UHGV virus genome: UHGV-0114988
DNA from: a virus
Length of the DNA stretch: 22,338 nucleotides
Reading direction: 5' to 3' (one strand)
Positions within the stretch are counted from its first letter, which is position 1, and each line of letters begins with the position of its first letter. A model generated the notes under the pieces. That model did no database searches and was not told where the DNA came from. It saw only the letters and a list, made by a program, of their open reading frames with translations. A program made the position numbers and the translations under genes. This document shows positions 1 through 22,338 of the stretch, piece after piece.

Positions 1-108
1 CTGCGCTTTGTAGGTGATGGCGTTATCGCGGTAATGATTCAGCCCCAGACTAAGCGCACCACAGGCCACCAGCAGGGCAATGATGACCACGCACAGTACG
101 CGGTTCAT
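1..108 (-). CDS. Rz: Rz-like i-spanin, N-terminal 36 codons (gene continues past window start)
   Basis: Minus-strand translation from ATG at 106-108 gives MNRVLCVVIIALLVACGALSLGLNHYRDNAITYKAQ: an N-terminal TM segment followed by NHYRDNAITYKAQ, which matches the lambda Rz N-terminus as I recall it. Confidence 0.7.
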   Translation of the reverse strand, partial: MNRVLCVVIIALLVACGALSLGLNHYRDNAITYKAQ

Positions 109-109
109 T

Positions 110-208
110 TCACCACCAGCGTATCTGACCGATGAAATAACCGGAGGCCATAATCACAAACACCAGCCAGATAAGAATGAACTTCCAGGTGGATAATTTT
201 TCAGCCAT
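110..208 (-). CDS. Hypothetical 32-aa hydrophobic peptide (MAEKLSTWKFILIWLVFVIMASGYFIGQIRWW)
   Basis: ATG-initiated ORF, single predicted TM helix, GGGAG about 9-13 nt upstream. Its TGA stop lies 1 nt before the Rz ATG, suggesting translational coupling. Below the ORF-track size cutoff. Confidence 0.3.
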   Translation of the reverse strand: MAEKLSTWKFILIWLVFVIMASGYFIGQIRWW

Positions 209-283
209 CACTCGAATCTCCCGAATCAGTTTGCTAAAATCAAACACACTTTCCCCTTTGACTTTTCCAGAGTCAGGAAACAC

Positions 284-318
284 AAAACCCCGCTTGCAGC
301 CAACAAACGGGGTTTTTA
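284..318. terminator. Hairpin AAACCCCG...CGGGGTTT flanked by T-runs on both strands (bidirectional terminator-like)
   Basis: Inverted repeat with about 8-bp stem and 15-nt loop; TTTTT follows on + strand and TTTTGTGTTT on - strand. Sits between the endolysin stop and the small ORF/Rz. Confidence 0.3.
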
Positions 319-406
319 CTTTTATTCACTTAGTTTTTGTCAGTTCGCAGGATTTCGTGTTATCCGTCCGTGTGAGAAAACCGCATTTTTCAGCAAAATA
401 TTCTGC

Positions 407-940
407 TTATCTGTCAATTCCCCAGCACGCCAGCGCACTCTCCTGGTCGCGACGGGATACCTGACCGTAACAGTTGTTTGAGCGAATACGGCAGTCTCTG
501 CCACCGTCCTTAATCCACCAGCGAATCGCTTCGCATGCTCCCCTGCGATCACCTGCATTAATTCGTCTGTAAAACGTCGACGGGAAACACTTACCGGGAC
601 CAATGTTGTACGGACAGAATGACGCGATCCCCGCTTTCTGGGGTTCGGTCAGCGGCACTCTGATGTTTTTCTCCACCCACGCCAGCGCTTTATCACGCTC
701 AATGGCGTTAACCTGGTCGCATTTTTCCTTCGACAACTTCATGCCCGGGACGACAGGTTTGCCATCCACCATGATGGCACCACGGCAGATGGTCCAGATC
801 CCCGCACCATCACGGTATGCCGTGGTGTGGTTACCTTCTTTTTCGTCAAGAAACTGGTCGATGATTTCAGGCGCAGAAGCACCTGCCGCAATCAGCGCCA
901 GAACGGCTACCGATAAACCATAGTGGAGTTTCTGAGTCAC
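407..940 (-). CDS. R: Phage endolysin, T4-lysozyme-like (GH24) with N-terminal signal-anchor-release (SAR) segment
   Basis: 177-aa ORF; hydrophobic N-terminus LSVAVLALIAAGASA, then a catalytic region (EGNHTTAYRDGAGIWTICRG) typical of phage lysozymes. Directly downstream of the holin. GTG start as given by the ORF track. Confidence 0.85.
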   Translation of the reverse strand: MTQKLHYGLSVAVLALIAAGASAPEIIDQFLDEKEGNHTTAYRDGAGIWTICRGAIMVDGKPVVPGMKLSKEKCDQVNAIERDKALAWVEKNIRVPLTEPQKAGIASFCPYNIGPGKCFPSTFYRRINAGDRRGACEAIRWWIKDGGRDCRIRSNNCYGQVSRRDQESALACWGIDR

Positions 941-944
941 CTAA

Positions 945-1160
945 TCACTCTCCCCGGGCAGCCTTGCGACGGTCCTCTTTAATTTTGAAATACAGATTCG
1001 TCAGGTATGTCAGGAACCCCAGACACAGGCTCCCCAAAACCCCGATAGCAGCCCACTGTGACGGAGTAACCTGATCCAACCACTGTAGAAACCAGTAACC
1101 CGCACTGCCCGCAGAAGTACCATAGGCTATGCCCGTTGATATTTTTTCCATCTGATACAT
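945..1160 (-). CDS. S: Class II holin, phage 21 S21-like pinholin (71 aa) with dual-start motif
   Basis: [31 protein letters not shown]...[13 protein letters not shown] closely resembles S21 as recalled. Met1 and Met4 give the holin/antiholin dual-start arrangement. Sits immediately upstream of the endolysin. Confidence 0.85.
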
Positions 1161-1236
1161 ATCCCCGCCCCGACAGACCTGTGCTACCGGAAATAAAAAA
1201 GGCCATCAGTGTTTTACTGATGGCCCTGCCCCGCCG

Positions 1237-1527
1237 TTACAGCATTGTGCCCGGTTCGGGTTGTGTGTCTGTCATATCCGTCACCGGTGACTCCGGCTGA
1301 ATATCACCATTTTCCGTGGTGACATCTTCCGCCTGTGGTTCCGGAAGCAGTTCCGGGGATGGTTCCGGCTGTGCACCAAGCAATTCATCCAGAATGGCAT
1401 CCACTTCTGCATCAAGACGCGCCTCAAGGTTCTGCCGAAGTTGCTGTTTCAGTGCGCTCCGGACTTCTTCAGAGCGCAGGACTTCCTTCACTGCCTCAGC
1501 AGTGACCAGCGATTTTATTTCTGACAT
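1237..1527 (-). CDS. Hypothetical acidic, Pro/Glu-rich protein (96 aa from internal ATG of track ORF 1237..1701)
   Basis: The track ORF begins with an implausible Cys-rich extension; the internal Met (MSEIKSLVTAEAVKEVL...) gives a compact gene between the nanS-p-like gene and the holin. No recognisable domain. Confidence 0.4.
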   Translation of the reverse strand: MSEIKSLVTAEAVKEVLRSEEVRSALKQQLRQNLEARLDAEVDAILDELLGAQPEPSPELLPEPQAEDVTTENGDIQPESPVTDMTDTQPEPGTML

Positions 1528-1564
1528 AGGATTTTCTCGTTGAAAGGGGTTGTCAAGAAAGTGA

Positions 1565-1747
1565 CTACGGAATGAGCGGATCTTCGGGTTTGCTTCCGGC
1601 TGACTGACTGGCGCTGATTTTCTCTGCGGCCCTTTTATCAATCTGCCTGCGCCAGAAATCGCGCACTGCCCTGTACCCACCCGAAAGAAGATACAGCACA
1701 CAGACCGCCGTACAGAAGTACAGCATCACCTGATGAACAAATGTCAT
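1565..1747 (-). CDS. Hypothetical small membrane protein (60 aa)
   Basis: ATG ORF with an N-terminal hydrophobic helix (LYFCTAVCVLYLLSGG) and a charged C-terminus, in the late operon between the esterase gene and the holin. Confidence 0.35.
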   Translation of the reverse strand: MTFVHQVMLYFCTAVCVLYLLSGGYRAVRDFWRRQIDKRAAEKISASQSAGSKPEDPLIP

Positions 1748-1843
1748 AGTTTCTTACCGTTATGGTTGACAATGAGAACTGTTTTCATTTAAAAACCGAT
1801 ATACGAAAGCATCTTTTCTTTACATTCTCCATTGGGATTACCT

Positions 1844-1880
1844 CCGCCAGCTTCCGTTCCTGCCGCTGGCGGCTTTTTTT
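1844..1880 (+). terminator. Hairpin (CCGCCAGC...GCTGGCGG) followed by TTTTTTT on + strand
   Basis: 8-bp GC-rich stem with a large 13-nt loop and a 7-T run; oriented against the minus-strand late genes. Confidence 0.3.
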
Positions 1881-1885
1881 GCCGG

Positions 1886-3877
1886 TTATGATGATGCCCG
1901 GCTTTCGTTAACTTTGACTGTGACCGTATCAAGCAGTACCGGATACGTCGCTTTTGCCCCCGTGATATCTGTCAGCGTCAGCGTATCTGCTGTAAAGCCA
2001 TCATTTGTCCACATCACCAGGTCAAACGCAGACTGCTCTGTATCATCAATCACCGGCACCACTTTTTCGCTGTTATTTCCCGCAAAGCGGAAAACAACTG
2101 TATGCCAGTTATGGTCAAATGCCCCAAATGTGCCCAGTTGCGCATTCGACTCCCCCTTGTGGTACATCAGATTCAGATTTGATGCATCCGTCTGAAGGAA
2201 GAAGGACGCCAGCATGCTGTTTGCTGTCGCGCCTGACGCCCACTGCGACACCGGCCAGTACAGACCAAAGACAAACTGACCGTTAACCAGTTCGACACCC
2301 TCCGGGATCTTAAACCGCACGGCAATTTCACCTCCCTTACTGAGAAGATTTTTTGCCTCCTCCACCGCAACAGTACGGAACATCTTCCAGGAGGTCAGTT
2401 TACCCGGCTGTTTTTCCAGTCGCAGCGCCTTCCTGCCACTGTCATCCGTCACAGTGCCTTTACCACCGGACGCATTCCACTGCTGCTCTGTCCATACACC
2501 ACTGCCACTGTTCGCATCATATCCGGCCACCATTCTTGTTACGGCTTCAGTATGACCGCCTGCAGAAGTACCTGCACCCTGCTGTTGCGTCGGACCCGCA
2601 GAGCCAGACTGTGCATCCCCCGTGGAGGCTGGCGTGGTCGCCAGCGGTGCAGACTGCCCGCTCAGGAACGGCAGCAAACGCCCGGCTCGCACCAGTATCT
2701 CTCCTGCCAGCCGATCTGAAACAATGCCTCTTCGCGCCCAGGAGCTGAAGTGCGTTTTACGATCGGCTGTCGTCCAGTTACCATTACTGCGTGACGCGGC
2801 ACCATAGTATCCCGCCGTGATAATGTCCGGATCTTCTGACGGCTCGTTTGTCGGCACATTCGCACCATGCTCATCCGTCATCAACGGCACAAAGTGAATA
2901 TTCTGCGCCGCCTTGCCTTTATAGCCTCCGTAAACCGCCTCATACTGCACTGCATACTTCGCCTTCCAGTCGTACGTGGTGTCACCGCAAATCCACGGGA
3001 CGCCGGACGTTGTCCCGCCAATACACTGGTCTGCAATATCTGCCAAGTCTGCACGGTATTTATTTACCATGGCAAGAAAAAGTGCATTGTGCTCTGCATG
3101 TCTCCCCGAACTGACATCTTTTTCCCCCTGCATCCAGATCACCGACAACAGCACGTTTTTCGGATTTTTCTTCAGGGCTGCACGCGTTCTGCTGACCAGG
3201 TCACGATACAACGGTTTATCCACCCCCCACAGGGAAGAGCCCGCTGTCGCACCCGACGCCTCATTAAACGCGCCCTCTGCTCCCGCAGTAAATCCCGAAT
3301 CGCCACGTCCACACGGGACAAGAAGGATCCCCGCACGGGCAGGCATAAACGGCAGCAGTTTTTTGGCCACATGCAGGGCATGCCCCACACAGCCATACTG
3401 CCCTTTATTGAGGTCTGCTTTCGGGTGATTCAGATTACTCACGTCCTGCACATCATGCAGACAATGGTCTGCAGGAATAATGTCGTTATATGCACAGGCC
3501 GCACCGCCCGGTGTCACCGTGCTGCGACGCGCCAGTTGCTTAATACGCGGGTCAGGACGATCATACGTATCCGGCAGCGGCAGCCCCTCGCCAAAAGACA
3601 TCGAGTTGGACTGCCCGGCCAGCGCAATGACAAAGTAATATTCCGGTTCGCTGGTGGTGCTGATAACTGTGCCTTCTCCATCCGACGGCTTCACCACCAC
3701 AGGTGTGGTGACATTACCTTCTGCGACAATCGCCTGAATAAGTGCTGCGCCATCATCCGTATACGAAGAAAACGGCCCGCCGTATGGTTGCCATCCTTCA
3801 CGAATTTTTTGAGCAAGCGCATCCGCAAGGTCTGACGGCGATGCCGCCCTGACCACGTCATAGTGTTTAAATGCCAT
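1886..3877 (-). CDS. nanS-p: NanS-p-like prophage sialate 9-O-acetylesterase (SGNH/SASA-type hydrolase), 663 aa
   Basis: GQSN catalytic-serine motif (YFVIALAGQSNSMSFGE) and an N-terminal segment resembling the DUF1737-type region of EHEC prophage NanS-p proteins, from memory. Strong GGGAGG RBS before the ATG at 3877. Occupies the position downstream of Q/tRNA as in Stx-type phages. Confidence 0.75.
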   Translation of the reverse strand: MAFKHYDVVRAASPSDLADALAQKIREGWQPYGGPFSSYTDDGAALIQAIVAEGNVTTPVVVKPSDGEGTVISTTSEPEYYFVIALAGQSNSMSFGEGLPLPDTYDRPDPRIKQLARRSTVTPGGAACAYNDIIPADHCLHDVQDVSNLNHPKADLNKGQYGCVGHALHVAKKLLPFMPARAGILLVPCGRGDSGFTAGAEGAFNEASGATAGSSLWGVDKPLYRDLVSRTRAALKKNPKNVLLSVIWMQGEKDVSSGRHAEHNALFLAMVNKYRADLADIADQCIGGTTSGVPWICGDTTYDWKAKYAVQYEAVYGGYKGKAAQNIHFVPLMTDEHGANVPTNEPSEDPDIITAGYYGAASRSNGNWTTADRKTHFSSWARRGIVSDRLAGEILVRAGRLLPFLSGQSAPLATTPASTGDAQSGSAGPTQQQGAGTSAGGHTEAVTRMVAGYDANSGSGVWTEQQWNASGGKGTVTDDSGRKALRLEKQPGKLTSWKMFRTVAVEEAKNLLSKGGEIAVRFKIPEGVELVNGQFVFGLYWPVSQWASGATANSMLASFFLQTDASNLNLMYHKGESNAQLGTFGAFDHNWHTVVFRFAGNNSEKVVPVIDDTEQSAFDLVMWTNDGFTADTLTLTDITGAKATYPVLLDTVTVKVNESRASS

Positions 3878-4074
3878 GAATCCTCCCGGCCGGGATAATG
3901 TTGTGAGTCAGATAAGGGGCGGGCTGAAGTCCGGAAGTTACAGGACAATGACAGAAGGAAGACTACAGCCCGCAATACGAAAAAGGCCGCGCAGTTGCGC
4001 AGAGTGATTACTGTCGGGTATTATTCGCCAGCTGAAAAATTGATTACTTCACGTTTTGTTGTTTATTCCTTGCT

Positions 4075-4103
4075 GCCCGCGTCTCCCGGCGCGGGCTTTT
4101 TTT
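4075..4103 (+). terminator. Intrinsic-terminator-like hairpin (GCCCGCG-N8-CGCGGGC) plus TTTTTTT on + strand
   Basis: 7-bp GC stem, 8-nt loop and 7-T tract read directly; no U-tract on the minus strand. Confidence 0.4.
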
Positions 4104-4442
4104 GCATGTAAAAAGGCTCCTGCGATGAGGAGCCTGGATATATGCCTAATCTCTGTATACAGCATGATGCCGGGTGCCTCCCGGTGAGTTCAGTATCAGC
4201 ACCTGAACCCGCACCAGATAAGGGATATAACCAACCACCTGTCGCTGATATGCCCCTCCGCACAGGGGGATTCACCATGCCAGTTTCTTTTAACAAATAC
4301 TCAGTCTGACAGGCAACTGTCAACTGACTGAATTGTGAGACATTTAAAATTTTCGGGGCATGACTGATACCCGGCTAACCACCTGATGCTTCCTTTTTTA
4401 GCAACAAACAGGTCCACCAAAGTGAGACAGAAAAAATAAGTG

Positions 4443-4519
4443 TGGCGCGTTGTACTGGATTCGAACCAGTGACCGATTGCTTAGAAGGCAATTGCTCTGT
4501 CCGGCTGAGCTAACAACGC
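4443..4519 (-). tRNA. tRNA-Arg (anticodon UCU), 77 nt
   Basis: Minus-strand sequence GCGTTGTTAGCTCAGCCGGACAGAGCAATTGCCTTCTAAGCAATCGGTCACTGGTTCGAATCCAGTACAACGCGCCA folds as a cloverleaf: 7-bp acceptor stem, anticodon stem ATTGC/GCAAT with loop CTTCTAA, T-arm ACTGG-TTCGAAT-CCAGT, and an encoded CCA. Confidence 0.85.
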
Positions 4520-4630
4520 ATGAAGTTTTCTGTAATCATCCTCGTTTGGTAACTGCCACTGGCTGACACTGAACCAGTGCGATGTCATGTTTTTCTTTCC
4601 TGTTTTATTAATTTTTCCCCAGCAGAAGAC

Positions 4631-4660
4631 AAGAAAAAAGGTTCCGGTGTTATCGGAACC
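4631..4660 (-). terminator. Minus-strand hairpin (GGTTCCG-N7-CGGAACC) followed by TTTTTTCTT; candidate tR'-like terminator or pause structure
   Basis: Perfect 7-bp stem with a U-tract on the minus strand, 30-60 nt downstream of the Q stop codon. Confidence 0.4.
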
Positions 4661-4679
4661 TTTCAGCAGTAAGCATACA

Positions 4680-4685
4680 ATTATA
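4680..4685 (-). promoter_or_regulatory. Consensus -10 hexamer TATAAT on minus strand just downstream of Q (candidate late promoter pR' -10 / Q-utilisation region)
   Basis: TATAAT read on the minus strand 5-10 nt after the Q stop. No convincing -35 was found, so this is tentative. Confidence 0.25.
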
Positions 4686-4689
4686 GACG

Positions 4690-5112
4690 TTATAACCATA
4701 ACATATTTTTTTGTGCGCACACAACCCTTTCAGGTAGTACAACTTCAGGATCCATATCCAACCTTACTCCCTGCAGAGTCAGAGCTCCTTCCAGAAATGC
4801 TTCAGACGCCTTCAGGGATGTCCGTACGCTAAAATGACTACGGTCTATCGCCTCAGCAATTGCACGCGTTGAGAGGCCGCCTATAAAACGTAACCCCAAG
4901 ATCAGCAAATCATCGTACGGGCAAACCATACTCATATGCGCGATGCAGGTATCAATCACCGCTCCATCCTCGTCAGAGCAACCGGGTTTGCCACTGTCGG
5001 TTACGTCCCGGGAAGTAACCGACATTGAGGGCCAGTCAACCATTGAACAGTATTCCTCGCTCGCCGCCCATCGCCCCCACCGCTCCAGAACAAGTTGCAT
5101 ATCTCTACGCAT
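4690..5112 (-). CDS. Q: Late-gene antiterminator Q (phage 21/933W-type Q family)
   Basis: N-terminus MRRDMQLVLERWGRWAA resembles 21/933W-type Q proteins as recalled. Position is immediately upstream of the tRNA/late lysis region. Confidence 0.65.
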   Translation of the reverse strand: MRRDMQLVLERWGRWAASEEYCSMVDWPSMSVTSRDVTDSGKPGCSDEDGAVIDTCIAHMSMVCPYDDLLILGLRFIGGLSTRAIAEAIDRSHFSVRTSLKASEAFLEGALTLQGVRLDMDPEVVLPERVVCAQKNMLWL

Positions 5113-5165
5113 AACGCTGGCCTCTACGTTTTGCTACGAAAAAATTTTCTGAGAACTACGTCTGT

Positions 5166-5185
5166 TTATCCGTGGGTGTGGATAA
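5166..5185. promoter_or_regulatory. Inverted pair of DnaA-box-like 9-mers (TTATCCGTG and TGTGGATAA, the latter the reverse complement of consensus TTATCCACA)
   Basis: Read directly: TTTATCCGTGGGTGTGGATAACG. One perfect and one 7/9 match to the DnaA box consensus. Confidence 0.4.
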
Positions 5186-5204
5186 CGCAGTTCCGATCCG
5201 CATA

Positions 5205-5224
5205 TTGCATGTATCAACATGCAA
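5205..5224. promoter_or_regulatory. Perfect palindrome TTGCATG-N6-CATGCAA (candidate dimeric regulator site)
   Basis: 7-bp inverted arms with a 6-bp spacer, between the DnaA-box pair and the iterons. Confidence 0.3.
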
Positions 5225-5242
5225 AAAGTTGCTAATTCGGAG

Positions 5243-5433
5243 TGGAACCACCTGCCCCCACCTGGAACCACCTTTTCCTAACCTTTCCCTCAATCGACTT
5301 ATATATATATATGGGGTTTCTAGTAGAAAGGCGGTTCCAGTGGTTCCAGTAGTTCCGCCCCGCTTGCCACAAGGTCTGCAAGGTGGAACCACCTTCTCTT
5401 TTAGGTGGTTCCGCATGGTTCCAGCGGTTCCCA
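5243..5433. repeat. Iteron array with central (AT)7 tract; candidate replication origin
   Basis: The 11-mer TGGAACCACCT occurs directly at 5243, 5263 and 5384, and inverted (AGGTGGTTCC) at 5403. Three tandem 9-mers GGTTCCAGT lie at 5333-5356, with further GGTTCC units at 5417-5433. The tract TATATATATATAT lies at about 5298-5312. The array sits immediately 3' of the primase-helicase gene and overlaps its last codons. Confidence 0.55.
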
Positions 5434-7587
5434 AACCTTGCATTTTTTCCCCCCAATTCGCCTTTGGGCACGCTTATACCCGCAATTTTGCAAAACATTA
5501 CTAATTCGCATTTCTTCGCGTTTTCCGATGCGGTCAGGATTTAGCCCAATCGCATCACGCAAAACATCACTTGCGCGTAAAAATTCGCAATTTCGCGGAA
5601 GTTCATTAGTCATCAGGTCGGGCGTGTCGAGCCATTTCTCTACCGTTTCAAGCCAAGCATCCTTGATGGTGTACTGTTCATGGACACTCGCTGCCAGTTG
5701 TTCAGCCTCACGGAACTGGATACCCCCCAGACGCTGAAACACCTCACGAGCCTCAGCCCAAAGTAAAAGGAGATCTCTTTTTATCGCTTTCACGTCGACT
5801 TTCGACACTTCCACGGGGAGCCAGCGACGGTTACCAGTCTTGTCCGCAAGGAATTCGTCCTCATTGGTGGTACCAACGAACAGCAGGCGACGAGGAAACT
5901 GGGTGGCGAACTCCCGGTATTTCGGGATCCAGTTTTCGTGAGTACGCGTCACAAACGCTTTGATTGACTCCAGCTCTTTGGTATTAAGTCCGCGCAGTTC
6001 ACCAATCTCTGCCACCAGCCGACCACGCATTTTTCGAGCGAGATCATCGTCTTTTTCGGCAAAAGAGATTTCAGTAAAAAACGCAGGATCAGGGCTCAGT
6101 GCCTCCACTCCGGAAGACTTACCGCAGCCCTGCGGACCAACGAGGATCGGCACCATATCCGCTTTGATGCCTGGCTCCAGTACTCGCCCCGCCAACGCGG
6201 TCCACATGTACATAGACACCGCACGGGTATAAGGCGTGTCGGCGGTACCGAAGTGCGTATGGTAGAAACATTCGATGCGCGGCACGCCATCCCACTCCAG
6301 TCCGTTCAGCCAGGTGATCGCTGAATCGAATGGTTGTTCATCGGCTGCAAGTAACACCACATCGCGAATAAGTTCACGGCCAACAGGTTTAAATCCCCGC
6401 TTTTCCATCGTGATGCGCAGGCGCGCATAATCCGCATCGGTGAATGCCCGCCATTGTCCGGATCCTGCCGGGGCAAACATGATTTCGTCGCGGAACTGGT
6501 CAAAGCGAATATCGATGTCCACAAAATCAGGACGTACTACTGCTTTGGCTGCGTTGCTGATGGTTGCCTCGATACGCCCCCATTTATCACGCTCGAAAGC
6601 AGGCAGCGGTAAAGGTTCCGCCACTTCGATGCTGGTCAGATCTTCGAAATCGTCGTTGCGGATCCCGATGGCATTCAGGAAATCTCCGTCATCACGATGC
6701 GCGCAACTGGCATGCAGGCATTTAAAATGCCCCTGCTCAAAGCCTGCGGTTCCCGCAGGAAAATAAACTGTGCTTGTTGGATCGCCTCCGCTACTGTGGC
6801 CGTCTTCAAACGGACAGCGGATATATCGTTCACCGTTTGCACCATCCAGCAGCGTCCAGCCATTGGCATCAAGATATTCAGCTGTATCATCCGTCGCGCC
6901 GGGCGTGAATGCTGAACGGTCGCGCATCTTCGTGTTGCCCGCTTCGGTGGTTACCGACACAGGGAGTTGTTCAGCCAGGCGCTGCCACAGCGTTTCAAGC
7001 TGCTCACCTGTAATAGCCGGAGGTTCATCCGGCAAACCACCGTCCCATTCAATACGCGCGCCGCTGCTGTGCGTACCACAGGCAACGAACTGCTGCCCGT
7101 TCGCCAGCAACTCGATAATGCCCATATCCCCCGCCAGGCGATGGATACGCTTACGGAAATCACCATCAACGGCCAGCAGATACAGACACTTATTACTGTT
7201 TGCTCGCCAGCGTCGCGGCGGCGACTCACCCAGAAGTTGCACAAGTGTTTTGCGAATATCTGCCTGAATGTCTTCATCTTCGCTATCGCAGTCCAGCGCC
7301 AGCCAGCCATGGCCTGTACGCACGCAGATGCCATAATCCGGTTCATTCGACCAGCGGGCAAAATCATGCTCAGTAACAACATGCCCGGTCCATTGAGCAA
7401 TACCGGTGACCTGGCGGTCCCGGTTATAGCGACTCGGCGTCTTACCCAACGCTTTCAATTTACTATCAGGGGATATGGTCGCACTGGGGTTACATACAAC
7501 TGGGAGAAGATGAGCAGTCCGCCCCAATACCAGGTCGAAATGAAACCACTCATCAGGCGTAGCTCCCCATGTTTTGCTATCGGACAT
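5401..7587 (-). CDS. Replication primase-helicase: N-terminal PrimPol/AEP-like domain fused to a VirE / P4-alpha-type Walker-A NTPase domain, 728 aa
   Basis: Acidic DxD-type motif (WLALDCDSEDED) in the N-terminal half. Walker A ILVGPQGCGKSSG and surrounding region resemble phage/plasmid primase P4-family C-terminal (VirE-like) domains. AAGGTG RBS; ATG at 7587 directly follows the cro-like stop. Confidence 0.8.
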   Translation of the reverse strand: MSDSKTWGATPDEWFHFDLVLGRTAHLLPVVCNPSATISPDSKLKALGKTPSRYNRDRQVTGIAQWTGHVVTEHDFARWSNEPDYGICVRTGHGWLALDCDSEDEDIQADIRKTLVQLLGESPPRRWRANSNKCLYLLAVDGDFRKRIHRLAGDMGIIELLANGQQFVACGTHSSGARIEWDGGLPDEPPAITGEQLETLWQRLAEQLPVSVTTEAGNTKMRDRSAFTPGATDDTAEYLDANGWTLLDGANGERYIRCPFEDGHSSGGDPTSTVYFPAGTAGFEQGHFKCLHASCAHRDDGDFLNAIGIRNDDFEDLTSIEVAEPLPLPAFERDKWGRIEATISNAAKAVVRPDFVDIDIRFDQFRDEIMFAPAGSGQWRAFTDADYARLRITMEKRGFKPVGRELIRDVVLLAADEQPFDSAITWLNGLEWDGVPRIECFYHTHFGTADTPYTRAVSMYMWTALAGRVLEPGIKADMVPILVGPQGCGKSSGVEALSPDPAFFTEISFAEKDDDLARKMRGRLVAEIGELRGLNTKELESIKAFVTRTHENWIPKYREFATQFPRRLLFVGTTNEDEFLADKTGNRRWLPVEVSKVDVKAIKRDLLLLWAEAREVFQRLGGIQFREAEQLAASVHEQYTIKDAWLETVEKWLDTPDLMTNELPRNCEFLRASDVLRDAIGLNPDRIGKREEMRISNVLQNCGYKRAQRRIGGKKCKVWEPLEPCGTT

Positions 7588-7590
7588 GGG

Positions 7591-7791
7591 TTACACCTTT
7601 TGTCTAGCTGTCACTTCCTGAAAAAGTTTTTCTATCGCACGTACTGTAGAAAAGCGAGGGTCAGAATGAACCCCGGTAAGAAGCCGACTAATAGAAGACT
7701 GCTTCACGCCTGCAATTTCGGCAATTTGGTTTTGGGTATACCCTGAATCAATCAAGCTTTTGACCATCTCTTGTGGTGTTAGTCCGGACAT
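7591..7791 (-). CDS. Cro-like small HTH DNA-binding protein (66 aa)
   Basis: HTH-like segment YTQNQIAEIAGVKQSSISRLLTG. Divergent from the CI-like repressor, first gene of the minus-strand early operon, GGAGA RBS. Confidence 0.6.
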   Translation of the reverse strand: MSGLTPQEMVKSLIDSGYTQNQIAEIAGVKQSSISRLLTGVHSDPRFSTVRAIEKLFQEVTARQKV

Positions 7792-7932
7792 ATTTAAGTC
7801 TCCACTTTCGTCTATAGCGCAAATTTATACGAAAACGGATTACCCAGCAATACAGCAATTCTATGTCATCCTAGATTAAAATATCCGATAACGCATAATC
7901 ACCGTCCCTGTATACAACATGGATGAATCCAA
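7792..7932. promoter_or_regulatory. Divergent promoter/operator region between cro-like and cI-like genes
   Basis: 141-bp intergenic region containing a minus-strand TATAAAT (+ strand 7823-7829), the palindrome TGTATACA (about 7909-7916), and the motif GATAACGCATAATCA (7887-7901) that recurs twice downstream of cI. Confidence 0.5.
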
Positions 7933-8607
7933 ATGATTGATACTACCGATATCCTTTCTCAAAACATCAAGTACCTGATGGACAAAGCCAAGATAAGCTC
8001 GATAACTGAGCTGGCACGTCGGTTACAGCTGAACCAACCAACGCTACACAGGCTGGTATCAGGAGAGGTGAAAGATCCGAAATACGCAACGTTAAAGCAG
8101 ATCGCCGACTACTTCCACGTGTCACCAATAGACTTGGCAGAAAGGAGCCTTCAAGAAATGGAGAAAGAGGACGCGACAGGTATAAAAACGTATATTTCTC
8201 TTAGGTTTAATAAAGTACCTGTTTTGGGAAACACTCAGCTAGGCGTTGGAGGACTTTGGAGCGACACCCAATATTCAGTAGGTAGCAGTGATGGTTTCAT
8301 ATACTGGCCGACAAAGGATGAAGATGCATACGCCCTGAAATGTGTTGGTGATTCAATGATGCCTAGAATCAAAGAGGGGGAGTTCGTAATCGTCGAACCC
8401 AACCACGACTACACTCCTGGTGATGAAGTACTTGTGGTTACCCGGGACGGTGAGGTCATGGTTAAAACCTTCTTGTTCGAACGCGATGGCCTGTTCCATC
8501 TAATGTCTGTAAATGAAGATCATCCACCAGTCAGAGTACCACGCGAAAACATTGAAAAAATCCATTACGTGGCGGGGATCGCCAAATCCGCGCTACGTAT
8601 GTACTAA
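7933..8607 (+). CDS. cI: CI-like prophage repressor: N-terminal HTH plus C-terminal LexA/S24-type autopeptidase domain
   Basis: N-terminal HTH (SITELARRLQLNQPTLHRLVSG); C-terminal GDSMMP (Ser nucleophile) and VMVKTF (Lys) consistent with an S24 Ser-Lys dyad; 224 aa. Confidence 0.85.
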   Translation: MIDTTDILSQNIKYLMDKAKISSITELARRLQLNQPTLHRLVSGEVKDPKYATLKQIADYFHVSPIDLAERSLQEMEKEDATGIKTYISLRFNKVPVLGNTQLGVGGLWSDTQYSVGSSDGFIYWPTKDEDAYALKCVGDSMMPRIKEGEFVIVEPNHDYTPGDEVLVVTRDGEVMVKTFLFERDGLFHLMSVNEDHPPVRVPRENIEKIHYVAGIAKSALRMY

Positions 8608-8640
8608 CCTTTACAGTCTGATAACTTACTTCTGATCAAA

Positions 8641-8670
8641 CCGCTCTCCACAAGGGCGGTTTTCTTATTT
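8641..8670 (+). terminator. Intrinsic terminator after cI (CCGCTC-loop-GGGCGG plus TTTTCTTATTT)
   Basis: 6-bp stem (including one G-U pair) followed by a T-rich run, 34 nt after the cI stop. Confidence 0.45.
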
Positions 8671-8691
8671 GCAAAATAATTCATTTTCGCA

Positions 8692-8721
8692 TTGACACAA
8701 AATCCCATAACGCATATAAAT
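8692..8721 (+). promoter_or_regulatory. Near-consensus sigma70 promoter (TTGACA-17 nt-TATAAA(T)); candidate early-left pL-type promoter, overlapped by operator-like repeats
   Basis: TTGACA at 8692-8697, 17-nt spacer, TATAAA at 8715-8720. Motifs CATAACGCATATAAA (8706-8720) and GATATCGCATAATCA (8724-8738) overlap the -10 and start region; the latter matches the cro/cI intergenic site at 14 of 15 positions. Confidence 0.5.
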
Positions 8722-8756
8722 ACGATATCGCATAATCAATGCATTTTTTAATACTG

Positions 8757-8768
8757 GCTCTTTAACAA
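8757..8768 (+). promoter_or_regulatory. boxA-like antitermination element GCTCTTTAACAA
   Basis: 12-nt identity to the rrn-type boxA core (UGCUCUUUAACAA) as recalled, about 35 nt downstream of the predicted start of the pL-like promoter. Confidence 0.4.
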
Positions 8769-8913
8769 ACTAAACCGCGTGACAGGTAAGCCGCAGTACT
8801 CCTGGCAAAATGAAATGGCACCCGATGGGATCGAGGTAAGCGCCGAGTCCGTATGCGTACGGTAAGCGTAGAGGACAACACCGCGACAAACTGATAAGTC
8901 ACGCAAGTTGAAA

Positions 8914-8944
8914 CGCCCCGACGATGGGGCGCTTAGTTCCTTTT
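8914..8944. terminator. Hairpin CGCCCC-GACGAT-GGGGCG with U-rich flanks (terminator-like, possibly bidirectional)
   Basis: 6-bp GC stem; CTTAGTTCCTTTT follows on + strand and TTTCAACTT on - strand. Lies about 80 nt 3' of the minus-strand gene 9026..9550 and about 190 nt downstream of the pL-like start. Confidence 0.35.
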
Positions 8945-9025
8945 GGGGTGGGGTGAAGATCAGTCCATTGAGTCAATCCGAAGTTCAGCATCTACCACTA
9001 CACCACCACCAAAGAGAACTGCTAA

Positions 9026-9550
9026 TCATCTGGCAGGTTGTAACGGTGCAGGAATTTTGCCACTGACTTCTATATTTCGGGGAAATTTATATTCAGCGGA
9101 GCATTTATGACACTTGAGAATTTTATAAGCGGCATTAGAAGTATGGTATTGAAGTATAGACTTCATACCCGACTCATAGCATGTAGTACAAAGATAATGA
9201 GGCTTGAACTCAGGATCGTCAGTAGGCTTCAGTACATAGACCACCGTATTGGTAATCGGGTGGTACATTTCATAGTTCATTTTCTCACTATCCCAATCCT
9301 GTTTCTTTTCCAGAAGGGATTCGAGTTCAACAATGCGCTGTTTAGCTTCGTTCAAAAGCTCCGTTAGTGCGAATTGTCCAGTACGCGCATCAATTAGTTT
9401 ATCAAGTAGATCGATAGTTTTACTTTTAACATTGTAATCCACCTGCAACGCATTAACTTCTTTTGCTAAATCAACAGCACCTTTCAAAGCACCACCAGCA
9501 CTAGTGGCCGCCTCAGTTATACGCCGTACAAGTCCTTTTTCTTCAGACAT
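9026..9550 (-). CDS. Hypothetical coiled-coil protein with C-terminal Cys4 zinc ribbon (174 aa); moron-like gene opposed to the early-left operon
   Basis: ATG ORF; N-terminal 100 aa predicted helical/coiled-coil; CxxC...CxxC (CTTCYE...CHKCSAEY) at the C-terminus. No family recognised. Confidence 0.55.
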   Translation of the reverse strand: MSEEKGLVRRITEAATSAGGALKGAVDLAKEVNALQVDYNVKSKTIDLLDKLIDARTGQFALTELLNEAKQRIVELESLLEKKQDWDSEKMNYEMYHPITNTVVYVLKPTDDPEFKPHYLCTTCYESGMKSILQYHTSNAAYKILKCHKCSAEYKFPRNIEVSGKIPAPLQPAR

Positions 9551-9570
9551 CTTAATTCTCTCTAAAACTA

Positions 9571-9620
9571 TAGGGGTAAAGAGATATTAGCCGAATTCTC
9601 GCTGTAGGGGTACAGAGAGA
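9571..9620. repeat. Two direct repeats TAGGGGTA(A/C)AGAGA spaced about 34 bp, upstream of the minus-strand gene 9026..9550
   Basis: Read directly at 9571-9584 and 9605-9620; plausible promoter/operator elements. Confidence 0.3.
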
Positions 9621-9678
9621 GCCATCTCGTCTGACGTGGTTAAAACTGACATCCATGTAATTGCTGTGTGTAGCCTTT

Positions 9679-9707
9679 GCCCGCCTCAAGTGACGGGCTT
9701 TTTTATG
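9679..9707 (+). terminator. Intrinsic terminator (GCCCG-N10-CGGGC plus TTTTTTAT) on + strand
   Basis: 5-bp GC stem, 10-nt loop, 6-T tract, about 55 nt upstream of the small ORF at 9764. Confidence 0.4.
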
Positions 9708-9763
9708 TCTGAAAGCGCACTCGCAACAGCGCGCTCCCCGATATGAAAAAAGGAATACAACCG

Positions 9764-9913
9764 ATGAAACCTGAACACATCCATCGACTGACGGGGCGCG
9801 ATGTTCTCCGTTATCGCCGTAAAAACTTCGATTTGATGACCGGTCTGGCCGTTGCCACTGCGCTCGGTCTGATCATCACTTTCATTCTCCTTGTAGCGAG
9901 GACCACAGTATGA
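9764..9913 (+). CDS. Hypothetical small tail-anchored membrane protein (49 aa; alternative start at 9743 gives 56 aa)
   Basis: [49 protein letters not shown]: basic N-terminus, C-terminal TM helix. AAGGA RBS 8 nt upstream. Stop TGA overlaps the ATG of the next gene (ATGA). Confidence 0.4.
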   Translation: MKPEHIHRLTGRDVLRYRRKNFDLMTGLAVATALGLIITFILLVARTTV

Positions 9914-10812
9914 GTTTAGAAACCAGTCTCGAACTTAATAATCAACTTCTGGCACAACATAATGCGCTGCTTGAACGTCTTATCCGCACAATGGCATCAG
10001 GTATTGTTATGCATCCTGACACGATTTCACGAGTGCAGGAATGTCGGGATACAGCAACTGAAGCTGAAAACATGTCAGCGGCAATGACACTGGATGATCT
10101 GGAGTTCAGCGACGTTATCGCACTGGCTGGTTTCTACCCGGTAGCCACCCCTATCACAGAAGACATGCTGCAACGTGCTGTTGCCTACCGTGATGCTGAA
10201 GGCGATAAACGAGTAGTTCAGATTGATGCTCTCGACAGCGCATTGCAGGGCGTCAAACGAGCCAGGGCGCTGCTTAAACCTGCTCTCCTGGACCTGTCCC
10301 GTAACATTCTTAAGTTCTGGGACGACCTGCCAACCATCGGCGAGCGACGTGCTTTTGCCGAGCAGCTACTTGATGCACCTGCAGATGGGCGTGATGAAGT
10401 TAAACCGAAAAAGGCTAGTGACAAAGATGGAGAACGCACGGGGCCGTTTTACGTCAAAAATATATCCGGCACAGCAGCCAGTGAACTCCACACCTTACGC
10501 AAGTTGAACGAGATGCTTAAAAAAGGCCATATCGAGATCAACCGTGTTGAGTACCTTCAGCTGCAGGAAGAATTTGCACGCAGAGACGCAGCAAATTCCA
10601 GCCAGAATAATGACGCCAAAGATGACCATACAATTGATTTCGCGGCACTACGCAAACAAGCTGAAGGGTTGATCCTCCAGTTAGCAAAAGGGGGTTACCG
10701 GGCAGAAGCTATTGCAATTCTGGAAAAACAGGGAGCCAGGAAACTTGGTGAAGTAATGGATGAAAATCTCGCTGAAGTAATCACCCTAGCTGAAAAAGCA
10801 CTGGAGGGTTAA
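9910..10812 (+). CDS. Hypothetical acidic helical protein (300 aa), first large gene of the rightward replication/recombination operon
   Basis: Long ATG ORF in operon context, translationally coupled on both sides. No motif recognised. Confidence 0.55.
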
Positions 10813-10814
10813 TC

Positions 10815-12116
10815 ATGCCAGACGTTCACGCACAACTTTCTCCATCATCAGCGCATCGATGGATGCGCTGCCCAGGAAGTCTGGCGCTGGAGGCCACACA
10901 ACCGGATAAAGAAACAACTTTTGCAATCGAGGGCACTGCAGCGCACGCGCTTGCTGAAAAAGTTCTACGAAACAGGCAAAGCCACCCGGAACACTACGCC
11001 GGATGCAATGTTTCTATGTTTCTCGGCTCATACCCCCTTCGCGAAAATCCTGATGATACATCTGGCCCACAGGTGGATGATGAAATGGTCGAAGCCGTTG
11101 GGCGGTATGTTGATACGGTCTGGACTCTTGCACAGAATAATGAACTATTGGTTGAACAACGTGTTGATTTCTCACATATAACGGGGGTGGAAGAATCTTT
11201 CGGAACTGCCGACGGCATAATCATCGCTGGTAACGAATTACAAATCCACGACCTGAAATATGGCAAAGGCGTCCGCATTGATGCAGAACAAAATGAGCAA
11301 CTACAACTGTATGCTCTGGGTGCGCTCGAACAATTCAGCATGCTGTATGACTTTGAGACTGTAAGATTATTTATTCACCAGCCAAGGCTCAACCACGTTT
11401 CAGAATGGTCATTAACCGTACAGGAACTTCAGTCTTTCGGTGAACGGGCACAGGAGGCCGCAACCAGTGCGATCCTTGTTCTCAATATTGCTGAATGCGA
11501 AGGCATTGAGACACTACCGCTGGAAAACTTCATACCTGGAGAAAAACAGTGCCGCTTCTGTAAAGCAAAAGCTATTTGCACTGCCCAGAAAATGCAGCAT
11601 TTACAAACAGCGGCCAGCGATTTTGAAGATCTGACAAAGCCTGTCAGCGAAATAATCACCAATGCCAGCGCACGTGTACCTCTGTTAACCATTGAGCAGC
11701 TTGCGGAGATCTATAGCCAGGCCGACTTTATTGAATCCTGGCTAAAGGCAGTACGAGACCGGGTTCACAATGAACTCAATGCCGGACATCCGGTACCGGG
11801 GTTTAAACTGGTAACAGGAAAACAAGGTAACCGGGCCTGGAGTGATGAAGAGGCAGCTCGCGCACTTCTGAAGGACCAGTTCAGGTACAAAACTGAAGAA
11901 GTATTCGACTTTAAACTTATTAGCCCCACAAAAGCCGAAAAACTTATCAAAAAGGCCAGTCCGCGCCGTTGGTCAAAAGTCGAGGCACTGATAACACGAG
12001 CTGATGGTAAACCCACCGTCGTTCCCGAGTCAGACCCACGCCCCGCACTCAATATTAACCCTATAAATGATTTCGACGACGTATCCGACGATACGCTAAC
12101 CGCAGACCTCATCTGA
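10815..12116 (+). CDS. PD-(D/E)XK nuclease, Cas4/RecB-like phage exonuclease with C-terminal Cys cluster (family often annotated DUF2800)
   Basis: N-terminal [15 protein letters not shown]-x-K-type motif IHDLKYGKG, Cys cluster [10 protein letters not shown] suggesting an Fe-S or Zn site. 433 aa. Family assignment from memory. Confidence 0.7.
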
Positions 12117-12131
12117 TTTAAGGAAATCCCC

Positions 12132-12680
12132 ATGAAACTGAAGCTGAACAATGTTCGTCTGGCTTTCCCGTCTCTGTTTGAAGCTAAAACTGTAAACGGC
12201 GAAGGCGATCCACGTTTCTCCGCAGTATTTTTAATGTCACCCAAACACCCACAACTGGAAGAAATCCGTAAAGCTATGAAGCAGGTAGCGAAGGAAAAAT
12301 GGGGAGAGAAGTGGGAGTCCATTTATAACCAGCTGGAGAAAAAACTCAATCTGTGCCTGCATGATGGTGATGAAAAAGCAGAGTATGAAGGCTTCCCCGG
12401 TAATTTCTTCCTGAATGCTGCTAACAAAGCGCGCCCTGCTGTTCTTGATCGCGATCGTTCGCCACTGATTCAGGCTGATGGACGTCCCTATGCAGGGTGC
12501 TATGTAAACGCCGTTATCGATATCTGGGCACAGGACAATAATTTCGGTAAACGCATTAATGCCTCACTCGGCGGAGTCCAGTTCCTGCGAGACGGCGATG
12601 CATTCGCTGGCGGCGGAGTGGCAAGCGCTGACGATTTCGACGATATCAGCGAAGGTGCTGATGCTGAAGCACTGATTTAA
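12132..12680 (+). CDS. Phage ssDNA-binding-like protein (DUF2815-type), 182 aa, acidic C-terminal tail
   Basis: N-terminus MKLKLNNVRLAFPSLFEAK resembles DUF2815 proteins that accompany family-A polymerases in phage replication modules (recalled). Acidic tail DDFDDISEGADAEALI is SSB-like. Confidence 0.6.
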   Translation: MKLKLNNVRLAFPSLFEAKTVNGEGDPRFSAVFLMSPKHPQLEEIRKAMKQVAKEKWGEKWESIYNQLEKKLNLCLHDGDEKAEYEGFPGNFFLNAANKARPAVLDRDRSPLIQADGRPYAGCYVNAVIDIWAQDNNFGKRINASLGGVQFLRDGDAFAGGGVASADDFDDISEGADAEALI

Positions 12681-12694
12681 TCCTGCTTCACAGA

Positions 12695-12720
12695 CGCCCG
12701 GTTAAACGCCGGGTGTTTTT
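12695..12720 (+). terminator. Intrinsic terminator after the SSB-like gene (CCCGG-loop-CCGGG plus TTTTT)
   Basis: Stem of 5-7 bp followed by a T5 run, 15 nt after the stop codon. Confidence 0.4.
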
Positions 12721-13063
12721 GCAAAGGGGAATATGCCCAGAGCTACCTGTATTGTTCTGGTTAGCACCCAGTCGCCCTGCTACCCCGATATTGACTCATC
12801 GCCCCCTTCCGGTTTATGCTCACCGAATCTCCCAAATGGAGATCGGGATTTGCAACCCGGAATTGTTAGGGGCGACACCAGACGCGCCAGCGTCTTTTTT
12901 ATTGTCGCAAGCTTTGCCACGTTCGCATTATGGCGGGCTGGCGGGGGCGCTTCGGCGCGCCGGTTTCCTCTAACGCCGGTATTGCAAACCTCGTCAGTTC
13001 GCCACCCATATGAGATTTGCAACTCAGTGGTGGCGGTGAATTTCACCGTTAGAGGTAACTGTG

Positions 13064-13828
13064 ATGGCAACTCAGCTCATCCCCGTTTTCAACGGCGCTA
13101 TCGCCAACGAAACCACCCTGCTCTGCAATGCTCGCGATCTGCACGCATTCCTTGGGGTAGGGAAAGTGTTTGCAGCGTGGATTACATCACGAATTGCAGA
13201 CTATGAATTCGTTGAAAATCAGGATTATATCGTAACGTTTTCCAAAACTGGAAAGCGTAAAAATGTTCTTTGTAAGGACTACCACCTCACTCTCGATACA
13301 GCCAAAGAACTGGCGATGGTGGAGCGCAACGAAAAAGGCCGCCAGATCCGCCGATACTTCATCGAGTGCGAAAAGAAACTTCGCCAGCAATCCTCCACGA
13401 TACTGGCGCCACACAGGGAGTGTCTGCCGAAGATGGTTTACCATCACCGGAGCAAATACAATCCGTACAGGGCTTATGCATGGGACGGAGAGAAAAGCGT
13501 TTACGTCGGGTGCTATCCGACTGTGGATGAGGCTGTCGCTGCTCAGGAACGCTTCTACCGGAACGGCAGCACGAAACGCATTCAGAAGGCGCAGACAGCA
13601 GTCAGTGACGCAGAGAAGGAAATGTTCATCAACAATCTCCGCGCCGTCTGCCATAACTTCCGGCGCATCAATGAAATCTGGCGGGCGCAGTTAATGCCTG
13701 CTCTCGAAAAAATGGATTCGAAACTGGTTTACCAGCTGCATGACCGCTTCAGCGACAGCATGTGCATTCTGCCGACCATAGAAGACCGCATCGGCAGATA
13801 TATTCCGCCGTCACAGCTTCCACACTAA
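13064..13828 (+). CDS. AntA-family antirepressor-like protein with uncharacterised C-terminal domain (254 aa from ATG; track start is GTG at 13061)
   Basis: N-terminal region (ARDLHAFLGVGKVFAAWITSRIADYEFVENQDY ... YHLTLDTAKELAMVERNEKGRQIRRYFIECEKKL) resembles the AntA/AntB N-terminal domain as recalled. AGAGG RBS. Confidence 0.6.
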   Translation: MATQLIPVFNGAIANETTLLCNARDLHAFLGVGKVFAAWITSRIADYEFVENQDYIVTFSKTGKRKNVLCKDYHLTLDTAKELAMVERNEKGRQIRRYFIECEKKLRQQSSTILAPHRECLPKMVYHHRSKYNPYRAYAWDGEKSVYVGCYPTVDEAVAAQERFYRNGSTKRIQKAQTAVSDAEKEMFINNLRAVCHNFRRINEIWRAQLMPALEKMDSKLVYQLHDRFSDSMCILPTIEDRIGRYIPPSQLPH

Positions 13829-13839
13829 TTCCACAATTC

Positions 13840-13866
13840 GCCCCTGCTCAGTCAGGGGCTTTTTAT
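13840..13866 (+). terminator. Intrinsic terminator after the antA-like gene (GCCCCTG-N6-CAGGGGC plus TTTTTA)
   Basis: 7-bp stem and T-run read directly, 12 nt after the stop. Confidence 0.45.
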
Positions 13867-13943
13867 CACCGTTTAATTTACGGAGGACTTCGTTTTGTCT
13901 GAAAACACTGATTTAAAAAAAGCAAAGTATCAGACCTGTAATA

Positions 13944-14543
13944 TCATTTGGCCTGATACTTACTTGCATCTATTTTCAATAATTGGGAATTATACTTCTT
14001 TATAACGCCTCGTCCCGGAAAAAGAAACCAAAACATAAAAGCCATCCATATACACAGCAGCATTAAAACAGCGCTCATTCCTATAAAAACAGCGCCATAA
14101 TTTAACGACCAACAGAAAAATATCAAGCCATCAGCCAAATAAAAGATAGAAACAACTTTAGAACACCAGCGACATCGTTTGTATTTACCTTTGTAGCGTA
14201 TAAAGAATCTATCGTATTTACACTGAATATGGGGTGCTAAATAACCCCACTGCCAAAACGGCATTTTCAATTCAGAATACGTTCTGACATAAATAACTAA
14301 CGTTCTTAATTTCTGGCTACTTATACCTAATATACTTTTTTTAACTTCTCTTTTGATTTCTGCCTTCATAAACTCTACATCAGAAGGCTCAATATGCTCC
14401 GGATAATTCTTCAGAATATGCGAGAATTTTGTTGTTTTCGGTAAAAACCAACTAGCATCTTTAAATAACTTATAAACACCGACTGGTGCAGTTATGGCTG
14501 AAATTATGACTCCAACAAGTGAGATAATATCTTTCGTATCCAT
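13944..14543 (-). CDS. Hypothetical AT-rich membrane protein (about 199 aa from ATG at 14543; track ORF starts at a TTG at 14570)
   Basis: Markedly AT-rich codon usage relative to its neighbours; predicted TM helix at the N-terminus (IISLVGVIISAITAPVGVY) and two at the C-terminus; Lys/Arg/Cys-rich central region. Opposite strand to the flanking replication genes. Confidence 0.5.
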   Translation of the reverse strand: MDTKDIISLVGVIISAITAPVGVYKLFKDASWFLPKTTKFSHILKNYPEHIEPSDVEFMKAEIKREVKKSILGISSQKLRTLVIYVRTYSELKMPFWQWGYLAPHIQCKYDRFFIRYKGKYKRCRWCSKVVSIFYLADGLIFFCWSLNYGAVFIGMSAVLMLLCIWMAFMFWFLFPGRGVIKKYNSQLLKIDASKYQAK

Positions 14544-14569
14544 GTAGCTAATTCTTCGGAGTAAATACA

Positions 14570-16633
14570 ATGTCCAATATACTATGGGGCGACCTGGAAA
14601 CTTTCTGTGAAATATCTATCAATAATGGCACCCATGCGTATGCCGAAGGCGTTGAAGTGATGCTGTTCGCATGGGCTATCAACGACGGGCCAGTAAACGT
14701 GTGGGATATCACTGCCGGTGGTGGTATTCCACACGGCTTATACGAAGCAATCGCAGCCCCTGAAACCCTGCTTTATTTTCATAACTCTCACTTCGACCGC
14801 ACCGTCCTGCGTTATGCAATGCCGCGCCTGGCACCGCCAGTCGAACGTTGGCGCGACACAATGGTGCAGGCGCTGGCGCACGGTCTCCCGGGGTCTCTGG
14901 GGGAACTCTGCGAAGTACTAGGCGTCCCGCAAGACAAAGCGAAGGACAAAGAAGGTAAAGCGCTGATCCAGCTGTTCTGTAAGCCACGCCCGAAAAACAG
15001 CAAACTGCGCCGGGCCACCAGCAAAACCCACCCGGAAGAATGGCGGCGCTTTGTTGCTTACGCCGGACTGGATATCGAGGCAATGCGCGAAGTCTGTAAA
15101 CGTCTGCCGAAGTGGAATTATCAGGGGACAGAACTGGCGCTCTGGCATCGTGATCAGCAGATCAATGACCGGGGCGTCTGCATGGACGTGGAACTCGCAC
15201 GCGCTGCGATCGACGCGGTAGACCAGGAACAAAAGCGCCTGGCAAAGCGTACACAGGAAATGACTGATGGCGAAGTGCAGGCAGCCACACAACGAGACGC
15301 GTTGATTAAGCACATTGTTGAATCCTACGGTGTGGAGCTACCAGACATGCAACGCAGTACTCTGGAACGTCGTATTGCCGACCCCGATTTACCATCTGCC
15401 GTGAAAGAACTGCTGGCTATCCGCCTGCAGGCCAGTACTACCAGCACCAGTAAATACAAGGCACTGATGAAAGGCGTAAGCCACGACGGGCGCTTACGCG
15501 GTACGCTACAGTTCTGCGGGGCGTCACGTACCGGTCGTTGGGCCGGACGGCTATTCCAGCCCCAGAACCTTCCCCGCCCTTCACTCAAACAGGAACAAAT
15601 AGACGAAGGCATCGAAGCACTGAAAGCCGGATGTGCAGACCTGCTGTTTGACAATATCATGGAACTAACCAGTTCAGCGTTACGTGGCTGCATTATCGCG
15701 CCAACAGGCAAAAAGCTGGTGGTAAGTGACTTGTCGAACATTGAAGGCCGTATGCTGGCATGGCTGGCGGGAGAAAAATGGAAACTGAATGCATTCAGAG
15801 AGTACGACGCCGGGACGGGTCCGGACTTATATAAACTGGCGTATGCAAAAGCTTTCGATATTGCACCAGATGATGTTGATAAACACATGCGTCAGATCGG
15901 TAAAGTCATGGAACTCGGTCTGGGTTATGGTGGTGGTGTGTCGGCCTTCATCACTTTTGCACTGGTTTACGGTCTCGATCTCGACGAGCTGGCGAACGCC
16001 GCACTACCAAACATTCCCCGCGATGTTATCCGCGAGGCGAAAAGCTGGTACGACGAATCGGTTAAACGCAAGTCAACCTACGGGCTTTCTGAACGGATAT
16101 TTATCGCCTGCGACTCACTTAAACGTCTCTGGCGCAGGGCGCACCCGGCGACCTGCGATTTCTGGTACGAACTGGAGCGCACCGTCCGCACTGCAATCGC
16201 CACACCGCAAAAAACATTGTATTGCGGCTATCTTAAAATCCGCCGCGATGGCGCGTGGCTGCGCATACAGCTACCATCCGGACGCGCTGTATGCTACCCG
16301 TCTCCGGTTATCGAACAAGGGAATATCACCTACATGGGTGTTAACTCTTATTCGCGTAAATGGCAACGACTCAAAACCTACGGCGGAAAGCTGGTGGAGA
16401 ACGTCACCCAGGCGGCCGCCCGCGACGTTCTGGCCAGAAACATGCCGCTTATCGAAGATGCCGGTTACAGCATTGTGCTGACGGTACACGACGAGGTGAT
16501 CACCGAATCACCTGACACAGAAGATTTCAACGATAAAGCGCTTTCCGCGCTTCTCTCCACTAACCCCGAATGGGCGCCCGATATCCCACTGAACGCTGGC
16601 GGTTTTGAGGCGTACCACTACCGTAAGGATTAA
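14570..16633 (+). CDS. Family A DNA polymerase (T7/PolI-like) with 3'-5' exonuclease domain, 687 aa
   Basis: Exo motifs GDLETF and [12 protein letters not shown]; polymerase motif [16 protein letters not shown], motif [17 protein letters not shown], motif C LTVHDEVI. Confidence 0.9.
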
Positions 16634-16638
16634 CTCCT

Positions 16639-16854
16639 ATGTCATTTAAATACCGGGACAGTCCGCTTTATTACCGGGCTGCGAGGGAGGCTTTGCGACT
16701 TGAACAATCCGGCGAATATGACCGGGCAGCGAAGGTCTGGGCAAAAGCCAACCGCGAATCACATCACGAACTGAATCAGGAATGGAGTGAACGCAGATCT
16801 GATTTTTGCCTGATGCAGAATATGCGTGAAAAGCGTAAGGCGGTCGAAGAATGA
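16639..16854 (+). CDS. Hypothetical small protein (71 aa)
   Basis: ATG ORF tightly packed between the polymerase and the next gene (4-nt overlap). Confidence 0.4.
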   Translation: MSFKYRDSPLYYRAAREALRLEQSGEYDRAAKVWAKANRESHHELNQEWSERRSDFCLMQNMREKRKAVEE

Positions 16855-17150
16855 TCGTTTACGTTGCCGGGCCGATGAGCGGTTACGAGCAATTTAACCG
16901 CCCGGCCTTTCATTCCGCAGCAAAGAGGCTAACGGACAAGGGATATGTTGTGCTTAACCCCGCAACTTTACCCGATGGTTTGACACAGGCTCAGTACATG
17001 GACATCTGCCTCGCAATGCTTCGCTGTGCCGATACGATTTATATGCTCAAAGAGTGGGAGTACTCTGCCGGCGCACGTGCAGAAAACGCGTTGGCAGAGA
17101 AACTGGTATTGAATGTGCTTTTTGAAGAGTGGGATTCAGATGGCCTATGA
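16851..17150 (+). CDS. DUF4406-like (nucleoside 2-deoxyribosyltransferase-fold) phage protein, 99 aa
   Basis: N-terminal MIVYVAGPMSGYEQFNRPAF is typical of this family as recalled. Confidence 0.45.
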   Translation: MIVYVAGPMSGYEQFNRPAFHSAAKRLTDKGYVVLNPATLPDGLTQAQYMDICLAMLRCADTIYMLKEWEYSAGARAENALAEKLVLNVLFEEWDSDGL

Positions 17151-17409
17151 ACGTGAGAGCCTTATCGAAAAGCACCTCGTCGCTGAAGTGAAAAAGGCTG
17201 GCGGTGTGGCCTTTAAGTTCGTATCTCCCGGTCGCCGCTCGGTACCGGATCGCATTGTCCTGCTACCCGGCGGTCGCATCGTTTTCGTTGAATGTAAATC
17301 TCCCGGCAAGCCACCACGGCCTGACCAGTTGCGCGAACATAAACGTCTGCGAAAGCTGGGCTTTACCGTGGTGGTGCTGGATAGCAAGAACCTAGAGAGG
17401 ATATTGTGA
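17140..17409 (+). CDS. VRR-NUC-type small PD-(D/E)XK nuclease (about 89 aa from internal ATG of track ORF 17113..17409)
   Basis: Motif VPDRIVLLPGGRIVFVECK (D...E-x-K) within a roughly 90-aa protein. Confidence 0.55.
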   Translation: MAYERESLIEKHLVAEVKKAGGVAFKFVSPGRRSVPDRIVLLPGGRIVFVECKSPGKPPRPDQLREHKRLRKLGFTVVVLDSKNLERIL

Positions 17410-17546
17410 AAAAATCAGATGAACACTTACAGTTTAAATTACGGATCCCCCGCGCATTAGCGGAGGAGTTAAAGAAAACAGCAAAGAAAAATATGCGTTC
17501 AGTAAATGCAGAAATATTATTCAGACTAGCTAAAGACCTTAAGTAA
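17406..17546 (+). CDS. Arc-like ribbon-helix-helix repressor (46 aa, GTG start overlapping the upstream stop)
   Basis: FKLRIPRALAEELKKTAKKNMRSVNAEILFRL parallels the P22 Arc pattern (FNLRWPREVLDLVRKVAEENGRSVNSEIYQRV, recalled). Below the ORF-track cutoff and GTG-initiated, hence moderate confidence. Confidence 0.45.
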   Translation: MKKSDEHLQFKLRIPRALAEELKKTAKKNMRSVNAEILFRLAKDLK

Positions 17547-17564
17547 CAATTTCGTTACGGTACC

Positions 17565-17879
17565 TTATTTTTTCCCCAAACGATTTTCTACGAGTTCATG
17601 CAGCCTTTCTAAGAGTTCTGTGTTTTTTTCAATATTTTTGCCCCACTCATTAAGCAAAGATTCAGCTTCGCGTCCAAGCCCCATACCTTCAGCTTGGCGT
17701 AGATATAAAAACGCATGAGTATTCTGGCTTTCCAGCTTATTTATTGCAGGAAATGAAGACCTTAAGCGTTGAAGCACCTCTGCATTCAACGAACGACCGT
17801 TAGCACGGGCTGCATTCTCCAATAATTCTTTCAGTTCCGCAGGTAAACGGATCTTCATCTGCGCATCTTCACGACTCAT
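17565..17879 (-). CDS. Mnt/Arc-family ribbon-helix-helix repressor (104 aa)
   Basis: N-terminal KIRLPAELKELLENAARANGRSLNAEVLQRL is an Arc/Mnt-type RHH; length and C-terminal extension are Mnt-like. Divergent from the Rha-like antirepressor operon. Confidence 0.6.
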   Translation of the reverse strand: MSREDAQMKIRLPAELKELLENAARANGRSLNAEVLQRLRSSFPAINKLESQNTHAFLYLRQAEGMGLGREAESLLNEWGKNIEKNTELLERLHELVENRLGKK

Positions 17880-17911
17880 AGTAACTACCTCATAAACTCG
17901 ATTCTCAAAGT

Positions 17912-18169
17912 ATGCACCACGGTGGTGTTGACATCAATAAACCACGGTGGTTTACTGAAATGGACCACAGTGGTTTCATCGAGGTTAACGCTATGGCTAT
18001 TCAGATCACACAGTTACATCAGGCAGATATTTTCGGGTATATCGCAGACATGCTGGAAACAGCAAGACTTCTCAGTTCGCTGGAAAAAGGAGAGCAGTTA
18101 GCTTTTGAATTGATTTATTTTGCGCAGCAGGCCGCAAGGGAAGCTGCAAACAAGCCGTGGGATGAATAA
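17912..18169 (+). CDS. Hypothetical small protein; track ORF is 85 aa but the true start is probably internal (Met28 at 17993, 58 aa), because a promoter and operators overlap the 5' end
   Basis: ORF in the ant-like operon upstream of the Rha-like gene. GAGG RBS precedes the ATG at 17993. Confidence 0.35.
   Translation: MHHGGVDINKPRWFTEMDHSGFIEVNAMAIQITQLHQADIFGYIADMLETARLLSSLEKGEQLAFELIYFAQQAAREAANKPWDE
17915..17975. promoter_or_regulatory. Three palindromic operator-like sites (C)CCAC-n-GTGG(T) interleaved with a + strand promoter (TTGACA-17 nt-TTTACT)
   Basis: CACCACGGTGGTG at 17915-17927, ACCACGGTGGT at 17941-17951, ACCACAGTGGT at 17964-17974; TTGACA at 17928-17933 and TTTACT at 17951-17956. 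Confidence 0.45.
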
Positions 18170-18229
18170 ACAAAACGCGCTGATAGTTGCAGCTACCAGC
18201 GCATCCTTTACTGAATGGAGAACACTTCA

Positions 18230-19009
18230 ATGTCCGAAAGAACTTTAACACTAGCAGGCACTGGTAAGCAACCGATGATGAGCAGTCGCGAGATAGCAGA
18301 AGTGGTAAATAAAAACCATGCCGATGTTTGCCGTGATATTCGTGCAATGCTGGCAAAGCTTTACGGCGGTGATGAGCGCGATTATATCCGTAAAGCCGAT
18401 TTGCTTTACCTTACGAATCAGTGTGTTAATTGCCTGCAGTACAATACCGATAATCCAAACGCATGGGAGTACCAACTTGACTATGAACACTCCGAATGCC
18501 TTGTAACAGGTTACGATGCCGTTCGTCGTATGGCGATGATTAAGCACTGGCAAAAACTGAAAAAAGAAGTCGAGCACCCCCAGTTAGCTATCACTCACCC
18601 CGCACCTGTAATTCAGGTGGATAGTAGAATTGTCCAGCTTGCTCGCGTCATCGCGGAGGCAACCGCATCAGCAACCATGAAAGCGATGTCGGAGGTGATT
18701 GCCCTTCCGACATATCAAGCAGAATCGGCCGCACCAGCTAATTTATCTCATGTTAAAGGTGAATATGTCCCCGTCAGCAAAGCAGCATGGAAAACAGGTT
18801 TATCTGATTCAACATGCCGGAAATTGATCGGCTTCGCCAGGATACCGGTACGTTCAGACACCGGTGTTCGGGGATTGCTCGTTAACCTCCCAGCGATCGA
18901 ACAAGCAGCTCAAAAGCTGTTAAACGAATCGACACCGCCGAAAGGTAACCGCAAGCGCTGGACACATCCGCAGTTTGGCAACTTCACCTACTACACCGAT
19001 CTAATCTGA
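18230..19009 (+). CDS. Rha-family phage regulatory/antirepressor-like protein (track ORF starts at 18215; ATG at 18230 has the better RBS)
   Basis: MSSREIAEVVNKNHADVCRDIRAM matches the conserved Rha N-terminal motif as recalled. Confidence 0.6.
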   Translation: MSERTLTLAGTGKQPMMSSREIAEVVNKNHADVCRDIRAMLAKLYGGDERDYIRKADLLYLTNQCVNCLQYNTDNPNAWEYQLDYEHSECLVTGYDAVRRMAMIKHWQKLKKEVEHPQLAITHPAPVIQVDSRIVQLARVIAEATASATMKAMSEVIALPTYQAESAAPANLSHVKGEYVPVSKAAWKTGLSDSTCRKLIGFARIPVRSDTGVRGLLVNLPAIEQAAQKLLNESTPPKGNRKRWTHPQFGNFTYYTDLI

Positions 19010-19053
19010 CATTATTGCGCGGGATTACCCCGCGCCCTACTGGCTAAAATACT

Positions 19054-20448
19054 ATGGGACAAATTTTCACGCCTCGCCCCTACCAAGATCTAATTATCAA
19101 CCACGAAATAGGTATTTCCCGCTGCAACATCTGGGCGGGCATGGGTATGGGCAAAAGTGTAGCCACTCTGACGGCGCTGGAAGATCTCTTCATGGCGGGT
19201 GCAGAAACACAACCTGCGCTGGTTCTCGCGCCGCTGCGCGTGGCTGCCAGCACATGGCCTGATGAAGCGCTGAAATGGGGGCATCTGCGTAATATTGAGG
19301 TGCAACCGATTGTTGGTAACGCCAAAGCGCGCTCTACGGCGCTGGCGAACAGCAACGCGAGCGTGTTCACCATCAACTACGATAACCTTGTCTGGCTGGT
19401 TGAAGAATTGGGAGAACGATGGCCGTTCGGTACTGTCATTCCAGATGAAAGCACCCGGCTAAAATCCTTCCGGCTGCGAGGTGGTGGTAAGCGCGCGGCG
19501 GCGCTGGGCAAAGTGGCGCACAAGTATGTCCGGCGCTGGATAAATCTCACCGGTACGCCAGCACCGAACGGCCTGGTAGATTTGTGGGGACAATCGTGGT
19601 TTGTGGACCAGGGGCAACGTCTCGGGCGCACTTACGGCGCGTTTACCTCACGCTGGTTTAATTCGATACAGTTTCCGGGACAGAGCTGGACTAAACTGGA
19701 GCCTTTTGCTCACTCACAGGGTGAAATACAGCGAGCATTAGCCGATGTGACCCTCTCGCTGGATGCGGCCGACTGGTTCGATATCAAAGCCCCCATCCAT
19801 AACGTAATCCGCGTGGATATGCCGCCGAAGGCCCGTCAGCAGTATCGTGAAATGGAAAAGGAAATGTTCCTCGAGCTGAATGGCGAAGGCATCGAAGCAC
19901 CTAACGCCGCGGCAAAGACACTGAAATGTCTTCAAATCGCCAGTGGCGCAGTATACACAGACGACACCGGAAGTTGGTCAGAACTGCATGACACCAAACT
20001 ACAGGCGCTGGACAGCATACTGACCGAAGCAGCTGGCGCACCTGTGCTGGTTGCTTATCACTGGAAACACGATCTTGAACGCTTGCTTAAAGCATTCCCT
20101 CGCGGTCGTCACCTCGACCAGGATCCACAGACACTGCGCGACTGGAATTCCGGAAAGATTCCTGTTCTCTTTGCACACCCAGCCAACGCGGGCCACGGCC
20201 TGAACATGCAGGACGGCGGAAATATACTGGTATTTTTCTCACACTGGTGGGACCTGGAGCAATATCAGCAAATTATTGAACGCATCGGGCCAACCCGGCA
20301 GATTCAGGCCGGACACAACCGCCCGGTGTTCATTCACCACATTATCGCCGCCGACACTATGGACGAAATGGTGATGGAGCGGCGCAACTCAAAACGAACA
20401 GTGCAGGACATCCTGCTCGATGCCATGAAAAAGAGAGGTATAGCATGA
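19054..20448 (+). CDS. SNF2/DEAD-like superfamily-2 helicase (464 aa)
   Basis: Walker A GMGMGKS, motif II VIPDESTRLK (DExx), C-terminal helicase domain; typical partner of the polymerase/primase module. Confidence 0.8.
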   Translation: MGQIFTPRPYQDLIINHEIGISRCNIWAGMGMGKSVATLTALEDLFMAGAETQPALVLAPLRVAASTWPDEALKWGHLRNIEVQPIVGNAKARSTALANSNASVFTINYDNLVWLVEELGERWPFGTVIPDESTRLKSFRLRGGGKRAAALGKVAHKYVRRWINLTGTPAPNGLVDLWGQSWFVDQGQRLGRTYGAFTSRWFNSIQFPGQSWTKLEPFAHSQGEIQRALADVTLSLDAADWFDIKAPIHNVIRVDMPPKARQQYREMEKEMFLELNGEGIEAPNAAAKTLKCLQIASGAVYTDDTGSWSELHDTKLQALDSILTEAAGAPVLVAYHWKHDLERLLKAFPRGRHLDQDPQTLRDWNSGKIPVLFAHPANAGHGLNMQDGGNILVFFSHWWDLEQYQQIIERIGPTRQIQAGHNRPVFIHHIIAADTMDEMVMERRNSKRTVQDILLDAMKKRGIA

Positions 20449-20645
20449 GCGAGAAACCCGACGATTTACTCACCCCGGATGAAGTATGCCAAAAGTTAGG
20501 TATTACACAGAAAACGCTATGTGAGTGGAATATTAAGCATCGTCATCGGGCTATCCTGGCTCCAATTCGTTTCAGTGCAAAAGTAGTTCGTTATGAGCGC
20601 CGAAATGTCGACGCTTTTATTCAAAAGTGTCGCAGCCAGTATTAA
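20445..20645 (+). CDS. AlpA/Xis-like small HTH protein (candidate excisionase or directionality factor), 66 aa
   Basis: LTPDEVCQKLGITQKTLCEW HTH-like segment; adjacent to and convergent with the integrase gene, with a 4-nt overlap. Confidence 0.5.
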   Translation: MSEKPDDLLTPDEVCQKLGITQKTLCEWNIKHRHRAILAPIRFSAKVVRYERRNVDAFIQKCRSQY

Positions 20646-22039
20646 CCTCGCCGCCGTAGCAATGCAACCTGCGCAAGTATGCTCCGCTCGTGAGCCTCGA
20701 AAGCTTCGCGCTTCAACGCAATATCTTCCTGCAAAATCTCATCAGAAAAGTCGTAATGTTCTGCCATCGGGTCATCTGACTTGCTGGAGTGGTGAAGGCA
20801 AAGGAGGCTGATTTCCCTTCGGTCTGATCGGGAATAGCCTCTTTCCTTCATCAAGGCAATAACATTGCTCTTAAAGAATTTACGGCACATCGTATTAAAT
20901 GTACCGTCTTTCCCTTTAACAGTCCCATCATGTTTTATTCCTTTTACAGCCCCATCCGGGCTGTATGTTTTCACTAGCTTATCCAGTGATCGTTTTGAAA
21001 ATGGCTGCATTGGATCACGCGGCTGCAAAAATACATAATCCCTGTTGCACTCAGGAACTGAATCACGCCATGCTTTCTGCTCGTCGATAATCCGCCGGAT
21101 CTCCGGCGTTATTGGCAGGCGGAAAGCCTTTTGTGTTTTCATAGCCCCTCGCATGCCGATAACCCCTTCAGGATAAACAATTTCGCCAGTCTCCTCCTGA
21201 ACGTAGTCCCAGCGCAGGTTATGGACATTAATCGGACGAACGCCGGTGATGATCATGAAGCGAACAGCATTCTTCTGGTGTACAGAGGTGCAGGCGGCAA
21301 CATTGAGCCAGAGCCGGGCGATTGACTCAATATCGGTAAAAAGCCGTGTGGGGGTGGGTTTCTGTACGCGGGAGGAAACATAATCATCTGGCAGACTGGC
21401 GGCAACATTGCGGCCATTGCAAAGAGTAGGTGCGCAGAACTTCCAGAACCGACGGAGCTCGGCAAACAACTCCAGGGCGTTATTGTTCGAGCGAGTGGCG
21501 ATCCACTCGTCCAGCACTTCCACCAGCCGATTGTATGTTACGTCGCTGAACACCTCGCGCTCGCCGAACGTGGCTTTAATCCGGTCGATACGCACCCCGT
21601 AGGTTGTGAAACTGTCCGGGCTCAGCTTCTGCCGGGCTACTTTAGCTTTGAGGTCATCCCGGTACATTTCCAGCGCTGCATGTACGGACTCCGCCCGCAG
21701 TCCACCGTCAGCCATACCTAGTGCTTTTTCGCGCGCCAGCTGGATAGCGAGCTCCGGCCACTCGCCGAGCTTTTTACCTTTGAGGCCCATCTTTTTTGGA
21801 AACTCGGCGTAAAATGTAACCTTACTGGCTTTGCTGAAATCGATACGGAGATAGTTCTCTTTTTCGTATTTGGAACGGCGAGCCACGCCGGAAGCAGCGA
21901 GGATGATTTTGGCGGCAGCAACACAGATTTTCATGTGTGCGCTGGTATAGGGGGGTTTACAGGCGTCCCATTTTTCAGATGCGGCTAAAACATCGTCATT
22001 ATTGGGGCTATCCGGATTATGTGTTACAGTGCGCGGCAT
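20642..22039 (-). CDS. int: Tyrosine-type site-specific integrase (about 465 aa from ATG at 22039; track ORF begins at an in-frame TTG at 22045)
   Basis: C-terminal catalytic-region motifs (GVRPINVHNLRW with Arg; LCLHHSS; AEHYDF with the putative Tyr). Terminal position next to a host gene. AAGGA RBS before the ATG. Confidence 0.75.
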   Translation of the reverse strand: MPRTVTHNPDSPNNDDVLAASEKWDACKPPYTSAHMKICVAAAKIILAASGVARRSKYEKENYLRIDFSKASKVTFYAEFPKKMGLKGKKLGEWPELAIQLAREKALGMADGGLRAESVHAALEMYRDDLKAKVARQKLSPDSFTTYGVRIDRIKATFGEREVFSDVTYNRLVEVLDEWIATRSNNNALELFAELRRFWKFCAPTLCNGRNVAASLPDDYVSSRVQKPTPTRLFTDIESIARLWLNVAACTSVHQKNAVRFMIITGVRPINVHNLRWDYVQEETGEIVYPEGVIGMRGAMKTQKAFRLPITPEIRRIIDEQKAWRDSVPECNRDYVFLQPRDPMQPFSKRSLDKLVKTYSPDGAVKGIKHDGTVKGKDGTFNTMCRKFFKSNVIALMKERGYSRSDRREISLLCLHHSSKSDDPMAEHYDFSDEILQEDIALKREAFEAHERSILAQVALLRRRG

Positions 22040-22244
22040 TCTCAATCCTTATCTGCGTAGGCGCAGAAAACAAGCTCACACATACAAGTCTTTTCTACGG
22101 GACAAAATGCAATGTGTTGCGGTTTTGTGTTGCTGGACTGAGTTTATCAAGGTTAAATACACTGGATCAACATACAGTAAGTGAATGACAGTAAAGCATA
22201 CAAACTCGATACAACTTACTGATTTTAAAATAATTTAATGGTAA

Positions 22245-22338
<94 letters not shown>

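What the first reader, a model, noticed from the sequence alone, without database searches (positions are those of the whole stretch)
110..406. Endolysin and Rz separated by about 300 bp containing a hairpin and a 32-codon hydrophobic ORF
In lambda-like lysis cassettes R and Rz are adjacent or overlapping. Here the endolysin stop (407) and the Rz start (108) are separated by a segment with a terminator-like inverted repeat (284-318) and a small ORF encoding a single-TM peptide, whose stop is 1 nt from the Rz ATG. The peptide could be an additional lysis-timing or membrane-active component, or the segment could be a decayed insertion.
Basis: seen in the sequence. Interest (0 to 1): 0.35.

Follow-up and report, generated by a model that had tools for sequence, protein, structure and literature searches.

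The report
Guarded small membrane-protein cassette before Rz
The gap between the phage endolysin and Rz genes holds a mobile ~215-bp cassette, widespread but uncharacterised, made of a terminator hairpin and a conserved 45-residue membrane peptide gene, and it probably also encodes an antisense RNA that keeps the peptide silent until late lytic growth.

Summary
The endolysin ends at 407 and Rz starts at 108. A 14-bp hairpin plus T-run lies at 316..284, and a small ORF stops 1 nt before the Rz ATG. The conserved gene is 45 codons from GTG 247, not 32. dN/dS is 0.05-0.27 and it is the only open frame in 17 homologues. The product is one long helix with a C-terminal transmembrane half (phrog_6632, function unknown).

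It is neither decayed nor lysis-specific. Hairpin, leader and ORF (window ~324..110, GC 44% against 54-57% in the flanks) move as one unit. The unit sits before i-spanin genes of unrelated lysis cassettes and inside baseplate or tail operons, from E. coli to Pseudomonas and Azoarcus. It is present in 897 of 5426 complete E. coli genomes.

No sense promoter exists. Codons 3-5 and 11-12 show no synonymous change, and they coincide with an antisense extended -10 (TGCTAAAAT) and its -35 position. The predicted ~85-nt RNA would cover the start codon and Shine-Dalgarno and end at the hairpin.

Best reading: a late-gated, type I toxin-antitoxin-like membrane-peptide cassette. Expression and toxicity are untested.

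The parts
945..1160 (-). Class II (phage 21 S-type) holin, 71 aa
   Evidence: Pfam PF04971 Phage_holin_2_1, E 5e-35.
407..940 (-). Endolysin R, 177 aa, with a hydrophobic Ala/Gly-rich N-terminus (SAR-like by reading)
   Evidence: ORF. Pfam PF00959, E 3e-24. Annotated 'lysozyme' in near-identical genomes.
325..406 (-). Conserved non-coding spacer after the endolysin stop. It is not part of the mobile cassette and its function is unknown.
   Evidence: About 88% identical in ant-type Stx phages over query positions 1-109. Alignable in Salmonella SPN3UB. Similarity to Rac-SA53 and E. fergusonii starts only at ~322-324.
284..316 (-). G+C-rich hairpin, intrinsic-terminator-like, flanked by an A-tract (330..317) and a T-run (283..271). 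It marks the 5' end of the cassette.
   Evidence: 14 pairs. Conserved with compensatory changes. More stable in the sense orientation (-20.8 vs -13.7 kcal/mol). Present upstream of the ORF in 20 of the 21 lineages read in full; absent in L124/L125.
248..283 (-). Leader with Shine-Dalgarno GGGGAA (256..251). It can fold into a small hairpin that pairs the SD with the terminator's U-rich tail.
   Evidence: Folds. The same architecture recurs with different sequences in most homologues, but z-scores are weak.
110..247 (-). Small ORF of 45 codons plus stop: GTG 247..245, internal ATG 208..206, TGA 112..110. The product is MFDFSKLIREIRVMAEKLSTWKFILIWLVFVIMASGYFIGQIRWW.
   Evidence: phrog_6632, E 1.4e-29. 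PGAP WP_000459345.1. dN/dS 0.05-0.27. Only open frame. AlphaFold gives a single helix over residues 4-44, pLDDT 86.7. Best 19-residue hydropathy window is 24-42, mean 2.13.
212..240 (+). Predicted antisense promoter inside codons 3-12 of the small ORF: -35 TCGAAT 212-217, 17-nt spacer, TG 232-233, -10 TAAAAT 235-240
   Evidence: Coordinates. Same position in 13 of 17 homologues at >=8/12. Zero synonymous variation at exactly these codons. The shared scanner finds it with the TG flag in Pseudomonas phage locus L016. At 8/12 it is below that scanner's 9/12 threshold in the window itself.
246..330 (+). Predicted cis-antisense RNA of ~85 nt. It is complementary to the start codon, SD and leader, and ends at the hairpin and its U-tract (inferred, no expression data).
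   Evidence: Folds as a 5' hairpin plus terminator, -22.6 kcal/mol, z -3.97. Covariance model R1 finds one such 'head' per cassette and only this one in the window.
1..108 (-). 5' part of the Rz (i-spanin) gene, cut by the window start. Its ATG lies 1 nt after the small ORF stop (TGA-A-ATG).
   Evidence: The homologue in strain G1/2 is PF03245, E 7e-50.

Best explanation
The segment is a ~215-bp mobile small-gene cassette (window ~324..110) inserted at the endolysin/Rz junction of a Q-dependent late operon.

Shown:
- It encodes a conserved 45-residue single-helix membrane protein.
- The gene always travels with a terminator-like hairpin ~35-45 nt upstream of its GTG/TTG start.
- It has no sense-strand promoter of its own.
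- In this prophage it lies downstream of a Q antiterminator gene.

Inferred:
1. The hairpin stops ordinary RNA polymerase. The peptide is therefore made only from Q-antiterminated late transcripts.
2. An extended -10 promoter inside codons 3-12, on the opposite strand, makes an ~85-nt antisense RNA. That RNA pairs with the start codon and Shine-Dalgarno and ends at the same, bidirectional hairpin. It would silence leak-through translation in the lysogen.
3. This much repression (terminator, non-ATG start, paired SD, antisense RNA) marks the peptide as harmful to the membrane. The module would then work like a type I toxin-antitoxin pair whose toxin is released only late in lytic growth.
4. Late in lytic growth it may help collapse the membrane potential and so favour lysis or release.
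For: Coding:
- dN/dS is 0.05-0.27 with third-position bias and no indels.
- It is the only frame open in 17 homologues.
- The family has ~41 clusters at 50% identity, all 32-86 aa.
- The model is one helix over residues 4-44, with a hydrophobic C-terminal half.

Mobile unit:
- Similarity to Rac-SA53 (baseplate context) spans window 322..110. Similarity to E. fergusonii (GH19 endolysin, DUF2514 spanin) spans 324..105.
- GC is 43.7% against 54.3% and 56.5% in the flanks.
- The contexts are listed.
- The hairpin covaries.

Late gating:
- No sense promoter was found in any homologue between hairpin and start.
- Q (PF06530) lies upstream on the same strand.

Antisense RNA:
- TGC-TAAAAT lies at 232-240 on the + strand, at the same position in 13 of 17 homologues.
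- Codons 3-5 (GAT TTT AGC) and 11-12 (TTG CGA) have zero synonymous variation. Codons 7-9 score 0.47-0.62 and codons 15-44 score 0.57. This matches -10 and -35 blocks with a 17-nt spacer.
- No conserved mRNA structure in the CDS explains this.
- Six unrelated N-terminal sequence classes behind the same kind of head all carry an antisense -10-like hexamer at +6..+19. Control ORF starts score 24% at >=4/6 and 5% at >=5/6.
- The shared scanner reports the site with the TG flag as the only promoter-like site in the Pseudomonas locus, against 0.1 expected.
- The A-tract upstream of the hairpin is conserved, which gives the antisense RNA its U-tract.
- The one relative lacking the hairpin also has a defective -10, TAATAC.

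Precedents: hokW-sokW in Stx phage Sp5 aids phage release (PMC8621323). The asRNA STnc6030 lies in BTP1 late genes (PMC7067206).
Against: - There are no expression data of any kind for the RNA or the peptide. Nothing was found in the EHEC ribosome-profiling, TSS or Hfq-CRAC supplements held here.
- In the window the promoter scores only 8/12 with a weak -35. The shared scanner does not list it.
- The Salmonella/Citrobacter subgroup has a weaker -10, TAATAT.
- The hairpin is better in the sense direction. In the window it is a 9-bp stem with a 15-nt loop in the antisense direction, -13.7 kcal/mol.
- The SD-pairing leader hairpin is not statistically distinguishable from shuffles.
- A type I toxin normally has its own promoter, and none is seen here.
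- Toxicity is pure inference.
- The invariant codons could reflect another constraint, such as a protein-binding site or a translational pause at the rare CGA codon.
Confidence: 0.45

Rival explanations
1. A dedicated lysis accessory protein. The peptide is a small inner-membrane partner or regulator of the holin or of the i-spanin Rz (antiholin-like or spanin-gating). It is translationally coupled to Rz and tunes lysis timing. The hairpin only sets the mRNA ratio between endolysin and spanin.
For: The stop lies 1 nt from the spanin ATG (TGA/TAA-N-ATG) in the window, E. fergusonii, both Salmonella loci and Citrobacter braakii. This holds with two different i-spanin families, PF03245 and DUF2514. 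The same slot in other E. coli prophages holds one to four other small TM ORFs. From general knowledge, phage P2 has a membrane-protein gene (lysA) between its endolysin and spanin-equivalent genes.
Against: About half of the independent lineages carry the cassette between baseplate or tail genes, far from any lysis gene. Holin and endolysin types vary freely. No holin or antiholin family matches. The 1-nt junction is absent in the non-spanin contexts. This rival does not explain the synonymous-site pattern.
Confidence: 0.2
2. A lysogenic-conversion or superinfection-exclusion moron. The peptide is made in the lysogen, from read-through or from an unrecognised promoter. It protects the host membrane against incoming phage DNA or another stress, as the HK97 gp15 moron does.
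For: Presence/absence between syntenic late genes, low GC and location in tail operons are classic moron traits (PMC3594210). Small inner-membrane proteins are common exclusion factors.
Against: No sense promoter was found in any homologue. The terminator is upstream rather than downstream of the gene. The start codon is always GTG or TTG. There is no PADLOC hit. These features point to minimal expression in the lysogen.
Confidence: 0.15
3. The antisense RNA is the main product. The constant 'head' (promoter, leader complement, terminator) is an sRNA gene expressed in lysogens. It acts on late transcripts of related superinfecting phages, or in trans through its C/U-rich anti-SD 5' end. The peptides downstream are interchangeable passengers.
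For: The head is shared at 81-87% identity by cassettes whose ORF bodies are unrelated. Similarity to L126/L127 covers window 700..250 and then resumes at ~124..1. STnc6030 is a precedent (PMC7067206).
Against: The ORF itself is under strong purifying selection across genera, so the peptide matters. No Rfam family matches. No expression evidence exists.
Confidence: 0.1
4. Non-functional remnant: a decayed insertion with a chance ORF and the endolysin's terminator.
For: PGAP leaves the ORF unannotated in many genomes. The hairpin count alone is not above chance.
Against: dN/dS is 0.05-0.27, the 45-codon frame is kept from E. coli to Pseudomonas, and the hairpin covaries.
Confidence: 0.02

Closest known systems
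Type I toxin-antitoxin modules with a 5'-overlapping antisense RNA (SymE/SymR, hok/sok; hokW-sokW of Stx phage Sp5)
   Same: A small hydrophobic peptide under 60 aa. A predicted short antisense RNA whose promoter lies inside the 5' end of the ORF. That RNA covers the start codon and SD. Prophage location. HokW is reported to aid phage release (PMC8621323).
   Different: There is no sequence similarity to any known toxin family. No promoter for the toxin mRNA is seen; instead a terminator sits directly upstream and the gene is embedded in a late operon. The antisense RNA and the toxicity are predictions only.
Phage morons (HK97 gp15, lambda bor/lom)
   Same: A small extra gene present or absent between conserved late genes. 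Lower GC than the flanks. A hairpin terminator at its border. Found in tail operons and lysis regions of many phages.
   Different: Classic morons carry a sigma-70 promoter upstream and a terminator downstream, and they are expressed in the lysogen. Here the terminator is upstream and no sense promoter is found.
P22 ant/sar antisense control
   Same: A short antisense RNA is made from within the start of a late-region accessory gene and pairs with that gene's ribosome-binding site (general knowledge; cited in PMC2629481).
   Different: The target there is a 300-aa antirepressor with its own promoter. No membrane peptide is involved and the sequences are unrelated.
Intra-operon terminators of lambdoid late operons
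   Same: An intrinsic-terminator-like hairpin lies inside a Q-antiterminated operon. Proposed roles are partial termination or blocking of non-antiterminated transcription (PMC8022706).
   Different: This hairpin is tied to one mobile gene family, moves with it into non-lambdoid contexts, and has conserved tracts on both sides.
PHROG 6632
   Same: Full-length match, E 1.4e-29.
   Different: The family has no assigned function, so the match only shows that the ORF has been called in other phage genomes.

Membership tests
PHROG 6632 (phage protein family, function unknown) | Significant full-length match to the profile | tested here: met
   E 1.4e-29; residues 13-57 of the 57-aa frame align to profile positions 1-45 of 45.
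Holin / antiholin families | Sequence membership in a described holin family | tested here: not met
   No Pfam or NCBIfam hit at E <= 1 other than noise. The neighbouring 71-aa gene is the holin, PF04971.
Holin / antiholin families | Constant association with lysis genes | tested here: not met
   Homologues lie between baseplate or tail genes in SEN34, Rac-SA53, Yersinia, Pantoea and Pseudomonas phage R656.
Holin / antiholin families | Changes lysis timing when removed or overproduced | not testable with these tools
   Needs lysis curves of deletion mutants.
Type I toxin-antitoxin system | Small (<60 aa) hydrophobic protein with one transmembrane helix | tested here: met
   45 aa; helix 4-44 with pLDDT 86.7; hydropathy window 24-42 with mean 2.13.
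Type I toxin-antitoxin system | Antisense RNA that pairs with the toxin mRNA | tested here: inconclusive
   A conserved antisense extended -10 and a bidirectional hairpin predict an ~85-nt RNA. No transcript data were found.
Type I toxin-antitoxin system | Toxin mRNA made from its own promoter | tested here: not met
   No sense promoter-like site lies between hairpin and start in any of 17 homologues.
Type I toxin-antitoxin system | Homology to a known toxin family (Hok, Ldr, Ibs, TisB, ShoB, Zor and others) | tested here: not met
   No Pfam or NCBIfam match.
Type I toxin-antitoxin system | Toxicity on overexpression, relieved by the RNA | not testable with these tools
   Requires expression experiments.
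Moron | Extra DNA between genes that are adjacent in related phages, with deviant composition | tested here: met
   R and Rz overlap in K-12 DLP12 and Qin. Cassette GC is 43.7% against 54-57%. The unit boundaries are 322/324..110/105.
Moron | Own promoter upstream and terminator downstream (an autonomous transcription unit) | tested here: not met
   The terminator is upstream and no sense promoter was found.
Intrinsic (rho-independent) terminator | G+C-rich stem followed by a U-run, with the structure conserved | tested here: met
   14-pair stem plus T-run. Compensatory changes occur at 4 of 12 pairs and 6 of 11 pairs. Termination itself was not tested.
Known anti-phage defence proteins (PADLOC) | Match to a defence-system profile | tested here: not met
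   No hit for this peptide or for four other slot peptides.
Described RNA families (Rfam 15) | Match at or near the gathering score on either strand of 1-1900 | tested here: not met
   Only sub-threshold hits on the + strand: rimP leader at 29 bits against 47 (E 0.033) and RefA9 (E 2.5).

The most novel reading that the evidence does not exclude
An undescribed, widespread family of 'late-gated' toxin cassettes. A constant head carries a bidirectional terminator, an SD-pairing leader and a cis-antisense RNA gene. Behind it sit interchangeable single-helix membrane peptides, many ending in (I/V)(R/K)WW. The cassettes are parked between endolysin and spanin genes, or in tail operons, of temperate phages across Proteobacteria. 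The peptides are depolarising agents released only by antiterminated late transcription. They help set the moment of lysis, and the RNA keeps lysogens safe.
Probability: 0.25. Interest if true: 0.75.

Novelty: new variant of a known kind. Interest (0 to 1): 0.55.

Why it matters
The cassette sits in the lysis region of classic and medically relevant phages, including H-19B, many Stx1/Stx2c phages and TL-2011c. It is present in about one in six complete E. coli genomes (897 of 5426). Yet it is usually unannotated and has never been studied.

If the model holds, three things follow. First, the standard lambdoid holin-endolysin-spanin cassette would gain a fourth, regulated membrane component. 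Second, the model would give a concrete function to intra-operon terminators of late operons. Third, it would define a new type I-like toxin/antisense design in which the toxin has no promoter of its own.

It also bears on toxin release from Stx prophages, which depends on lysis. Even if only the conservative part holds, genome annotation should call the 45-codon GTG ORF.

Tried and rejected
- **+ strand promoter-like site 125-154** (CTGACC-18-CATAAT). I considered it as a promoter for an antisense RNA. I rejected it because the hexamers are not conserved in the homologues.
- **Sense promoter between hairpin and ORF.** None was found in 17 homologues.
- **Known RNA families.** Rfam at gathering and at E <= 5 gave nothing credible in 1-1900.
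- **Known protein families.** Pfam, NCBIfam and PADLOC were negative. Cluster names are all 'hypothetical' or 'phage protein'.
- **Conserved mRNA structure in the CDS** as the cause of the invariant codons. There is none: -0.99 kcal/mol and no covariation.
- **Leader hairpin significance.** Mean z is only about -0.5 (sense) and -1 (antisense), so it is reported as recurrent but not proven.
- **Antisense protein-coding frame.** No antisense frame stays open.
- **Literature and supplement searches.** I searched for the peptide, the DNA motif or an sRNA at this site in EHEC, EPEC and Salmonella data sets. Nothing was found.
- **Profile-based locus searches with distant members.** These failed for lack of a conserved stretch. 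P0086 gave no locus.
- **Polymorphism count.** It is circular for codons 3-6, because the regex fixed them, and is not used as evidence.
- **K-12 prophages.** They lack the cassette, so K-12 small-protein data sets do not help.

Full report
**Observation**

On the minus strand the window carries a lambdoid late region.
- A Q antiterminator gene lies at 5112..4690 (PF06530).
- Downstream are a tRNA and STnc100, a SASA esterase gene and a DUF826 gene.
- Then come a phage-21-type holin at 1160..945 and an endolysin at 940..407.
- After a 298-nt gap, the Rz ATG is at 108. The full-length homologue in strain G1/2 is PF03245.

The gap contains a 14-pair hairpin with a T-run at 316..284. It also contains a small ORF whose TGA (112..110) is 1 nt from the Rz ATG.

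In E. coli K-12 DLP12 and Qin the endolysin and Rz genes overlap. The gap is therefore an addition.

**The ORF is a real gene of 45 codons**

The frame is open from GTG 247. PGAP annotates exactly this 45-aa product in strain JB2, and phrog_6632 aligns to it end to end at E 1.4e-29.

Homologues were found in many hosts:
- E. coli, E. albertii, E. fergusonii, Salmonella, Citrobacter, Trabulsiella, Yersinia, Sodalis and Brenneria
- Pantoea, Symbiopectobacterium, Providencia, Pseudomonas phages and an Azoarcus MAG

Among six diverged copies dN/dS is 0.05-0.27. Substitutions are concentrated at third positions and there are no indels. No other frame on either strand stays open in the 17 homologues tested.

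A search of 1.84 billion representative proteins found 41 clusters, all 32-86 aa. The protein is therefore never a domain of something larger. AlphaFold predicts one continuous helix over residues 4-44 with pLDDT 86.7. The N-terminal 20 residues are charged (4 positive, 3 negative) and residues 24-42 are strongly hydrophobic. No Pfam, NCBIfam or PADLOC family matches. All source names are 'hypothetical' or 'phage protein'.

**The hairpin belongs to the small gene, and the two move together**

In 20 of the 21 lineages read in full, a G+C-rich hairpin lies 35-45 nt upstream of the start codon. It has an A-tract before it and TTTTnTGTTTC after it. The stem sequence differs between lineages but pairing is kept.

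Similarity between the window and phage Rac-SA53 spans window 322..110, and there the unit lies between baseplate genes. Similarity to E. fergusonii spans 324..105, and there it lies between a GH19 endolysin and a DUF2514 spanin. Cassette GC is 43.7%, against 54.3% for R and 56.5% for Rz.

The contexts fall into two groups.
- **Directly before an i-spanin gene.** These cassettes have quite different holins and endolysins: the window type, Salmonella L008 and SPN3UB, E. fergusonii, and two Citrobacter loci.
- **Inside baseplate or tail operons.** These are SEN34, Pantoea, Rac-SA53, Yersinia, Brenneria, Symbiopectobacterium, Sodalis, Azoarcus and Pseudomonas phage R656.

The unit is thus a mobile cassette of late operons, not a fixed lysis gene and not a decayed remnant. 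In E. coli it is common. 897 of 5426 complete genomes hold at least 80% of it, including UTI89 and 042. It is also in phage H-19B and many Stx1 and Stx2c phages.

**The R-Rz slot is a cassette site**

Other E. coli prophages share the same endolysin, spacer, hairpin and leader up to the start codon (window 700..250). They share the last few codons plus Rz again (window ~124..1). Between these points they carry other small single-TM ORFs:
- one of 37 aa in O157:H7 strain NE92
- 60 aa plus 43 aa in O104:H4
- four in tandem in O25:H4 and in phage 783R2

Several end in (I/V)(R/K)WW, followed by TGA-N-ATG of the spanin. Stx2 phages carry ant in this slot. E. fergusonii has two hairpin-plus-ORF units in tandem, the first followed by what looks by eye like a 12-nt remnant of an Rz start. 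A covariance model of the head finds one head per cassette, one in the window (246-330, + strand) and none in K-12.

**How the gene is probably controlled**

No sigma-70-like site exists on the sense strand between hairpin and start in any homologue. The start codon is always GTG or TTG. The leader can pair the Shine-Dalgarno with the U-rich tail of the hairpin in most lineages, although this fold is not statistically strong. Sense transcription must therefore come through the hairpin. In this prophage that is plausible only for Q-modified polymerase; this step is inferred.

The hairpin is more stable in the sense orientation in 13 of 18 homologues, because G-U pairs there become C-A mismatches on the other strand. 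That supports a real sense-direction terminator.

**Evidence for an antisense RNA**

Synonymous variation along the ORF is very uneven.

| Codons | Fraction of same-residue pairs using different codons |
|---|---|
| 3-5 (GAT TTT AGC) | 0 (16 of 17 homologues) |
| 7-9 | 0.47-0.62 |
| 11-12 (TTG CGA) | 0 |
| 15-44 | 0.57 |

Codon 12 uses CGA, a rare arginine codon, in all 16 homologues that have arginine there. Read on the opposite strand, codons 3-6 are TGC-TAAAAT, an extended -10. Codons 11-12 lie 17 nt upstream of it, at the -35 position (TCGAAT in the window, TCGCAA in most homologues).

- Thirteen of 17 homologues pass an 8/12 scan at the identical position.
- In the Pseudomonas phage locus the shared scanner reports the site at 9/12 with the TG flag. 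It is the only promoter-like site in 350 bp, with 0.1 expected.
- RNAalifold finds no conserved mRNA structure in the CDS that could explain the invariant codons.
- Six unrelated N-terminal coding sequences sit behind the same kind of head. Each carries an antisense -10-like hexamer at +6..+19: TAAAAT, TATACT, TAGACT, TAAGAT, TATGCT and TATAAT. Only 24% (>=4/6) or 5% (>=5/6) of 181 control ORF starts do so.

Transcription from this site would start at about the peptide's start codon. It would run across the SD and leader and meet the hairpin, whose upstream A-tract supplies a U-tract on that strand. The predicted RNA is window 246..~330 on the + strand. It folds into a 5' hairpin plus terminator at -22.6 kcal/mol, z -3.97. 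The one relative without a hairpin also has a crippled -10, TAATAC.

**Caveats on the antisense RNA**

- In the window the site scores only 8/12 and the shared scanner does not list it.
- The Salmonella/Citrobacter group has the weaker TAATAT.
- In the antisense direction the window hairpin is a 9-bp stem with a 15-nt loop.
- No transcript or ribosome-profiling evidence could be found.

**Interpretation**

The conservative conclusions are well supported: a conserved membrane-peptide gene, with its own upstream hairpin, on a mobile cassette.

The mechanistic model is a peptide gated by a terminator and by a cis-antisense RNA, made only from antiterminated late transcripts. I rate it about 0.45.

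That the peptide is membrane-toxic and aids lysis is an inference. It rests on the layered repression and on analogy with type I toxins. One such analogy is hokW-sokW of Stx phage Sp5, which speeds phage release (PMC8621323). An antisense RNA inside late genes also has a precedent in STnc6030 of BTP1 (PMC7067206). Intra-operon terminators of unknown role have been noted in late operons (PMC8022706).

The rivals are:
- a dedicated lysis or spanin accessory
- a lysogen-expressed exclusion moron
- an sRNA-centred element with passenger peptides

They are listed with the results that would separate them.

**Comparison with known systems**

The module works most like a type I toxin-antitoxin pair of the SymE/SymR or hok/sok design. 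It is not a member of any described family:
- It has no homology to known toxins.
- It has no toxin promoter.
- The RNA is unverified.

It fits the moron concept in distribution and composition. It fails the classic definition of promoter upstream and terminator downstream. I found no paper describing it.

Noticed in passing
window 325-406 (minus strand): The ~80-95 nt directly after the endolysin stop are conserved in ant-type Stx phages (about 88% identity) and are alignable in Salmonella SPN3UB. They lie outside the mobile cassette. There is no ORF and no Rfam hit, and the function is unknown.
   Followed up: partly
window 4104-4309 (-), 4446-4519 (-), 12827-12900 (+), 12926-13009 (+): Rfam gathering-level hits were found for STnc100 sRNA, a tRNA, an isrK-like RNA and a C4 antisense RNA. 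STnc100 and the tRNA sit between Q and the SASA esterase gene, as in Stx-phage late regions.
   Followed up: no
window 1199-1227 (-) and 1160-1890: A second terminator-like hairpin lies just upstream of the holin. A 2026 preprint places the PasA/PasC sRNAs between the sialic-acid esterase and the holin in such prophages (10.64898/2026.05.13.724894). I did not test whether a Pas sRNA is present here.
   Followed up: no
window 1237-1747 (-): The DUF1378-like ORF (1747..1565) and the DUF826 ORF (1701..1237, GTG start) overlap. In the near-identical strain G1/2, PGAP marks the DUF1378 gene as incomplete. This suggests a small deletion or fusion here.
   Followed up: no
L007 1670-2155; L128 980-1468; L127 987-1315; L126 1049-1162: The same R-Rz slot in other E. 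coli prophages holds one to four tandem small single-TM ORFs of other families (phrog_1115, phrog_4906 and others). They sit behind the same hairpin and leader, and several end in (I/V)(R/K)WW.
   Followed up: partly
L012 2690-2925: E. fergusonii has two hairpin-plus-small-ORF units in tandem before its DUF2514 spanin. The first ORF (50 aa, ending VKWW) is followed by TGATATG and what looks by eye like a 12-nt remnant of an Rz start. This suggests cassettes are added at the stop/ATG junction.
   Followed up: partly
window 5401-7587 (-) and 7933-8607 (+): A 728-aa ORF lies directly upstream of Q. A 224-aa ORF on the opposite strand looks, from its sequence alone, like a CI/LexA-type repressor. 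This is an unusually compact early region, and I did not analyse it.
   Followed up: no
L124/L125 1470-1600: An environmental relative of the peptide (VNRISKAKPLRWVRTMTDKLSPPRFW...) lacks the upstream hairpin. Its antisense -10 position reads TAATAC, without the final T. This is a single lineage in which both features are lost together.
   Followed up: partly

Follow-up and report, generated by a model that had tools for sequence, protein, structure and literature searches.

Stx2a phages of the 933W type, including Stx2_95 (LC567838), carry a late region in which Q, a methylase gene, and three tRNA genes are followed by stx2AB, the STnc100/EcOnc27 small RNA (sRNA), nanS-p (yjhS), S, R, and Rz. 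The sRNA family (STnc100/EcOnc27/sRNA103, with PasD1 and PasD2 of EPEC as related members) has a common closing stem, three hairpins, a terminator, and a position upstream of a sialate esterase gene (family literature: PMC12711010, PMC5331693, and bioRxiv 10.64898/2026.05.13.724894). EcOnc27 is bound by Hfq (PMC12711010), and STnc100 copies are transcribed in EDL933, one of them as seen by Northern blotting (PMC5331693). The NanS-p proteins of EDL933 and O104:H4 show esterase activity in recombinant form and enable lysogens to grow on Neu5,9Ac2 (PMC8065619); nanS-p is induced along with stx under phage-inducing conditions (PMC10462455; PMC8065619). In phage phi24B, the NanS-p protein gp84 forms hexamers on the capsid facets through its N-terminal DUF1737 and is proteolytically processed (bioRxiv 10.64898/2026.04.10.717836). 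The yfhL locus is a reported Stx prophage site (PMC10675304). The layout of Q, tRNA, STnc100/PasD-type sRNA, nanS-p, and lysis genes is already documented, with or without stx.

We analyzed a 22,338-nucleotide stretch of the virus genome UHGV-0114988, called the window here. We assign a probability of about 85%, for anatomy, history, and mechanism taken jointly, to the reading that its locus is the promoter-proximal part of the late operon of a temperate E. coli prophage beside yfhL and a toxin-free, mosaic sibling of the Stx2b phages. The genes all lie on the minus strand, in the order Q, terminator, methyltransferase remnant, tRNA-Arg(UCU), a 104-bp filler, STnc100 with its own terminator, leader, nanS-p, two small open reading frames (ORFs), holin, and lysozyme. 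The features are as follows.

4690-5112, minus strand: late-gene antiterminator Q, 140 amino acids (Pfam PF06530, E 7.5e-31, 118 of 118 profile positions; PHROG 79, anti-termination protein Q-like)
4681-4686, minus strand: candidate -10 hexamer TATAAT of the late promoter PR', read from the sequence, 4 nt past the Q stop codon
4630-4664, minus strand: tR'-like intrinsic terminator just 3' of Q (terminator scan; 11-bp stem and U-run)
4509-4603, minus strand: remnant (internal fragment) of a DNA methyltransferase gene, fused to the tRNA (PHROG 6952 methyltransferase, E 1e-8)
4443-4519, minus strand: intact tRNA-Arg(UCU), anticodon tct (ARAGORN; Rfam tRNA, 70.1 bits); putative recombination crossover interval
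4339-4442, no strand: variable cargo slot, 104 bp here versus 1,385 bp (terminator hairpin, stx2bA, and stx2bB) in E. coli STEC1590
4104-4309, minus strand: prophage sRNA STnc100, predicted to bind Hfq (RF02076; EcOnc27, sRNA103; PasD-related; Rfam 174.6 bits, model positions 1-206 of 206)
4282-4160, minus strand: multi-helix core of STnc100
4135-4114, minus strand: STnc100's own intrinsic terminator (dG -18.3, z -5.72)
4075-4103, plus strand: intrinsic terminator (terminator scan; hairpin 4075-4096, then T7), back to back with the sRNA terminator
3878-4074, minus strand: conserved nanS-p leader (weak terminator 4002-3987; long hairpin 3973-3919; Shine-Dalgarno GGGAGG 3887-3882)
1886-3877, minus strand: NanS-p sialate O-acetylesterase, 663 amino acids (Pfam, PDB alignments, PHROG 143 E 1e-294)
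Residues 3-53 of NanS-p: DUF1737 (Pfam E 1.8e-11, profile positions 1-53 of 53)
Residues 77-395 of NanS-p: NanS-like SGNH catalytic domain (SASA, Pfam E 1.2e-9; E. coli NanS structure 3PT5, E 1.2e-111)
Residues 451-657 of NanS-p: C-terminal jelly-roll domain DUF6645 (Pfam E 3.8e-32; NanS-p C-terminal domain 6YP6, E 6.7e-47)
1565-1747, minus strand: DUF1378 gene (Pfam)
1237-1527, minus strand: DUF826 gene (Pfam)
945-1160, minus strand: P21-type holin S (Pfam)
407-940, minus strand: lysozyme (Pfam)

The order Q, terminator, tRNA, nanS-p, and holin/endolysin is that of annotated Stx2a and Stx2b phages, and the stxA and stxB pair by which such a late region is recognized, between Q/tRNAs and lysis cassette, is absent from the window. 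A preliminary description of this DNA had read it as a Stx-phage late region lacking stx, and the comparison with complete genomes bore this out. Positions 8700-4434 are 99.2% identical to the Stx2b prophage at yfhL in STEC1590 (NZ_CP129345), beyond which identity drops to ~80%. The module of Q, methylase remnant, and tRNA occurred in 10 of 5,426 complete E. coli genomes, nine of which have stx2 directly after the tRNA (eight stx2b, one annotated a/c/d). SI-NP020 is a second stx-negative sibling. Shared with the STEC1590 prophage are the integrase, the BPP-1/APSE-like replication genes, the repressor, VapE, Q, the methylase remnant, tRNA-Arg, and the late-gene order, but its sRNA, leader, esterase, and lysis genes are just ~80 to 92% identical to those of the window.

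The profile match confirmed Q, at 5112-4690, and its DNA is 99% identical to Q of Stx2b prophages. No Q relative with at least 60% identity was found in 50,697 phage records, the nearest being the APSE Q at 38%, and a PDB search for relatives that might place its binding site returned none at E < 0.01. The TATAAT at 4686-4681 is perfect with a poor, unrecognizable -35, and a consensus promoter scan made no call there; we identified no Q-binding or pause element near this candidate late promoter, there being no well-characterized close Q relative to define the site. The post-Q terminator (hairpin 4664-4636) has a dG of -16.2 kcal/mol and a z of -4.57, and 0 of 200 shuffled sequences was equally stable. 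Behind it, the methyltransferase fragment aligns at 78 to 79% identity with an internal stretch of the methylase genes that are intact in Stx2_95 and in the prophage of E. coli SW070917, and the same fragment is labeled a pseudogene by NCBI PGAP in relatives. Separate sigma-70 promoters for the sRNA, the tRNA, or nanS-p were considered and rejected, since the consensus scan of the minus strand between Q and nanS-p gave none; three minus-strand terminators lie in the same stretch. A conserved TTGACA at 4332-4327 was likewise dropped as a promoter -35, as it lacks an acceptable -10 and the sequence 3' of it is not conserved.

ARAGORN and Rfam (70.1 bits) agreed with the earlier view that the tRNA-Arg(UCU) gene (4519-4443) is intact. 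It is identical at 77 of 77 positions to the third tRNA of the Stx2-phage cluster (Stx2_95, STEC1590, and 89-3156) and to that of non-Stx relatives, and in the genes for the esterase, Q, and lysozyme, 22 to 33% of Arg codons are AGA/AGG. Degenerate ileZ/argN-type tRNAs had been proposed for 4060-4700; an Rfam scan of 3700-5300 gave only the one tRNA at E ≤ 1, ARAGORN likewise found one, and the region between Q and tRNA-Arg proved to be the methyltransferase fragment instead.

The assignment of the 663-amino-acid product as an SGNH-type sialate O-acetylesterase was upheld in the homology search by 3PT5, 6YP6, and three Pfam domains, and the strong ribosome-binding site noted before is GGGAGG, four bases 5' of the ATG. 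The protein has the three-domain architecture, GQSN serine, and C-terminal histidine common to the NanS-p esterases (933W Z1466/L0105; phi24B vb_24B_21, that is, gp84; PDB 6YP6) and NanS (3PT5). Ser90 in AGQSN (the GQSN motif) and His376 in THFSS align with residues of 3PT5 that we take to be Ser19 and His301, the catalytic dyad described with the NanS structure. Compared with phi24B NanS-p, the C-terminal domain has diverged (the 6YP6 alignment has several gaps) and the linkers differ. A 322-amino-acid plus-strand ORF antisense to the esterase (2867-3835) had no Pfam match and was treated as a by-product of the esterase frame.

The preliminary description regarded the esterase as Q-dependent cargo. 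This needs qualifying, as the phi24B homologue gp84 is a capsid-decorating structural protein whose DUF1737 anchor is also present here, complete at all 53 Pfam positions. By analogy, the NanS-p of the window might be a structural late protein that decorates the capsid rather than lysogenic-conversion cargo, a function that would account for its place at the start of the late operon; such a role would be compatible with esterase activity. The esterase gene is retained downstream of the sRNA in 84 of 96 related IMG/VR loci, which speaks for this reading. However, the comparison with the phi24B-type T=9 capsid is through NanS-p, with the capsid genes outside the window, and the enzymatic activity of the EDL933 and O104:H4 proteins and the growth on Neu5,9Ac2 that they support (PMC8065619) speak against it. 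We consider the structural reading tentative, at somewhat less than even odds.

Downstream of nanS-p, the gene order across 407-1747 is the same in two relatives; in STEC1590 the holin and lysozyme genes are present, but the DUF1378 and DUF826 genes are not annotated. A search for a PasA/PasC-type sRNA between esterase and holin, for which Rfam holds no model, gave only a terminator at 1227-1199, where one would be expected, and a far sub-threshold Esr41 match. The virion and capsid genes lie outside the window.

Comparison with further phages bore on the origin of the two halves of the locus. Stx2_95 has tRNA-Arg(UCU), sRNA, leader, nanS-p, and holin in the same order, and its sRNA and leader align throughout, but it has another Q, an intact methylase, two extra tRNAs (annotated Met/Ile and Arg), stx2AB, and ~81% DNA identity downstream. 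In Stx2_95, in STEC1590, SMBL, and STEC435 (stx2b), and in 89-3156 (stx2), stx2AB is inserted between tRNA and sRNA with the order otherwise the same, so that in Stx2_95 the STnc100 element sits between stx2B and yjhS/nanS-p. Non-Stx lambdoid prophages and phages with nanS-p (the prophages of E. coli SW070917 and 04-00955, phage PhiR12_1, and several non-Stx NanS-p prophages of EDL933) have the sRNA, leader, and esterase type of the window (94 to 96%) but unrelated early regions. Window positions 4523-3800 are 99.9% identical to the SW070917 prophage, and the toxin-free tRNA-sRNA joint is the same in both E. coli prophages (100% in 04-00955, 99.9% in SW070917), although in these two the antiterminator gene is another one (annotated DUF1133), the methylase is intact, and there are three tRNAs. 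PhiR12_1 also has a different antiterminator gene and has no tRNA.

Mismatches to STEC1590 begin at 4442 and those to SW070917 end at 4524, so the two maps switch across the tRNA. From this we infer a crossover inside the 77-bp tRNA gene, with Stx2b-phage-type sequence through the tRNA and non-Stx lambdoid-type sequence after it. Because the switch falls in a tRNA that is identical in both lineages, it points to homologous recombination at the tRNA, not deletion in place, as the explanation for the missing stx.

The mismatch pattern, being symmetric, would fit either direction: an Stx2b phage may have lost stx, or a window-like ancestor may have gained a stx-bearing late arm. Under the second history, a toxin-free phage like that of the window would be ancestral and the Stx2b phages would have acquired their stx2b-bearing late arm through the same tRNA crossover; the existence of SI-NP020 and the prevalence of toxin-free loci are in keeping with it. 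Among 104 sRNA loci sampled from IMG/VR, stxB lies upstream in 8 and tRNA-Arg(tct) is the nearest upstream tRNA in 68; tRNA-Arg, sRNA, and nanS-p without stx is the common state among the sampled related loci, by far commoner than the toxin-bearing one. For the Q module itself, however, nine stx-positive genomes stand against two stx-negative ones, and the post-tRNA arm of the window has near-identical counterparts paired with other antiterminator genes, an indication that the recent recombinant is the window. We therefore think the reverse history rather unlikely.

Deletion in place, with an Stx2b prophage losing stx2AB and 4442-3878 left as the scar, is very unlikely. On the left, identity to Stx2b prophages is 99%, and nine of the ten genomes with the module do have stx2 at exactly the slot position. 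Against this, the right flank is just ~80 to 92% identical to the Stx2b prophage's own post-stx sequence (esterase, ~80%), the same flank is 99.9% identical in unrelated non-Stx prophages with the DUF1133-annotated antiterminator and three tRNAs, the identical toxin-free joint is present in those prophages, and no stx fragment is left. The proposal that the locus is a remnant of a Stx region thus fails on two counts, as the window has no trace of stx and its post-tRNA sequence comes from a different, non-Stx lineage. Searches with Stx2b A and B by tblastn gave nothing at E below 0.2 in the window, and blastn-short with the whole stx2a and stx2b cassettes returned only chance 13-mers, in the interval as elsewhere.

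In the 104-bp slot of the window, the hairpin that follows the tRNA is degenerate (dG -5.5, z -0.15). Distances from tRNA end to sRNA motif, which add ~59 bp of sRNA 5' flank to the slot length, fall in related loci at 104 to 107 bp (no ORF), 163 bp (the window type), ~726 bp (a 108-amino-acid ORF), ~800 to 858 bp (mostly a TerB-like ORF), and ~1,435 bp (stx2AB). The place of stxAB had been set at the ~560 bp of 3878-4442; this stands for 4442-4339 (104 bp) and not for the rest, ~460 bp of STnc100 and nanS-p leader, both of which also occur 3' of stx2B in Stx2 phages. The preliminary description was right that the 565-bp interval 4442-3878 has no credible ORF (none exceeds 86 amino acids, none has a Pfam match, and no protein-coding gene is supported) and that it holds a strong plus-strand hairpin/T7 terminator, which we find at 4075-4096 with a 9-bp stem, a dG of -19.2 kcal/mol, and a z of -2.95, conserved in Stx2_95 and PhiR12_1. 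It erred in seeing only that hairpin and AT-rich sequence, since G+C is 48.7% (49.9% in the whole window) and a full-length STnc100, its terminator, and a conserved nanS-p leader are present. No plus-strand gene is known that ends at the plus-strand terminator.

At 174.6 bits (E 3e-41), the STnc100 match exceeds the gathering score of 47. An RNAalifold analysis of 47 distinct cores predicted 20 pairs, two of them with compensatory changes (AU23/GC20 and AU39/GC4/UG3/UA1), the remaining helices being invariant and one held fixed by the 28-nt search motif. In the variable hairpin (4250-4205), the STnc100 copy of the window differs from the other copies, and its closing stem includes a G-U wobble that is found in 6 of 47 variants. 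The core is kept while 3' tails are exchanged, which is why we considered whether it belongs in cis to the nanS-p mRNA instead of forming an RNA of its own; this was rejected as the main reading, as the scan placed an intrinsic terminator at most 140 nt after the core in 58 of 63 distinct variants. A 59th variant has one by eye. That the interval encodes small proteins instead, an 86-amino-acid ORF at 4323-4063 (minus) or a 55-amino-acid ORF at 4142-4309 (plus), is exceedingly improbable: both match PHROG families of unknown function (35554, E 1e-21; 24488, E 2e-13) and some EDL933 STnc100 copies have ribosome footprints, with coverage values up to 3.2 (PMC5331693), but the two families lie on opposite strands of one conserved DNA stretch, neither ORF has a Pfam match, core lengths in relatives (112 to 133 nt) differ by amounts that are not multiples of 3, no closed ORF spans the core in 35 of 89 distinct relatives, and the compensatory changes and covariance-model match fit an RNA.

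The leader is 91 to 92% identical in loci whose esterase 5' coding regions are just 66 to 69% identical, and the esterase gene is flanked by two plus-strand terminators (4075-4096 and 1860-1872). It is conceivable, though improbable, that the 226-bp leader (4103-3878) is a previously undescribed regulatory RNA module gating the esterase. Such a module might work in cis as a leader structure, or in the form of an antisense RNA running on the plus strand from near the esterase start codon to 4104. As a separate point, the window would then record tRNA-Arg as the crossover at which an Stx2b phage exchanges its toxin-bearing late arm with resident non-Stx prophages.

What is established for lambdoid and Stx phages suggests a mechanism. 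Transcription starting at the late promoter beside Q would, in a lysogen, halt at the terminator at 4664-4636. Upon induction, Q would render RNA polymerase terminator resistant, and the modified polymerase would pass the post-Q terminator, the sRNA terminator (4135-4114), and the weak terminator at 4002-3987, leading to expression of the tRNA, nanS-p, and the lysis and virion genes. The tRNA-Arg(UCU) would provide AGA/AGG decoding. Judging by its homologues, STnc100 would be a separate, terminator-ended, Hfq-binding RNA, whose most likely targets, in trans, are mRNAs of the host or of a prophage. Uninduced lysogens express homologues of it, and the consensus scan found no promoter that would drive the sRNA or tRNA of the window in that state. 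NanS-p is predicted by homology to de-O-acetylate sialic acids at the 9 position, and DUF1737 may in addition attach it to the capsid.

As a discovery, this locus carries little weight because all of its parts and their layout have been described and a curated model or solved structure exists for every part. It does offer a clean natural case in which the Q/tRNA module typical of yfhL Stx2b phages exists toxin-free, which is relevant to typing schemes that take Q alleles or insertion sites as proxies for stx. The "empty" gaps after stx, or after its slot, harbor a conserved sRNA where gene callers sometimes make spurious ORF families. Exchange of the toxin cassette could plausibly use the tRNA-Arg gene of the phage as its homology arm.

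The genes in question are all encoded by the minus strand, and the region accordingly reads from high to low coordinates. The preliminary description had likened its gene order, Q, tRNA-Arg(UCU), esterase and lysis genes, to that of Shiga toxin (Stx)-converting phages lacking stx, and this order is present, with Q recognized by PF06530, the tRNA by ARAGORN and Rfam, and the remaining genes by Pfam.

Features from Q to the lysis genes (position, strand, feature)
5112-4690, minus: Q, 140-aa ORF (PF06530, E 7.5e-31)
4664-4636, minus: terminator after Q (z -4.57)
4603-4509, minus: internal piece of a phage DNA methyltransferase gene, fused to the tRNA on the side facing Q
4519-4443, minus: tRNA-Arg, anticodon tct (ARAGORN; Rfam, 70.1 bits)
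4309-4104, minus: STnc100 sRNA (RF02076), positions 1-206 of the full 206-position Rfam model (174.6 bits, gathering score 47, E 3e-41)
4135-4114, minus: strong STnc100 terminator (dG -18.3, z -5.72)
3878-4103, minus: nanS-p leader
4075-4096, plus: terminator, hairpin and T7 (dG -19.2 kcal/mol, z -2.95)
4002-3987, minus: weak terminator (z -1.3)
3877-1886, minus: nanS-p esterase ORF, 663 aa (Pfam DUF1737, SASA, DUF6645)
1860-1880, plus: second terminator with T7, just beyond the esterase stop codon
1199-1227, minus: strong terminator, 12-bp stem and T-run, immediately 3' of the DUF826 ORF, with the holin start ~40 bp further on
3' of the esterase: genes for DUF1378, DUF826, a P21-type holin and lysozyme (Pfam)

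Homology searches upheld the esterase family assignment. Residues 77 to 395 match the E. coli NanS crystal structure 3PT5 (E 1.2e-111), and residues 451 to 657 match the solved C-terminal domain of phage NanS-p, 6YP6 (E 6.7e-47). In the alignment with 3PT5, the active-site serine of the GQSN motif (Ser90) and a histidine near the end of the catalytic domain (His376) are conserved, so the NanS-p of the window is probably an active esterase. The strong ribosome-binding site noted earlier is the GGGAGG four bases before the ATG. The NanS-p homologue of phage phi24B additionally decorates the capsid, to which DUF1737 anchors it (bioRxiv 10.64898/2026.04.10.717836). Since the window protein carries the same domain, calling it "cargo" may, by analogy, tell only half of its story. 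The capsid genes of this prophage are located outside the window, past position 1.

The Q protein had no relative of at least 60% identity among 50,697 phage records, where the nearest was Q of the Hamiltonella toxin phage APSE (38%). The methyltransferase fragment is a pseudogene in the PGAP annotation of relatives. In the window lineage, the first two tRNAs of 933W-type phages and the greater part of their methylase have been lost, and this compact methylase-remnant/tRNA form is common to the window and Stx2b prophages. ARAGORN found a single tRNA in the entire window, and an Rfam scan found no further tRNA-like sequence; where degenerate ileZ/argN-type genes had been considered, it is the methyltransferase fragment that lies between Q and the tRNA.

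The entire window is a prophage adjoining yfhL, which has already been reported as an Stx-prophage site (PMC10675304). Its best relative, the Stx2b prophage of E. coli STEC1590, covers 83% of the window, with 99.2% identity over 8700-4434 and ~80% beyond, which strongly confirms that the window is an stx-negative relative of an Stx phage. Homology to this prophage reaches the 3' end of the tRNA and restarts at 4338, at TCACAATTCAGTCAGTTGACAG; between these points, 1,385 bp of STEC1590, comprising a terminator hairpin, stx2bA and stx2bB, correspond to 104 bp in the window. The stx slot is thus 4442-4339 only. In the Stx2a phage Stx2_95, the gene order is tRNA-Met, tRNA-Arg, tRNA-Arg, stx2A, stx2B, STnc100 and yjhS/nanS-p, and a three-way alignment matched the window to this phage from ~4342 down into the esterase. 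Of the whole 3878-4442 interval proposed as the position of stx, only the slot holds, since the remainder also occurs in Stx phages. As judged from these alignments, the sRNA and the nanS-p leader make up that remainder (~460 bp), and the interval is for the most part not the non-coding filler it was taken for.

A different relative accounts for the sequence after the tRNA. The non-Stx nanS-p prophage of E. coli SW070917 is 99.9% identical over window positions 4523-3800 and 95.6% over 4523-947; it differs from the window in that its antiterminator gene is a different one, its methylase is intact and it has three tRNAs. Mismatches to STEC1590 number three in 4800-4443 and are dense from 4442 on, and those to SW070917 are dense above 4524 and zero in 4523-4300. 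This sharp switch, together with a 77-bp tRNA identical across the window and the compared relatives, places the crossover inside the tRNA gene. The most economical reading of these alignments is that homologous recombination at the tRNA gave an Stx2b-type phage the late arm of a non-Stx lambdoid prophage in exchange for its own. An exchange in the opposite direction is possible. The suggestion of an stx remnant fails, as no stx trace was detectable in the slot or elsewhere in the window and the post-tRNA arm is that of a non-Stx prophage.

The module of Q, methylase remnant and tRNA occurs in 10 of 5,426 complete E. coli genomes; stx2 follows the tRNA immediately in nine of them (stx2b in eight), leaving E. 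coli SI-NP020 as the sole stx-negative one. The toxin-free joint is found at 100% identity in E. coli 04-00955, which carries a non-Stx nanS-p prophage, and 9 of the 5,426 complete genomes share the joint exactly as it is in the window. In SI-NP020 (4700-5530), a window-like sRNA copy ends at the core end and is followed by a second full copy of an 80%-identity type, a tandem partial duplication that, from its sequence, resembles a scar left by recombination inside the sRNA.

The early region (5401-22045) is not lambda-like. It encodes a family-A DNA polymerase (97.7% to phage vB_EcoM-606R2, 67% to Bordetella BPP-1 and 65% to APSE-7), a DUF2800 PD-(D/E)XK nuclease, an Enc34-type single-stranded DNA-binding protein, a VapE primase-like protein, an SNF2 helicase and an S24/HTH repressor. 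Tandem isrK (Rfam, 50.9 bits) and C4 antisense RNA (70.6 bits) genes at 12827-13009 (plus) lie directly 5' of an AntA/AntB-type antirepressor ORF (13061-13828); this is a P1/P7-style antisense-RNA-controlled antirepressor module.

The 565-bp interval between the tRNA and nanS-p had been described as a hairpin terminator and AT-rich sequence only, but its G+C content is 48.7% versus 49.9% for the window, and it holds a full-length STnc100. RNAalifold on 47 distinct cores recovered the closing stem and three hairpins, with compensatory changes at two base pairs (AU23/GC20 and AU39/GC4/UG3/UA1), both of which sit in the single helix free to vary. In 58 of 63 distinct variants the core is followed within 140 nt by an intrinsic terminator, whose sequence has often been exchanged. 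STnc100 overlaps the Hfq-binding sRNA EcOnc27 (sRNA103), immediately 3' of stx2B (PMC12711010), and in EDL933 11 copies are transcribed, one of them verified by Northern blotting (PMC5331693). PHROG 35554 and 24488, of unknown function, match opposite-strand ORFs over the core, at 4063-4323 (minus) and 4142-4309 (plus). Because core lengths among relatives differ by non-multiples of three and a closed ORF across the core is absent in 35 of 89 distinct variants, both families probably arose from spurious gene calling across a conserved RNA gene.

Conservation is higher in the nanS-p leader than in the adjoining coding sequence: across ~12 distinct loci the leader keeps 91 to 92% identity, against only 66 to 69% for the first 300 bp of the esterase ORF. 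A long hairpin in it (3973-3919) is maintained mostly through G-C to G-U changes. This region may serve as a regulatory leader in cis, encode an antisense RNA or act as a linker for recombination. The plus-strand hairpin and T7 terminator of the preliminary description is real and lies, at 4075-4103, back to back with the sRNA terminator; together with the second plus-strand terminator beyond the stop codon of the esterase, it flanks the esterase gene on both sides with terminators of antisense orientation. A full-length but far subthreshold Esr41 match (1806-1880; 20.5 bits versus 102, E 0.34) ends at this second terminator. A preprint by Zhu, Shabalina and Storz places the PasA/PasC sRNAs at a position matching the 1199-1227 terminator.

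Three minus-strand terminators separate Q from nanS-p. We found no consensus sigma-70 promoter on this strand between the two genes, and a perfect TATAAT lies four bases past the Q stop codon. According to two reports (PMC10462455, PMC8065619), nanS-p is induced together with stx. From such co-induction and from lambdoid and Stx-phage biology, we infer that late-promoter transcripts would halt at the first terminator in the lysogen and that, upon induction, Q-modified polymerase would pass all three into the tRNA, nanS-p and the lysis genes. AGA and AGG together account for 22% of the Arg codons of the esterase gene, 27% of those of Q and 33% of those of the lysozyme gene, consistent with a tRNA supply role. 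The terminator normally 3' of the tRNA is degenerate in the window (dG -5.5, z -0.15), which suggests that the tRNA and the sRNA may be cotranscribed and then processed apart.

We gathered 120 IMG/VR loci with a 28-nt STnc100 motif, 104 of which had enough upstream sequence. The nearest upstream tRNA was tRNA-Arg(tct) in 68 of the 104, and an esterase lay within 1.2 kb downstream of the sRNA in 84 of 96 loci.

Distance from tRNA end to sRNA motif, counting ~59 bp of sRNA 5' flank that lies outside the slot itself (loci, content)
104-107 bp: 30 loci, terminator hairpin and no ORF
163 bp: 2 loci (window and SW070917), degenerate hairpin and ~57 extra bp
~726 bp: 19 loci, 108-aa ORF
~800-858 bp: 15 loci, TerB-like 143-aa ORF (10 loci) or a different ORF (5 loci)
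~1,435 bp: 5 loci, stx2AB

The original observation is therefore partly confirmed and its interpretation partly supported. All of the components and their arrangement have already been described, and non-Stx prophages are well known to carry nanS-p (PMC10462455, PMC8065619), so this mosaic is one more instance and its interest is low; the conserved nanS-p leader and the plus-strand terminators bracketing the esterase are the loose end of the analysis. With stxB upstream in only 8 of the 104 sRNA loci and mostly stx-free spacings, the Stx architecture without stx is the usual state of the module.

Follow-up and report, generated by a model that had tools for sequence, protein, structure and literature searches.

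The segment at 5218-5432 of the virus genome UHGV-0114988 is very likely, judging from sequence comparison, the vegetative replication origin of a temperate phage, with the PrimPol/SF3-helicase/winged-helix protein of the adjacent gene (5401-7587, minus strand) as its initiator. The whole is best read as a putative Rep-ori module of SaPI/PICI type that a full-size temperate phage carries at the position occupied in lambda by O and P. This kind of module is already known; what appears to be new is a further one, carried by a full-size temperate phage. All coordinates refer to the window, the whole stretch of 22,338 nucleotides (22 kb) that was analyzed and that covers about half of the prophage.

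Organization of the iteron array

About ten copies of the 11-mer TGGAACCRCCT lie in both orientations at 5243-5432, where they surround a (TA)6T tract (5300-5312) and overlap the end of the primase-helicase gene (stop codon 5401-5403). The distal set (5243-5273, plus strand) lies on the Q side of the AT tract, faces it and consists of TGGAACCACCT at 5243 and 5263 with the degenerate copy TGCCCCCACCT at 5253-5263, at a spacing of 10 bp. On the primase side of the tract, and also oriented toward it, three tandem iterons (5329-5357) with 9-bp spacing read TGGAACCGCCT, TGGAACCACTG and, degenerate, CGGAACTACTG on the minus strand. A further perfect match, TGGAACCACCT, occupies 5384-5394 on the plus strand, and three stop-proximal iterons (5403-5432) lie in the last codons of the minus-strand primase gene; on the plus strand these read AGGTGGTTCCG (5403-5413), GCATGGTTCCA (5413-5423) and CAGCGGTTCCC (5422-5432), and they encode the protein tail W-EPLEPCGTT. 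Four iterons at 5384-5432 thus straddle the primase stop codon, across which 5384-5394 and 5403-5412 form a perfect 10-bp inverted pair with an 8-nt spacer.

The original prediction had described a dense repeat array between the primase-helicase stop and Q, reaching into the last primase codons, with three direct copies and one inverted copy of the 11-mer and three tandem units. The array is present, as are the direct copies at 5243, 5263 and 5384; the inverted copy (AGGTGGTTCCG) matches the 11-mer at only 10 of 11 positions, and the 9-bp tandem unit GGTTCCAGT is found at 5333 and 5342 but is degenerate (AGTTCCGCC) at 5351.

Clustering of these repeats was strong. The hexamers GGAACC and GGTTCC occur 15 times in the window, eight of them within 5244-5431, against 0.08 expected per 190 bp (Poisson P=3.8e-14; about 9e-12 after correction for window position). 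Seven of the window's 11 matches to the 11-mer at no more than two mismatches are in the array, which ranks first among the 8-mer clusters of the window and is its single iteron cluster. In a near-identical prophage (L001) every close match to the 11-mer within an 18-kb stretch falls in the array region. Another origin-like cluster at 17916-17974, made of three palindromic ACCACGGTGGT boxes before a ribbon-helix-helix-like gene, was set aside as operators. GC skew and the G+C profile gave no usable signal, and the G+C content of the region (0.47) is not low. An Rfam scan of 4500-5700 (E up to 1) returned only a sub-threshold chance match outside the region, and an apparent plus-strand terminator at 5380-5395 turned out to be merely an iteron with self-complementary flanks.

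Conservation in related loci

The comparison took in about 100 related loci, drawn from Enterobacterales, Orbaceae and Burkholderiales. In about 95 of them the iterons agree in number, order, orientation and spacing, with the AT block likewise unchanged; this layout is found in Escherichia, Trabulsiella, Pluralibacter, Pectobacterium, Xenorhabdus and Photorhabdus, and a cultured phage, Yersinia phage YeP4, shares it. Gilliamella/Orbaceae still show a recognizable iteron layout, with a shorter and displaced AT tract, as do Burkholderiales (L013 and L019), where the tract is absent. All relatives have the pair of plus and minus iterons at the stop codon, and the three tandem copies keep their place and 9-bp spacing regardless of iteron sequence; the distal set has two or three copies at 10- or 20-bp spacing. 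The downstream gene varies while the array stays, being of Q type in about 45 loci and of an unrelated HTH type in 45.

The best-conserved part of the intergenic region is a central block at 5291-5325 (CTACTAGAAACCCCATATATATATATAAGTCGATTG on the sense strand), located between the oppositely oriented iteron sets, with an identity of 90% or more in almost all columns among 79 distinct related sequences. We propose this block as the first melting site. It contains the (TA)6T tract (TATATATATATAT, 5300-5312), which is short (13-14 bp); the AT-rich tract that had been predicted is therefore there, with 6.5 units and not seven.

A conserved distal edge at 5220-5239 (TGCAAAAAGTTGCTAATTCG; sense strand CGAATTAGCAACTTTTTGCA), in which AACTTTTTGCA shows at least 90% conservation, marks the distal limit of the conserved stretch. 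It is a 17/20 direct repeat of 5489-5508, within the recognition-helix codons of the primase-helicase gene, and the local alignment score of this repeat was reached by five of 500 shuffles; the distal-edge repeat is also present in phage YeP4. The TTGCATG-N6-CATGCAA palindrome, once taken for an origin part, does occur as a string at 5205-5224 (TTGCATGT-N4-ACATGCAA, with an 8-bp arm and a 4-nt spacer). Only its right arm overlaps conserved sequence, the left arm and spacer being 10-40% conserved, and it is broken in alleles L002-L004. Since it is not kept in relatives it was rejected as a conserved element, and it is probably no functional part of the origin.

The candidate initiator

The primase-helicase gene (5401-7587, minus strand) encodes a protein of 728 amino acids with a PrimPol-like N-terminal domain (residues ~1-320), a VapE/SF3 helicase (427-639) and a predicted C-terminal winged helix (672-721). 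Its identification as a VapE/VirE-type primase-helicase was borne out by Pfam (VapE-like, 1.7e-59), by matches to PHROG primase/helicase families and by the match of residues 393-657 to PDB 7PDS, the SaPI1 Rep helicase (SaPI PriRep1; E=2e-33). Foldseek comparison of the AF2 model returned 7PDS (4e-14) together with the PrimPols of pRN1 and NrS-1; the N-terminal model matches the PrimPol structures 3M1M, 1RNI and 6A9W, and PF09250 is precomputed for close relatives of the protein. The suggested P4-alpha-type primase did not hold: the fold is PrimPol/AEP, and no Pfam matches to Toprim, D5_N or zinc-ribbon domains were found in the protein. NCBIfam gave no match. The current annotation of the gene reads only 'VapE domain-containing protein'.

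The C-terminal domain, encoded at 5425-5574 (minus strand), is predicted to be a DNA-binding winged helix and matches winged-helix domains that include the C-terminal domains of 7PDS and NrS-1. The recognition helix (689-701, KREEMRISNVLQN) is nearly invariant and is followed by a beta-hairpin wing (704-721, YKRAQRRIGGKKCKVWEP). Wing codons 707-717 (5437-5469, minus strand), which carry the specificity-associated residues A707, Q708, K715 and C716, are located upstream of all iterons. In the AF2 model the tail comes out as disordered, with pLDDT below 50 at residues 724-728.

Covariation of iterons and wing

The iteron core falls into at least ten classes among the roughly 100 loci, with an identical core in all copies within a locus, and across classes the spacers and the AT block are constant, the core having changed in concert. 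Within the protein, iteron class is associated with residues 707-728 and with nothing else: mutual information with class is 0.85 for residue 716, 0.77 for 715 and about 0.5 for 707-708, against 0.24 or less in the rest of the protein. CCACC iterons are paired with Trp719 in 47/47 loci and CAACC iterons with Phe or Tyr at this residue in 30/30, these figures being distinct loci and not a count of independent events. Among E. coli alleles, the sole protein-coding change within the primase-Q segment that goes along with an iteron switch is in the last 15-25 primase codons.

Since identical wing/iteron pairings recur in different genera, also in classes whose iterons all follow the stop codon, overlapping codons alone do not explain the link. 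An artefact of this kind was rejected for residues 707-717, whose codons are upstream of the iterons, and for classes with iterons at or after the stop (L003, L006, L008, L009, L073 and others), although it does apply to tail residues 719-728 in the GGAACC class. Cro was rejected as iteron reader, one Cro type being found with eight iteron classes and GGAACC iterons with seven Cro types; Cro/immunity type was scored, and ruling out the repressor as well presupposes that the repressor and Cro genes of an immunity region are inherited as a pair. These results suggest that the primase-helicase tail most likely reads the adjacent iterons, although linkage and shared ancestry would yield part of the association between wing codons and iterons that are 0-250 bp apart.

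Tentatively, and with the balance somewhat against it, the wing may act as a small specificity cassette that can be swapped and whose code is nearly readable. At iteron position 7, C would then be matched by Trp719 and A by Phe/Tyr, and positions 3-5 by residues 715-716 and 707-708, giving at least ten mutually orthogonal origin/initiator pairs in one phage lineage. The 20-nt direct repeat that brackets the wing codons and iterons could guide exchange, and the driver could be competition between co-resident prophages or replication-hijacking satellites.

Genetic context

The host element is a full-size temperate phage, an E. coli prophage of 35-43 kb in IMG/VR contigs, and terminase, portal, head and lysis genes are present in the same prophage of O103:H2 12009. 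It is thus no small helper-dependent satellite devoid of virion, packaging and lysis genes: the replicon is PICI-like and the element itself is a phage. Members of the phage group are carried by about 2% of complete E. coli genomes, O103, O45 and O55 pathogens among them, and are also present in Salmonella, Enterobacter, Klebsiella, Yersinia, Xenorhabdus and Photorhabdus.

As originally predicted, the module sits between cro and Q in place of O/P: the primase-helicase gene is the sole gene there, and no O-like or P-like ORF, as a lambda-type O/P origin would have, was found between cro and Q. The phage has its own PolA, SSB, nuclease and SNF2 helicase genes on its other arm, indicating that the primase is not a simple O/P swap. 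The PolA-based replication module might use a different start site, and a second origin is possible in the other half of the prophage, outside the window. Directly downstream of the array lies the Q antiterminator gene (4690-5112, minus strand; Pfam Phage_antitermQ, 7.5e-31). A scan for sigma-70-type promoters and intrinsic terminators found neither between the primase gene and Q, with no sigma-70-like site in 4600-5600 and the sole minus-strand terminator after Q; the candidate origin is therefore probably co-transcribed with both genes.

Proposed mechanism and alternatives

The predicted PICI-like origin, iterons with an AT element 3' of a VapE/VirE-type gene, is supported by the layout conserved across genera, the SaPI1 Rep homology and the wing covariation. 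By analogy with SaPI Rep, we infer that the C-terminal winged helix of each subunit would bind one 11-bp iteron (TGGAACCRCCT), the constant ACC(T) part being read by the nearly invariant recognition helix and the variable positions 3-7 by the beta-hairpin wing (704-721). The iteron sets, three copies placed 9 bp apart on the primase side and two or three placed 10 bp apart on the Q side, would converge on the invariant CCCC(AT)nAAGTCGA block and nucleate two helicase rings, one per side, whereupon the AT tract would melt. The PrimPol domain would prime, and phage PolA, SSB and accessory proteins would then take over. The four stop-codon iterons would probably serve binding cooperativity or feedback of the protein on its own transcript.

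A host-DnaA-dependent origin, with the dyad at 5166-5185 and the palindrome as integral parts as in oriC-like and many plasmid origins, was also considered. A perfect DnaA box, TTATCCACA (5177-5185, minus strand), does lie about 60 bp from the distal iterons within a TTATCC-N8-GGATAA dyad (5166-5185), and of the 38 loci whose downstream gene is a closely related Q (types 0, 1 and 12), 28 keep a perfect box. The box is, however, a single one; of the inverted pair first described, the 'partner' TTATCCGTG has three mismatches to TTATCCACA, which reduces the pair to the dyad, and boxes with at most one mismatch showed no enrichment (seven observed, 4.9 expected; 23 of 100 shuffles reach seven). 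None of the 45 loci with an HTH-type downstream gene and the same iteron/AT module carries a perfect box, indicating that it travels with the Q-gene 5' flank, and in alleles L003 and L004 it is degenerate (TTATTCACG). No box cluster conserved with the origin was thus found, the polymerase and SSB are phage-encoded, and SaPI-type Reps are self-loading, with no extra loading factor identified (PMC9371898). Initiation through DnaA is accordingly very unlikely, and DnaA boxes drop out of the predicted origin; from its distribution, the dyad belongs to the Q-gene 5' flank, outside the primase/iteron module, and is an accessory element at most.

The remaining alternatives accept the array and assign it another role. 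It is well known that plasmid initiators autoregulate through their own iterons, and the iterons could likewise be bound by the primase-helicase C-terminal domain mainly for regulation, either of the primase itself or as a roadblock timing read-through into Q. The four iterons straddling the stop codon, with their perfect inverted pair, would suit such a role, and Q transcripts must cross the array in the absence of an intervening promoter or terminator. We consider it unlikely as the main function, since the array is kept with Q-type and HTH-type downstream genes alike, convergent iterons around an invariant AT block are a SaPI/PICI origin hallmark (PMC9371898, PMC6092414), and regulation is compatible with origin function and usually additional to it. 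That some other protein reads the repeats, for partition, packaging initiation or a different regulation, with the primase-tail link reflecting linkage only, appears quite improbable. Centromere-like and pac sites can carry iteron arrays, and tight physical linkage could in principle yield the iteron/wing association; but the window holds no ParA/ParB-like genes and the element is integrated by an integrase, Cro type is unassociated with iteron class, E. coli iteron switches go with no protein-coding change in the primase-Q segment other than that in the last primase codons, and the predicted DNA-binding winged helix sits exactly at the covarying tail. A functionless low-complexity patch made by chance or slippage, for which only the general frequency of short intergenic repeats speaks, is extremely improbable and already contradicted by the comparative data: the clustering has P ~4e-14, and the layout is kept across bacterial orders with concerted core change.

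If the reading of 5218-5432 as the phage origin is true, a replication origin and an initiator can be assigned to a widespread, unstudied group of temperate phages. The presence of a candidate Rep-ori module with a SaPI Rep-homologous helicase in complete phages bears on the ancestry of satellite replicons. The natural iteron/wing classes, at least ten, provide a concrete hypothesis for winged-helix control of origin specificity and a possible source of orthogonal primase-dependent conditional origins (cf. PMC11338833); should the wing also be a cassette, they would be ready-made orthogonal conditional origins for E. coli engineering.

Comparison with known replication systems

SaPI/PICI origins are defined by a location directly downstream of rep, 6-12 iterons, described as penta- or hexanucleotides, and a central AT-rich region with at least two opposed iterons per side, and SaPI Rep binds the iterons through its C-terminal winged helix (PMC9371898). 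E. coli PICIs follow the same plan, the pri-ori of EcCICFT073 having been shown to support plasmid maintenance (PMC6092414), and this PICI primase-ori pair has been employed as a conditional origin for non-replicative DNA payloads (PMC11338833). Autonomous replication by pri-rep-ori is thus known for EcCICFT073 and SaPIs (PMC6092414, PMC9371898, PMC11338833). The phage module likewise has its candidate origin directly 3' of the initiator gene, about ten iterons with opposed sets flanking an AT region, and a SaPI Rep-homologous helicase with a predicted C-terminal winged helix. It shares the 3' origin, the two opposed iteron sets and the AT tract with SaPI1 Rep1, SaPI5 PriRep5 and the EcCICFT073 pri-ori, and the self-contained helicase initiator with a C-terminal winged helix, which is primase-fused in SaPI5 and some PICIs; there, too, Rep and ori specificity comes in matched pairs (PMC9371898, PMC6092414). 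On the other hand, SaPIs and PICIs are satellites of 10-15 kb, whereas the module described here is in a 35-43 kb phage that has its own PolA replisome and its own genes for packaging, head and lysis. Its iterons are 11 bp long with a variable 5-bp core, unlike penta- or hexanucleotides, and a second group of them, overlapping the stop codon, encodes the protein tail.

P4 alpha combines primase, SF3-type helicase and a C-terminal winged helix for the binding of short repeats in one multifunctional protein, and one repeat region adjoins the alpha gene. The phage protein shares this primase/SF3 helicase/winged-helix plan and the repeat region next to the gene (domain logic in PMC4234260), but P4 alpha has a bacterial, Toprim-type primase (PMC4234260), in contrast to the PrimPol/AEP fold found here. 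The P4 type I iteron TGTTCACC, an octamer, is absent from the array region and occurs once in the window (19364), as expected by chance, and P4 has two separated cis regions (ori and crr) whereas the window has a single cluster. Membership in the P4 alpha/ori-crr group was rejected.

The pRN1 ORF904-type replicons and the Bordetella phages BIP-1/BPP-1 have the same PrimPol-SF3 helicase-winged helix plan, with a cis-acting origin likewise just 3' of the gene (PMC4234260). The pRN1 PrimPol is a fold match for the N-terminal domain, and in single-stranded form the inverted iteron sets of the array are predicted to form a long hairpin whose loop contains the AT tract (z=-4.4), a likeness to the pRN1 origin. 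The latter, however, is described as a 100-nt stem-loop without iterons, whereas the phage array has discrete 11-bp class-specific iterons, and the phage helicase is of the VapE subfamily.

With lambda O and ori-lambda the module has in common its map position, after cro and before Q, an initiator that in lambda binds repeated sites by an AT-rich region, and transcription, rightward in lambda, that crosses the origin. In lambdoid phages initiator and iterons differ together between relatives, resulting in replication specificity types. The lambda iterons, however, are part of the O gene and are recognized by the N-terminal domain of O, and O is not a helicase and needs P together with host DnaB, DnaG and Pol III; in the phage described here the iterons are at and after the 3' end of the gene, the candidate initiator is itself a primase-helicase, and the putative specificity determinant is at its extreme C terminus.

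Organization of the primase-Q region

The 728-aa primase-helicase ORF (5401-7587, minus strand) lies between a cro-like HTH gene (7591-7791, minus strand) and a Q antiterminator gene (4690-5112, minus strand), and a cI-like S24 repressor gene (7933-8607) is divergent from all three. Among 5426 complete E. coli genomes, about 100 contain the prophage segment, O103:H2 12009, O45:H2 and O55:H7 strains among them. RefSeq names the 728-aa protein only 'VapE domain-containing protein' and annotates no feature in the 288-bp gap between its ORF and Q. Scans from the primase gene to Q detected neither an Rfam family nor a sigma-70-type promoter nor a terminator on the minus strand, and the origin proposed here is probably transcribed along with both genes. 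Transcription of the origin matters in the case of ori-lambda and may do so here. About 25 nt past the Q stop codon, an 11-bp G+C-rich hairpin with a T-run after it (4636-4664, minus strand) resembles the terminator expected for a short pR'-type transcript, on which Q would act.

The repeat array occupies this gap and the final ten codons of the 728-aa ORF, and its unit is the 11-mer TGGAACCRCCT. On the plus strand, perfect copies are found at 5243, 5263 and 5384 and a degenerate copy at 5253. On the minus strand, three copies are spaced by 9 bp (5329-5339, 5338-5348 and 5347-5357, the last degenerate) and further copies lie at 5403-5413, 5413-5423 and 5422-5432. The iteron sets flanking the AT tract TATATATATATAT (5300-5312) are both oriented toward it, and when the region was folded as single-stranded DNA these sets paired with each other, the AT tract lying in the loop (-34.9 kcal/mol, z=-4.4).

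The 22-kb window has 15 GGAACC/GGTTCC hexamers, and 8 of them fall within 190 bp, where 0.08 would be expected (Poisson P=3.8e-14; about 9e-12 when corrected for window placement). Of the window's 11-mer matches with at most two mismatches, 7/11 fall in the array, and a scan for 8-mer families found no other 250-bp stretch of the window equal to it in copy number. The array claimed in the original prediction was thus confirmed, its clustering being far beyond chance, with some corrections of detail. The three direct copies of the 11-mer are as described, while the inverted minus-strand copy matches at 10 of 11 positions and is not perfect; the three GGTTCCAGT units are in tandem, the third being degenerate; and the tract given as (AT)7 is 6.5 units long.

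Domain structure of the primase-helicase

A VapE-like domain was identified at residues 427-639 (Pfam, 1.7e-59), and both halves of the protein fall in primase and helicase families of PHROGs. The sole solved relative found by sequence was 7PDS (E=2e-33, residues 393-657), the SaPI1 Rep ('PriRep1') helicase in complex with DNA (PMC9371898), which was also matched by the AF2 model of the protein (mean pLDDT 70.6; Foldseek, 4e-14). The N-terminal third of the model resembles PrimPol domains (pRN1 ORF904, a Sulfolobus plasmid, phage NrS-1), and PF09250 is recorded for many close relatives. The C-terminal 60 residues were predicted to form two helices (672-680 and 689-701) and two strands (704-711 and 714-721), and residues 646-728 modelled alone gave the identical secondary structure (pLDDT 75). 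Judged from sequence and models, the protein is a PrimPol and an SF3/VapE helicase followed by a predicted winged helix. No Toprim, D5_N or zinc-ribbon hits were obtained in it, and the P4 octamer TGTTCACC was not found in the array region. Of the VirE/P4-alpha-type primase originally proposed, the VapE helicase domain therefore stands, but the P4-alpha type of primase does not, given the PrimPol fold and the lack of those three domains.

The final ten residues, WEPLEPCGTT (5404-5433), for which disorder is predicted, are a translation of the protein's own presumed binding sites. Where the stop codon falls relative to the first iterons (before, within or after) varies with the iteron class, and in the viral contigs L040 and L054 reading continues into a different tail, PPKREGGSTLQAL.

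Conservation of the iteron/AT module

The region was compared among four E. coli alleles, 22 loci from one-genome-per-species contigs, 80 viral contigs and the Yersinia phage YeP4. One order of elements is shared across Escherichia, Xenorhabdus, Photorhabdus, Pectobacterium and Yersinia. Read along the primase sense strand, two to three iterons and one inverted at the stop codon are followed, after about 35 bp, by three tandem iterons at 9-bp spacing, then by about 20 bp, the (TA)n tract, about 30 bp and finally two to three iterons, again inverted, spaced by 10 or 20 bp. This layout is still recognisable in Gilliamella/Orbaceae, with a shorter, displaced (TA)n tract, and in Burkholderiales MAGs, one example carrying nine to ten copies of TGTCACCAC 3' of the gene. 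The two Burkholderiales loci (L013 and L019) have the iteron layout 3' of the gene and no (TA)n tract, so not every member of the family has the putative melting element. Across 79 distinct aligned sequences, conservation was highest in the central block CTACTAGnAAACCCCATATATATATATAAGTCGA, reaching at least 90% in nearly all columns, and it dropped distal to position 5218 or so, which delimits a conserved module of approximately 5218-5432.

A 20-nt direct repeat (17/20 identical, 5220-5239 and 5489-5508) flanks the cassette formed by the wing-coding sequence and the iterons. Its inner copy encodes the recognition helix of the winged helix (RISNVLQ), its outer copy forms the conserved boundary of the module on the distal side, and the repeat occurs in weaker form in YeP4. 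The alignment score of the repeat was reached in 5 of 500 shuffles, and the repeat may serve to guide recombination when cassettes are exchanged or be left over from a duplication.

The original prediction also included an inverted pair of DnaA boxes and a TTGCATG palindrome. One of the boxes is genuine and its partner, TTATCCGTG, has three mismatches to TTATCCACA; DnaA boxes are not enriched in the window (7 observed, 4.9 expected). A perfect box was present in 28 of 38 loci whose downstream Q protein is of the same three subtypes, whereas none of 45 loci with the same iteron/AT module and an HTH-type gene downstream had one; in the E. coli alleles L003 and L004 the site reads TTATTCACG. The pair was rejected as a part of the module, and the box belongs to the Q flank. 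Of the palindrome, only the portion of the right arm shared with the conserved motif AACTTTTTGCA is conserved. Both the pair and the palindrome are regarded as incidental.

Iteron classes and the wing of the primase-helicase

Each locus has one iteron core in all copies and either orientation, and the core differs between loci. When cores were set against the wing residues (GK-x-x-x-x-aromatic), TGGAACCACC was paired with KK[CS]K[VLI]W, TGTACCAACC with K[MV][TV]RIF, TGTCCCAACC with KKMRIF, TGTTACCACC with K[LS]MKVW, TGTAACCACC with KVQRVW, KVLKVW or KVCKVW, TAGACCACC with KQIRVW, TAGACAACC with KQQR[VI]F, GTAACAACC with KSQRVY and AGCCACC with KMTKAW. More distant cores occur outside Enterobacterales. 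The same pairings recur across hosts: KKCK[VL]W with GGAACC in Escherichia, Trabulsiella and Photorhabdus, xTRIF/xVRIF with GTACCAACC in Escherichia, Xenorhabdus and Photorhabdus, and KQQR[VI]F with TAGACAACC in viral contigs and YeP4. The core TGTATCCACC was found only mixed with TGTAACCACC, in KVLKVW loci; phages with this wing (L061, L065, L066, L067 and L071) mix GTAACCACC and GTATCCACC in one origin, in about five and four copies. Such origins may represent a state of relaxed specificity or a transition between classes.

Mutual information between residue and iteron class, taken over 74 distinct full-length proteins, was highest at 716 (0.85 of class entropy) and 715 (0.77), followed by 720-728 and 707-708, and was at most 0.24 in the rest of the protein; 707-708 and 715-716 sit in the two predicted strands of the wing (704-711 and 714-721). 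Residue 719 was Trp in 47/47 distinct loci with CCACC iterons and Phe or Tyr in 30/30 with CAACC iterons, counts which omit L011, a Phe locus with neither.

Part of this association is expected on other grounds. In the tail W-EPLEPCGTT of the GGAACC class three iterons are simply translated, which makes the link of residues 719-728 to them trivial; this does not apply to residues 707-717, and in several classes the iterons begin at or after the stop codon. The wing codons also adjoin the iterons, so linkage and shared descent inflate the association. Linkage does not account for the concerted replacement of all eight to ten copies with the intervening sequence kept. The alleles of strains 97-3250 and XH993 have GTACCAACC and GTTACCACC origins; the proteins of the E. 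coli alleles are 94-98% identical (98% between the window and allele L002), and near the iteron switch their coding changes are limited to the C-terminal 15-25 residues, the origin spacers and AT block being unchanged across it. The upstream cro gene, as the source of another possible iteron reader, fell into 18 sequence types unrelated to iteron class: eight iteron classes are seen with one and the same Cro type, and seven Cro types with GGAACC iterons. Cro was therefore rejected in this role; the repressor is excluded only if it is inherited together with the Cro of its immunity region.

Taken together, anatomy, homology, conservation and covariation support the original reading of the array, which we consider likely to be a replication origin. 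To this reading the comparison adds a natural series of iteron/wing specificity classes, from which a concrete model of how the origin is recognised can be framed and tested and orthogonal conditional origins might be drawn.

The element as a phage

The element is a complete temperate phage: terminase, portal, head and lysis genes are present in the strain 12009 copy of the prophage, IMG/VR contigs bearing the element are 35-43 kb, and its relative YeP4 has been cultured. The arm opposite the primase (9910-20448, plus strand) encodes a DUF2800 PD-(D/E)XK nuclease, an Enc34-type SSB, a family-A DNA polymerase and an SNF2 helicase, so that most of the replisome is phage-borne and split either side of the immunity region. 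A small ORF at 17113-17409 looks VRR-NUC-like by eye. The second strongest repeat cluster of the window consists of three palindromic ACCACGGTGGT boxes, one reading ACCACAGTGGT (17916-17974, spacing 25 and 23 bp), which lie directly 5' of a gene for a 104-aa ribbon-helix-helix-like protein (17565-17879, minus strand), overlap a TTGACA-like hexamer and look like the operator set of an Arc/Mnt-type repressor. Between Q and the lysis genes, a 663-aa protein (1886-3877, minus strand) has DUF1737, SASA (sialate O-acetylesterase) and DUF6645 domains, a composition known from the NanS-p esterases of Stx prophages. The near-identical 12009 prophage has just a 113-aa hypothetical gene at this position, which indicates a moron-like insertion.

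Comparison with known replication systems

The closest system is that of the SaPI/PICI satellites. SaPI origins lie immediately 3' of rep and have six to twelve iterons, at least two on each side of an AT-rich centre in opposite orientations, and the C-terminal winged helix of the self-loading Rep helicase reads them (PMC9371898), a description that could almost have been written of the array region. E. coli PICIs follow the same origin plan, their pri-ori segment maintains a plasmid (PMC6092414), and this pair has already served as a conditional origin that depends on the primase (PMC11338833). By sequence comparison, the array and the 728-aa protein are probably a Rep-ori module of this type carried by a phage: as a complete temperate phage the element does not fit the definition of a PICI, but its replicon does. 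In pRN1 and the Bordetella phages BIP-1 and BPP-1, a PrimPol-SF3-winged-helix protein likewise has its origin just 3' of the gene, described as a stem-loop (PMC4234260). The protein plan and the position of the proposed origin are the same here, and the iteron sets also pair as single-stranded DNA; it may be a single design that goes by 'stem-loop' in the one case and by 'convergent iterons' in the other. The primase part differs from that of P4 alpha in being a PrimPol, and the likeness to lambda, with its type-specific initiator/iteron pairs, is positional and conceptual rather than one of homology.

Follow-up and report, generated by a model that had tools for sequence, protein, structure and literature searches.

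Candidate OR- and OL-type operators of a lambda/434-type CI/Cro switch in an Escherichia coli prophage

In the switch of phage 434, as in those of lambda and P22, a repressor composed of a helix–turn–helix (HTH) and an S24 peptidase domain is accompanied by a small divergent Cro protein, and several adjacent operators lie over the −35, −10 and +1 elements of the early promoters flanking cI, with one half of each site nearer to consensus and a boxA after the early promoter. The operators of 434 span 14 bp with two-fold symmetry, their outer bases being conserved and their centre variable, and repressors of the HTH plus S24 type act as dimers. The same organisation, including 14 bp sites with this symmetry, is found in the DNA analysed here, a 22,338 bp stretch which we refer to as the window. 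We think it likely that a motif found on both sides of its cI-like gene represents the OR-type and OL-type operators of a CI/Cro switch of the lambda/434 type in an E. coli prophage. The switch appears to be of the ordinary lambda type, leaving unchanged the understanding of how such switches work, and its operator sequence had previously not been written down. This sequence, ATNCG-W4-CGNAT, sets it apart from 434, lambda and P22. Further differences from lambda are the presence of two clear sites in the cro/cI spacer rather than three, a second early promoter that follows cI directly with no rexAB or N between them (no N-like gene was identified), and replication genes for a VapE primase, a DUF2800 nuclease and a PolA-type polymerase in place of O and P. 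Compared with the lambdoid CI proteins in the phage collection, the CI encoded here is at most ~34% identical (H-19B type).

Closer relatives are the Yersinia phage YeP4 and the Hamiltonella phages APSE-1 to APSE-8 (Sendosyvirus), to whose CI proteins that of the window is 61% and ~50% identical, respectively, and which have the same order of cro, cI, promoter and boxA. The 14 bp frame recurs in them as well, both in the post-cI promoter and at matching distances from the starts of cro and cI. They differ in that their half-sites lean to ATGCA/ATGCG; YeP4 has three spacer sites and the APSE sites are more degenerate. The operators of the YeP4 and APSE phages are not described in the papers searched (the word 'operator' occurs 0 times in PMC8579659), and a literature search on operators of APSE, YeP4, BPP-1-like phages or vB_EcoM-606R2 found nothing relevant.

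The cro-like gene, taken from the ORF list (7591–7791, minus strand), encodes a 66 aa protein with an HTH_3 domain (Pfam, E = 1.2e-9) that falls in PHROG 6831, a transcriptional regulator, and is 62% identical to its YeP4 counterpart, with the helix QSSISRLLTG in common. It is the first gene of a leftward operon that continues, by the order in relatives, with the VapE primase/helicase, Q, and lysis and head genes. The cI-like repressor gene (7933–8607, plus strand) encodes 224 aa with an N-terminal Cro/C1-type HTH (residues 11–71; Pfam HTH_26, E = 3.7e-12, and HTH_3, E = 1.3e-6) and a C-terminal S24 peptidase domain (residues 96–208; Pfam Peptidase_S24, E = 2.6e-18; PHROG 4), in which the Ser/Lys dyad of Ser141 (GDSMMPRI) and Lys178 (VMVKTF) is invariant across the family alignment. 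The self-cleavage motif of LexA and lambda repressors is P..G...AG, and hand alignment to this motif brings an invariant Gln102-Leu103-Gly104 into register, with Leu-Gly at the place in the linker where Ala-Gly (or Cys-Gly) is expected. A search for a solved structure of a close CI relative gave only weak matches to the C-domain of LexA. Cro and the N-terminus of CI both carry ...RL(L/V)(T/S)G..DP(R/K).... The prophage also encodes a P1-type C4/isrK RNA and AntA antirepressor module, with AntA at 13061–13828.

A sequence-only reading of this DNA had reported three near-identical 15-mers, one in the cI–cro control region and two overlapping the −10 and start region of the strong promoter 3′ of cI. 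Direct reading places all three where they were reported: GATAACGCATAATCA at 7887–7901, inside the cro/cI control region, and CATAACGCATATAAA at 8706–8720 and GATATCGCATAATCA at 8724–8738, overlapping the −10 (TATAAA, 8715–8720) and start region of the post-cI promoter. The term near-identical holds for the first and third copies, which agree at 14 of 15 positions (one difference), and fails for the second, which matches the first at 11 of 15, the modal value among shuffles, and has in common with it only the exact 10-mer ATAACGCATA. When the 141 bp between cro and cI is compared with the 153 bp that follows cI, the best common 15-mer scores 14/15, a match attained in only 2 of 300 dinucleotide shuffles. 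Across the whole window, the 15-mer as written gives only two matches at up to three mismatches (12 of 100 shuffles give two or more), and its 10-mer core gives four at up to one mismatch against 2.26 expected, which is not significant. Each 15-mer consists of the right half of a 14 bp dyad, ATNCG-WWWW-CGNAT, and variable flank; the operator starts 4 bp further left than the 15-mer in each case, and the final five 15-mer bases (AATCA) are variable. Statistical significance arises only from this re-registered dyad, and not from the 15-mer.

The search for further copies yields five dyad sites in the two control regions of the window, the same five being present in the relative ON470579; the three sites first noticed are among them, and those at 7827–7840 and 8679–8692 had been missed. 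In the cro/cI spacer, OR-a (ATACGAAAACGGAT, 7827–7840) is a perfect dyad match that fits the pattern on both strands, is invariant in 11 homoimmune variants save for the N position 7838, and is colinear with the YeP4 site ATCCGAAAACGCAT, the distance from site to cro ATG being 35 nt here and 36 nt in YeP4. It lies on the −10 of a candidate cro (PR-like) promoter (7824–7850, minus strand), for which direct reading gives a −35 of TTGCTG (7850–7845) and a −10 of either TATAAA (7829–7824, 15 nt spacer) or TAAATT (7827–7822, 17 nt spacer), and which was aligned by hand with TTGATA-17-TAGTTT of YeP4. OR-b (ATCCGATAACGCAT, 7883–7896) is likewise a perfect match, with the first 15-mer formed by its right part and five flanking bases, and its block AATATCCGATAACGCATA is kept even in the homoimmune relative L025, despite diverged flanks and the replacement of AATCA. 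From the end of OR-b to the cI ATG is 36 nt, compared to 35 nt for ATGCAAATTCGCAT of YeP4. A candidate cI (PRM-like) promoter, also read directly, spans 7872–7899 on the plus strand as TAGATT (7872–7877), 16 nt and CATAAT (7894–7899), with a weak −35; an alternative −10, TAAAAT at 7877–7882, becomes TACAAT in L025, and both candidate −10s overlap or abut OR-b. Since the cro and cI promoters are weak consensus matches, the pairing of site and promoter in this spacer is uncertain; weak hexamer matches and the colinearity with YeP4 point to the overlaps given here. Two further candidates in the spacer were rejected: an OR2-like middle site at 7850–7863 (ATACAGCAATTCTA), of which only the left half (ATACA) is conserved and where some relatives do have a middle site, and a fourth 15-mer copy at 7812–7826 (CTATAGCGCAAATTT, 10/15), which has no dyad fit, varies among close relatives and is gone in L025.

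On the other side of cI, a terminator-like hairpin (8638–8662, plus strand), with a 10-pair stem that includes 5 G–C pairs and then the T-run TCTTATTT, precedes an early PL-like promoter (8692–8720, plus strand) with TTGACA (8692–8697), a 17 nt spacer and TATAAA (8715–8720). By direct reading it matches 11 of 12 bases of the sigma-70 consensus, and both hexamers are invariant in 10 of the 11 homoimmune variants (L001 has TTGACG). A consensus promoter scan of the window called neither this promoter nor those of the cro/cI spacer; the former was missed because the scan demands T at position 6 of the −10, and all promoter assignments were therefore made by direct reading and comparison. Three sites are found here, as against the two clear ones in the spacer, and their overlap with the core elements at 8692–8720 (−35 edge, spacer and +1) is clear. 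OL-c (ATTCATTTTCGCAT, 8679–8692), with one dyad mismatch, abuts or overlaps the −35; it retains the frame AT.C......G.AT in L025 (ATACAATTATGAAT) and has positional counterparts in relatives at ~+58 to +72 past the cI stop. OL-b (ATCCCATAACGCAT, 8702–8715), also with one mismatch, occupies the promoter spacer and reaches the first base of the −10, and together with the −10 its right part forms the second 15-mer; its variation among relatives is confined to N and centre positions, and YeP4 carries ATGCAATATCGCAT at this place in its own promoter. OL-a (ATACGATATCGCAT, 8720–8733) is a perfect match that runs from the last −10 base across the expected start site, is symmetric at 6 of 7 dyad pairs and varies only at centre and N positions. 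The third 15-mer is its right part with five flanking bases, and its YeP4 counterpart, ATGCGTTAACGGAT, has the same 18 bp spacing from the previous site.

The pattern ATNCGNNNNCGNAT has three perfect matches in the 22,338 bp, all within the two control regions; shuffles average 0.405 and never exceed 3. When up to one mismatch is allowed in the dyad with an A/T centre, there are six matches against 0.73 expected, five of them being the sites described above, and a count of six was attained in 0 of 100 shuffles; the 42.7 kb relative ON470579 has eight against 1.63 expected, comprising the same five and three scattered ones. These three are no more than chance would give, and the scan predicts no CI sites beyond the two regions. 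Individual sites are only modestly symmetric, at 1 to 6 of 7 dyad pairs, the left half is mismatched in two of the five (8679 and 8702), and the better half, CGCAT, has the same strand and orientation in all five. The defining positions were picked from the window's own sites, a choice on which the conservation, family and swap tests do not depend.

Among 11 distinct homoimmune sequences, including L025 with its diverged flanks and a CI 74% identical to that of the window, 39 of 40 defining positions are invariant, compared to 92 of 169 neighbouring non-coding, non-site positions (Fisher p = 2.8e-8), and comparison of the defining with the N and centre positions within the sites gives p = 2e-4. 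For the wider family we used the 43 loci found by a scan of viral contigs with an alignment; a scan of genome contigs with a single CI protein gave just four. When all dyads in 21 non-redundant relatives were enumerated without bias, ATTC-N6-GAAT came out at the top (21 in control regions, 0 outside), together with ATGC-N6-GCAT (15 in control regions, 2 outside), which is the same 14 bp frame. For this frame, AT.C......G.AT, there are 86 occurrences in the 8,400 bp of control regions and 7 in the 64,463 bp outside them, which amounts to 94-fold enrichment, and the distances that separate the sites in relatives from the start and stop of cI are conserved. The half-site goes with the recognition helix of CI: (N/H)QPTLHR is found with AT[ACG]CG, QQST[LM][HQ]R with ATGC[AG] and IPQPT[MF]HRL with ATTCA (43 of 50 half-sites). 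The existence, symmetry, placement and conservation of the sites are shown by these data, as is their co-variation with the immunity module.

The proposal of the sequence-only reading, that OR-type and OL-type sites are recognised by the same repressor, is supported by every computational test applied: the clustering of the sites on the two control regions only, their conservation footprint, the conserved position and the co-variation of half-site and helix, and an immunity swap described below. Dimers of the CI-like repressor would most likely read the 14 bp imperfect palindrome via two HTH units, and recognition by the small Cro-like protein is also probable, given the likeness of its recognition helix to that of CI. 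In a lysogen, bound CI would silence both early operons, the leftward one with cro, the primase gene, Q and the late genes, and the rightward one with boxA-led recombination and replication genes. In this predicted regulatory logic OR-a would act on the candidate cro promoter and OR-b on the candidate cI promoter, where it could serve autoregulation or be a target for Cro, and the three OL sites, at the −35, in the spacer and over the start site, would cover the strong early promoter. The identity of the binding protein is itself a prediction, as are the transcription starts in the cro/cI spacer, and it is conceivable, if unlikely, that these are real operators read mainly by another regulator, either Cro alone or a host factor, with CI acting elsewhere. 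In the heteroimmune relative Cro is exchanged along with CI, which leaves the swap unable to tell them apart, and the Cro helix of the window is conserved in YeP4, a phage with similar half-sites. However, dyad enumeration in the control regions found no second repeated dyad, a lysogen needs CI to silence both early promoters and only these elements are conserved there, and it was against the CI helix that the co-variation was scored.

The sites had also been described as not obviously palindromic, with direct repeats or imperfect half-sites as possibilities; the second of these is borne out, in the form of imperfect palindromes, and the first is not. A mechanism like that of P2 C or P1 C1, in which monomers or head-to-tail oligomers recognise the 15-mer asymmetrically, would suit the uniform orientation of the better half and the 14/15 agreement of the 15-mers at 7887 and 8724, but we regard it as very unlikely. 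The AATCA tail outside the dyad varies in homoimmune variants, whereas the left half AT.CG, which the 15-mer omits, is invariant; the site at 7827–7840 fits on both strands; the sites of relatives are plainly palindromic (e.g. ATTCA-N4-TGAAT and ATGCA-N4-TGCAT); and HTH plus S24 proteins such as this one are known to act as dimers. Unlike the direct-repeat operators of P2 C, the conserved positions here form a dyad and it is the asymmetric tail that is variable.

Assignment of the sites to CI and Cro is further favoured by a natural immunity swap. The heteroimmune E. coli relatives L007 and L008 have the same prophage backbone as the window (primase 95% identical, same early leader). They resemble it in topology as well, with one copy of a motif in the spacer between cro and cI and a second copy flanked by the −35 and −10 of the post-cI promoter. 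They differ in having a LexA-family CI of 209 aa, unrelated cI and cro, and an unrelated operator of ~18 bp, TTACAGGTTTACTTGTAA. In L008, whose CI is 26% identical to that of the window and whose Cro is unrelated, TTACAGGTTTACTTGTA has one copy in the spacer and another flanked by the −35 and −10 downstream of cI, where 0.01 is expected; the window's operator sites are absent, and the motif has been replaced at both places together with cI/cro. The same comparison bears on whether the sites are replication-origin iterons for the adjacent VapE primase/helicase, a reading prompted by a misc_feature in the APSE-2 record LR794152 that marks the cro/cI spacer as 'putative origin of replication region', and compatible with the A/T-rich site centres and the position of the primase gene. 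It is nevertheless highly improbable, given that a 95% identical primase is found in L008 with a different motif at both places, that three of the five sites fall exactly on the −35, spacer and +1 of a promoter that lies beyond cI at a distance of 800 bp, and that the half-site co-varies with the CI recognition helix. Chance likeness or shared promoter grammar in A/T-rich intergenic DNA (−10-like CATAAT, TATAAA), with no dedicated site, is already disfavoured and hardly credible: the unremarkable counts of the 15-mer and its core, and the presence of CATAAT inside the first and third copies, would fit it, but what is conserved is the CG dinucleotides and outer AT of the dyad rather than the −10-like tail, no shuffle reached six dyad matches, and the frame is enriched family-wide.

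Read as CI/Cro operators, the five sites provide a concrete definition, ATNCG-W4-CGNAT, for a prophage present in ~65 of 5,426 complete E. coli genomes, with carriers that include ETEC H10407, IAI1 and O103:H2 12009, and this definition extends to the immunity modules of Yersinia YeP4-like and APSE phages. The APSE phages carry toxins that protect aphids, and the annotated 'putative origin' in their cro/cI spacer may be, at least in part, an operator region. The co-variation of half-site and helix would also aid the sequence-based prediction of superinfection immunity groups. A more tentative reading, which we consider possible and no better than that, joins a fixed-frame code with antirepressor-led induction in the CI group of APSE, YeP4 and the E. 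coli yfhL prophage. There would be one fixed 14 bp frame, AT-N-C-N-N4-N-G-N-AT, with specificity arising from half-site positions 3 and 5, and these would change together with the neighbours of the conserved Gln in the recognition helix (N-Q-P, residues 34–36, in the CI of the window), pairing N/H-Q-P with ATnCG, Q-Q-S with ATGCR and P-Q-P-T-M/F with ATTCA; if true, this would amount to a small natural recognition code. Induction may proceed via an antirepressor rather than RecA-stimulated cleavage, as suggested by the Leu-Gly at the expected cleavage site and the C4/isrK RNA/AntA module.

Approximately 30–40 nt into the early transcript lies a boxA-like element, GCTCTTTAACAA (8757–8768, plus strand), which we take to be the rrn boxA consensus and which is conserved in E. 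coli, Yersinia and APSE relatives. The leader at 8727–8950 has no Rfam match for a structured RNA even at E up to 5, and folds no better than shuffles (z = +0.61). The boxA-like element is also the boundary at which the immunity module stops and sequence common to heteroimmune relatives starts, and 39 E. coli records match the window at 8757–8943 only.

The window belongs to an E. coli prophage: its segment 7560-9000 shares 99.4% identity with prophages of ETEC H10407, IAI1, O103:H2 12009 and others, is matched in 104 of 5,426 complete genomes (65 of these across most of the query) and has 98% identity with the induced phage vB_EcoM-606R2 (ON470579). A CI-like gene (7933-8607, plus strand; 224 aa, Cro/C1 HTH and S24 peptidase domains) diverges here from a Cro-like HTH gene (7591-7791, minus strand; 66 aa), after which the same strand carries a VapE primase/helicase (5401-7587). 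Beyond cI lie a terminator-like hairpin (8638-8662), a near-consensus promoter (TTGACA at 8692-8697, 17 nt, TATAAA at 8715-8720), a boxA-like element (8757-8768) and a reverse moron ORF (9026-9550, minus strand); the rightward early genes encode a DUF2800 nuclease, an Enc34-type ssDNA-binding protein and a DNA polymerase. The leftward operon of relatives comprises cro and the primase and then continues into Q, lysis and head genes, and therefore the cro promoter and the promoter after cI drive two early operons, in agreement with the sequence-only reading.

That reading had also described three near-identical 15-mers (7887-7901, 8706-8720 and 8724-8738) as OR- and OL-type operators. Their coordinates are exact on direct reading, and the first and third copies differ by one base, a 14/15 match between two non-coding stretches that 2 of 300 dinucleotide shuffles attain, whereas the second agrees with the first at 11 of 15 positions, the modal shuffle value, the two having the exact 10-mer ATAACGCATA in common. 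Searches of the window with the 15-mer and the 10-mer as written give no significant excess of either. Alignment of the copies with their left flanks, and comparison with the Yersinia phage YeP4 (CI 61% identical, same layout), gave as their common unit a 14-bp imperfect palindrome, ATNCG-WWWW-CGNAT, that begins 4 bp before each 15-mer. The AATCA that ends the 15-mer varies among homoimmune sequences (those with the same or near-same CI), and the left half which it omits is invariant.

Five such sites occur, two in the cro/cI spacer, ATACGAAAACGGAT (7827-7840) and ATCCGATAACGCAT (7883-7896), and three at the promoter after cI, ATTCATTTTCGCAT (8679-8692), ATCCCATAACGCAT (8702-8715) and ATACGATATCGCAT (8720-8733). 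The motif ATNCGNNNNCGNAT has three perfect matches in 22,338 bp, all among these five (shuffle mean 0.405). With an A/T centre and at most one mismatch the window holds six matches against 0.73 expected, five of them being the five sites, and 0 of 100 shuffles reach six. ON470579 (42.7 kb) has the same five sites and three scattered matches, with 1.63 expected; the whole-prophage motif search proposed earlier, made with the 14-bp dyad on this related 42.7-kb phage record, thus revealed no additional cluster.

A scan of viral contigs yielded 43 loci, 14 of them with the same or near-same CI, and these together with ON470579 and the window represent 11 distinct sequences of both control regions, including one (L025) with a 74% identical CI and largely diverged non-coding DNA. 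Among these 11 the defining positions (eight per site, five sites) are invariant at 39 of 40, as against 92 of 169 other non-coding positions (Fisher, p = 2.8e-8) and 19 of 30 soft positions (N and centre) inside the sites (p = 2e-4). An additional copy at 7812-7826 was dropped, as it is not conserved among homoimmune relatives.

The wider family was represented by 21 non-redundant relatives (CI identity 50-100%) from E. coli, Yersinia-like phages, Hamiltonella APSE phages and others, in which dyads with all 4- and 5-nt half-sites and gaps of 0-10 nt were counted inside and outside both control regions. The top dyads, ATTC-N6-GAAT (21 inside, 0 outside) and ATGC-N6-GCAT (15 and 2), both fit the 14-bp frame, and the control regions (8,400 bp) contain AT.C......G.AT 86 times, compared with seven times in 64,463 bp elsewhere, a 94-fold enrichment. 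The frame recurs ~92 and ~36 nt upstream of the cI ATG, with a third position at ~69 nt in some loci, and at ~+58 to +72, +95 and +113 after the cI stop. The half-site varies with the CI recognition helix: (N/H)QPTLHR accompanies AT[ACG]CG, QQST[LM][HQ]R accompanies ATGC[AG] and IPQPT[MF]HRL accompanies ATTCA (43 of 50 half-sites). Six viral contigs with the last helix (L036, L043-L047; ~1386-1470 and ~2218-2275) have very regular operators, ATTCA-N4-TGAAT, with three or four sites in the cro/cI spacer, spaced 23 and 32 bp from start to start, and a pair after cI at a distance of 39 or 41 bp; this architecture is cleaner than the window's and would make a good experimental model. An Enterobacteriaceae MAG (L003, 2347-3500) encodes a 63% identical CI homologue with operator-like sites upstream, followed directly by a Cys-rich, ferredoxin-like ORF that we take to be yfhL; yfhL adjoins the integrase end of the H10407 prophage, and the locus resembles a prophage remnant in the same attachment site.

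After cI, the site at 8679-8692 touches the -35, that at 8702-8715 occupies the promoter spacer up to the -10, and that at 8720-8733 spans the last -10 base through the expected start, their centres being 23 and 18 bp apart. The promoters proposed within the cro/cI spacer are weak matches that a consensus promoter scan missed, and the transcription starts there are predicted ones. The site at 7827-7840 lies 35 nt from the cro ATG (36 nt for its YeP4 counterpart, ATCCGAAAACGCAT); each follows a TTG-type hexamer (TTGCTG in the window, TTGATA in YeP4) by 4 nt and overlaps a -10-like word (TATAAA/TAAATT and TAGTTT, respectively), a combination that we take for the putative cro promoter with an operator within its spacer. 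The site at 7883-7896, 36 nt from the cI ATG (35 nt in YeP4), overlaps a candidate cI promoter, TAGATT-16-CATAAT, or abuts a -10, TAAAAT, at 7877-7882. Between them, a block at 7848-7859, CAATACAGCAAT, is kept in all homoimmune variants, the diverged L025 included; it has a left half-site, ATACA, where other family members have a middle operator, and also TTGCTG on the minus strand, and may act as a weak cooperative site or as part of a promoter.

A natural exchange of immunity is found among 39 E. coli records whose match is limited to the leader 3' of the promoter (8757-8943), two of which (L007 and L008) share the prophage type but have another immunity module. The L008 primase is 95% identical to the window's, its CI is 26% identical and its Cro is unrelated. 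ATNCG sites are absent from both, and L008 has one TTACAGGTTTACTTGTA in the cro/cI spacer and another between -35 and -10 of the promoter after cI (0.01 expected); the motif at each place has therefore been exchanged along with cI and cro, as would be expected of operators.

The sequences show the existence, symmetry, placement, conservation and co-variation of the sites, and this swap; these are best read as marks of the operators of a lambda/434-type switch, an assignment that we regard as probably correct. CI, the presumed binding protein, would bind the five dyads as dimers, repressing the rightward early promoter from the three sites that cover its core and the leftward cro promoter from 7827-7840, with 7883-7896 serving autoregulation of cI or the action of Cro. 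Cro probably reads the same sites, because its HTH, paralogous to the N-terminal domain of CI, has a similar helix, which is conserved in YeP4; binding by Cro alone, or by another factor, is the nearest alternative. Origin iterons are a further, unlikely one, and the cro/cI spacer of APSE-2 (LR794152; L011, 1840-1940) is indeed annotated 'putative origin of replication region'; however, sites in the operator frame, ATACCAATTCGCAT and ATGCGTAAAAGTAT, lie in that region, which is therefore probably an operator region at least in part, and in L008 the motif changed with cI and cro beside a primase that is 95% identical. The same joint replacement speaks against general promoter grammar. Recognition as direct repeats, suggested when only the 15-mers were in view, is unlikely in view of the palindromic unit, and chance resemblance is the least likely, in view of the shuffle counts.

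As an operator switch the system would work like those of 434 and lambda, with operators of 14 bp, and its membership of the CI/Cro kind follows from domain architecture and gene arrangement; unlike them, its spacer has only two clear sites and its replication module is of the APSE/YeP4/BPP-1 type. CI retains Ser141 and Lys178, and has a family-invariant Gln-Leu-Gly at residues 102-104 (8236-8244), which we presume, from alignment by hand to the LexA/lambda motif, to be the expected Ala-Gly self-cleavage position; the difference is for that reason a lead only. The searchable literature yielded no account of these operators, and no solved structure came close. The operator set, though unsurprising, helps annotation and the prediction of immunity groups.

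The boxA-like GCTCTTTAACAA is located 30-40 nt from the start of the early transcript and precedes a ~175-nt leader, the two (8757-8943) being 85-99% conserved in the 39 E. coli prophages, which have unrelated immunity regions; in one, the lambdoid prophage L009, the element lies upstream of gam/bet, and YeP4 and APSE retain boxA alone. The leader has no Rfam match and folds no better than shuffles (z = +0.61), and no N-like gene is evident. The 9026-9550 ORF (174 aa, PHROG 1244, Cys-rich with CxxC pairs) separates, in antisense orientation, the early promoter from the first of the rightward early genes; a reverse ORF also accompanies the conserved leader in heteroimmune relatives and in L009, where its annotation reads 'ECs_2282 family putative zinc-binding protein'. 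BoxA and leader may be a nut- or put-like antitermination site for read-through of this ORF.

Rfam isrK (12827-12900) and C4 antisense RNA (12926-13009), followed by an AntA/AntB antirepressor ORF (13061-13828), constitute a P1/P7-type immI-like antirepressor module, which occupies the place of a reverse hypothetical gene in the H10407 relative, so the window's prophage may have a second control layer over CI. The late-region start (1886-5112, minus strand) resembles that of Stx/lambdoid phages, with a Q antiterminator (4690-5112, minus strand), a tRNA (4446-4519), an sRNA of the STnc100 family (4104-4309, 174.6 bits) and a DUF1737/SASA esterase of nanS-p type (1886-3877, minus strand). STnc100, directly downstream of Q, could be a late-promoter leader RNA. 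This region is arranged differently in the H10407 and 606R2 relatives.

Follow-up and report, generated by a model that had tools for sequence, protein, structure and literature searches.

A conserved boxA-led leader RNA of N-less enterobacterial prophages as a candidate early-left antitermination element

Lambdoid phages that lack an N gene have repeatedly been noted, and put is the usual default assumption for them. The put RNA acts on RNA polymerase through the beta-prime zinc-binding domain, and in the nut sites of phage lambda boxB is a short hairpin with a purine-rich pentaloop, located a few bases after boxA. It was described that put comprises about 70 nt with two stem-loops, and that it works with no boxA and no protein factors (PMC9378689). 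A 2025 survey inferred 'put-like' antitermination by default for the N-less lambdoid phage LLS (PMC12315714). In the rrnG operon, the boxA-spacer reads cac-ugcucuuua-acaauuua, and rrn boxA plus spacer was reported to be sufficient against Rho-dependent terminators (PMC2724277). The use of boxA outside rRNA operons, at suhB and at CRISPR arrays, is also documented (PMC5725501).

Here, we describe a boxA-led leader element in a window of 22,338 nucleotides, which is the whole stretch of virus genome UHGV-0114988 that was analysed. The window is an E. coli prophage: positions 8600-9760 are 99.4% identical to strain IAI1, where the counterpart prophage adjoins yfhL and shoB, and the prophage is kin to the induced phages vB_EcoM-606R2, 689R2 and 611R5. 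Its immunity region and predicted early-left promoter carry the following features.

Left of cro: VapE-type primase gene, then the Q antiterminator gene (Q at 4690-5112)
7591-7791, minus strand: cro-like HTH gene of the immunity region
7933-8607, plus strand: cI-like repressor gene with HTH and Peptidase_S24 domains, stop codon at 8605-8607
8638-8662, plus strand: intrinsic terminator of the cI (immunity) transcript, a 10-bp stem followed by a T-run
8692-8720, plus strand: predicted pL-type sigma-70 promoter TTGACA-17-TATAAA, read from the sequence (TTGACA at 8692-8697, TATAAA at 8715-8720)
8707-8716 and 8725-8734, plus strand: two copies of the operator-like motif ATAWCGCATA, overlapping the spacer/-10 region and the predicted start site

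The early operon right of cI holds DUF2800, DUF2815, DNA polymerase, VRR-NUC and helicase genes. The earlier note, made from the letters of this DNA, had placed a near-consensus promoter directly after the cI terminator, overlapped by an operator-like motif that recurs between cro and cI, and both observations were confirmed. Transcription is predicted to start at about 8727 on the plus strand, and the TTGACA and TATAAA hexamers are also present in relatives of the same immunity type; a consensus promoter scan missed the site because it demands T at position 6 of the -10 hexamer. The third ATAWCGCATA copy was found at 7888-7897, between cro and cI. This motif has exactly three matches in the 22-kb window, all inside the immunity region, and by our own estimate about 0.09 exact matches were expected by chance. 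The arrangement is best explained as a putative repressor-controlled pL promoter in the early-left control region of a temperate phage without an N gene.

About 30 nt downstream of the predicted pL start lies the boxA, which forms the 5′ border of a conserved unit.

8757-8768, plus strand: boxA GCTCTTTAACAA (= GCUCUUUAACAA), unique in the window, 5′ boundary of the conserved module
8757-8931, plus strand: conserved unit of about 175 nt, from boxA through the hairpin at 8914-8931

The boxA is of the rrn type (UGCUCUUUA being the consensus) and not lambda's CGCUCUUA. In subtype A, to which the window belongs, 12 nt are identical to rrnG, comprising eight of the nine boxA bases and four spacer bases, so that the identity stated in the earlier note was borne out against the published rrnG sequence (PMC2724277).

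Of 5,426 complete E. coli genomes, 104 carried the leader in a sensitive search. Many of these matches begin at query base 78, which corresponds to 8757, the first base of boxA, and end at query bases 252-264 (8931-8943). E. coli prophages with differing promoter/operator sets have only the segment from 8757 to about 8943 in common, and an alignment of six copies showed three unrelated promoter/operator regions joined to one module, with variable DNA 3′ of the hairpin. For a wider family scan, a degenerate 30-mer from the conserved core was run on three collections. It identified six species representatives (Pseudocitrobacter, Citrobacter, Trabulsiella, two Enterobacter and Pluralibacter), at least 120 IMG/VR contigs and 85 metagenome contigs, and the module is now known from more than 200 phage, genome and metagenome loci. 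A further scan, with a pattern built around helix P3 to escape the bias of the first one, added only three new variants of known subtypes plus chance matches (e.g. L222). Positions fixed by the search pattern are invariant by construction and were excluded as evidence.

The copies comprised 117 distinct sequences of 186 nt, all beginning at boxA, which fell into three subtypes. In subtype A (57 sequences, including the window), GCTCTTTAACAA is practically constant, and no fewer than 13 unrelated sequences precede it. The 11 sequences of subtype A2 match A at about 85% identity and read CTGCTTCTTTAACAA in the boxA region. Subtype B (49 sequences, mostly from Enterobacter phages) stands much further apart, with GCTCATTAAGAA or GCTCATTAACAA at this place; the boxA itself is thus slightly imperfect in A2 (GCUUCUUUAACAA) and in B (GCUCAUUAAGAA). 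All three subtypes occur behind many unrelated repressor/operator sets. In at least 112 of 196 loci, the nearest upstream co-directional ORF encodes an HTH/S24 repressor, and these repressors represent at least four families; in the remaining loci, small accessory genes lie between repressor and element. Promoter-like sites precede boxA by 18-43 nt in subtype A and by about 60-66 nt in A2 and B. A covariance model detected a single copy at each locus, in the window as in 100 loci, with no second copy in the right operon that would correspond to putR.

The RNA downstream of boxA is predicted to fold into a closed domain followed by a separate hairpin. The helices of the window and their strands in the three subtypes are as follows.

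8777-8904, plus strand: structured domain of 128 nt, in which a long stem (P1-P1b-P2-P3) closes a junction with three arms (P3b, P4 and P5-P6)
8777-8783 / 8898-8904, plus strand: P1; GCGUGAC/GUCACGC in A, UGAGUGAC/GUCACUCA in A2, AGCAGC/GCUGCU extended to 12 bp in B
8789-8791 / 8890-8892, plus strand: P1b
8792-8798 / 8879-8885, plus strand: P2; CGC-x-GUG/CAC-x-GCG in A, CGUAGC/GCUGCG in A2, CCGG-x-GCG/CGC-x-CCGG in B
8800-8803 / 8872-8875, plus strand: P3; UCCU/AGGA in A, A2 and B
8805-8806 / 8818-8819, plus strand: P3b, two pairs with an A-rich 11-nt loop
8820-8826 / 8830-8837, plus strand: P4; ACCCGAU/AUCG-a-GGU in A and likewise in A2, GCCCAAU/AUUG-a-GGC in B
8840-8843 / 8866-8869, plus strand: P5; GCGC/GCGU in A, GCACU/GGUGU in A2, GUGUGU/GCACAC in B
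8849-8853 / 8858-8862, plus strand: P6 hairpin
8914-8931, plus strand: P7, the conserved 3′ hairpin of the module, CGCCCC-GACGAU-GGGGCG

The earlier note had suggested a covariance-model search and alignment across related prophages, and this analysis revealed a conserved, covarying structure across more than 200 loci. When RNAalifold was applied to each subtype, the same helices appeared in the same alignment columns with different sequences, giving a seven-helix architecture in all three. We then compared the pairing in alignment A2, made by MAFFT on sequence only, with slid controls in which the 3′ partners were shifted by 1-3 columns. Standard pairs occupied 90.4% of cells versus 27-45% in the slid controls, and the covariation score was 0.253 versus at most 0.06. 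Twelve pairs were changed on both sides versus 2-6 in the controls, and 461 cells versus 4-53, although the number of independent compensatory events is small because most changes separate the three subtypes. Alignments fitted to the covariance model, which was built from alignment A2, gave the same pairing result. Within subtypes, one locus (L231) carries U-A in P1 and CAAAG/CUUUG in P2, and the P2 positions 44/134 and 45/133 vary in L018, L219 and L016. P3, P3b and part of P4 never vary, which is partly an ascertainment effect because several of these positions were fixed by the search pattern. G-U pairs are frequent, indicating that the structure forms on the plus strand. The single-sequence fold of 8727-8950 showed no excess stability over shuffled sequences (z = +0.6), a value not taken as decisive because the comparative data are strong. 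As the segment 8757-8931 is conserved and covarying across more than 200 loci, we consider its features to be beyond chance.

Three GGTAAGC repeats had also been pointed out in this leader. The motif is indeed present at 8785, 8835 and 8861, but it does not form a repeat family: copies 2 and 3 are the two strands of P5 with the adjoining junction, copy 1 belongs to the internal loop that separates P1 from P1b, and the repeats are not kept in A2 and B. A role as a protein-binding repeat was rejected on these grounds. In one metagenomic copy (L105), the 26 nt separating copies 2 and 3 are missing.

The hairpin at the end of the module was examined as a possible terminator. Directly 3′ of the 8914-8931 hairpin stands GCTTAGTTCC, which holds no U-run, and the terminator scan was silent there. 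The sequence 3′ of P7 is variable among relatives, and homology between phages ends at this point. The terminator-like hairpin that had been proposed at 8914-8944 is therefore a conserved helix with no U-tract and not a terminator, and the suggestion of a discrete sRNA ending there found no support.

We further compared the element with the described antitermination signals, using the GenBank sequences of HK639 and HK022 for put. The HK639 record annotates a 'putL-like antiterminator RNA' after pL, the first ~75 nt of which are clearly homologous to HK022 putL. The boxA element resembles put in its place: it stands directly after pL in lambdoid phages without N, it takes the same slot in HK639 relatives, and it occurs as one copy in the left operon with none in the right, as annotated for HK639 put. 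In contrast to put, it is about 175 nt long and has a long closing stem, a multi-arm junction and an extra 3′ hairpin. The covariance model (R1), run with filters off on HK639 and on the HK022 immunity region, yielded no match (best 11.7 bits, at an unrelated site), and blastn showed no similarity of the element to HK022 or HK639 put; these two align with each other and not with the boxA element. Over one 21-nt stretch, 17 bases of the element agree with the 5′ end of HK639 put, but the pairing there is different. The element was thus rejected as a put homolog.

Despite this lack of homology, the two RNAs occupy the same position between the same flanks. HK639 and Enterobacter phage BHUENT6 have near-identical leader flanks, with putL in HK639 and the boxA element in BHUENT6. 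The A2 and B loci have the first ~49 nt of the leader in common with HK639 (CCATCGAAACGAAACATCGAYAGCTGAG.GAAGTTAGCCAGCGGCG), and the right flank into the HK639_45 homolog is also common to HK639 and many B loci. This exchange of one cassette for the other argues for an equivalent function, and it is the strongest argument of our analysis. On the comparative evidence, we judge it just on the probable side that the element is a cis-acting, N-independent processive antitermination leader that depends on boxA and Nus factors.

The likeness to rrn leaders is confined to boxA. The element has the 12 bases in common with rrnG, and both belong to untranslated RNA that would need shielding from Rho, whereas nothing like the 128-nt folded domain accompanies boxA in rrn leaders or upstream of suhB and CRISPR arrays. 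Resistance to Rho is the main property described for the rrn complex, whereas the element must also pass a strong intrinsic terminator. Accordingly, of the rrn-like or put-like leader proposed in the earlier note, the rrn-type boxA stood, and neither rrn-like sequence beyond boxA nor put homology was found. A search of 8757-8931 against Rfam 15 gave no match at the gathering threshold or at E up to 10, and eight related loci gave none either. The mEpimmI phages, which are Nus-dependent and non-lambdoid, were set aside as a different group that has the N-like protein Gp17. No description of the element was found in the searchable literature, which did not extend to the report of King et al. (2011; PMC3187212) on the HK639 antiterminator.

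Downstream of the element, the pL transcript in the window would run through about 1 kb of untranslated sequence, partly antisense to a 174-aa gene, and then meet a strong terminator before the replication genes.

9026-9550, minus strand: variable inserted gene of 174 aa, PHROG 1244 (function unknown), which the pL transcript would cross antisense
9606-9708, plus strand: RprA-like segment with a stem-loop at 9679-9698 and a U-run at 9699-9704
9764-9913, plus strand: first early-left gene, 49 aa, PHROG 11981 (function unknown), with a basic N-terminus (HRLTGRDVLRYRRKNF) and a hydrophobic C-terminus

Phage 606R2 and strains CUVET16 and KY176 carry other genes in place of the 174-aa gene. Positions 9568-9645 align with the promoter region of P22 sieB at about 82% identity; the 174-aa minus-strand gene was considered as SieB, which was not detectable by Pfam/PHROG matching. 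The pL strand meets its first strong intrinsic terminator at 9679-9704 (GCCCGCCUCAAGUGACGGGC followed by UUUUUU), about 60 nt upstream of the first early gene at 9764. Since the 49-aa gene is downstream of this terminator, its expression needs read-through.

The terminator resembles that of the host RNA RprA. The Rfam RprA family (RF00034) matched with 46 bits against a gathering score of 70 (E = 2.8e-4), a level below full-length membership, and the match is limited to the 3′ half AAUUGCUGUGUGUAGYCUUUGCCC plus terminator, which is near identical. An RprA-like core TTGCTGTGTGTAG with hairpin and T-run was found 3′ of 58 of 81 subtype-A elements, and none was found after A2 or B elements. In subtype A, the distance from P7 to the RprA-like terminator ranges from 44 to 738 nt depending on the inserted genes. 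Literature searches on the boxA string and on RprA-like RNAs of prophages returned nothing relevant. A weaker form of the sRNA idea remains at this site, as transcripts stopping at 9679-9704 would bear an RprA-like 3′ end.

A strict scan for intrinsic terminators was positive in 50 of 55 distinct subtype-A contexts versus 54 of 124 in the antisense-strand control. It was positive in three of 14 A2 and 16 of 55 B contexts, no more than in that control, and the argument from read-through is weaker for A2 and B because no excess is seen there by a scan that scores intrinsic terminators only.

These downstream features bear on the most serious alternative, which we nevertheless regard as unlikely. 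According to this explanation, boxA alone shields the leader from Rho, as in rrn operons and CRISPR arrays, and the folded domain is a separate matter: a stable induced non-coding RNA serving as decoy, protein sponge or processing signal, or in subtype A perhaps a host-directed sRNA with an RprA-like end. It is consistent with the minimal subtype-A arrangement, in which the RprA-like terminator follows P7 by 44-46 nt and terminated transcripts would be discrete RNAs of about 300 nt, with the A2 and B loci, where downstream intrinsic terminators are not in excess, and with the report that rrn boxA and spacer suffice against Rho-dependent terminators (PMC2724277). However, the element stays at the start of the operon even where 0.3-0.7 kb of variable DNA precedes the terminator, the RprA-like part is wholly absent from A2 and B, P7 has no U-tract and so provides the folded domain with no 3′ end of its own, and the exact replacement of putL argues for the function of put. 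Moreover, the distance between P7 and the terminator is variable (44 nt in some loci, about 740 nt in others), which speaks for a processive mechanism, as the antitermination reading would have it.

We also searched for a phage-encoded partner. No plus-strand ORF between 8727 and 9913 had a Pfam match, and none before 9764 had a PHROG match, in agreement with the earlier statement that no N-type ORF precedes 9764. No N annotation was found in the relatives IAI1 and phage 606R2, and the 49-aa protein had no match to the N family in Pfam or PHROG. Subtype A nearly always stands before one early-left operon (the 49-aa gene in 73 of 75 loci, a 300-aa gene in 68 of 75). The A2 and B loci occur in HK639-like lambdoid phages with gam/bet or kil/recE genes, and no downstream protein family was common to subtype A and A2/B. 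For subtype A alone, a phage-encoded partner may exist, given its tie to one operon (73/75).

The element shares with lambda nutL its position at the start of the pL transcript, a boxA near the 5′ end and the likely task of taking polymerase through terminators before the early genes. Unlike nutL, it has no boxB-type short hairpin: no conserved local hairpin was found between boxA and P1, and the next helix is the long-range P1. No N-family gene accompanies it. We consider it quite improbable that the element is a nut-like site for an unrecognised N-like RNA-binding protein of the phage, which would bind a hairpin such as P3b, P4 or P6. A boxA followed by hairpins is the layout of nut, and the small gene with the basic N-terminus (HRLTGRDVLRYRRKNF) and the 300-aa gene are nearly constant behind subtype A. 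However, the small gene lies after the terminator, encodes a hydrophobic C-terminal segment and has no N-family match; the genes downstream of A2 and B are unrelated, leaving no protein family common to the subtypes; and the HK639-like relatives of A2 and B use put, with no N annotated in their early-left region.

Even less probable is a sensing leader, riboswitch-like or titrated by a protein, that decides whether pL transcription continues. The multi-helix junction, the invariant loops and the 5′ leader position would suit such a device, but no alternative pairing with a nearby terminator was seen, the first terminator lies 44 nt away in some loci and up to about 740 nt away in others, and Rfam gave no match. 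Finally, it is hardly credible that there is no functional RNA at all and that conservation stems from a small minus-strand gene or a recombination junction, since, although the minus-strand frames are largely stop-free across the element and phage 606R2 has an annotated 47-aa minus-strand CDS nearby, all three frames of subtype A are nearly stop-free at once, which points to base composition and not coding, they are not kept between A and B and have no PHROG or Pfam matches (the minus-strand ORF was rejected), and coding cannot account for compensatory pair changes and strand-specific G-U pairs.

We thus return to the N-independent antitermination leader of the Nus type in the pL position, which had been one of two suggestions in the earlier note. 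It is favoured by the comparative evidence, namely the start of the module at boxA, the varied promoters, the covariation, the absence of a shared N and the putL exchange, whereas the put homology and the terminator at P7 did not hold. From these sequence features we infer transcription from the promoter, binding of Nus factors and antitermination. Upon derepression, transcription would start at about 8727, and boxA would emerge about 30 nt into the RNA, followed by the 128-nt domain and P7. The RNA would act in cis on the polymerase that made it, with boxA recruiting the host NusB/NusE, then NusG, NusA and possibly SuhB. The folded domain would stand in for N-boxB or put, keeping the complex attached to the elongating polymerase. 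Thus modified, the polymerase could then resist Rho over 8727 to 9764, which is untranslated and partly antisense, and could pass the 9679-9704 terminator into the early-left replication genes.

Altogether, the element is probably a new candidate for an early-leader antiterminator RNA, unmatched in Rfam 15 and with a predicted function. More tentatively, and somewhat short of what we would call probable, it might represent a third class of phage early antitermination signal beside N/nut and put: a boxA with a covarying domain, about 175 nt in all, that would use host Nus factors only and would move as a cassette among unrelated temperate phages of Enterobacteriaceae, with one lineage coupled to an RprA-like terminator. 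As the terminator copies the 3′ half of host RprA in that lineage, an RprA mimic could also be set free upon induction. Being compact and portable, the module could serve as an antitermination part in engineered operons. If the antitermination reading is true, the element would be a natural pairing of boxA and Nus factors with a large folded RNA instead of a phage protein, and a tractable system for what is needed beyond boxA at intrinsic terminators. It would also account for early expression in a substantial set of N-less enterobacterial prophages, with carriers in about 2% of complete E. coli genomes, in several other genera and in many gut metagenome contigs.

We found that the start of the HK639 putL antiterminator RNA (GAACGGCGCGACAGUAAACC) shares 17 of 21 bases with window positions 8772-8792 (GAACCGCGUGACAGGUAAGCC) in the conserved boxA leader RNA. 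However, the pairing partners of this stretch are unlike those of the putL start, and the likeness may go back to shared ancestry or to recombination, or it may be due to chance. In subtypes A2 and B, two sequence classes of the leader RNA, a GGCGGAC-AGCAA-GUCGCC hairpin lies directly 5′ of boxA, the same order as boxB-boxA in rrn leaders. The GenBank 'putL-like' feature of HK639 overruns its part homologous to HK022 putL by ~50 nt, which carry a hairpin with a boxA-like GCUCUUUG immediately ahead of gene 45, and this extra segment also follows many subtype-B elements. One IMG/VR element (L105) has lost the 26 nt separating the second and third GGTAAGCG copies, and with them the 5′ strand of helix P5 and all of helix P6, which looks like a deletion mediated by repeats. 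The segments compared are:

HK639 (L007) ~34314-34295, minus strand, putL start
Leaders of L003, L006, L009 (e.g. 2440-2470) and HK639, pre-boxA hairpin
HK639 34187-34250, minus strand, and L009 2630-2690, extra segment past the put homology
L105 6466-6625, minus strand, element with the deletion

Other features were identified elsewhere in the window:

4104-4309, minus strand, STnc100 sRNA
4443-4519, minus strand, tRNA-Arg(UCU)
4690-5112, minus strand, Q antiterminator gene
9026-9550, minus strand, 174-aa gene (PHROG 1244, function unknown)
9606-9708, plus strand, RprA-like segment: AAUUGCUGUGUGUAGCCUUUGCCC, a hairpin, then a U-run
12827-12900 and 12926-13009, plus strand, isrK and C4 antisense RNA

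The STnc100 match (full-length, 174.6 bits) and the tRNA gene lie immediately downstream of Q, the site of a late-promoter leader transcript. Within the early-left operon, the adjoining isrK (50.9 bits) and C4 (70.6 bits) matches, immediately ahead of the ORFs at 12733-13206 and 13061-13828, are an antirepressor control cassette of the P1/Gifsy type. In IAI1, another gene occupies this site.

Upstream of the 174-aa gene, 78 nt (9568-9645) are ~82% identical to the annotated sieB promoter region of P22-like phages, and no SieB similarity was detectable in the gene product. The terminator 5′ of the first early-left gene reproduces the 3′ half of RprA, a host sRNA (46 bits; Rfam gathering score, 70). 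In 58 of 81 loci this terminator is conserved together with subtype A, the class of the window element, and none accompanies subtype A2 or B elements. Upon induction, RNAs with their 3′ end at this terminator could serve as an RprA mimic.

Follow-up and report, generated by a model that had tools for sequence, protein, structure and literature searches.

The closest described relative of the gene considered here is Rip1, which Patel et al., Nature 651:1060 (2026), are said to have reported for HK446 (gp37) and for Pseudomonas aeruginosa Mu-like prophages as an abortive-infection defence made of a single protein. The closest described counterpart of its surroundings is sieB with the sas antisense RNA, reportedly the subject of work by Ranade & Poteete in 1993. 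Also pertinent is RexAB of lambda, an abortive infection system that acts at the membrane and is expressed in the lysogen from the immunity region, its two components being co-transcribed with cI.

The mechanism of the Rip1 family as given here is drawn from a review and from the title of PDB entry 9oox. Rip1 alone is harmless and gives phage resistance through abortive infection (PMC13434031). Late in infection it forms a 12-mer that encircles an oligomeric, ring-shaped protein of the phage, the small terminase in E. coli phages and the portal in Pseudomonas phages, with its C-terminal half touching the ring and its N-terminal amphipathic helices making a membrane pore, and the death that it induces precedes completion of progeny (PMC13434031, PMC13601566, PMC12908700). 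A 12-mer of Rip1 on an 11-mer small terminase is known solely for HK446 Rip1 with T6 TerS (PDB title; PMC13434031). Sensing of conserved oligomeric late phage proteins followed by cell killing is shared with Avs1-3, which are cited in PMC13601566 as sensing the large terminase, and with TerI, cited there as sensing the small terminase; Avs proteins belong to the STAND NTPases and are large, with effector domains of their own, whereas Rip1, at 150-190 aa, is sensor and effector in one.

The sieB and sas genes of P22 and lambda have been reviewed (PMC12197685, PMC7067206), and P22 sas has been mapped by RNA-seq as an antisense transcript of exactly the sieB 5' region that is abundant in infection (PMC13397905). 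Another prophage abortive-infection protein, BstA, is encoded beside the repressor, and a cis-linked element, aba, spares the carrier phage (Owen et al. 2021, PMC8585504). The likeness of BstA-aba to the arrangement proposed below is one of concept only: there is no relation in sequence or fold, and aba is a DNA element, whereas the candidates for self-immunity here are opposing transcription and an antisense RNA.

The window, that is, the whole stretch of 22,338 nucleotides that was analysed (UHGV-0114988), comes from a temperate phage and encodes a CI-like repressor, a Cro-like HTH protein, an antiterminator Q and an integrase; the same prophage was found integrated beside yfhL in E. coli. 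An ORF of 174 aa with an ATG start, here termed rip1, occupies 9026..9550 on the minus strand, its length and strand being those of the initial annotation. Comparison with its relatives gives a dN/dS of 0.06-0.11, indicative of strong purifying selection, and a profile search finds homologs in 4433 clusters at 50% identity; these two results exclude a chance reading frame and confirm the ORF as genuine. In the related prophages, which amount to about 160 complete E. coli genomes, the gene is everywhere labelled 'hypothetical'.

Initially the protein had not been assigned to any family from its sequence; searches by sequence, profile and structure now give it one. With phmmer its sole match in PDB is 9oox_L, 'ring interacting pore 1 (Rip1)' (E 8.4e-45, residues 3-159, 47% identity), and a family profile retrieves the same chain (E 5.5e-51). 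An AlphaFold2 model (mean pLDDT 80.6) has helices at residues 2-34 and 39-90, which bears out the helical N-terminal part predicted beforehand, and then a small beta domain of five strands; Foldseek of this model against PDB returns as significant matches only 9oox_M (E 1.4e-11) and 9oox_L (9.2e-11), the former being the top fold match with a TM of 0.82 on the target and 47% identity. Entry 9oox shows Rip1 of phage HK446 in complex with the small terminase of T6. The Pseudomonas DMS3-25 protein is a more distant relative (~29% identity, BLASTP 2e-21). Judged by sequence and by the modelled fold, the product of the 174-aa gene is a clear homolog and belongs to the Rip1 family.

What the window protein has in common with HK446 Rip1 and the DMS3-25 and D3112 orf25 homologs is full-length homology, the predicted fold, and the four cysteines together with aromatic residues. 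The cysteines, C121, C124, C147 and C150, are invariant in an alignment of 54 homologs, in which H118, K130, L133 and Q134 are nearly so; the ribbon had been described as CxxC-N21-CxxC, and while its four cysteines stand, the spacing is N22. From E. coli to Pseudomonas DMS3-25 the residues kept are the four cysteines, W86, Y93, Y105, K130, L133 and Q134. Residues 1-24 have moderate amphipathicity (muH 0.43-0.49), residues 13-27 are Gly/Ala-rich, and there is no predicted transmembrane segment, the maximum KD19 being 0.67; these values are compatible with an N-terminal helix that may enter the membrane. At its C-terminus the window protein has an 18-residue proline-rich tail and no YDPF/YDPY tail, which the alleles of 606R2, Citrobacter amalonaticus (P0005) and DMS3 do have. 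The ORF has no match in Pfam or PADLOC, and in PHROGs it matches only the unnamed family phrog_1244.

Four-cysteine ribbons often bind DNA or RNA, and the gene lies within the immunity region beside cI. On that footing a coiled coil with a zinc ribbon might be taken for a nucleic-acid-binding regulator of early-left or immunity transcription, to which we attach next to no credence: there is no regulator match of Pfam, NCBI or PADLOC type, the sole solved relative is a ring-binding pore protein, and the genomic positions of homologs (immunity region, sieB slot, terminase module) are too diverse for a dedicated regulator.

Membership of the Rip1 family leaves room for difference in what is sensed. 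We infer the trigger from the family, and it may not be that of HK446 Rip1, because identity to HK446 Rip1 is only 47% and that to the Pseudomonas protein ~29%. Variation within a single prophage backbone is pertinent here. The rip1 ORF with its leader makes up a swap cassette (8932..9649) whose contents vary between conserved flanks: its GC content is 41.8% as against 49.9% for the whole window, the flanks are 97-100% identical among related prophages, and the slot holds this rip1 allele, a 44.5%-identical rip1 allele (606R2) or other small ORFs (GF4, KY203). Between the Rip1 alleles of one backbone it is the C-domain, the ring-contacting one, that is most divergent, at 37% identity.

A total of 80 rip1 loci were found on viral contigs, and a plasmid search gave no true plasmid match, only a mislabelled chromosome. 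In 45 of 67 dereplicated loci the nearest ORF of 100 aa or more is on the opposite strand both to the left and to the right, and in one of the 67 both are on the same strand. In HK446 the neighbours of rip1 are N and a ral-like gene, and rip1 opposes the PL annotated there; DMS3-25 is flanked by the large terminase gene and by gene 24, whose annotation is that of a DNA-binding protein. The window gene is thus like its relatives in being prophage-borne, stand-alone and antiparallel to neighbouring lytic genes. Its backbone, unlike those of HK446 and the Mu-like phages, is that of a prophage which integrates at yfhL and encodes a VapE-type primase together with a DNA polymerase of family A, and is neither lambda-like nor Mu-like.

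Could a protein of the Rip1 fold serve the phage itself, in lysis timing or as a packaging checkpoint, rather than in defence? Lysis could in principle be timed by a pore that responds to terminase or portal rings, and in Pseudomonas Mu-like phages the gene is within the packaging module. This is nevertheless highly improbable: at most loci the lytic operons run antiparallel to the gene; the slot is variable, with other small ORFs in place of rip1, and SieB in other phages; published deletion and expression work assigns the family to defence (PMC13434031); and the window phage encodes its own lysozyme, a related prophage having a full holin and lysozyme cassette. Defence, then, is the reading followed below, and since Rip1 has already been published as such, the initial proposal of a candidate exclusion or defence moron is supported yet no longer novel.

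The layout around the gene is that of an early-left region. The CI-like repressor gene (HTH plus S24 peptidase; 7933..8607, plus strand), with a terminator at 8638-8662, is followed by the strong PL-like early-left promoter (8692..8733, plus strand), in which TTGACA (8692-8697) and TATAAA (8715-8720) are separated by N17. Two CI-operator-like 14-mers of the type ATMCGATAWCGCAT, at 8702-8715 and 8720-8733, overlap or flank it, and the same type is present at 7827 and 7883, between cI and cro; the PL-like promoter that had been placed upstream on the plus strand is accordingly upheld. The conserved leader of the PL transcript (8757..8931, plus strand) ends in a CGCCCC/GGGGCG hairpin (8914-8931) and hardly differs even where a prophage has another repressor and another set of operators; the minimum free energy of 8727-8948 is not better than that of shuffles (z = +0.98). 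Beyond the cassette is an RprA-like 3' element with an intrinsic terminator (9650..9708, plus strand; stem GCCCGCC..GACGGGC at 9679-9698 plus T6), for which the Rfam RprA model scores 46 bits, under its gathering score of 70 (E 2.8e-4). It is kept in the backbone with or without rip1 in the slot and directly precedes the early-left operon, whose start (9743..12116, plus strand) comprises a 56-aa ORF, a 300-aa ORF and a DUF2800 PD-(D/E)XK nuclease and is opposed by rip1. The hairpins on either side of rip1 that had been ascribed to it do exist, but both are plus-strand elements of the prophage backbone and not the gene's own. That the gene is antiparallel to the early-left operon holds, and a consensus promoter scan of 9551-9742 gave no promoter-like site, though the same scan overlooked the PL-like promoter, whose -10 ends in A.

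The slot lies downstream of PL, and its gene runs against PL, as is the case for sieB-sas in P22 and lambda. The initial annotation had drawn the analogy with accessory genes of the sieB and rex type, expressed in the lysogen, and Rip1 homology together with homology of the leader to sieB/sas supports it. RexAB has no sequence relation to the window gene, which differs further in being convergent with cI and in having its own leader. For sieB the analogy is literal, in that the ~110-nt region upstream of rip1 shares sequence homology with the leader of P22 sieB and with the sas antisense RNA. In a blastn comparison with the RNA-seq-mapped P22 sas, sas nt 27-103 align to 9568-9645 of the window plus strand with 64/78 identities (82%; E 6e-17). 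This sas-homologous segment (9568..9645) runs antisense to the 5' UTR and promoter region of rip1, and both CUGUAGGGGU-type boxes fall within it. The same leader occurs in other phages ahead of SieB, of Rip1 or of an uncharacterised 83-aa ORF, sometimes with identical flanks, and ORFs behind it elsewhere match SieB at 1e-13 to 1e-29. Within the library of papers that was searched, none links Rip1 with sieB or sas. While the Rip1 family was already known, what is new here is the homology of the rip1 leader to that of sieB and to sas, together with the placement of the gene in a sieB/sas-type swap cassette, the portable cassette elsewhere carrying sieB and its antisense RNA.

The protein itself is unrelated to SieB; membership of that family is ruled out, since PF14163 gives no match even with E relaxed to 10 and there is no hydrophobic segment. 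Nor does window rip1 resemble sieB in having an Esc-like truncated product, for an internal in-frame start is not conserved, none of Met91, Met95 and Met129 being so in the family alignment. The Fc02 overlapping exclusion genes belong to a different locus, in B3-like phages.

The leader contains two repeats, TAGGGGTA(A/C)AGAGA, at 9571-9584 and 9605-9618, or, taken as 17-mers, at 9568-9584 and 9602-9618, with a spacing of 34 nt. Both copies had been noted as the gene's own; they are present, but they belong to a shared sieB/sas-type module and are not specific to Rip1, the two CCCCUACAG boxes at these positions being as in the sieB/sas-type cassette. The proximal box (9568..9584, minus strand; sense ACCCCTATAG) is at or just after the candidate start of rip1 transcription and is conserved in at least 20 distinct rip1 and sieB leaders. 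The distal box (9602..9618, minus strand; sense GTACCCCTACAG) is in the -35 region of the candidate promoter, inside an imperfect hairpin. From the alignment of leaders we infer a candidate -10 hexamer, TAATAT (9584..9589, minus strand), of a sieB-type rip1 promoter; its TA...T positions are invariant or nearly so in the 25 leaders aligned, and no convincing sigma-70 -35 was seen by eye. Transcription is predicted to start near 9577, which would give a 5' UTR of ~27 nt with GAGAG at 9558-9562. An Rfam search of the rip1 ORF and leader region at gathering thresholds returned nothing. Two other constructions of these motifs were set aside: a type III toxin-antitoxin system based on the 34-nt-spaced repeats, Rip1 being reportedly non-toxic alone and the repeats being sieB leader boxes, and a LexA box in CTGTACCCCTACAG, which the spacing, N6 and not N8, rules out.

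What, then, has been conserved in the leader, an RNA or sites in DNA? Sas homology could be a matter of a shared sieB promoter, the boxes and palindromic flanks being a promoter and operators for a protein regulator with no functional antisense RNA. Consistent with this, the TA...T hexamer is nearly invariant and is flanked by the two boxes at a spacing of 34 bp, and in one locus (L057) both boxes have been replaced together by CCGCAACGTAA, as would fit a changed cognate binding factor. No sas promoter of sigma-70 type is recognisable by eye within the 5' coding region of rip1. The 3' part of sas, a two-helix element of which a remnant is at 9620..9649 on the plus strand according to the leader alignment, is also damaged in the window allele, where, in a departure from P22 sas, helix P1 has lost one arm through an 11-bp deletion; helix P2, AGCCAU/GUGGUU, is retained through plus-strand G-U pairs.

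Yet the P22 antisense transcript of the very same region exists (PMC13397905), and in other loci the stems covary while the loops are fixed, which is RNA-like behaviour. With the helices specified by hand, 82% of cells are paired as against 27-46% when the helices are slid, and 0/500 shuffles reach the score; given the untrimmed alignment of 25 leaders, RNAalifold proposed no base pairs. Counting of G-U versus A-C events gives ~2 that favour the sense strand and ~4-5 that favour the sas strand, and with wobble pairs on both, the folded strand of the element is not identified. An exclusive role as DNA sites thus seems to us unlikely, if by no means negligible, and the two possibilities are not mutually exclusive. 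The bolder proposal, that the sieB leader with a sas-type antisense RNA is a portable self-immunity switch which has been reused for SieB, Rip1 and the 83-aa protein, is put forward tentatively, with the balance tilted somewhat against it.

We regard it as very probable that the gene as a whole is explained as a Rip1-family abortive-infection defence, likely expressed in the lysogen from its own sieB-type cassette and probably damped during lytic growth by opposing transcription or antisense RNA. In the lysogen rip1 would be transcribed from the sieB-type promoter within its cassette, antisense to what would be the CI-controlled early-left transcript from the PL-like promoter. When the carrier phage, or a relative with the same cassette, enters lytic growth, opposing transcription, antisense RNA or both would probably lower Rip1 synthesis, and the phage's own assembly rings would thereby be spared; a sas-like antisense RNA may add to transcriptional interference in this silencing.

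The connection with sieB and sas ties a defence protein of 2026 to a classic antisense-RNA switch and suggests how a prophage may escape its own Rip1. Were the portable switch real, a phage carrying the cassette could silence the resident copy of the effector during its own lytic growth, and self-tolerance to Rip1 in enterobacterial prophages would be RNA-based. A swap of the effector ORF, or of the ring-contacting C-domain, would then give a different exclusion target, and the leader would be a sequence beacon for new exclusion genes; as a conserved sequence it offers a means of searching for such genes, the 83-aa ORF being an example. Near-identical prophages whose Rip1 alleles are 44.5% identical, and differ most in the ring-contacting domain, offer a direct comparison for mapping trigger specificity. 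A gene called 'hypothetical' everywhere now has a name and a testable mechanism.

The 174-aa product of the minus-strand gene at 9026-9550, which the initial annotation had put forward as a candidate defence gene without assignable family, is identified by profile and structure-prediction searches as Rip1 (ring interacting pore 1), a published prophage defence family. Neither Pfam nor PADLOC has a match for it and PHROGs offers only the unnamed family phrog_1244, the sole match among sequences of solved structures being PDB 9oox chain L, 'ring interacting pore 1 (Rip1)' (residues 3-159, E 8.4e-45; E 5.5e-51 with the family profile). The 9oox sequence is that of HK446 gp37, 47.5% identical to the window protein; the entry bears the title 'Cryo-EM Structure of the Escherichia phage HK446 Rip1 in complex with the Enterobacteria phage T6 small terminase'. 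An AlphaFold2 model with 54 homologs in the input (mean pLDDT 80.6) has helices at 2-34 and 39-90 and then a five-stranded beta domain bearing four cysteines; with Foldseek the only significant PDB matches to it are 9oox_M (E 1.4e-11, TM-score on target 0.82) and 9oox_L. The ORF, with an ATG start, is exactly where and as long as originally placed, and its cysteines (121, 124, 147 and 150) form CxxC-N22-CxxC, one residue longer than the N21 spacing first described.

Distant homologs, at about 29-31% identity, are DMS3-25, D3112 orf25 and their counterparts in JBD30, MP38 and further Mu-like phages of Pseudomonas; the four cysteines, W86, Y93, Y105, K130, L133 and Q134 are shared all the way from the E. 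coli to the Pseudomonas proteins. Searching 1.84 billion representatives with the profile gave 4433 clusters at an E-value of 1e-3 or below and 641 at 1e-30 or below. With dN/dS of 0.06-0.11 against relatives at 75-93% amino-acid identity, rip1 is clearly a functional gene. Sequence, fold, conserved C-domain and prophage context, all the features of membership that could be tested, agree with Rip1. With both the family and how it works in print since 2026, the gene counts as a divergent addition to a known family. Some Rip1 proteins, of E. coli, Citrobacter and Pseudomonas, terminate in a short Y-D-P-F/Y motif (homolog alignment A1: loci L001 7462-8031 and L002 3450-3977, and the Citrobacter amalonaticus allele P0005), in place of which the window protein has a proline-rich PAPLQPAR tail.

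Rip1 action is taken here from Patel et al. (Nature 651:1060) to the extent that a 2026 review summarizes it (PMC13434031). In that summary Rip1 is a prophage protein that guards lysogens and is not toxic alone, with escaper mutations in the portal of Pseudomonas phages and, among E. coli phages, in the small terminase. Cryo-EM has 12 Rip1 surrounding an 11-mer terminase ring, the pore being lined by the N-terminal amphipathic helix and by the C-terminal half that contacts the ring, and the complex causes dye release from liposomes and premature cell lysis (PMC13434031). Two further papers concur on the sensor role (PMC13601566, PMC12908700). N-terminal amphipathicity of the window protein is moderate only (muH 0.43-0.49), and no transmembrane segment is predicted in it.

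What surrounds the gene is half of a temperate phage, the same prophage adjoining yfhL in E. coli strain A4. From left to right the minus strand carries lysozyme, a nanS-like esterase, the STnc100 sRNA and a tRNA, antiterminator Q, a VapE-type primase and a Cro-like HTH protein, with the integrase, also minus, at the far end. On the plus strand, just past the terminator (8638-8662) of a CI-like S24 repressor gene (7933-8607), lies a strong PL-like promoter (TTGACA 8692-8697, N17, TATAAA 8715-8720), and from 9743 runs an operon for a DUF2800 nuclease, Enc34-type SSB, an isrK/C4/AntA module, family A DNA polymerase, a VRR-NUC protein, Rha and a SNF2 protein. Two ATMCGATAWCGCAT-type 14-mers at 8702 and 8720 overlap the promoter, and the stretch from cI to cro has others, at 7827 and 7883. 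Because this promoter with its 14-mers is upstream and a consensus scan reported no promoter-like site between rip1 and 9743, the sequence supports the layout envisaged in the initial annotation, with rip1 antiparallel to an early-left transcript from a promoter that CI would control.

Several other features of this half genome deserve mention. Within the early-left operon 12827-13828 (+) is an RNA-controlled antirepressor module of P1/P7 or Gifsy type, with isrK (RF01394, 50.9 bits) and C4 antisense RNA (RF01695, 70.6 bits) followed by an AntA-type antirepressor ORF. Two more ORFs are antiparallel to the operon, at 13944-14570 (-) for a 208-aa protein without Pfam or PADLOC match and at 17565-17879 (-) for a 104-aa Arc/ribbon-helix-helix protein; these, and a gene with a TIR-like domain after the polymerase of the related phage 606R2, may be further accessory slots. 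Downstream of Q (4690-5112) are a tRNA (4446-4519), STnc100 (4104-4309, 174.6 bits) and a 663-aa DUF1737/SASA-esterase/DUF6645 protein (1886-3877, minus), so that 1886-5112 (-) has the layout of the Stx-phage Q-to-lysis gap, without a toxin gene.

The antiparallel arrangement of rip1 is general. In HK446 its neighbours are N and a ral-like gene, and it runs against the annotated PL. DMS3-25, likewise antiparallel, has on one side gene 24, whose annotation is DNA-binding protein, and on the other the large terminase gene; the review positions Rip1 between small and large terminase genes (PMC13434031). By a crude heuristic that considers on each side only the closest ORF of 100 aa or more, both neighbours are on the opposite strand in 45 of 67 dereplicated viral rip1 loci, and both on the same strand in just one of the 67.

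The terminator-like hairpins said to flank the gene both exist, but they are plus-strand features of the backbone and not the gene's own. That on the right (9679-9698 plus T6) terminates an RprA-like 3' element that occupies 9650-9708 (46 bits against Rfam RprA, below the gathering score of 70; E 2.8e-4), found with or without rip1 in the slot. This RprA-like 3' half (AAUUGCUGUGUGUAGCCUUUGCCC) with its intrinsic terminator is directly 5' of the early-left operon, and elsewhere it adjoins sieB as well as rip1 cassettes (e.g. loci L059, L124 and L128); no account of RprA mimics in prophages came up in a literature search. The left hairpin (8914-8931) closes a 175-nt leader 3' of PL (8757-8931) that hardly varies, even in a relative whose repressor and operators differ, and since TTTC alone follows it on the minus strand it is at best a weak rip1 terminator. 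The PL leader contains the motif GGTAAGC three times, a long-range GCGUGAC/GUCACGC stem and the terminal GC hairpin; its fold energy is no better than that of shuffles and it has no Rfam match. As the operon downstream sits behind a strong terminator, this leader could be a put-like RNA antitermination element.

Between these backbone elements, sequence comparison shows rip1 to be a mobile cassette with a leader of sieB/sas type. Alignment puts its borders at about 8932 and 9649. The flanks are 97% identical in vB_EcoM-606R2, -689R2 and -611R5, their Rip1 being only 44.5% identical, and the GC content of the cassette is 41.8% versus 49.9% for the window. Leader and first six codons are about 90% identical between window and 606R2-type alleles; allele against allele, identity is 57% in the N-terminal helix and 37% in the C-terminal domain, a pattern that would fit change in what Rip1 recognises. 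The flanks occur in 160 of 5426 complete E. coli genomes, the window allele in 26. KY203 and GF4 keep the flanks and fill the slot with different small plus-strand ORFs: in KY203 (L005, about 2930-3060) an unannotated one of ~64 aa with CPAC...CPEC and no PHROG match, in GF4 (L006, 2801-3007) a 68-aa hypothetical protein that is annotated.

Upstream of rip1, ~110 nt stay conserved across enterobacterial loci whose proteins share only 40-60% identity, HK446 with its unrelated backbone included. They comprise a two-helix element (GCCUG/CAGGC interleaved with AACCAC/GUGGUU), a box GUACCCCUACAG within an imperfect hairpin, a nearly invariant TA...T hexamer, and a box ACCCCUACAG followed by GAGAG and AUG. 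At least 120 loci were found on searching viral contigs with TACCCCTAYAGYGAGAA. In the 80 that were read, rip1 follows the leader in only 16; many others have a SieB-like membrane protein, of several types (4/4 representatives checked match Pfam PF14163, 1e-13 to 1e-29), and there are other loci with an 83-aa ORF without family or a truncated leader. Identical 5' flanks occur with either rip1 or sieB. The 83-aa ORF (MDLEMDIPDMVFPISLTHP...; L088 about 1140-1390 (+), and the minus strand of L099), which replaces sieB or rip1 and matches nothing in Pfam or PHROG, is a candidate for a new exclusion gene.

The rip1 leader is the reverse complement of sas, the antisense RNA of P22 sieB mapped by RNA-seq (PMC13397905). 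P22 sas nt 27-103 align with the window plus strand 9568-9645 at 64/78 identities (E 6e-17), and therefore the two repeats of the initial annotation, copies of TAGGGGTA(A/C)AGAGA at 9571-9584 and 9605-9618 that taken as 17-mers are spaced by 34 nt, are the two CUGUAGGGGU motifs of a sas homolog: present as described, but part of a leader common to sieB loci rather than the gene's own. Details of the sas switch on sieB translation were reportedly given by Ranade and Poteete in 1993. By that switch P22 escapes its own exclusion (PMC12197685, PMC7067206). In locus L057 (3866-4006, plus) both ACCCCTACAG boxes of the rip1 leader are replaced by CCGCAACGTAA, with the two-helix element and a TATAAT hexamer retained; the concerted swap suggests a specificity determinant, loop-loop contact or cognate factor.

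The two interleaved helices covary, with 82% of cells paired versus 27-46% with partners slid, both-sided changes in six pairs and 0/500 shuffles reaching the observed score. As G-U pairs are present on both strands, either may be the one that folds. In the window the element is damaged: an 11-bp deletion takes one arm of the first helix, and the second is retained only with G-U pairs on the plus strand. In the window allele group (9620-9649, compared with L013 and L008) the deletion is of CGAGTGCCTGC in the sense strand, and the accompanying point changes keep pairing only on the plus (sas) strand, via G-U pairs.

How might such a cassette work? In the lysogen the conserved TA...T promoter (TAATAT at 9589..9584; 27-nt 5' UTR from a start near 9577) would drive rip1. 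During the phage's own lytic growth Rip1 synthesis would be lowered by opposing PL transcription, antisense RNA over the ribosome-binding site, or both, which would spare its own terminase and portal rings; for pore formation triggered by rings, and for abortive infection, the source is the Rip1 literature. Since no sas promoter could be found within rip1 and the 3' end of sas is damaged, any antisense function in the window allele may rely on read-through from PL, the RprA-like terminator lying downstream.

In the literature searched there was no description of enterobacterial rip1 riding in a sieB/sas expression cassette, of sieB, rip1 and other ORFs interchanging behind one leader, or of use of that leader as a beacon, and the primary Rip1 paper may cover part of this. 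The leader could act as just such a beacon with which to find new exclusion genes.

Follow-up and report, generated by a model that had tools for sequence, protein, structure and literature searches.

A 49-aa ORF (9764..9913, + strand) and a 300-aa ORF (9910..10812, + strand) are tentatively read here as the first protein-coding genes of a repressor-controlled early recombination/replication operon, the analogue of pL. The window, i.e., the whole 22,338-nucleotide stretch of DNA that was analysed, is an E. coli prophage of the IAI1/H10407 type. The larger ORF (phrog_6784) encodes a modular helical protein belonging to the uncharacterised APSE-1 P53 / BPP-1 Bbp35 family, and the smaller one (phrog_11981) a predicted tail-anchored inner-membrane peptide. 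The element in front of them (9660..9704, + strand) has homology to RprA, a host sRNA, in the 3′ domain of the latter, and to KilS of the Rac prophage. A broader proposal, in which this hairpin would be a copy of a widespread prophage RprA-3′-domain module and the 300-aa protein a free-standing RecE N-terminal region, is considerably more doubtful.

The initial annotation had treated both ORFs as genes heading an operon that runs into a nuclease gene, and this is confirmed. RefSeq (PGAP) annotates both in the IAI1 record (WP_000801672.1 and WP_000051349.1), and the pair is kept in at least 80 viral or prophage loci, where the ATGA overlap between the 49-aa stop and the 300-aa start (9910-9913 in the window) is retained. 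Only 2 nt, with GGAGG at 10803-10807, separate the 300-aa ORF from the gene of a DUF2800 PD-(D/E)XK exonuclease (10815..12116, + strand; Pfam PF10926, E=3.8e-110; PDDEXK_1, E=2.2e-10; phrog_69 "exonuclease"), which is followed by that of a DUF2815 / Enc34-type, T7 Gp2.5-like ssDNA-binding and annealing protein (12132..12680, + strand; PF10991, E=2.4e-44; phrog_112). A DFDD..LI tail is common to the DUF2800 and DUF2815 proteins. The order small ORF-p300-DUF2800-DUF2815-PolA, p300 being the 300-aa gene, is constant from E. coli to Pluralibacter, and from p300 onwards it reaches Serratia, Mixta and Erwinia.

The 49-aa ORF begins at ATG 9764, with AAGGA at 9750-9754 and a 9-nt spacer, and ends with TGA at 9911-9913. 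The pair had been placed from 9743; the in-frame ATG at this position would give a 56-aa version, but it is out of frame or absent in relatives and, therefore, the conserved start is 9764. The 300-aa ORF extends from ATG 9910, with its own GAGGA at 9898-9902, to TAA at 10810-10812. As for the translational coupling that had been proposed for the two genes, the RNA of their junction has no unusual structure (z=+0.73); thus the overlap permits coupling, though independent initiation at the 300-aa gene is possible as well. Coupling forced by an RNA structure that sequesters the 300-aa start was rejected on the same z value.

In the transcription path that we propose, transcription would start at a near-consensus promoter beside the cI-like gene, cross a conserved structured leader RNA and then read through the RprA/KilS-like sRNA-terminator module; only behind this module would come the 49-aa and 300-aa genes, then the DUF2800 exonuclease, Gp2.5-like annealase and PolA genes. 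The promoter (8692..8720, + strand), read from the sequence as TTGACA-17 nt-TATAAA, follows closely on the cI-like repressor gene with its terminator (8638-8662), and it was missed by a consensus scan because its -10 hexamer ends in A. Operator-like sequences lie on or beside it: ATAACGCATA at 8707-8716, and CGATATCGCATAATC at 8723-8737, which agrees with CGATAACGCATAATC of the cI/cro intergenic region (7886-7900) at 14 of 15 positions. The leader RNA of ~175 nt (8757..8931, + strand) ends in a GC-rich hairpin and shows 87-98% nucleotide identity among loci at which protein identity is 63-90%. Its RNAalifold structure has 45 predicted pairs, of which 7 show compensatory double changes, and two relatives have lost one internal hairpin by a clean deletion; no Rfam family matches this RNA at E<=1. 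The leader RNA and the RprA-like module are separated by a variable insert, an antisense 174-aa gene (9026..9550, - strand; phrog_1244) coding for a coiled coil and a C-terminal CxxC...CxxC region. Most relatives are without this gene, and there the leader RNA directly abuts the module; the gene is not part of the operon core. A repeat, TAGGGGTA[AC]AGAGA (9571-9584 and 9605-9618), was rejected as an operator of the operon, since it travels with the antisense gene.

The hairpin in front of the pair had been described as a pL-proximal terminator, a description that has to be replaced by that of an RprA/KilS-like sRNA module, consisting of a seed ATTGCTGTGTGTAGCCTTTGCCC (9660-9682), a hairpin GCCCGCC/GACGGGC (9679-9698) and six T (9699-9704). 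The Rfam model of RprA (RF00034) matches it with 46 bits (E=2.8e-4), less than the gathering threshold of 70 for the full model: the alignment is good over the 3′ ~50 nt only and poor over the 5′ two-thirds. K-12 rprA and the relatives have a 23-nt block, ATTGCTGTGTGTAGTCTTTGCCC, in common without a single difference (22 of 23 positions agree in the window), while the stems of the phage modules differ from that of rprA by compensatory changes and a U-run follows the hairpin. KilS is an sRNA in the 5′ UTR of Rac kilR; in the window, too, the leader of a small early prophage gene carries the AUUGCUGUGUGUAG seed and, behind it, a hairpin. ATTGCTGTGTGTAG does not vary among rprA, Rac kilS, the window and its relatives.

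The same context recurs at the head of recombination operons in many other prophage families. The module may be widespread and previously unremarked: several unrelated enterobacterial temperate phage families would place it at this position, and Rac KilS would be another copy. An origin of the block as an attP or host-flank relic was rejected, as it lies ~11 kb from the integrase gene and as none of 120 sampled viral copies carries the 5′ part of rprA or ydiL. A phage-internal target of the seed was rejected as well, the best duplex (-24.1 kcal/mol) equalling the mean of shuffled seeds (-23.8). No conserved independent promoter of the module was found among relatives, because their upstream sequences are unrelated. 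Termination or processing at the module would release a mimic of RprAproc, the processed form of RprA, which could rewire the host RprA regulon or titrate Hfq from it; read-through, in turn, would activate the small peptide together with the recombination genes.

The 300-aa protein is almost all helix in the AlphaFold prediction, with helices at residues 3-29 and 244-299, in agreement with its earlier description as helical. That description also called it acidic, an overstatement for a mildly acidic protein (pI 5.06, net -12); the neighbouring DUF2800 nuclease is more so (net -23). Its layout comprises an N-terminal coiled coil (1-30), a linker, a helical module A (60-165), a basic linker, a module B (GPFY...VEYLQLQEE, 176-222), an acidic linker and a C-terminal three-helix domain (244-300). 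The heptad register of the coiled coil fits 8 of 9 a/d positions, and the indels in this helix among relatives are multiples of a heptad. The protein would thus be a coiled-coil oligomer with flexibly linked helical modules; its C-terminal domain is the hallmark of the family.

As initially annotated, neither protein falls into a named family: no Pfam, NCBIfam or PADLOC match was found for the 49-aa peptide, and for the 300-aa protein there was no significant match in Pfam or NCBIfam, none in PADLOC or in a PDB sequence search, and no informative fold match. The "unknown family" of the 300-aa protein can, however, be narrowed to that of APSE P53 and BPP-1 Bbp35, with modules akin to those of RecE-related proteins. 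It matches phrog_6784 over residues 1-300 (E=9.7e-178) and phrog_33976 (E=8.2e-22), and tblastn finds APSE P53 and the YeP5 protein. It has the MSLE-type N-terminal coiled-coil helix and the C-terminal LAKGGYR..FGAKKLG three-helix domain, and its gene lies in the early operon 5′ of the DUF2800 exonuclease, the Gp2.5-like SSAP and PolA. Genes of the family are always upstream of such a nuclease-annealase-PolA module, as in APSE-1 (P53), Yersinia YeP5 and Bordetella BPP-1 (Bbp35). The best match of the C-domain profile is the gene that opens the equivalent operon in Burkholderia E332 and Chi (hmmsearch; hhalign 86.7% and 43%). Cross-PHROG matches connect phrog_6784, 33976, 408, 7721 and 3127. 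With a distant-member profile, a second word-indexed homologue search reached APSE/Arsenophonus-type sequences only, and the hhalign comparison of the family with Jersey_49 was weak. A TerB/DjlA identity, suggested by a distant UniRef member named "DjlA N-terminal domain-containing", was dropped because no Pfam TerB/DjlA match appeared among distant members at E<=5.

A further connection leads to RecE. Residues 108-223 of the 300-aa protein match residues 159-264 of P0188 (BLASTP, 7e-13), and in a whole-library HMMER search the protein reaches P0186 and P0188 at ~1e-6; these two match phrog_6784 at 5e-14 and 6e-15, respectively. P0188 in turn aligns, over its residues 22-213, with the N-terminus of a protein of phrog_2489, "exonuclease" (3e-10). 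Module B is found in another phrog_2489 protein (7e-8), the middle of which aligns to residues 293-480 of Rac RecE (2e-8). The putatively catalytic C-terminal domain of the phrog_2489 proteins has no Pfam match. Direct hhalign comparisons of the 300-aa family profile with Rac RecE (probability 0.05%) and with one phrog_2489 protein were negative, and thus the link to RecE is transitive and covers only part of the 300-aa protein. Full-length RecE promotes linear-linear recombination whereas its C-terminal nuclease domain alone does not, and the role of the RecE N-terminus was stated to be unclear (PMC11610958). In the window, the 300-aa ORF is not fused to a PD-(D/E)XK domain: it ends at 10812, and the DUF2800 nuclease is a separate gene from 10815. 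Since the central modules are common to the non-catalytic N-terminal region of RecE-related proteins, the 300-aa protein could well be, at a little under even confidence, a stand-alone recombination accessory or adaptor. As the separate equivalent of a RecE-type N-terminal region, it would recruit, tether or regulate the exonuclease and the annealase at DNA ends or at the replisome.

Two other roles were weighed for this protein. The first, which we regard as unlikely, is that of a host-directed early protein, an anti-RecBCD (Gam/Abc-like) or anti-defence factor protecting linear phage DNA or neutralising a host system rather than aiding the phage nuclease. Lambda gam and P22 abc adjoin recombination genes in early operons, and so does the 300-aa gene, the first sizeable gene of its operon; its product is helical, mildly acidic and probably dimeric via the coiled coil. 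The protein also evolves faster than the replication genes, being 63-75% identical among relatives vs 79-95% for its replication neighbours, and its modules are gained, permuted or lost, a pattern which fits a host-directed or anti-defence protein too. On the other hand, its C-terminal domain is conserved in distant phages that have the same replication module but infect distinct hosts (Hamiltonella, Bordetella, Burkholderia), its modules occur as fusions in RecE-related proteins, its pI of 5.06 is far from that of DNA-mimic proteins and PADLOC gives no match, although the PADLOC library holds no anti-defence proteins. The second role, which appears improbable, is that of a replication-initiation or replisome organiser that binds the origin, loads the VapE-type primase-helicase or tethers PolA. 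The family always co-occurs with a primase-helicase, PolA, VRR-NUC and helicase gene set, and an oligomeric multi-module architecture is typical of organisers; however, the 300-aa protein has no detected DNA-binding fold or HTH, a non-systematic inspection noted no iteron-like repeats in or beside its gene, P4-type primase-helicases usually recognise their own origin, and the common modules occur in RecE-related recombination proteins, not in initiators. We retain the recombination adaptor as the preferred reading.

The 49-aa ORF is a real gene, as indicated by the conservation of its start and Shine-Dalgarno sequence in relatives and by a dN/dS of 0.10-0.37 (at dS 0.27-0.81). Constraint is strongest in the N-terminal 22 codons (pN 0.04-0.10 vs pS 0.33-0.47). 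The features first ascribed to the ORF, i.e., a good RBS (AAGGA), a basic N-terminus and a C-terminal TM helix, were all recovered: residues 1-24 carry a net charge of +4 and residues 27-45 form the TM helix (Kyte-Doolittle mean 2.56). Hydropathy and charge predict the topology, which makes a genuine N-in, tail-anchored inner-membrane peptide a plausible, if tentative, assignment. The conserved cytoplasmic N-terminus reads MKPEH(L/I)HRLTGRDVL(R)(Y/W)RRK, and both this motif and the TM architecture are kept in a divergent Yersinia and Serratia version.

These data bear on whether the peptide has a function of its own. Translation of the ORF might mainly serve to bring ribosomes to the 300-aa gene or to shield the mRNA, the peptide itself being functionless. 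Nearly all relatives keep the ATGA overlap, the Shine-Dalgarno sequence of the 300-aa gene sits within the 3′ codons of the small ORF and, where a further gene has been inserted after the small ORF, the overlap is with the start of that gene instead (TAATG). Nevertheless, a dN/dS well below 1 with constraint highest in the N-terminal codons, the survival of motif and TM architecture in the divergent version, and the presence of a GAGGA in front of a 300-aa start that is not sequestered in RNA structure make such a role rather improbable. Many prophage exclusion proteins and small toxins are small single-TM proteins with a basic cytoplasmic head, which the peptide resembles, and relatives differ in it, some having another ORF in its place; still, there is little likelihood that it is a lysogen-expressed superinfection exclusion or immunity protein or a small membrane toxin instead of a Kil-type morphogenesis inhibitor, as its gene lies 3′ of a repressor-controlled promoter and two hairpins, so that expression in the lysogen is not expected, and neither an antisense RNA or toxin-antitoxin organisation nor a PADLOC match was seen.

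The comparison with Kil-type inhibitors made in the initial annotation holds for position: the small ORF lies early in a pL-type operon, behind a leader with the KilS seed and 5′ of recombination genes. It does not extend to the sequence, since a KilR-like peptide was rejected (no BLASTP alignment with KilR at E<=100), nor to a strict association with the operon. In APSE-1 and Mixta an unrelated non-membrane small ORF takes the place of the 49-aa peptide, and the BPP-1 homologue of the 300-aa protein is without an adjoining counterpart; the pairing of the peptide with the 300-aa protein is not obligatory. Most likely, the peptide is an accessory host-modulating factor acting through its basic 24-residue cytoplasmic head on a membrane-associated host target, and it would be dispensable for the downstream recombination/replication module.

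The DUF2800, Gp2.5-like and PolA module occurs in more than 1,600 sequenced phage records, and the genes opening its operon all bear hypothetical annotations. Should the P53/Bbp35-type protein be the accessory partner of nuclease and annealase, it could be what the module lacks to become a recombineering tool, and the 300-aa protein would be a tractable model for the RecE N-terminal region needed in linear-linear recombination. The leader is more surprising than the ORF pair itself: a core stress sRNA has, in its processed and active form, a match in a phage element whose seed is conserved and whose stem is not, and which is present again in prophage families unrelated to one another. It would be a plain example of a host regulatory RNA copied by phages and would link KilS with RprA.

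Comparison with known systems places the 300-aa protein beside APSE-1 P53 (NP_051014.1), BPP-1 Bbp35 (NP_958704.1) and the 244-aa protein of YeP5 (PHROGs 33976, 6784 and 408-like), all annotated as hypothetical only. They have the same MSLE-type N-terminal helix, the same C-terminal three-helix domain with its LAKGGYR..EAV.IL..FGAKKLG.V....L motif and the same early-operon place 5′ of the DUF2800 exonuclease, the Gp2.5-like protein and PolA. Yet APSE P53 is without module B and Bbp35 without modules A and B, module B precedes module A in the Serratia and Mixta homologues, and additional genes separate Bbp35 from the nuclease in BPP-1. RecE-related prophage proteins (phrog_2489, 2082 and 26058) have segments homologous to the second half of module A and to module B, and they too are encoded in a pL-type operon behind a KilS/RprA-like module. 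Neither the N-terminal coiled coil nor the C-terminal three-helix domain of the 300-aa protein was found in these RecE-type proteins, and in the window the common region is a separate gene beside an unrelated DUF2800 PD-(D/E)XK nuclease.

Among sRNAs, StxS arises by early termination of the Stx-phage PR′ transcript (PMC7547250). The module of the window is likewise part of a phage operon leader with a terminator at its end, and antitermination control could give rise, as a side product, to an Hfq-type sRNA directed at targets in the host. StxS differs from the module in sequence, seed and promoter (the late PR′). RprAproc is the RNase E-processed 47-nt 3′ form of RprA (PMC9262595, PMC6202311). 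The homology of the phage module begins where RprAproc begins and comprises the 23-nt block, the terminator hairpin and the U-run. Unlike rprA, which lies between ydiK and ydiL, the module is inside a phage operon leader, it is without the 5′ stem-loops and the rpoS-pairing region, and its stem sequence differs. KilS, a northern-validated sRNA found by Hfq RIL-seq (PMC8175672), has a longer hairpin of other sequence. The gene order in Rac is kilS, kilR, ydaE, racC, recE, recT. Rac KilR is a small inhibitor of FtsZ and elongation; it has 73 aa and is dissimilar to the 49-aa peptide, whose Kil-like toxicity is putative. In both prophages, an sRNA module with the AUUGCUGUGUGUAG seed is followed by a small ORF and then by exonuclease and annealase genes, and the 49-aa peptide would hold the slot behind the RprA/KilS-like module that kilR holds behind KilS in Rac.

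The 1.5-kb region holding the ORF pair is 99.4–99.5% identical to chromosomal prophages of E. coli, for instance those in strains A4 and IAI1, is found in 152 of 5,426 complete E. coli genomes, and shares 96.8% identity with the isolated phages vB_EcoM-606R2, -689R2 and -611R5. The IAI1 copy of the prophage adjoins yfhL, and RefSeq lists both ORFs of the pair as hypothetical proteins (WP_000801672.1, 49 aa; WP_000051349.1, 300 aa). The minus strand carries the terminase and lysis genes, the Q antiterminator gene (4690–5112), a VapE-type primase-helicase gene (5401–7587) and a cro-like HTH gene. The plus strand carries the cI-like S24 repressor gene (7933–8607), a DUF2800 gene encoding a PD-(D/E)XK exonuclease (10815–12116), a DUF2815 gene encoding a Gp2.5-like protein (12132–12680), the PolA gene (14570–16633), a helicase gene and, at the far end, the integrase gene. 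Downstream of Q lie an STnc100 sRNA (4104–4309, minus strand, 174.6 bits) and a tRNA gene (4446–4519, minus strand), an arrangement that fits a Q-dependent late leader. Between the DUF2815 and PolA genes, Rfam gathering matches to isrK (12827–12900) and C4 antisense RNA (12926–13009, plus strand) are followed by a 255-codon ORF (13061–13828, plus strand); this cassette of about 1.2 kb has no counterpart in the IAI1 prophage and resembles the c4/ant immunity region of P1.

The small ORF (9764–9913, plus strand) is a real gene, with all the features ascribed to it in the initial annotation. A good ribosome-binding site (AAGGA, 9750–9754) precedes the ATG at 9764, the TGA closing its 49 codons (9911–9913) overlaps the ATG (9910) of the 300-codon ORF, the head is basic (+4), and residues 27–45, in the C-terminal TM helix, are strongly hydrophobic (Kyte-Doolittle 2.56). 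The start had been placed at 9743, where an in-frame ATG does exist; however, this ATG is out of frame or absent in relatives, so that 9764 is the conserved start. The overlap allows the proposed translational coupling but does not prove it: the junction RNA has no unusual structure (z = +0.73), and a separate GAGGA serves the 300-aa gene.

Using tblastn, we found the small ORF in all 80 viral contigs recovered via the 300-aa protein, as well as in a single species genome, that of Pluralibacter (57% identity), its end coinciding with the start of the next gene. Compared with the window copy, relatives at dS 0.27–0.81 give dN/dS values of 0.10–0.37, the strongest constraint falling on the N-terminal 22 codons. 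The peptide matches phrog_11981 and forms 54 clusters in a large protein collection, all enterobacterial and every one unnamed. A divergent version without annotation, MNSLK..HR(Y/H)R(L/V)TGADF and then a TM helix, lies ahead of the 300-aa homologues in Serratia and Yersinia phage YeP5. In APSE-1 and Mixta the slot is held by an unrelated basic small ORF without membrane segment, and Bbp35 of BPP-1 has no small-ORF counterpart beside it; the 300-aa protein therefore does not depend on the peptide as a constant partner. The replacement ORF (L089:358–552 in APSE-1; L006:5762–5905 and L124:1639–1782 in Mixta-type loci) is conserved and arginine-rich (..NN.VRRLR[YW]LRK.D.L.RN....FP[VI]TLY, no TM helix), and in L124 it stands behind an RprA-like module. 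In several relatives, an inserted gene rich in SAASNTG- or ARIGSSG-type repeats (loci L063:4937–5997, L084:5302–5997, L141:2507–3646 and L190:13530–13991) separates the small ORF from the 300-aa gene, and the small-ORF stop then overlaps the start of the inserted gene.

The 300-aa gene ends at 10812, a few nucleotides before the nuclease gene (10815) as first noted, and its product is predicted to be almost all helix; described as acidic, it is merely mildly so (pI 5.06, net charge −12). It has no match in Pfam, NCBIfam, PDB or PADLOC, and exhaustive HMMER among 1.84 billion representatives returned only 77 relatives. Both proteins of the pair stay unassigned to any named family; the larger one matches phrog_6784, phrog_33976 and, via its C-terminus, phrog_408. 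Searching phage records with tblastn ties it to P53 of APSE-1 and to a 244-aa protein of Yersinia phages YeP4-6, and a minimal family member provides the link to Bbp35 of BPP-1. The P53, Yersinia and Bbp35 genes all lie in early operons, upstream of an exonuclease, a Gp2.5-like protein and PolA; these operons adjoin cI/cro and diverge from a primase.

Alignments divide the protein into an N-terminal MSLE helix, variable linkers, a helical module A (residues 60–165), a module B (residues 176–222, GPFY...VEYLQLQEE) and a C-terminal three-helix domain (LAKGGYR..EAV.IL..FGAKKLG.V). The minimal members (104–133 aa) consist of the N-helix and C-domain only, P53 lacks module B, and the Serratia and Mixta homologues have module B ahead of module A, the reverse of the window's order. 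The N-helix fits a heptad register, and insertions in relatives amount to one or about four heptads, which argues for a coiled-coil oligomer. Weak C-domain matches in the right position come from the genes that open the equivalent operons of Burkholderia E332 (hhalign 86.7%), Chi (43%) and, by motif only, Jersey/HK578; cross-PHROG matches join the families of these operon-head genes. One Serratia relative has an inserted HNH-type homing endonuclease gene (L004:6741–7259) that separates the 300-aa homologue from the DUF2800 gene. Like acidic tails close both the nuclease (12060–12116, 16 residues) and the Gp2.5-like protein (12630–12680, DDFDDISEGADAEALI), and they are kept in the homologues from Serratia, APSE and Yersinia (L004, L089, L090). 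The likeness of the tails suggests a common docking partner, which could be the basic C-domain of the 300-aa protein, PolA or the primase.

Two proteins of 500–513 aa found by exhaustive HMMER, P0186 and P0188, match the window protein over module B and the latter half of module A (BLASTP E = 7e-13 for residues 108–223), and match phrog_6784 at 5e-14 and 6e-15. Their N-termini resemble those of 720–810-aa prophage proteins (phrog_2489/2082) annotated as exonucleases, one of which contains module B (40% identity, 60 residues, E = 7e-8) and aligns in its middle to residues 293–480 of Rac RecE (E = 2e-8). Segments of the 300-aa protein thus recur as components of the non-catalytic part of RecE-type proteins. 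The link to RecE itself is transitive; direct profile comparisons of the family with RecE and with one phrog_2489 protein were negative. The RecE nuclease occupies the last ~260 residues, the role of the N-terminus is stated to be unclear, and full-length RecE with RecT promotes linear-linear recombination (PMC11610958). In the window, the 300-aa protein stands alone, 2 nt from an unrelated PD-(D/E)XK exonuclease and one gene from the annealase; on these grounds we read it as a putative accessory or adaptor in recombination. As neither Pfam nor PDB matches the C-terminal domain of phrog_2489 proteins, their exonuclease label may rest only on the RecE-like N-terminal similarity. In another prophage family (loci L102, L107, L114, L134, L154 and L172), an RprA-like module is followed by a conserved 107-aa phrog_2479 protein (MEALTIPV...) and then by the 720–810-aa phrog_2489 protein.

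The initial observation is confirmed as a whole. Its interpretation is borne out in part: the pair heads the operon without a named family, and the analogy to Kil holds by position but not by sequence; the 49-aa peptide was rejected as a KilR relative, having no similarity to Rac KilR. The main rival to the adaptor reading is a host-directed role of the 300-aa protein, anti-RecBCD or anti-defence, kept open by its divergence, faster than that of its neighbours (63–75% vs 79–95% identity). Tentatively, and at slightly less than an even chance for both parts jointly, we favour a genuine accessory tail-anchored peptide that would occupy the kil slot, together with a coiled-coil, multi-module P53/Bbp35-family adaptor that would work for the neighbouring exonuclease and annealase as a free-standing equivalent of the N-terminal region of RecE-type proteins.

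Directly after the terminator of the repressor gene lies a near-consensus promoter (TTGACA-17-TATAAA, 8692–8720). It is flanked by CGATATCGCATAATC (8723–8737), equal at 14 of 15 positions to CGATAACGCATAATC (7886–7900) between cI and cro, and these operator-like sites suggest a repressor-controlled pL analogue. Just downstream, a 175-nt non-coding block (8757–8931, plus strand) is 87–98% identical among relatives with proteins that have diverged much further, and the genes around it are much less conserved. Its predicted fold is a long closed structure with seven covarying (compensatory) pairs, an internal hairpin being deleted in two relatives, and it has no match in Rfam. We consider it a candidate antitermination or regulatory RNA which, by analogy to the put element, may favour read-through. 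In many relatives the RprA-like module follows it without a gap, but in the window the two are separated by a variable insert, an antisense 174-aa gene (9026–9550, minus strand; phrog_1244, coiled coil with a CxxC...CxxC C-terminus). Upstream of this gene are two exact copies of TAGGGGTA[AC]AGAGA (9571–9584 and 9605–9618), which travel with it in locus L054 and may therefore control this gene itself.

Taken by itself, the ORF pair is moderately interesting; the leader module makes the locus more so. What had been called a terminator (9660–9704, plus strand) is an RprA/KilS-like module, homologous to the processed 3′ domain of host RprA and to Rac KilS (K-12 rprA, L096:573–678; Rac kilS, L218:3706–3803, minus strand; further loci L097–L216). 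A permissive Rfam scan of 8600–9800 gave an RprA match at 9606–9708 of 46 bits (E = 2.8e-4; gathering score 70) that aligns well over the 3′ ~50 nt only. By direct alignment, ATTGCTGTGTGTAGTCTTTGCCC of K-12 rprA is identical in five relatives and has one change in the window, at 9674. A hairpin with compensatory stem changes follows (GCCCATC/GATGGGC in rprA, GCCCGCC/GACGGGC in the window, GCCCCTC/GAGGGGC and GCCCGC/GCGGGC in relatives), then a U-run; upstream of the ATTGCTGTGTGTAGTCTTTGCCC block the relatives' sequences are unrelated to each other. In some relatives the U-run abuts the Shine-Dalgarno of the small ORF, leaving no space for a promoter, so the operon must be read through the hairpin. 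Probably, the operon is fed from the pL-like promoter via the 175-nt RNA and through this hairpin.

An exact 21-mer search of IMG/VR returned at least 120 contigs. Among the 120 matches listed, 51 contain one gene of the pair or both, the remaining 69 represent other prophage families, and none has the rprA 5′ part or ydiL. In the other-family representatives examined, the module follows a cI-like repressor gene and heads a recombination-type operon, before yfdP/Q/R-type genes or the phrog_2479 and phrog_2489 pair. Stem sequences differ across all module copies. A search for a seed target inside the phage found none, and the literature searched held no paper using the term 'RprA-like'.

The likeness to RprA begins where its RNase E-processed 47-nt form begins, a form that is present in vivo alongside the full-length sRNA and acts on narP (PMC9262595, PMC6202311). 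Rac KilS has the same ATTGCTGTGTGTAG, invariant in rprA, kilS and the window module, ahead of kilR, which is followed by ydaE, racC, recE and recT; KilS is a northern-validated sRNA of the kilR 5′UTR identified from Hfq RIL-seq data (PMC8175672). StxS provides a precedent for a host-acting sRNA that arises from a phage leader terminator (PMC7547250).

Follow-up and report, generated by a model that had tools for sequence, protein, structure and literature searches.

Two-armed early region of an Escherichia coli prophage beside yfhL probably belongs to the established APSE-1/BPP-1 type

How does a prophage that lacks the lambda O and P genes replicate its DNA, and why does the cI/cro switch sit in the middle of its replication genes? 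These questions are raised by a 22,338-nucleotide stretch of viral DNA (UHGV-0114988; the window), which covers the early and late-regulatory half of a prophage that has integrated into E. coli next to yfhL. The initial annotation described a non-lambda replication gene set split over both early arms and considered this notable mosaicism in a lambdoid immunity/Q/lysis scaffold. The listed genes are all present at exactly the coordinates given, domain searches agree with their assignments, and the replication genes are indeed non-lambda and placed on both sides of cI/cro. However, the two-armed layout has been known since 1999, for example from APSE-1 and Bordetella phage BPP-1, and the prophage is an ordinary member of that lineage.

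The immunity region contains a CI-type repressor gene (7933–8607, + strand), whose product has an HTH domain (HTH_26, E = 3.7e-12) and an S24 autopeptidase domain (Peptidase_S24, E = 2.6e-18) and is 61% identical to the YeP4 repressor and 50% to that of APSE-1. This exact cI sequence is found on at least 1000 public contigs. The cro-like HTH regulator (7591–7791, − strand; HTH_3, E = 1.2e-9), 62% identical to that of YeP4 and 50% to that of APSE-1, is the first gene of the cro-side arm. A motif search found 14-bp pseudo-palindromic operator candidates at four distinct sites, all within 7827–8733 and none elsewhere in the window (six strand-matches against 0.87 expected for the window). Two are located in an OR-like region (7827–7896), ATACGAAAACGGAT at 7827–7840 and ATCCGATAACGCAT at 7883–7896. 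The other two copies (8702–8715 and 8720–8733) overlap a pL-like promoter on the + strand, consisting of TTGACA (8692–8697), a 17-nt spacer and TATAAA (8715–8720). It directly follows the cI terminator (8638–8662, + strand) within the block 8638–8733, and is proposed to be the promoter of the opposite, PolA arm. Related ATGCG..CGCAT motifs are common to the OR and post-cI regions of YeP4, APSE-1 and BPP-1, and the block 7781–8931 is 98–99% conserved in the STEC1590 prophage and phage vB_EcoM-606R2. A consensus search did not pin down a pR promoter, and neither an N-like antiterminator nor a structured leader (fold z = +0.37) was found ahead of the PolA arm. A gene in reverse orientation (9026–9550) and terminator-like hairpins separate the pL-like promoter from the first gene of that arm.

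The interval between cro and Q is occupied by the PrimPol-helicase gene alone, with nothing there resembling lambda O or P, as initially annotated. Its product (5401–7587, − strand) is a fusion of three parts: an AEP primase (PrimPol), a VapE/D5-like SF3 helicase and, at the C-terminus, a putative DNA-binding region in which a winged-helix domain is assumed. Prim-Pol (PF09250) matches residues 48–185 when the N-terminus is scanned alone (E = 1e-9), the VapE-like domain is matched in Pfam at E = 1.7e-59, and the Walker A motif GPQGCGKS is readable. The protein also matches the structure of a SaPI Rep1 (PDB 7pds_A, E = 2e-33), in an alignment limited to the helicase core (residues 393–657). It is 73% identical to the YeP4 primase over 715 residues and 72% to that of APSE-1, and is proposed to act as initiator, primase and self-loading helicase. 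The cro-side early operon ends with a Q-type late antiterminator (4690–5112, − strand; Phage_antitermQ, E = 7.5e-31) that shares 39% amino acid identity with APSE-1 P5. Homology with other E. coli prophages of the lineage breaks within the 5′ end of Q, at about 5057.

The putative replication origin (5243–5431) overlaps the final codons of the PrimPol-helicase gene and extends directly 3′ of it, which agrees with the earlier placement of an iteron origin on the cro arm. Seven copies of the 9-mer TGGAACCAC, allowing up to one mismatch, are found within 5243–5423 in both orientations, along with two further degenerate copies of TGGAACCAC(CT) in 5243–5431. They lie on both sides of an AT-rich core, ATATATATATATAA, at about 5299–5312. 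The whole window has 13 iteron matches where 4.9 are expected, and none of 100 shuffles reached 13; the single-stranded fold of the putative origin has z = −4.0. Iteron clusters with the same architecture lie 3′ of the primase-helicase gene in all relatives examined. In STEC1590, APSE-1, YeP4 and 606R2 they follow the gene immediately; in BPP-1 the distance is about 470 bp. The iteron sequence itself is lineage-specific (TGGAACCACCT, CGTAACAACCT, TAGACAACCT, GCCGTCACCT and TTGCCTCGT; that of YeP4 is TAGACAACCT). In 606R2, cI and cro are 100% identical to those of the present prophage, but the helicase C-terminus is swapped and the iterons are different.

On the other side of cI, the PolA arm starts with a conserved 300-residue protein (9910–10812, + strand; phrog_6784, E = 1e-177) that has no match in Pfam, NCBIfam or the PDB. 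Its match to YeP4 and APSE-1 is limited to the C-terminal ~57 residues, and its positional counterparts are APSE-1 P53 and BPP-1 Bbp36. It is followed by a DUF2800/PD-(D/E)XK (Cas4/RecB-like) exonuclease (10815–12116, + strand; DUF2800, E = 3.8e-110; PDDEXK_1, E = 2.2e-10), 59% identical to its YeP4 homologue, 55% to APSE-1 P51 and 46% to BPP-1 Bbp38. Next is a DUF2815 protein of the T7 gp2.5-type, ssDNA-binding (annealing) family (12132–12680, + strand; Enc34_ssDNA-bd/DUF2815, E = 2.4e-44) that matches the structures of the Enc34 ORF6 SSB (5odj, E = 4e-16, and 5odk), for which ssDNA binding has been established (PMC5686142). The family A DNA polymerase (14570–16633, + strand; DNA_pol_A, E = 6.8e-14) has an N-terminal DnaQ-like 3′–5′ exonuclease domain. 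The Pfam match to the exonuclease is weak (E = 0.0086), but the Exo I, II and III motifs (DLET, HFD and YAGLD) and polymerase motifs A, B and C are readable in the sequence, and F75/D76, Y164/D168, D387, R441/K445 and H640-D641-E642 are invariant in six homologues. The polymerase is 73% identical to that of YeP4, 67% to BPP-1 and 65% to APSE-1. Downstream, a small PerC/ANR-like regulator (16639–16854, + strand), also conserved in YeP4 and APSE-1, precedes a DUF4406 protein (16851–17150, + strand; E = 1.1e-33). The latter had been counted with the replication set; it is accessory, restricted to the E. coli lineage, and absent from APSE-1, YeP4, BPP-1 and vB_EcoM-606R2. A VRR-NUC-type nuclease, which may resolve junctions or flaps, follows (17113–17409, + strand; phrog_93 endonuclease, E = 9.6e-33). 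Its VRR_NUC Pfam score of 20.5 bits is under the cut-off of 23.8, but the RefSeq name given to a homologue with 95% identity also supports the assignment; identities are 72% to YeP4, 63% to APSE-1 P44 and 48% to BPP-1 Bbp43. The last replication gene encodes an SNF2-family helicase/translocase (19054–20448, + strand; SNF2-rel_dom, E = 7.8e-10, with Snf2/Rad54 matches in the PDB), 73% identical to YeP4, 74% to APSE-1 P41 and 66% to BPP-1 Bbp47.

The antA-like and membrane-protein genes had been taken as two accessory insertions. Both genes are accessory, but there are three variable slots rather than two. Slot 1 (12714–14560) does not align to the prophage of E. coli O103:H2 12009 and includes a C4/isrK-type antisense RNA region (12814–13009; Rfam C4 70.6 bits, isrK 50.9 bits), an AntA antirepressor (13061–13828, + strand; E = 1e-24) and an AT-rich membrane protein gene (13944–14570, − strand). 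The latter, identified by hydropathy and GC, has a GC content of 34% against 50% for the window, and its product has hydrophobic segments at residues 14–36 and 155–190. The same position, between the SSB and polymerase genes, is also variable in APSE-1, YeP4 and Xfas53. Slot 2 (17410–19071) carries an Arc-like repressor (17565–17879, − strand), an 85-residue ORF and a Rha-family regulator (18215–19009, + strand); APSE-1 has Ant and a regulator there, and O103:H2 12009 a cytosine methylase. At the prophage end beside yfhL are an excisionase-like HTH_17 protein (20445–20645, + strand) and a tyrosine integrase (20642–22045, − strand), neither of which is common to APSE-1, YeP4 or BPP-1.

The early region is collinear with those of Hamiltonella APSE-1, Yersinia YeP4, Bordetella BPP-1, Burkholderia BcepC6B, Xylella Xfas53 and Serratia Scapp. 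One side has the common order cI | cro, PrimPol-helicase, ori and Q; the other has the 300-residue protein, DUF2800 nuclease, DUF2815 SSB, PolA, VRR-NUC, SNF2 helicase, xis and int. Gene order and strands are also identical in vB_EcoM-606R2 and the STEC1590 and O103:H2 12009 prophages, and the early-region synteny of APSE, BPP-1, Bcep, Xfas53 and YeP4 has been published (Boyd 2021, PMC8579659). The arrangement is thus that of a long-established lineage. In APSE-1 (NC_000935), order and strands in early modules 1–2 are identical on both arms, with amino acid identities of 39–74%: cI | cro, the helicase-type P3, a small ORF over iterons 3′ of P3, Q (P5), a toxin slot and lysis on one side, and P53, DUF2800 P51, DUF2815 P50, a variable slot, PolA P45, VRR-NUC P44, an Ant/regulator slot, SNF2 P41, xis and int on the other. 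APSE-1 differs in its P22-like podovirus virion module, a PolA split by an HNH endonuclease, and its own integrase, iteron sequence and accessory genes. Moreover, the N-terminal domain of P3 cannot be aligned with the PrimPol domain, and the primase moiety itself is therefore exchangeable. Among sequenced phages outside E. coli, YeP4 (MK733262) is the closest relative found; it shares the layout and iteron position but is a podovirus without a recognisable Q homologue, DUF4406 or the antA and Rha slots. BPP-1, BcepC6B and Xfas53, from Beta- and Gammaproteobacteria outside the Enterobacterales, share the divergent two-arm replication layout flanking cI/cro and a PolA 56–67% identical to the present one. 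Their PrimPol protein, however, is no more than 27% identical over 187 residues, and additional genes, for example a methylase gene, separate cro from the primase.

It is thus very probable that the entire early region belongs to the established APSE-1/BPP-1/YeP4/BcepC6B/Xfas53 type, its split being ancestral, with no insertion of a foreign module. Recent piecewise acquisition of a polymerase-type module by a lambdoid scaffold, one piece per early arm, is highly improbable. It would account for the uneven GC along the region and for a Q/lysis region (1–5057) that is typical of Stx/lambdoid phages and exchanged independently of the rest. The synteny contradicts it: phages of six bacterial genera have the same split around cI/cro. 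Also against it, the operator half-sites are common across the lineage, and cI and cro (50–62% amino acid identity to YeP4 and APSE-1) track the replication genes (55–74%).

Of 5426 complete E. coli genomes, 159 carry the polymerase gene, 157 of them at >95% nucleotide identity and two at 80–90%. The prophages that carry it are usually beside yfhL, and Stx2b converters are among them. In the Eru10 type of Stx phage, only a Prim-Pol (PF09250) protein and Q lie between cI and stx (Fagerlund et al. 2022, PMC8951638), exactly the content of the cro-side arm here and in the STEC1590 Stx2b prophage. The arm fits the Eru10 replication type as compared by description (reference contig LOGT01000177.1); that scheme covers the cro side only and does not mention the PolA arm. 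Stx2b prophages at yfhL failed to induce and were termed defective (PMC12029490). This, together with the lack of stx in the window, the description of the related STEC1590 Stx2b prophage as potentially defective and the frameshift in its portal gene, could suggest a decaying remnant whose genes have no current role. Such a reading is unlikely: the 20-odd early ORFs in the window are all intact and share 94–100% identity and the same reading frames with copies in well over 100 genomes, and the “missing regulatory region” of PMC12029490 is better explained by a non-lambda early region.

A mechanism can be proposed from the sequence and from characterised relatives. CI would silence a pair of divergent promoters by way of 14-bp operators of ATnCGATAwCGCAT type, of which one set is in the cro–cI intergenic region and the other over the TTGACA-17-TATAAA promoter past the cI terminator. 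Upon induction, the cro arm would yield Cro, the PrimPol-SF3 helicase and Q, and the other arm the 300-residue protein, DUF2800 exonuclease, gp2.5-type SSB, PolA, VRR-NUC nuclease and SNF2 helicase. The PrimPol-helicase would serve as initiator, self-loading helicase and primase, presumably binding the inverted iterons around the AT-rich core 3′ of its own gene, a site that would also be transcribed from the cro-side promoter. SaPI Rep proteins are self-loading helicases that bind iterons around an AT-rich region directly downstream of rep (PMC9371898), and the BPP-1/BIP-1 PrimPol-SF3-winged-helix protein has been compared to pRN1 ORF904 in work that also proposed an origin 3′ of its gene (PMC4234260). 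SaPI Rep/PriRep5 and pRN1 ORF904 share the combination of primase, SF3-type helicase and C-terminal DNA-binding region, with short opposed repeats around an AT-rich centre directly downstream and a small repressor gene upstream, but the sequence relation is confined to the helicase core, and these elements have no polymerase of their own and use host enzymes.

That dependence makes it conceivable, though rather unlikely, that the PrimPol-helicase and ori are the whole replicon, with bulk synthesis by host Pol III holoenzyme as in P4, SaPIs and pRN1, and that the PolA arm is mainly a recombination/repair module. The arm occupies the position of lambda red/gam (exo/bet/gam), the DUF2800 exonuclease and annealing SSB could plausibly act as a pair in recombination, and both VRR-NUC and SNF2 are enzymes of the repair type. 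However, the catalytic and proofreading residues of PolA are all kept in the six distant homologues, and PolA keeps its collinearity with the SSB and helicase in all relatives, including Scapp, where the same divergent module is found. In Enc34, the primase, DNA polymerase, VRR-NUC nuclease, helicase and DUF2815 SSB (ORF6) were considered a replication module by the authors (PMC5686142). In the mechanism proposed here, the phage PolA would extend the primers together with the SSB and its own proofreading exonuclease, and the exonuclease, VRR-NUC and SNF2 proteins would process and recombine intermediates into packageable concatemers.

Like lambda O/P, the module occupies the cro–Q interval of the cro-side operon, with a putative origin in or beside the initiator gene, transcribed from the cro-side promoter, and lineage-specific iterons. 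Unlike lambda, the prophage has no O or P homologue and no loader recruiting host DnaB, and it encodes its own primase, helicase, SSB and polymerase. Because cI and cro have diverged in step with the replication genes, immunity and replication appear to have been inherited together. The Q/lysis/virion modules and the three accessory slots are exchangeable, and the mosaic junctions lie in these slots and, at about 5057, in the 5′ end of Q. The prophage would thus replicate by its own primase-helicase, origin and DNA polymerase rather than by lambda O/P genes.

The early region of this Escherichia coli prophage is organized as two divergent arms, and its genes were placed from a six-frame ORF list combined with profile searches. 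Leftward from the immunity region, on the minus strand, the first gene encodes a Cro-like HTH protein (7591–7791), followed by a 728-aa PrimPol-VapE primase-helicase (5401–7587), the Q antiterminator (4690–5112) and a tRNA-Arg (4443–4519). A NanS-p-type esterase, a DUF826 protein, a P21-type holin and a lysozyme are encoded leftward beyond the tRNA on the same strand. The plus strand carries the gene for the CI repressor with its S24 peptidase domain (7933–8607) and, after a variable stretch, the second arm (hereafter the PolA arm), which starts with a 300-aa protein (9910–10812). It continues with a DUF2800/PD-(D/E)XK nuclease (10815–12116), a DUF2815 SSB (12132–12680), an AntA antirepressor (13061–13828), an AT-rich membrane protein on the reverse strand (13944–14570), a family A polymerase, PolA (14570–16633), a small PerC/ANR-like protein (16639–16854), a DUF4406 protein, a VRR-NUC-type nuclease (17113–17409), an Arc/Rha block, an SNF2 helicase (19054–20448) and an excisionase-like HTH protein. 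Convergent with the last of these is a tyrosine integrase gene (20642–22045), which adjoins the host gene yfhL in close relatives of the prophage. All of the genes named in the initial annotation were recovered in place.

That annotation saw a non-lambda replication module split over both early arms of a lambdoid scaffold, and considered the arrangement to be notable mosaicism. The module is indeed non-lambda and split, but the layout is not new. A PolA search against phage records returned three E. coli records at 98% identity, Yersinia phage YeP4 at 73%, Bordetella phage BPP-1 at 67% and the Hamiltonella phage APSE at 65%, with further matches in Acinetobacter, Burkholderia BcepC6B, Xylella Xfas53 and others. 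In the annotated relatives, a repressor is flanked on one side by a cro-like regulator and a primase/helicase, and then by Q and lysis genes in APSE-1 and Xfas53. The other strand carries a DUF2800 exonuclease, a DUF2815 SSB, a variable slot, PolA, VRR-NUC, another variable slot, SNF2, xis and int, headed by a protein of about 300 aa in APSE-1 (P53), BPP-1 (Bbp36) and YeP4. The window has both halves of this APSE/BPP-1-type design: a divergent cI/cro pair with the primase/SF3-helicase gene directly downstream of cro, and the order DUF2800–SSB–polymerase–VRR-NUC–SNF2–xis/int, with tblastn identities of 46–74%. Serratia siphophage Scapp is divergent too, with a small regulator and primase opposite an exo-SSB-Pol-nuclease-helicase set. 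The same two-armed layout is thus found in APSE-1, BPP-1, YeP4, Xfas53, BcepC6B and Scapp, and the early-region synteny had already been published by Boyd et al. (PMC8579659). This is a well-described lineage with the same arrangement, which removes the case for notable mosaicism: the early region is a member of a long-described lineage, common in E. coli and already known.

When all window proteins were compared by tblastn with the genomes of the relatives, the matches were collinear. Identities to YeP4 and APSE-1, respectively, were 61% and 50% for cI, 62% and 50% for cro, 73% and 72% for the primase-helicase (the latter over the C-terminal 410 aa), 59% and 55% for DUF2800, 62% and 55% for the SSB, 73% and 65% for PolA, 72% and 63% for VRR-NUC and 73% and 74% for SNF2; Q had no match in YeP4 and 39% identity in APSE-1. 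These collinear identities indicate that the immunity genes travelled with the replication genes and do not belong to a separate lambdoid scaffold. Homing-endonuclease-type genes that are absent from the window break the module in some relatives: in strain STEC1590, the Stx2b prophage has a NUMOD4 protein gene separating the 300-aa gene from DUF2800 (L001, 23772–24290), and an HNH endonuclease lies inside the PolA gene of APSE-1 (L003, 29132–29554).

The primase-helicase is the sole gene between cro and Q, consistent with the initial annotation, which had noted the absence of O/P-like genes. Neither the ORF list nor the profile searches gave a replication-O or P family hit for any window ORF, and a lambda-type module, with an O-like initiator and a P-like helicase loader between cro/cII and Q, is therefore lacking. 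Instead, the Prim-Pol domain (PF09250) clears the Pfam threshold (E = 1e-9, with the N-terminus scanned alone), and the protein has a VapE-like match (E = 1.7e-59) and a Walker A motif, GPQGCGKS. Its helicase core resembles the SaPI Rep1 structure 7PDS (7pds_A, E = 2e-33), while residues ~658–728, past that match, gave no family hit. In this union of a primase with a Walker A-bearing SF3-type helicase, the protein agrees with self-loading primase-helicase replicons of the SaPI Rep, pRN1 ORF904 and P4 alpha type.

PolA matches DNA_pol_A (E = 6.8e-14), and the polymerase motifs A, B and C as well as the acidic residues of Exo I, II and III are readable in the sequence. The Pfam exonuclease model stays under threshold, but the key residues are invariant in six distant homologues, and the motifs and invariant residues together identify a family A DNA polymerase with proofreading. 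VRR-NUC is under the Pfam cut-off, with strong support from PHROG 93 and from a homologue of 95% identity that bears this name in RefSeq. The DUF2815 protein has PDB hits to the Enc34 ORF6-type protein, for which SSB function has been established (PMC5686142). The phage PolA and the gp2.5-type SSB presumably synthesize DNA, and recombination-dependent steps and the resolution of intermediates are presumably the task of the DUF2800 exonuclease, the VRR-NUC nuclease and the SNF2 translocase.

Smaller genes accompany these. The PerC/ANR-like protein has a RefSeq homologue named as an ANR family transcriptional regulator and a Pfam PerC hit below threshold; since it is kept in YeP4 (66%) and APSE-1 (52%), it is assigned to the core module and not to the accessory genes. 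By comparison, the DUF4406 gene is accessory. The 300-aa protein has positional counterparts in APSE-1 P53, BPP-1 Bbp36, which carries variable region 2, and a YeP4 protein of ~300 aa. Similarity to YeP4 and APSE-1 is confined to its C-terminal ~57 aa, there was no BPP-1 sequence match, and PDB, Pfam and NCBIfam searches were all empty. Overlapping it and directly upstream is a 56-aa ORF (9743–9913, plus strand) with a phrog_11981 match and a hydrophobic segment at its C-terminus (aa 29–56), which is 94–96% conserved in E. coli relatives.

The iterons of the origin proposed in the initial annotation were borne out. Seven copies of TGGAACCAC with at most one mismatch lie at 5243–5423, in both orientations, flanking a ATATATATATATAA core, together with two further degenerate copies. 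The window has 13 matches against 4.9 expected, a count that none of the shuffles reached, and the region has a single-strand fold z-score of −4.0. An ORF that spans the iterons, orf95 (5156–5443, minus strand), is without a family hit, is unannotated in RefSeq relatives and is probably non-coding. The position of the cluster 3' of the replication-protein gene is that of the putative repeat/stem-loop origin of the APSE/BPP-1 type, and oppositely oriented iterons around an AT-rich region directly downstream of the gene are also typical of self-loading replicons. Among the closest characterized systems are the SaPI Rep self-loading helicases, in which iterons flank an AT-rich region directly downstream of rep (PMC9371898), and pRN1 ORF904, which Berkner et al. 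likened to the BPP-1/BIP-1 protein, proposing an origin 3' of the gene for the latter (PMC4234260).

In every relative examined, an iteron cluster with repeats in both orientations and an AT-rich center is found 3' of the primase-helicase gene, directly so in the window, STEC1590, APSE-1, YeP4 and the E. coli record vB_EcoM-606R2 (606R2), and ~470 bp away in BPP-1. The repeat sequence itself is lineage-specific: TGGAACCACCT in the window, CGTAACAACCT in APSE-1, TAGACAACCT in YeP4, GCCGTCACCT in 606R2 and TTGCCTCGT in BPP-1. Comparison of the window (5243–7587) with 606R2 (L005, 28384–30911) shows cI and cro to be 100% identical, whereas the primase-helicases share 52% identity over the N-terminal 418 aa and have unrelated C-terminal halves, and the 606R2 iterons replace those of the window. 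This is the pattern expected of an initiator-origin specificity pair, and to judge from the sequences, it looks like a replicon-specificity swap inside one immunity group. The 606R2 record has host genes at one end and is a predicted prophage rather than evidence of inducibility; a literature search found no paper on the vB_EcoM-606R2 phage records.

A 14-bp pseudo-palindrome, ATnCGATAwCGCAT, occurs at only four sites in the window: two operator candidates in the cro-cI intergenic region (7827–7840 and 7883–7896) and a tandem pair just past the cI terminator (8702–8715 and 8720–8733). The tandem pair overlaps a pL-like promoter, with TTGACA at 8692–8697, a 17-nt spacer and TATAAA at 8715–8720. 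A consensus promoter scan found neither pR nor pL; the pL-like site was recognized by visual inspection, and the final A of its −10 hexamer is all that keeps it from passing the scan. Motifs related to ATGCG..CGCAT are common to both equivalent regions of YeP4, APSE-1 and BPP-1. The mechanism of control, like those of initiation and elongation, we infer from the layout: CI would repress both arms, and CI cleavage would free them together. A reverse-oriented gene (9026–9550) and hairpins before 9743 separate the pL-like promoter from the PolA arm, and neither an N gene nor a structured leader was found for transcription across them. The conserved 200-nt leader (8730–8950) was considered as a put-like or other structured RNA and rejected (fold z = +0.37, no Rfam hit), and an RprA-like match at 9606–9708 (46 bits against a gathering score of 70) was treated as a terminator hairpin.

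Alignment to the prophage of O103:H2 strain 12009 delimits two accessory slots, at 12714–14560 between the SSB and PolA genes and at 17409–19071 between the VRR-NUC and SNF2 genes, and comparison with STEC1590 and 606R2 shows a third variable stretch at ~8944–9650, between the pL-like promoter and the PolA arm. The SSB-Pol slot is variable also in APSE-1, YeP4 and Xfas53, where it likewise holds a BRO-N antirepressor in Xfas53. In the window, it includes the membrane protein gene, with 34% GC and two hydrophobic stretches. Upstream of antA, at 12814–13009 on the plus strand, are Rfam matches above the gathering score to C4 antisense RNA (12926–13009, 70.6 bits) and isrK (12827–12900, 50.9 bits), as well as a sub-threshold c4-a1b1 target match (12814–12863). 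Because of the C4 and isrK matches, the antA insertion looks like an RNA-controlled antirepressor cassette of the P1 immI/Gifsy-1 isrK type. An ORF overlapping these matches, orf157 (12733–13206, plus strand; 157 aa), is probably non-coding. In the slot at 17410–19071, the gene for an Arc-like repressor diverges from an 85-aa ORF and the gene for a Rha-family regulator, an arrangement reminiscent of secondary immunity or antirepressor units like P22 immI. Counting antA, the prophage has two candidate antirepressor modules. The stretch at 8944–9650 resembles in position the lambda rex/sieB-type lysogen-expressed genes. Its ORF at 9026–9550 (minus strand, 41% GC, phrog_1244) encodes a coiled-coil protein of 174 aa that ends in a region with a CxxC...CxxC motif, while STEC1590 has an HNH endonuclease and another ORF instead. 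PADLOC defence-system models gave no hits on the accessory ORFs, including this one.

Of 5426 complete E. coli genomes, 157 carry the PolA gene at more than 95% identity (159 matched in all), and the cro-primase-ori segment matched 138 genomes. The exact CI protein sequence is present in at least 1000 public contigs, and the 90% cluster of the primase-helicase takes in Citrobacter, Klebsiella, Kluyvera and Enterobacter. O103:H2 12009 and vB_EcoM-606R2 combine this early region with another Q, another lysis cassette and another virion module; against the 12009-type prophages, the homology breakpoint is at ~5057, inside the 5' end of Q.

Overall, the window is best matched by the Stx2b prophage that STEC1590 carries next to yfhL. 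Eru10, a Stx-phage replication type, was described by Fagerlund et al. in 2022 as having a Prim-Pol protein and Q alone between cI and stx (PMC8951638). Only Prim-Pol (PF09250) and Q lie between cI and the stx position in the window, and the STEC1590 prophage is arranged identically. The cro arm thus fits Eru10 as judged by the published description of the type (reference contig LOGT01000177.1); the 15 cluster members listed for CI did not include KYS86001.1, the Eru10 reference CI. The Eru scheme covers the cro side only and ignores the PolA arm. The window does not carry stx, and its ORF list holds no stx ORF. Since ~95 bp (4338–4434) stand where STEC1590 has a 1.38-kb stx2b segment, the prophage is a sibling of an Stx2b phage that lacks stx itself. 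Between tRNA-Arg and the NanS-p esterase gene, the sRNA STnc100 is matched over its full length (4104–4309, minus strand, 174.6 bits); the STEC1590 stx2b operon sits between the tRNA and the STnc100 element.

A 2025 paper described the yfhL Stx2b prophages of STEC1586 and STEC1590 as potentially defective in that they "lack the regulatory region" (PMC12029490). At the STEC1590 locus, cI, cro, PrimPol, Q and the PolA arm are intact, yet the portal gene is frameshifted. We lean slightly towards a joint reading in which the yfhL prophage family, Stx2b converters included and typed as Eru10 from its cro side alone, would be an unrecognized enterobacterial branch of the APSE/BPP-1 early-region lineage, with a complete, self-contained replisome whose specificity is switched by a swap of helicase C-terminus and iterons, as between the window and 606R2. 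If so, the "defective" Stx2b prophages would be intact phages with a non-lambda early region, and the toxin slot after Q would be the positional homologue of the APSE toxin cassette.

For a specialist in phage genomics, none of this comes as a surprise. Three points have modest value: the link of Eru10 and the yfhL Stx2b prophages to APSE/BPP-1, the correction of "lacking regulatory region", and the co-variation of iterons and helicase C-terminus. The value is mainly one of annotation: the absence of O, P and N is no ground for calling prophages of this type defective or for denying them a regulatory or replication region. Eru typing sees only half of the replication apparatus, and an Eru10 phage encodes a polymerase, SSB and helicases of its own. 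These replication genes could alter the copy number reached on induction and thereby, in relatives that carry stx, the dose of toxin. With lineage-specific iterons paired to exchangeable helicase C-termini, these phages are a simple, naturally occurring model for the origin specificity of PrimPol-SF3 initiators.
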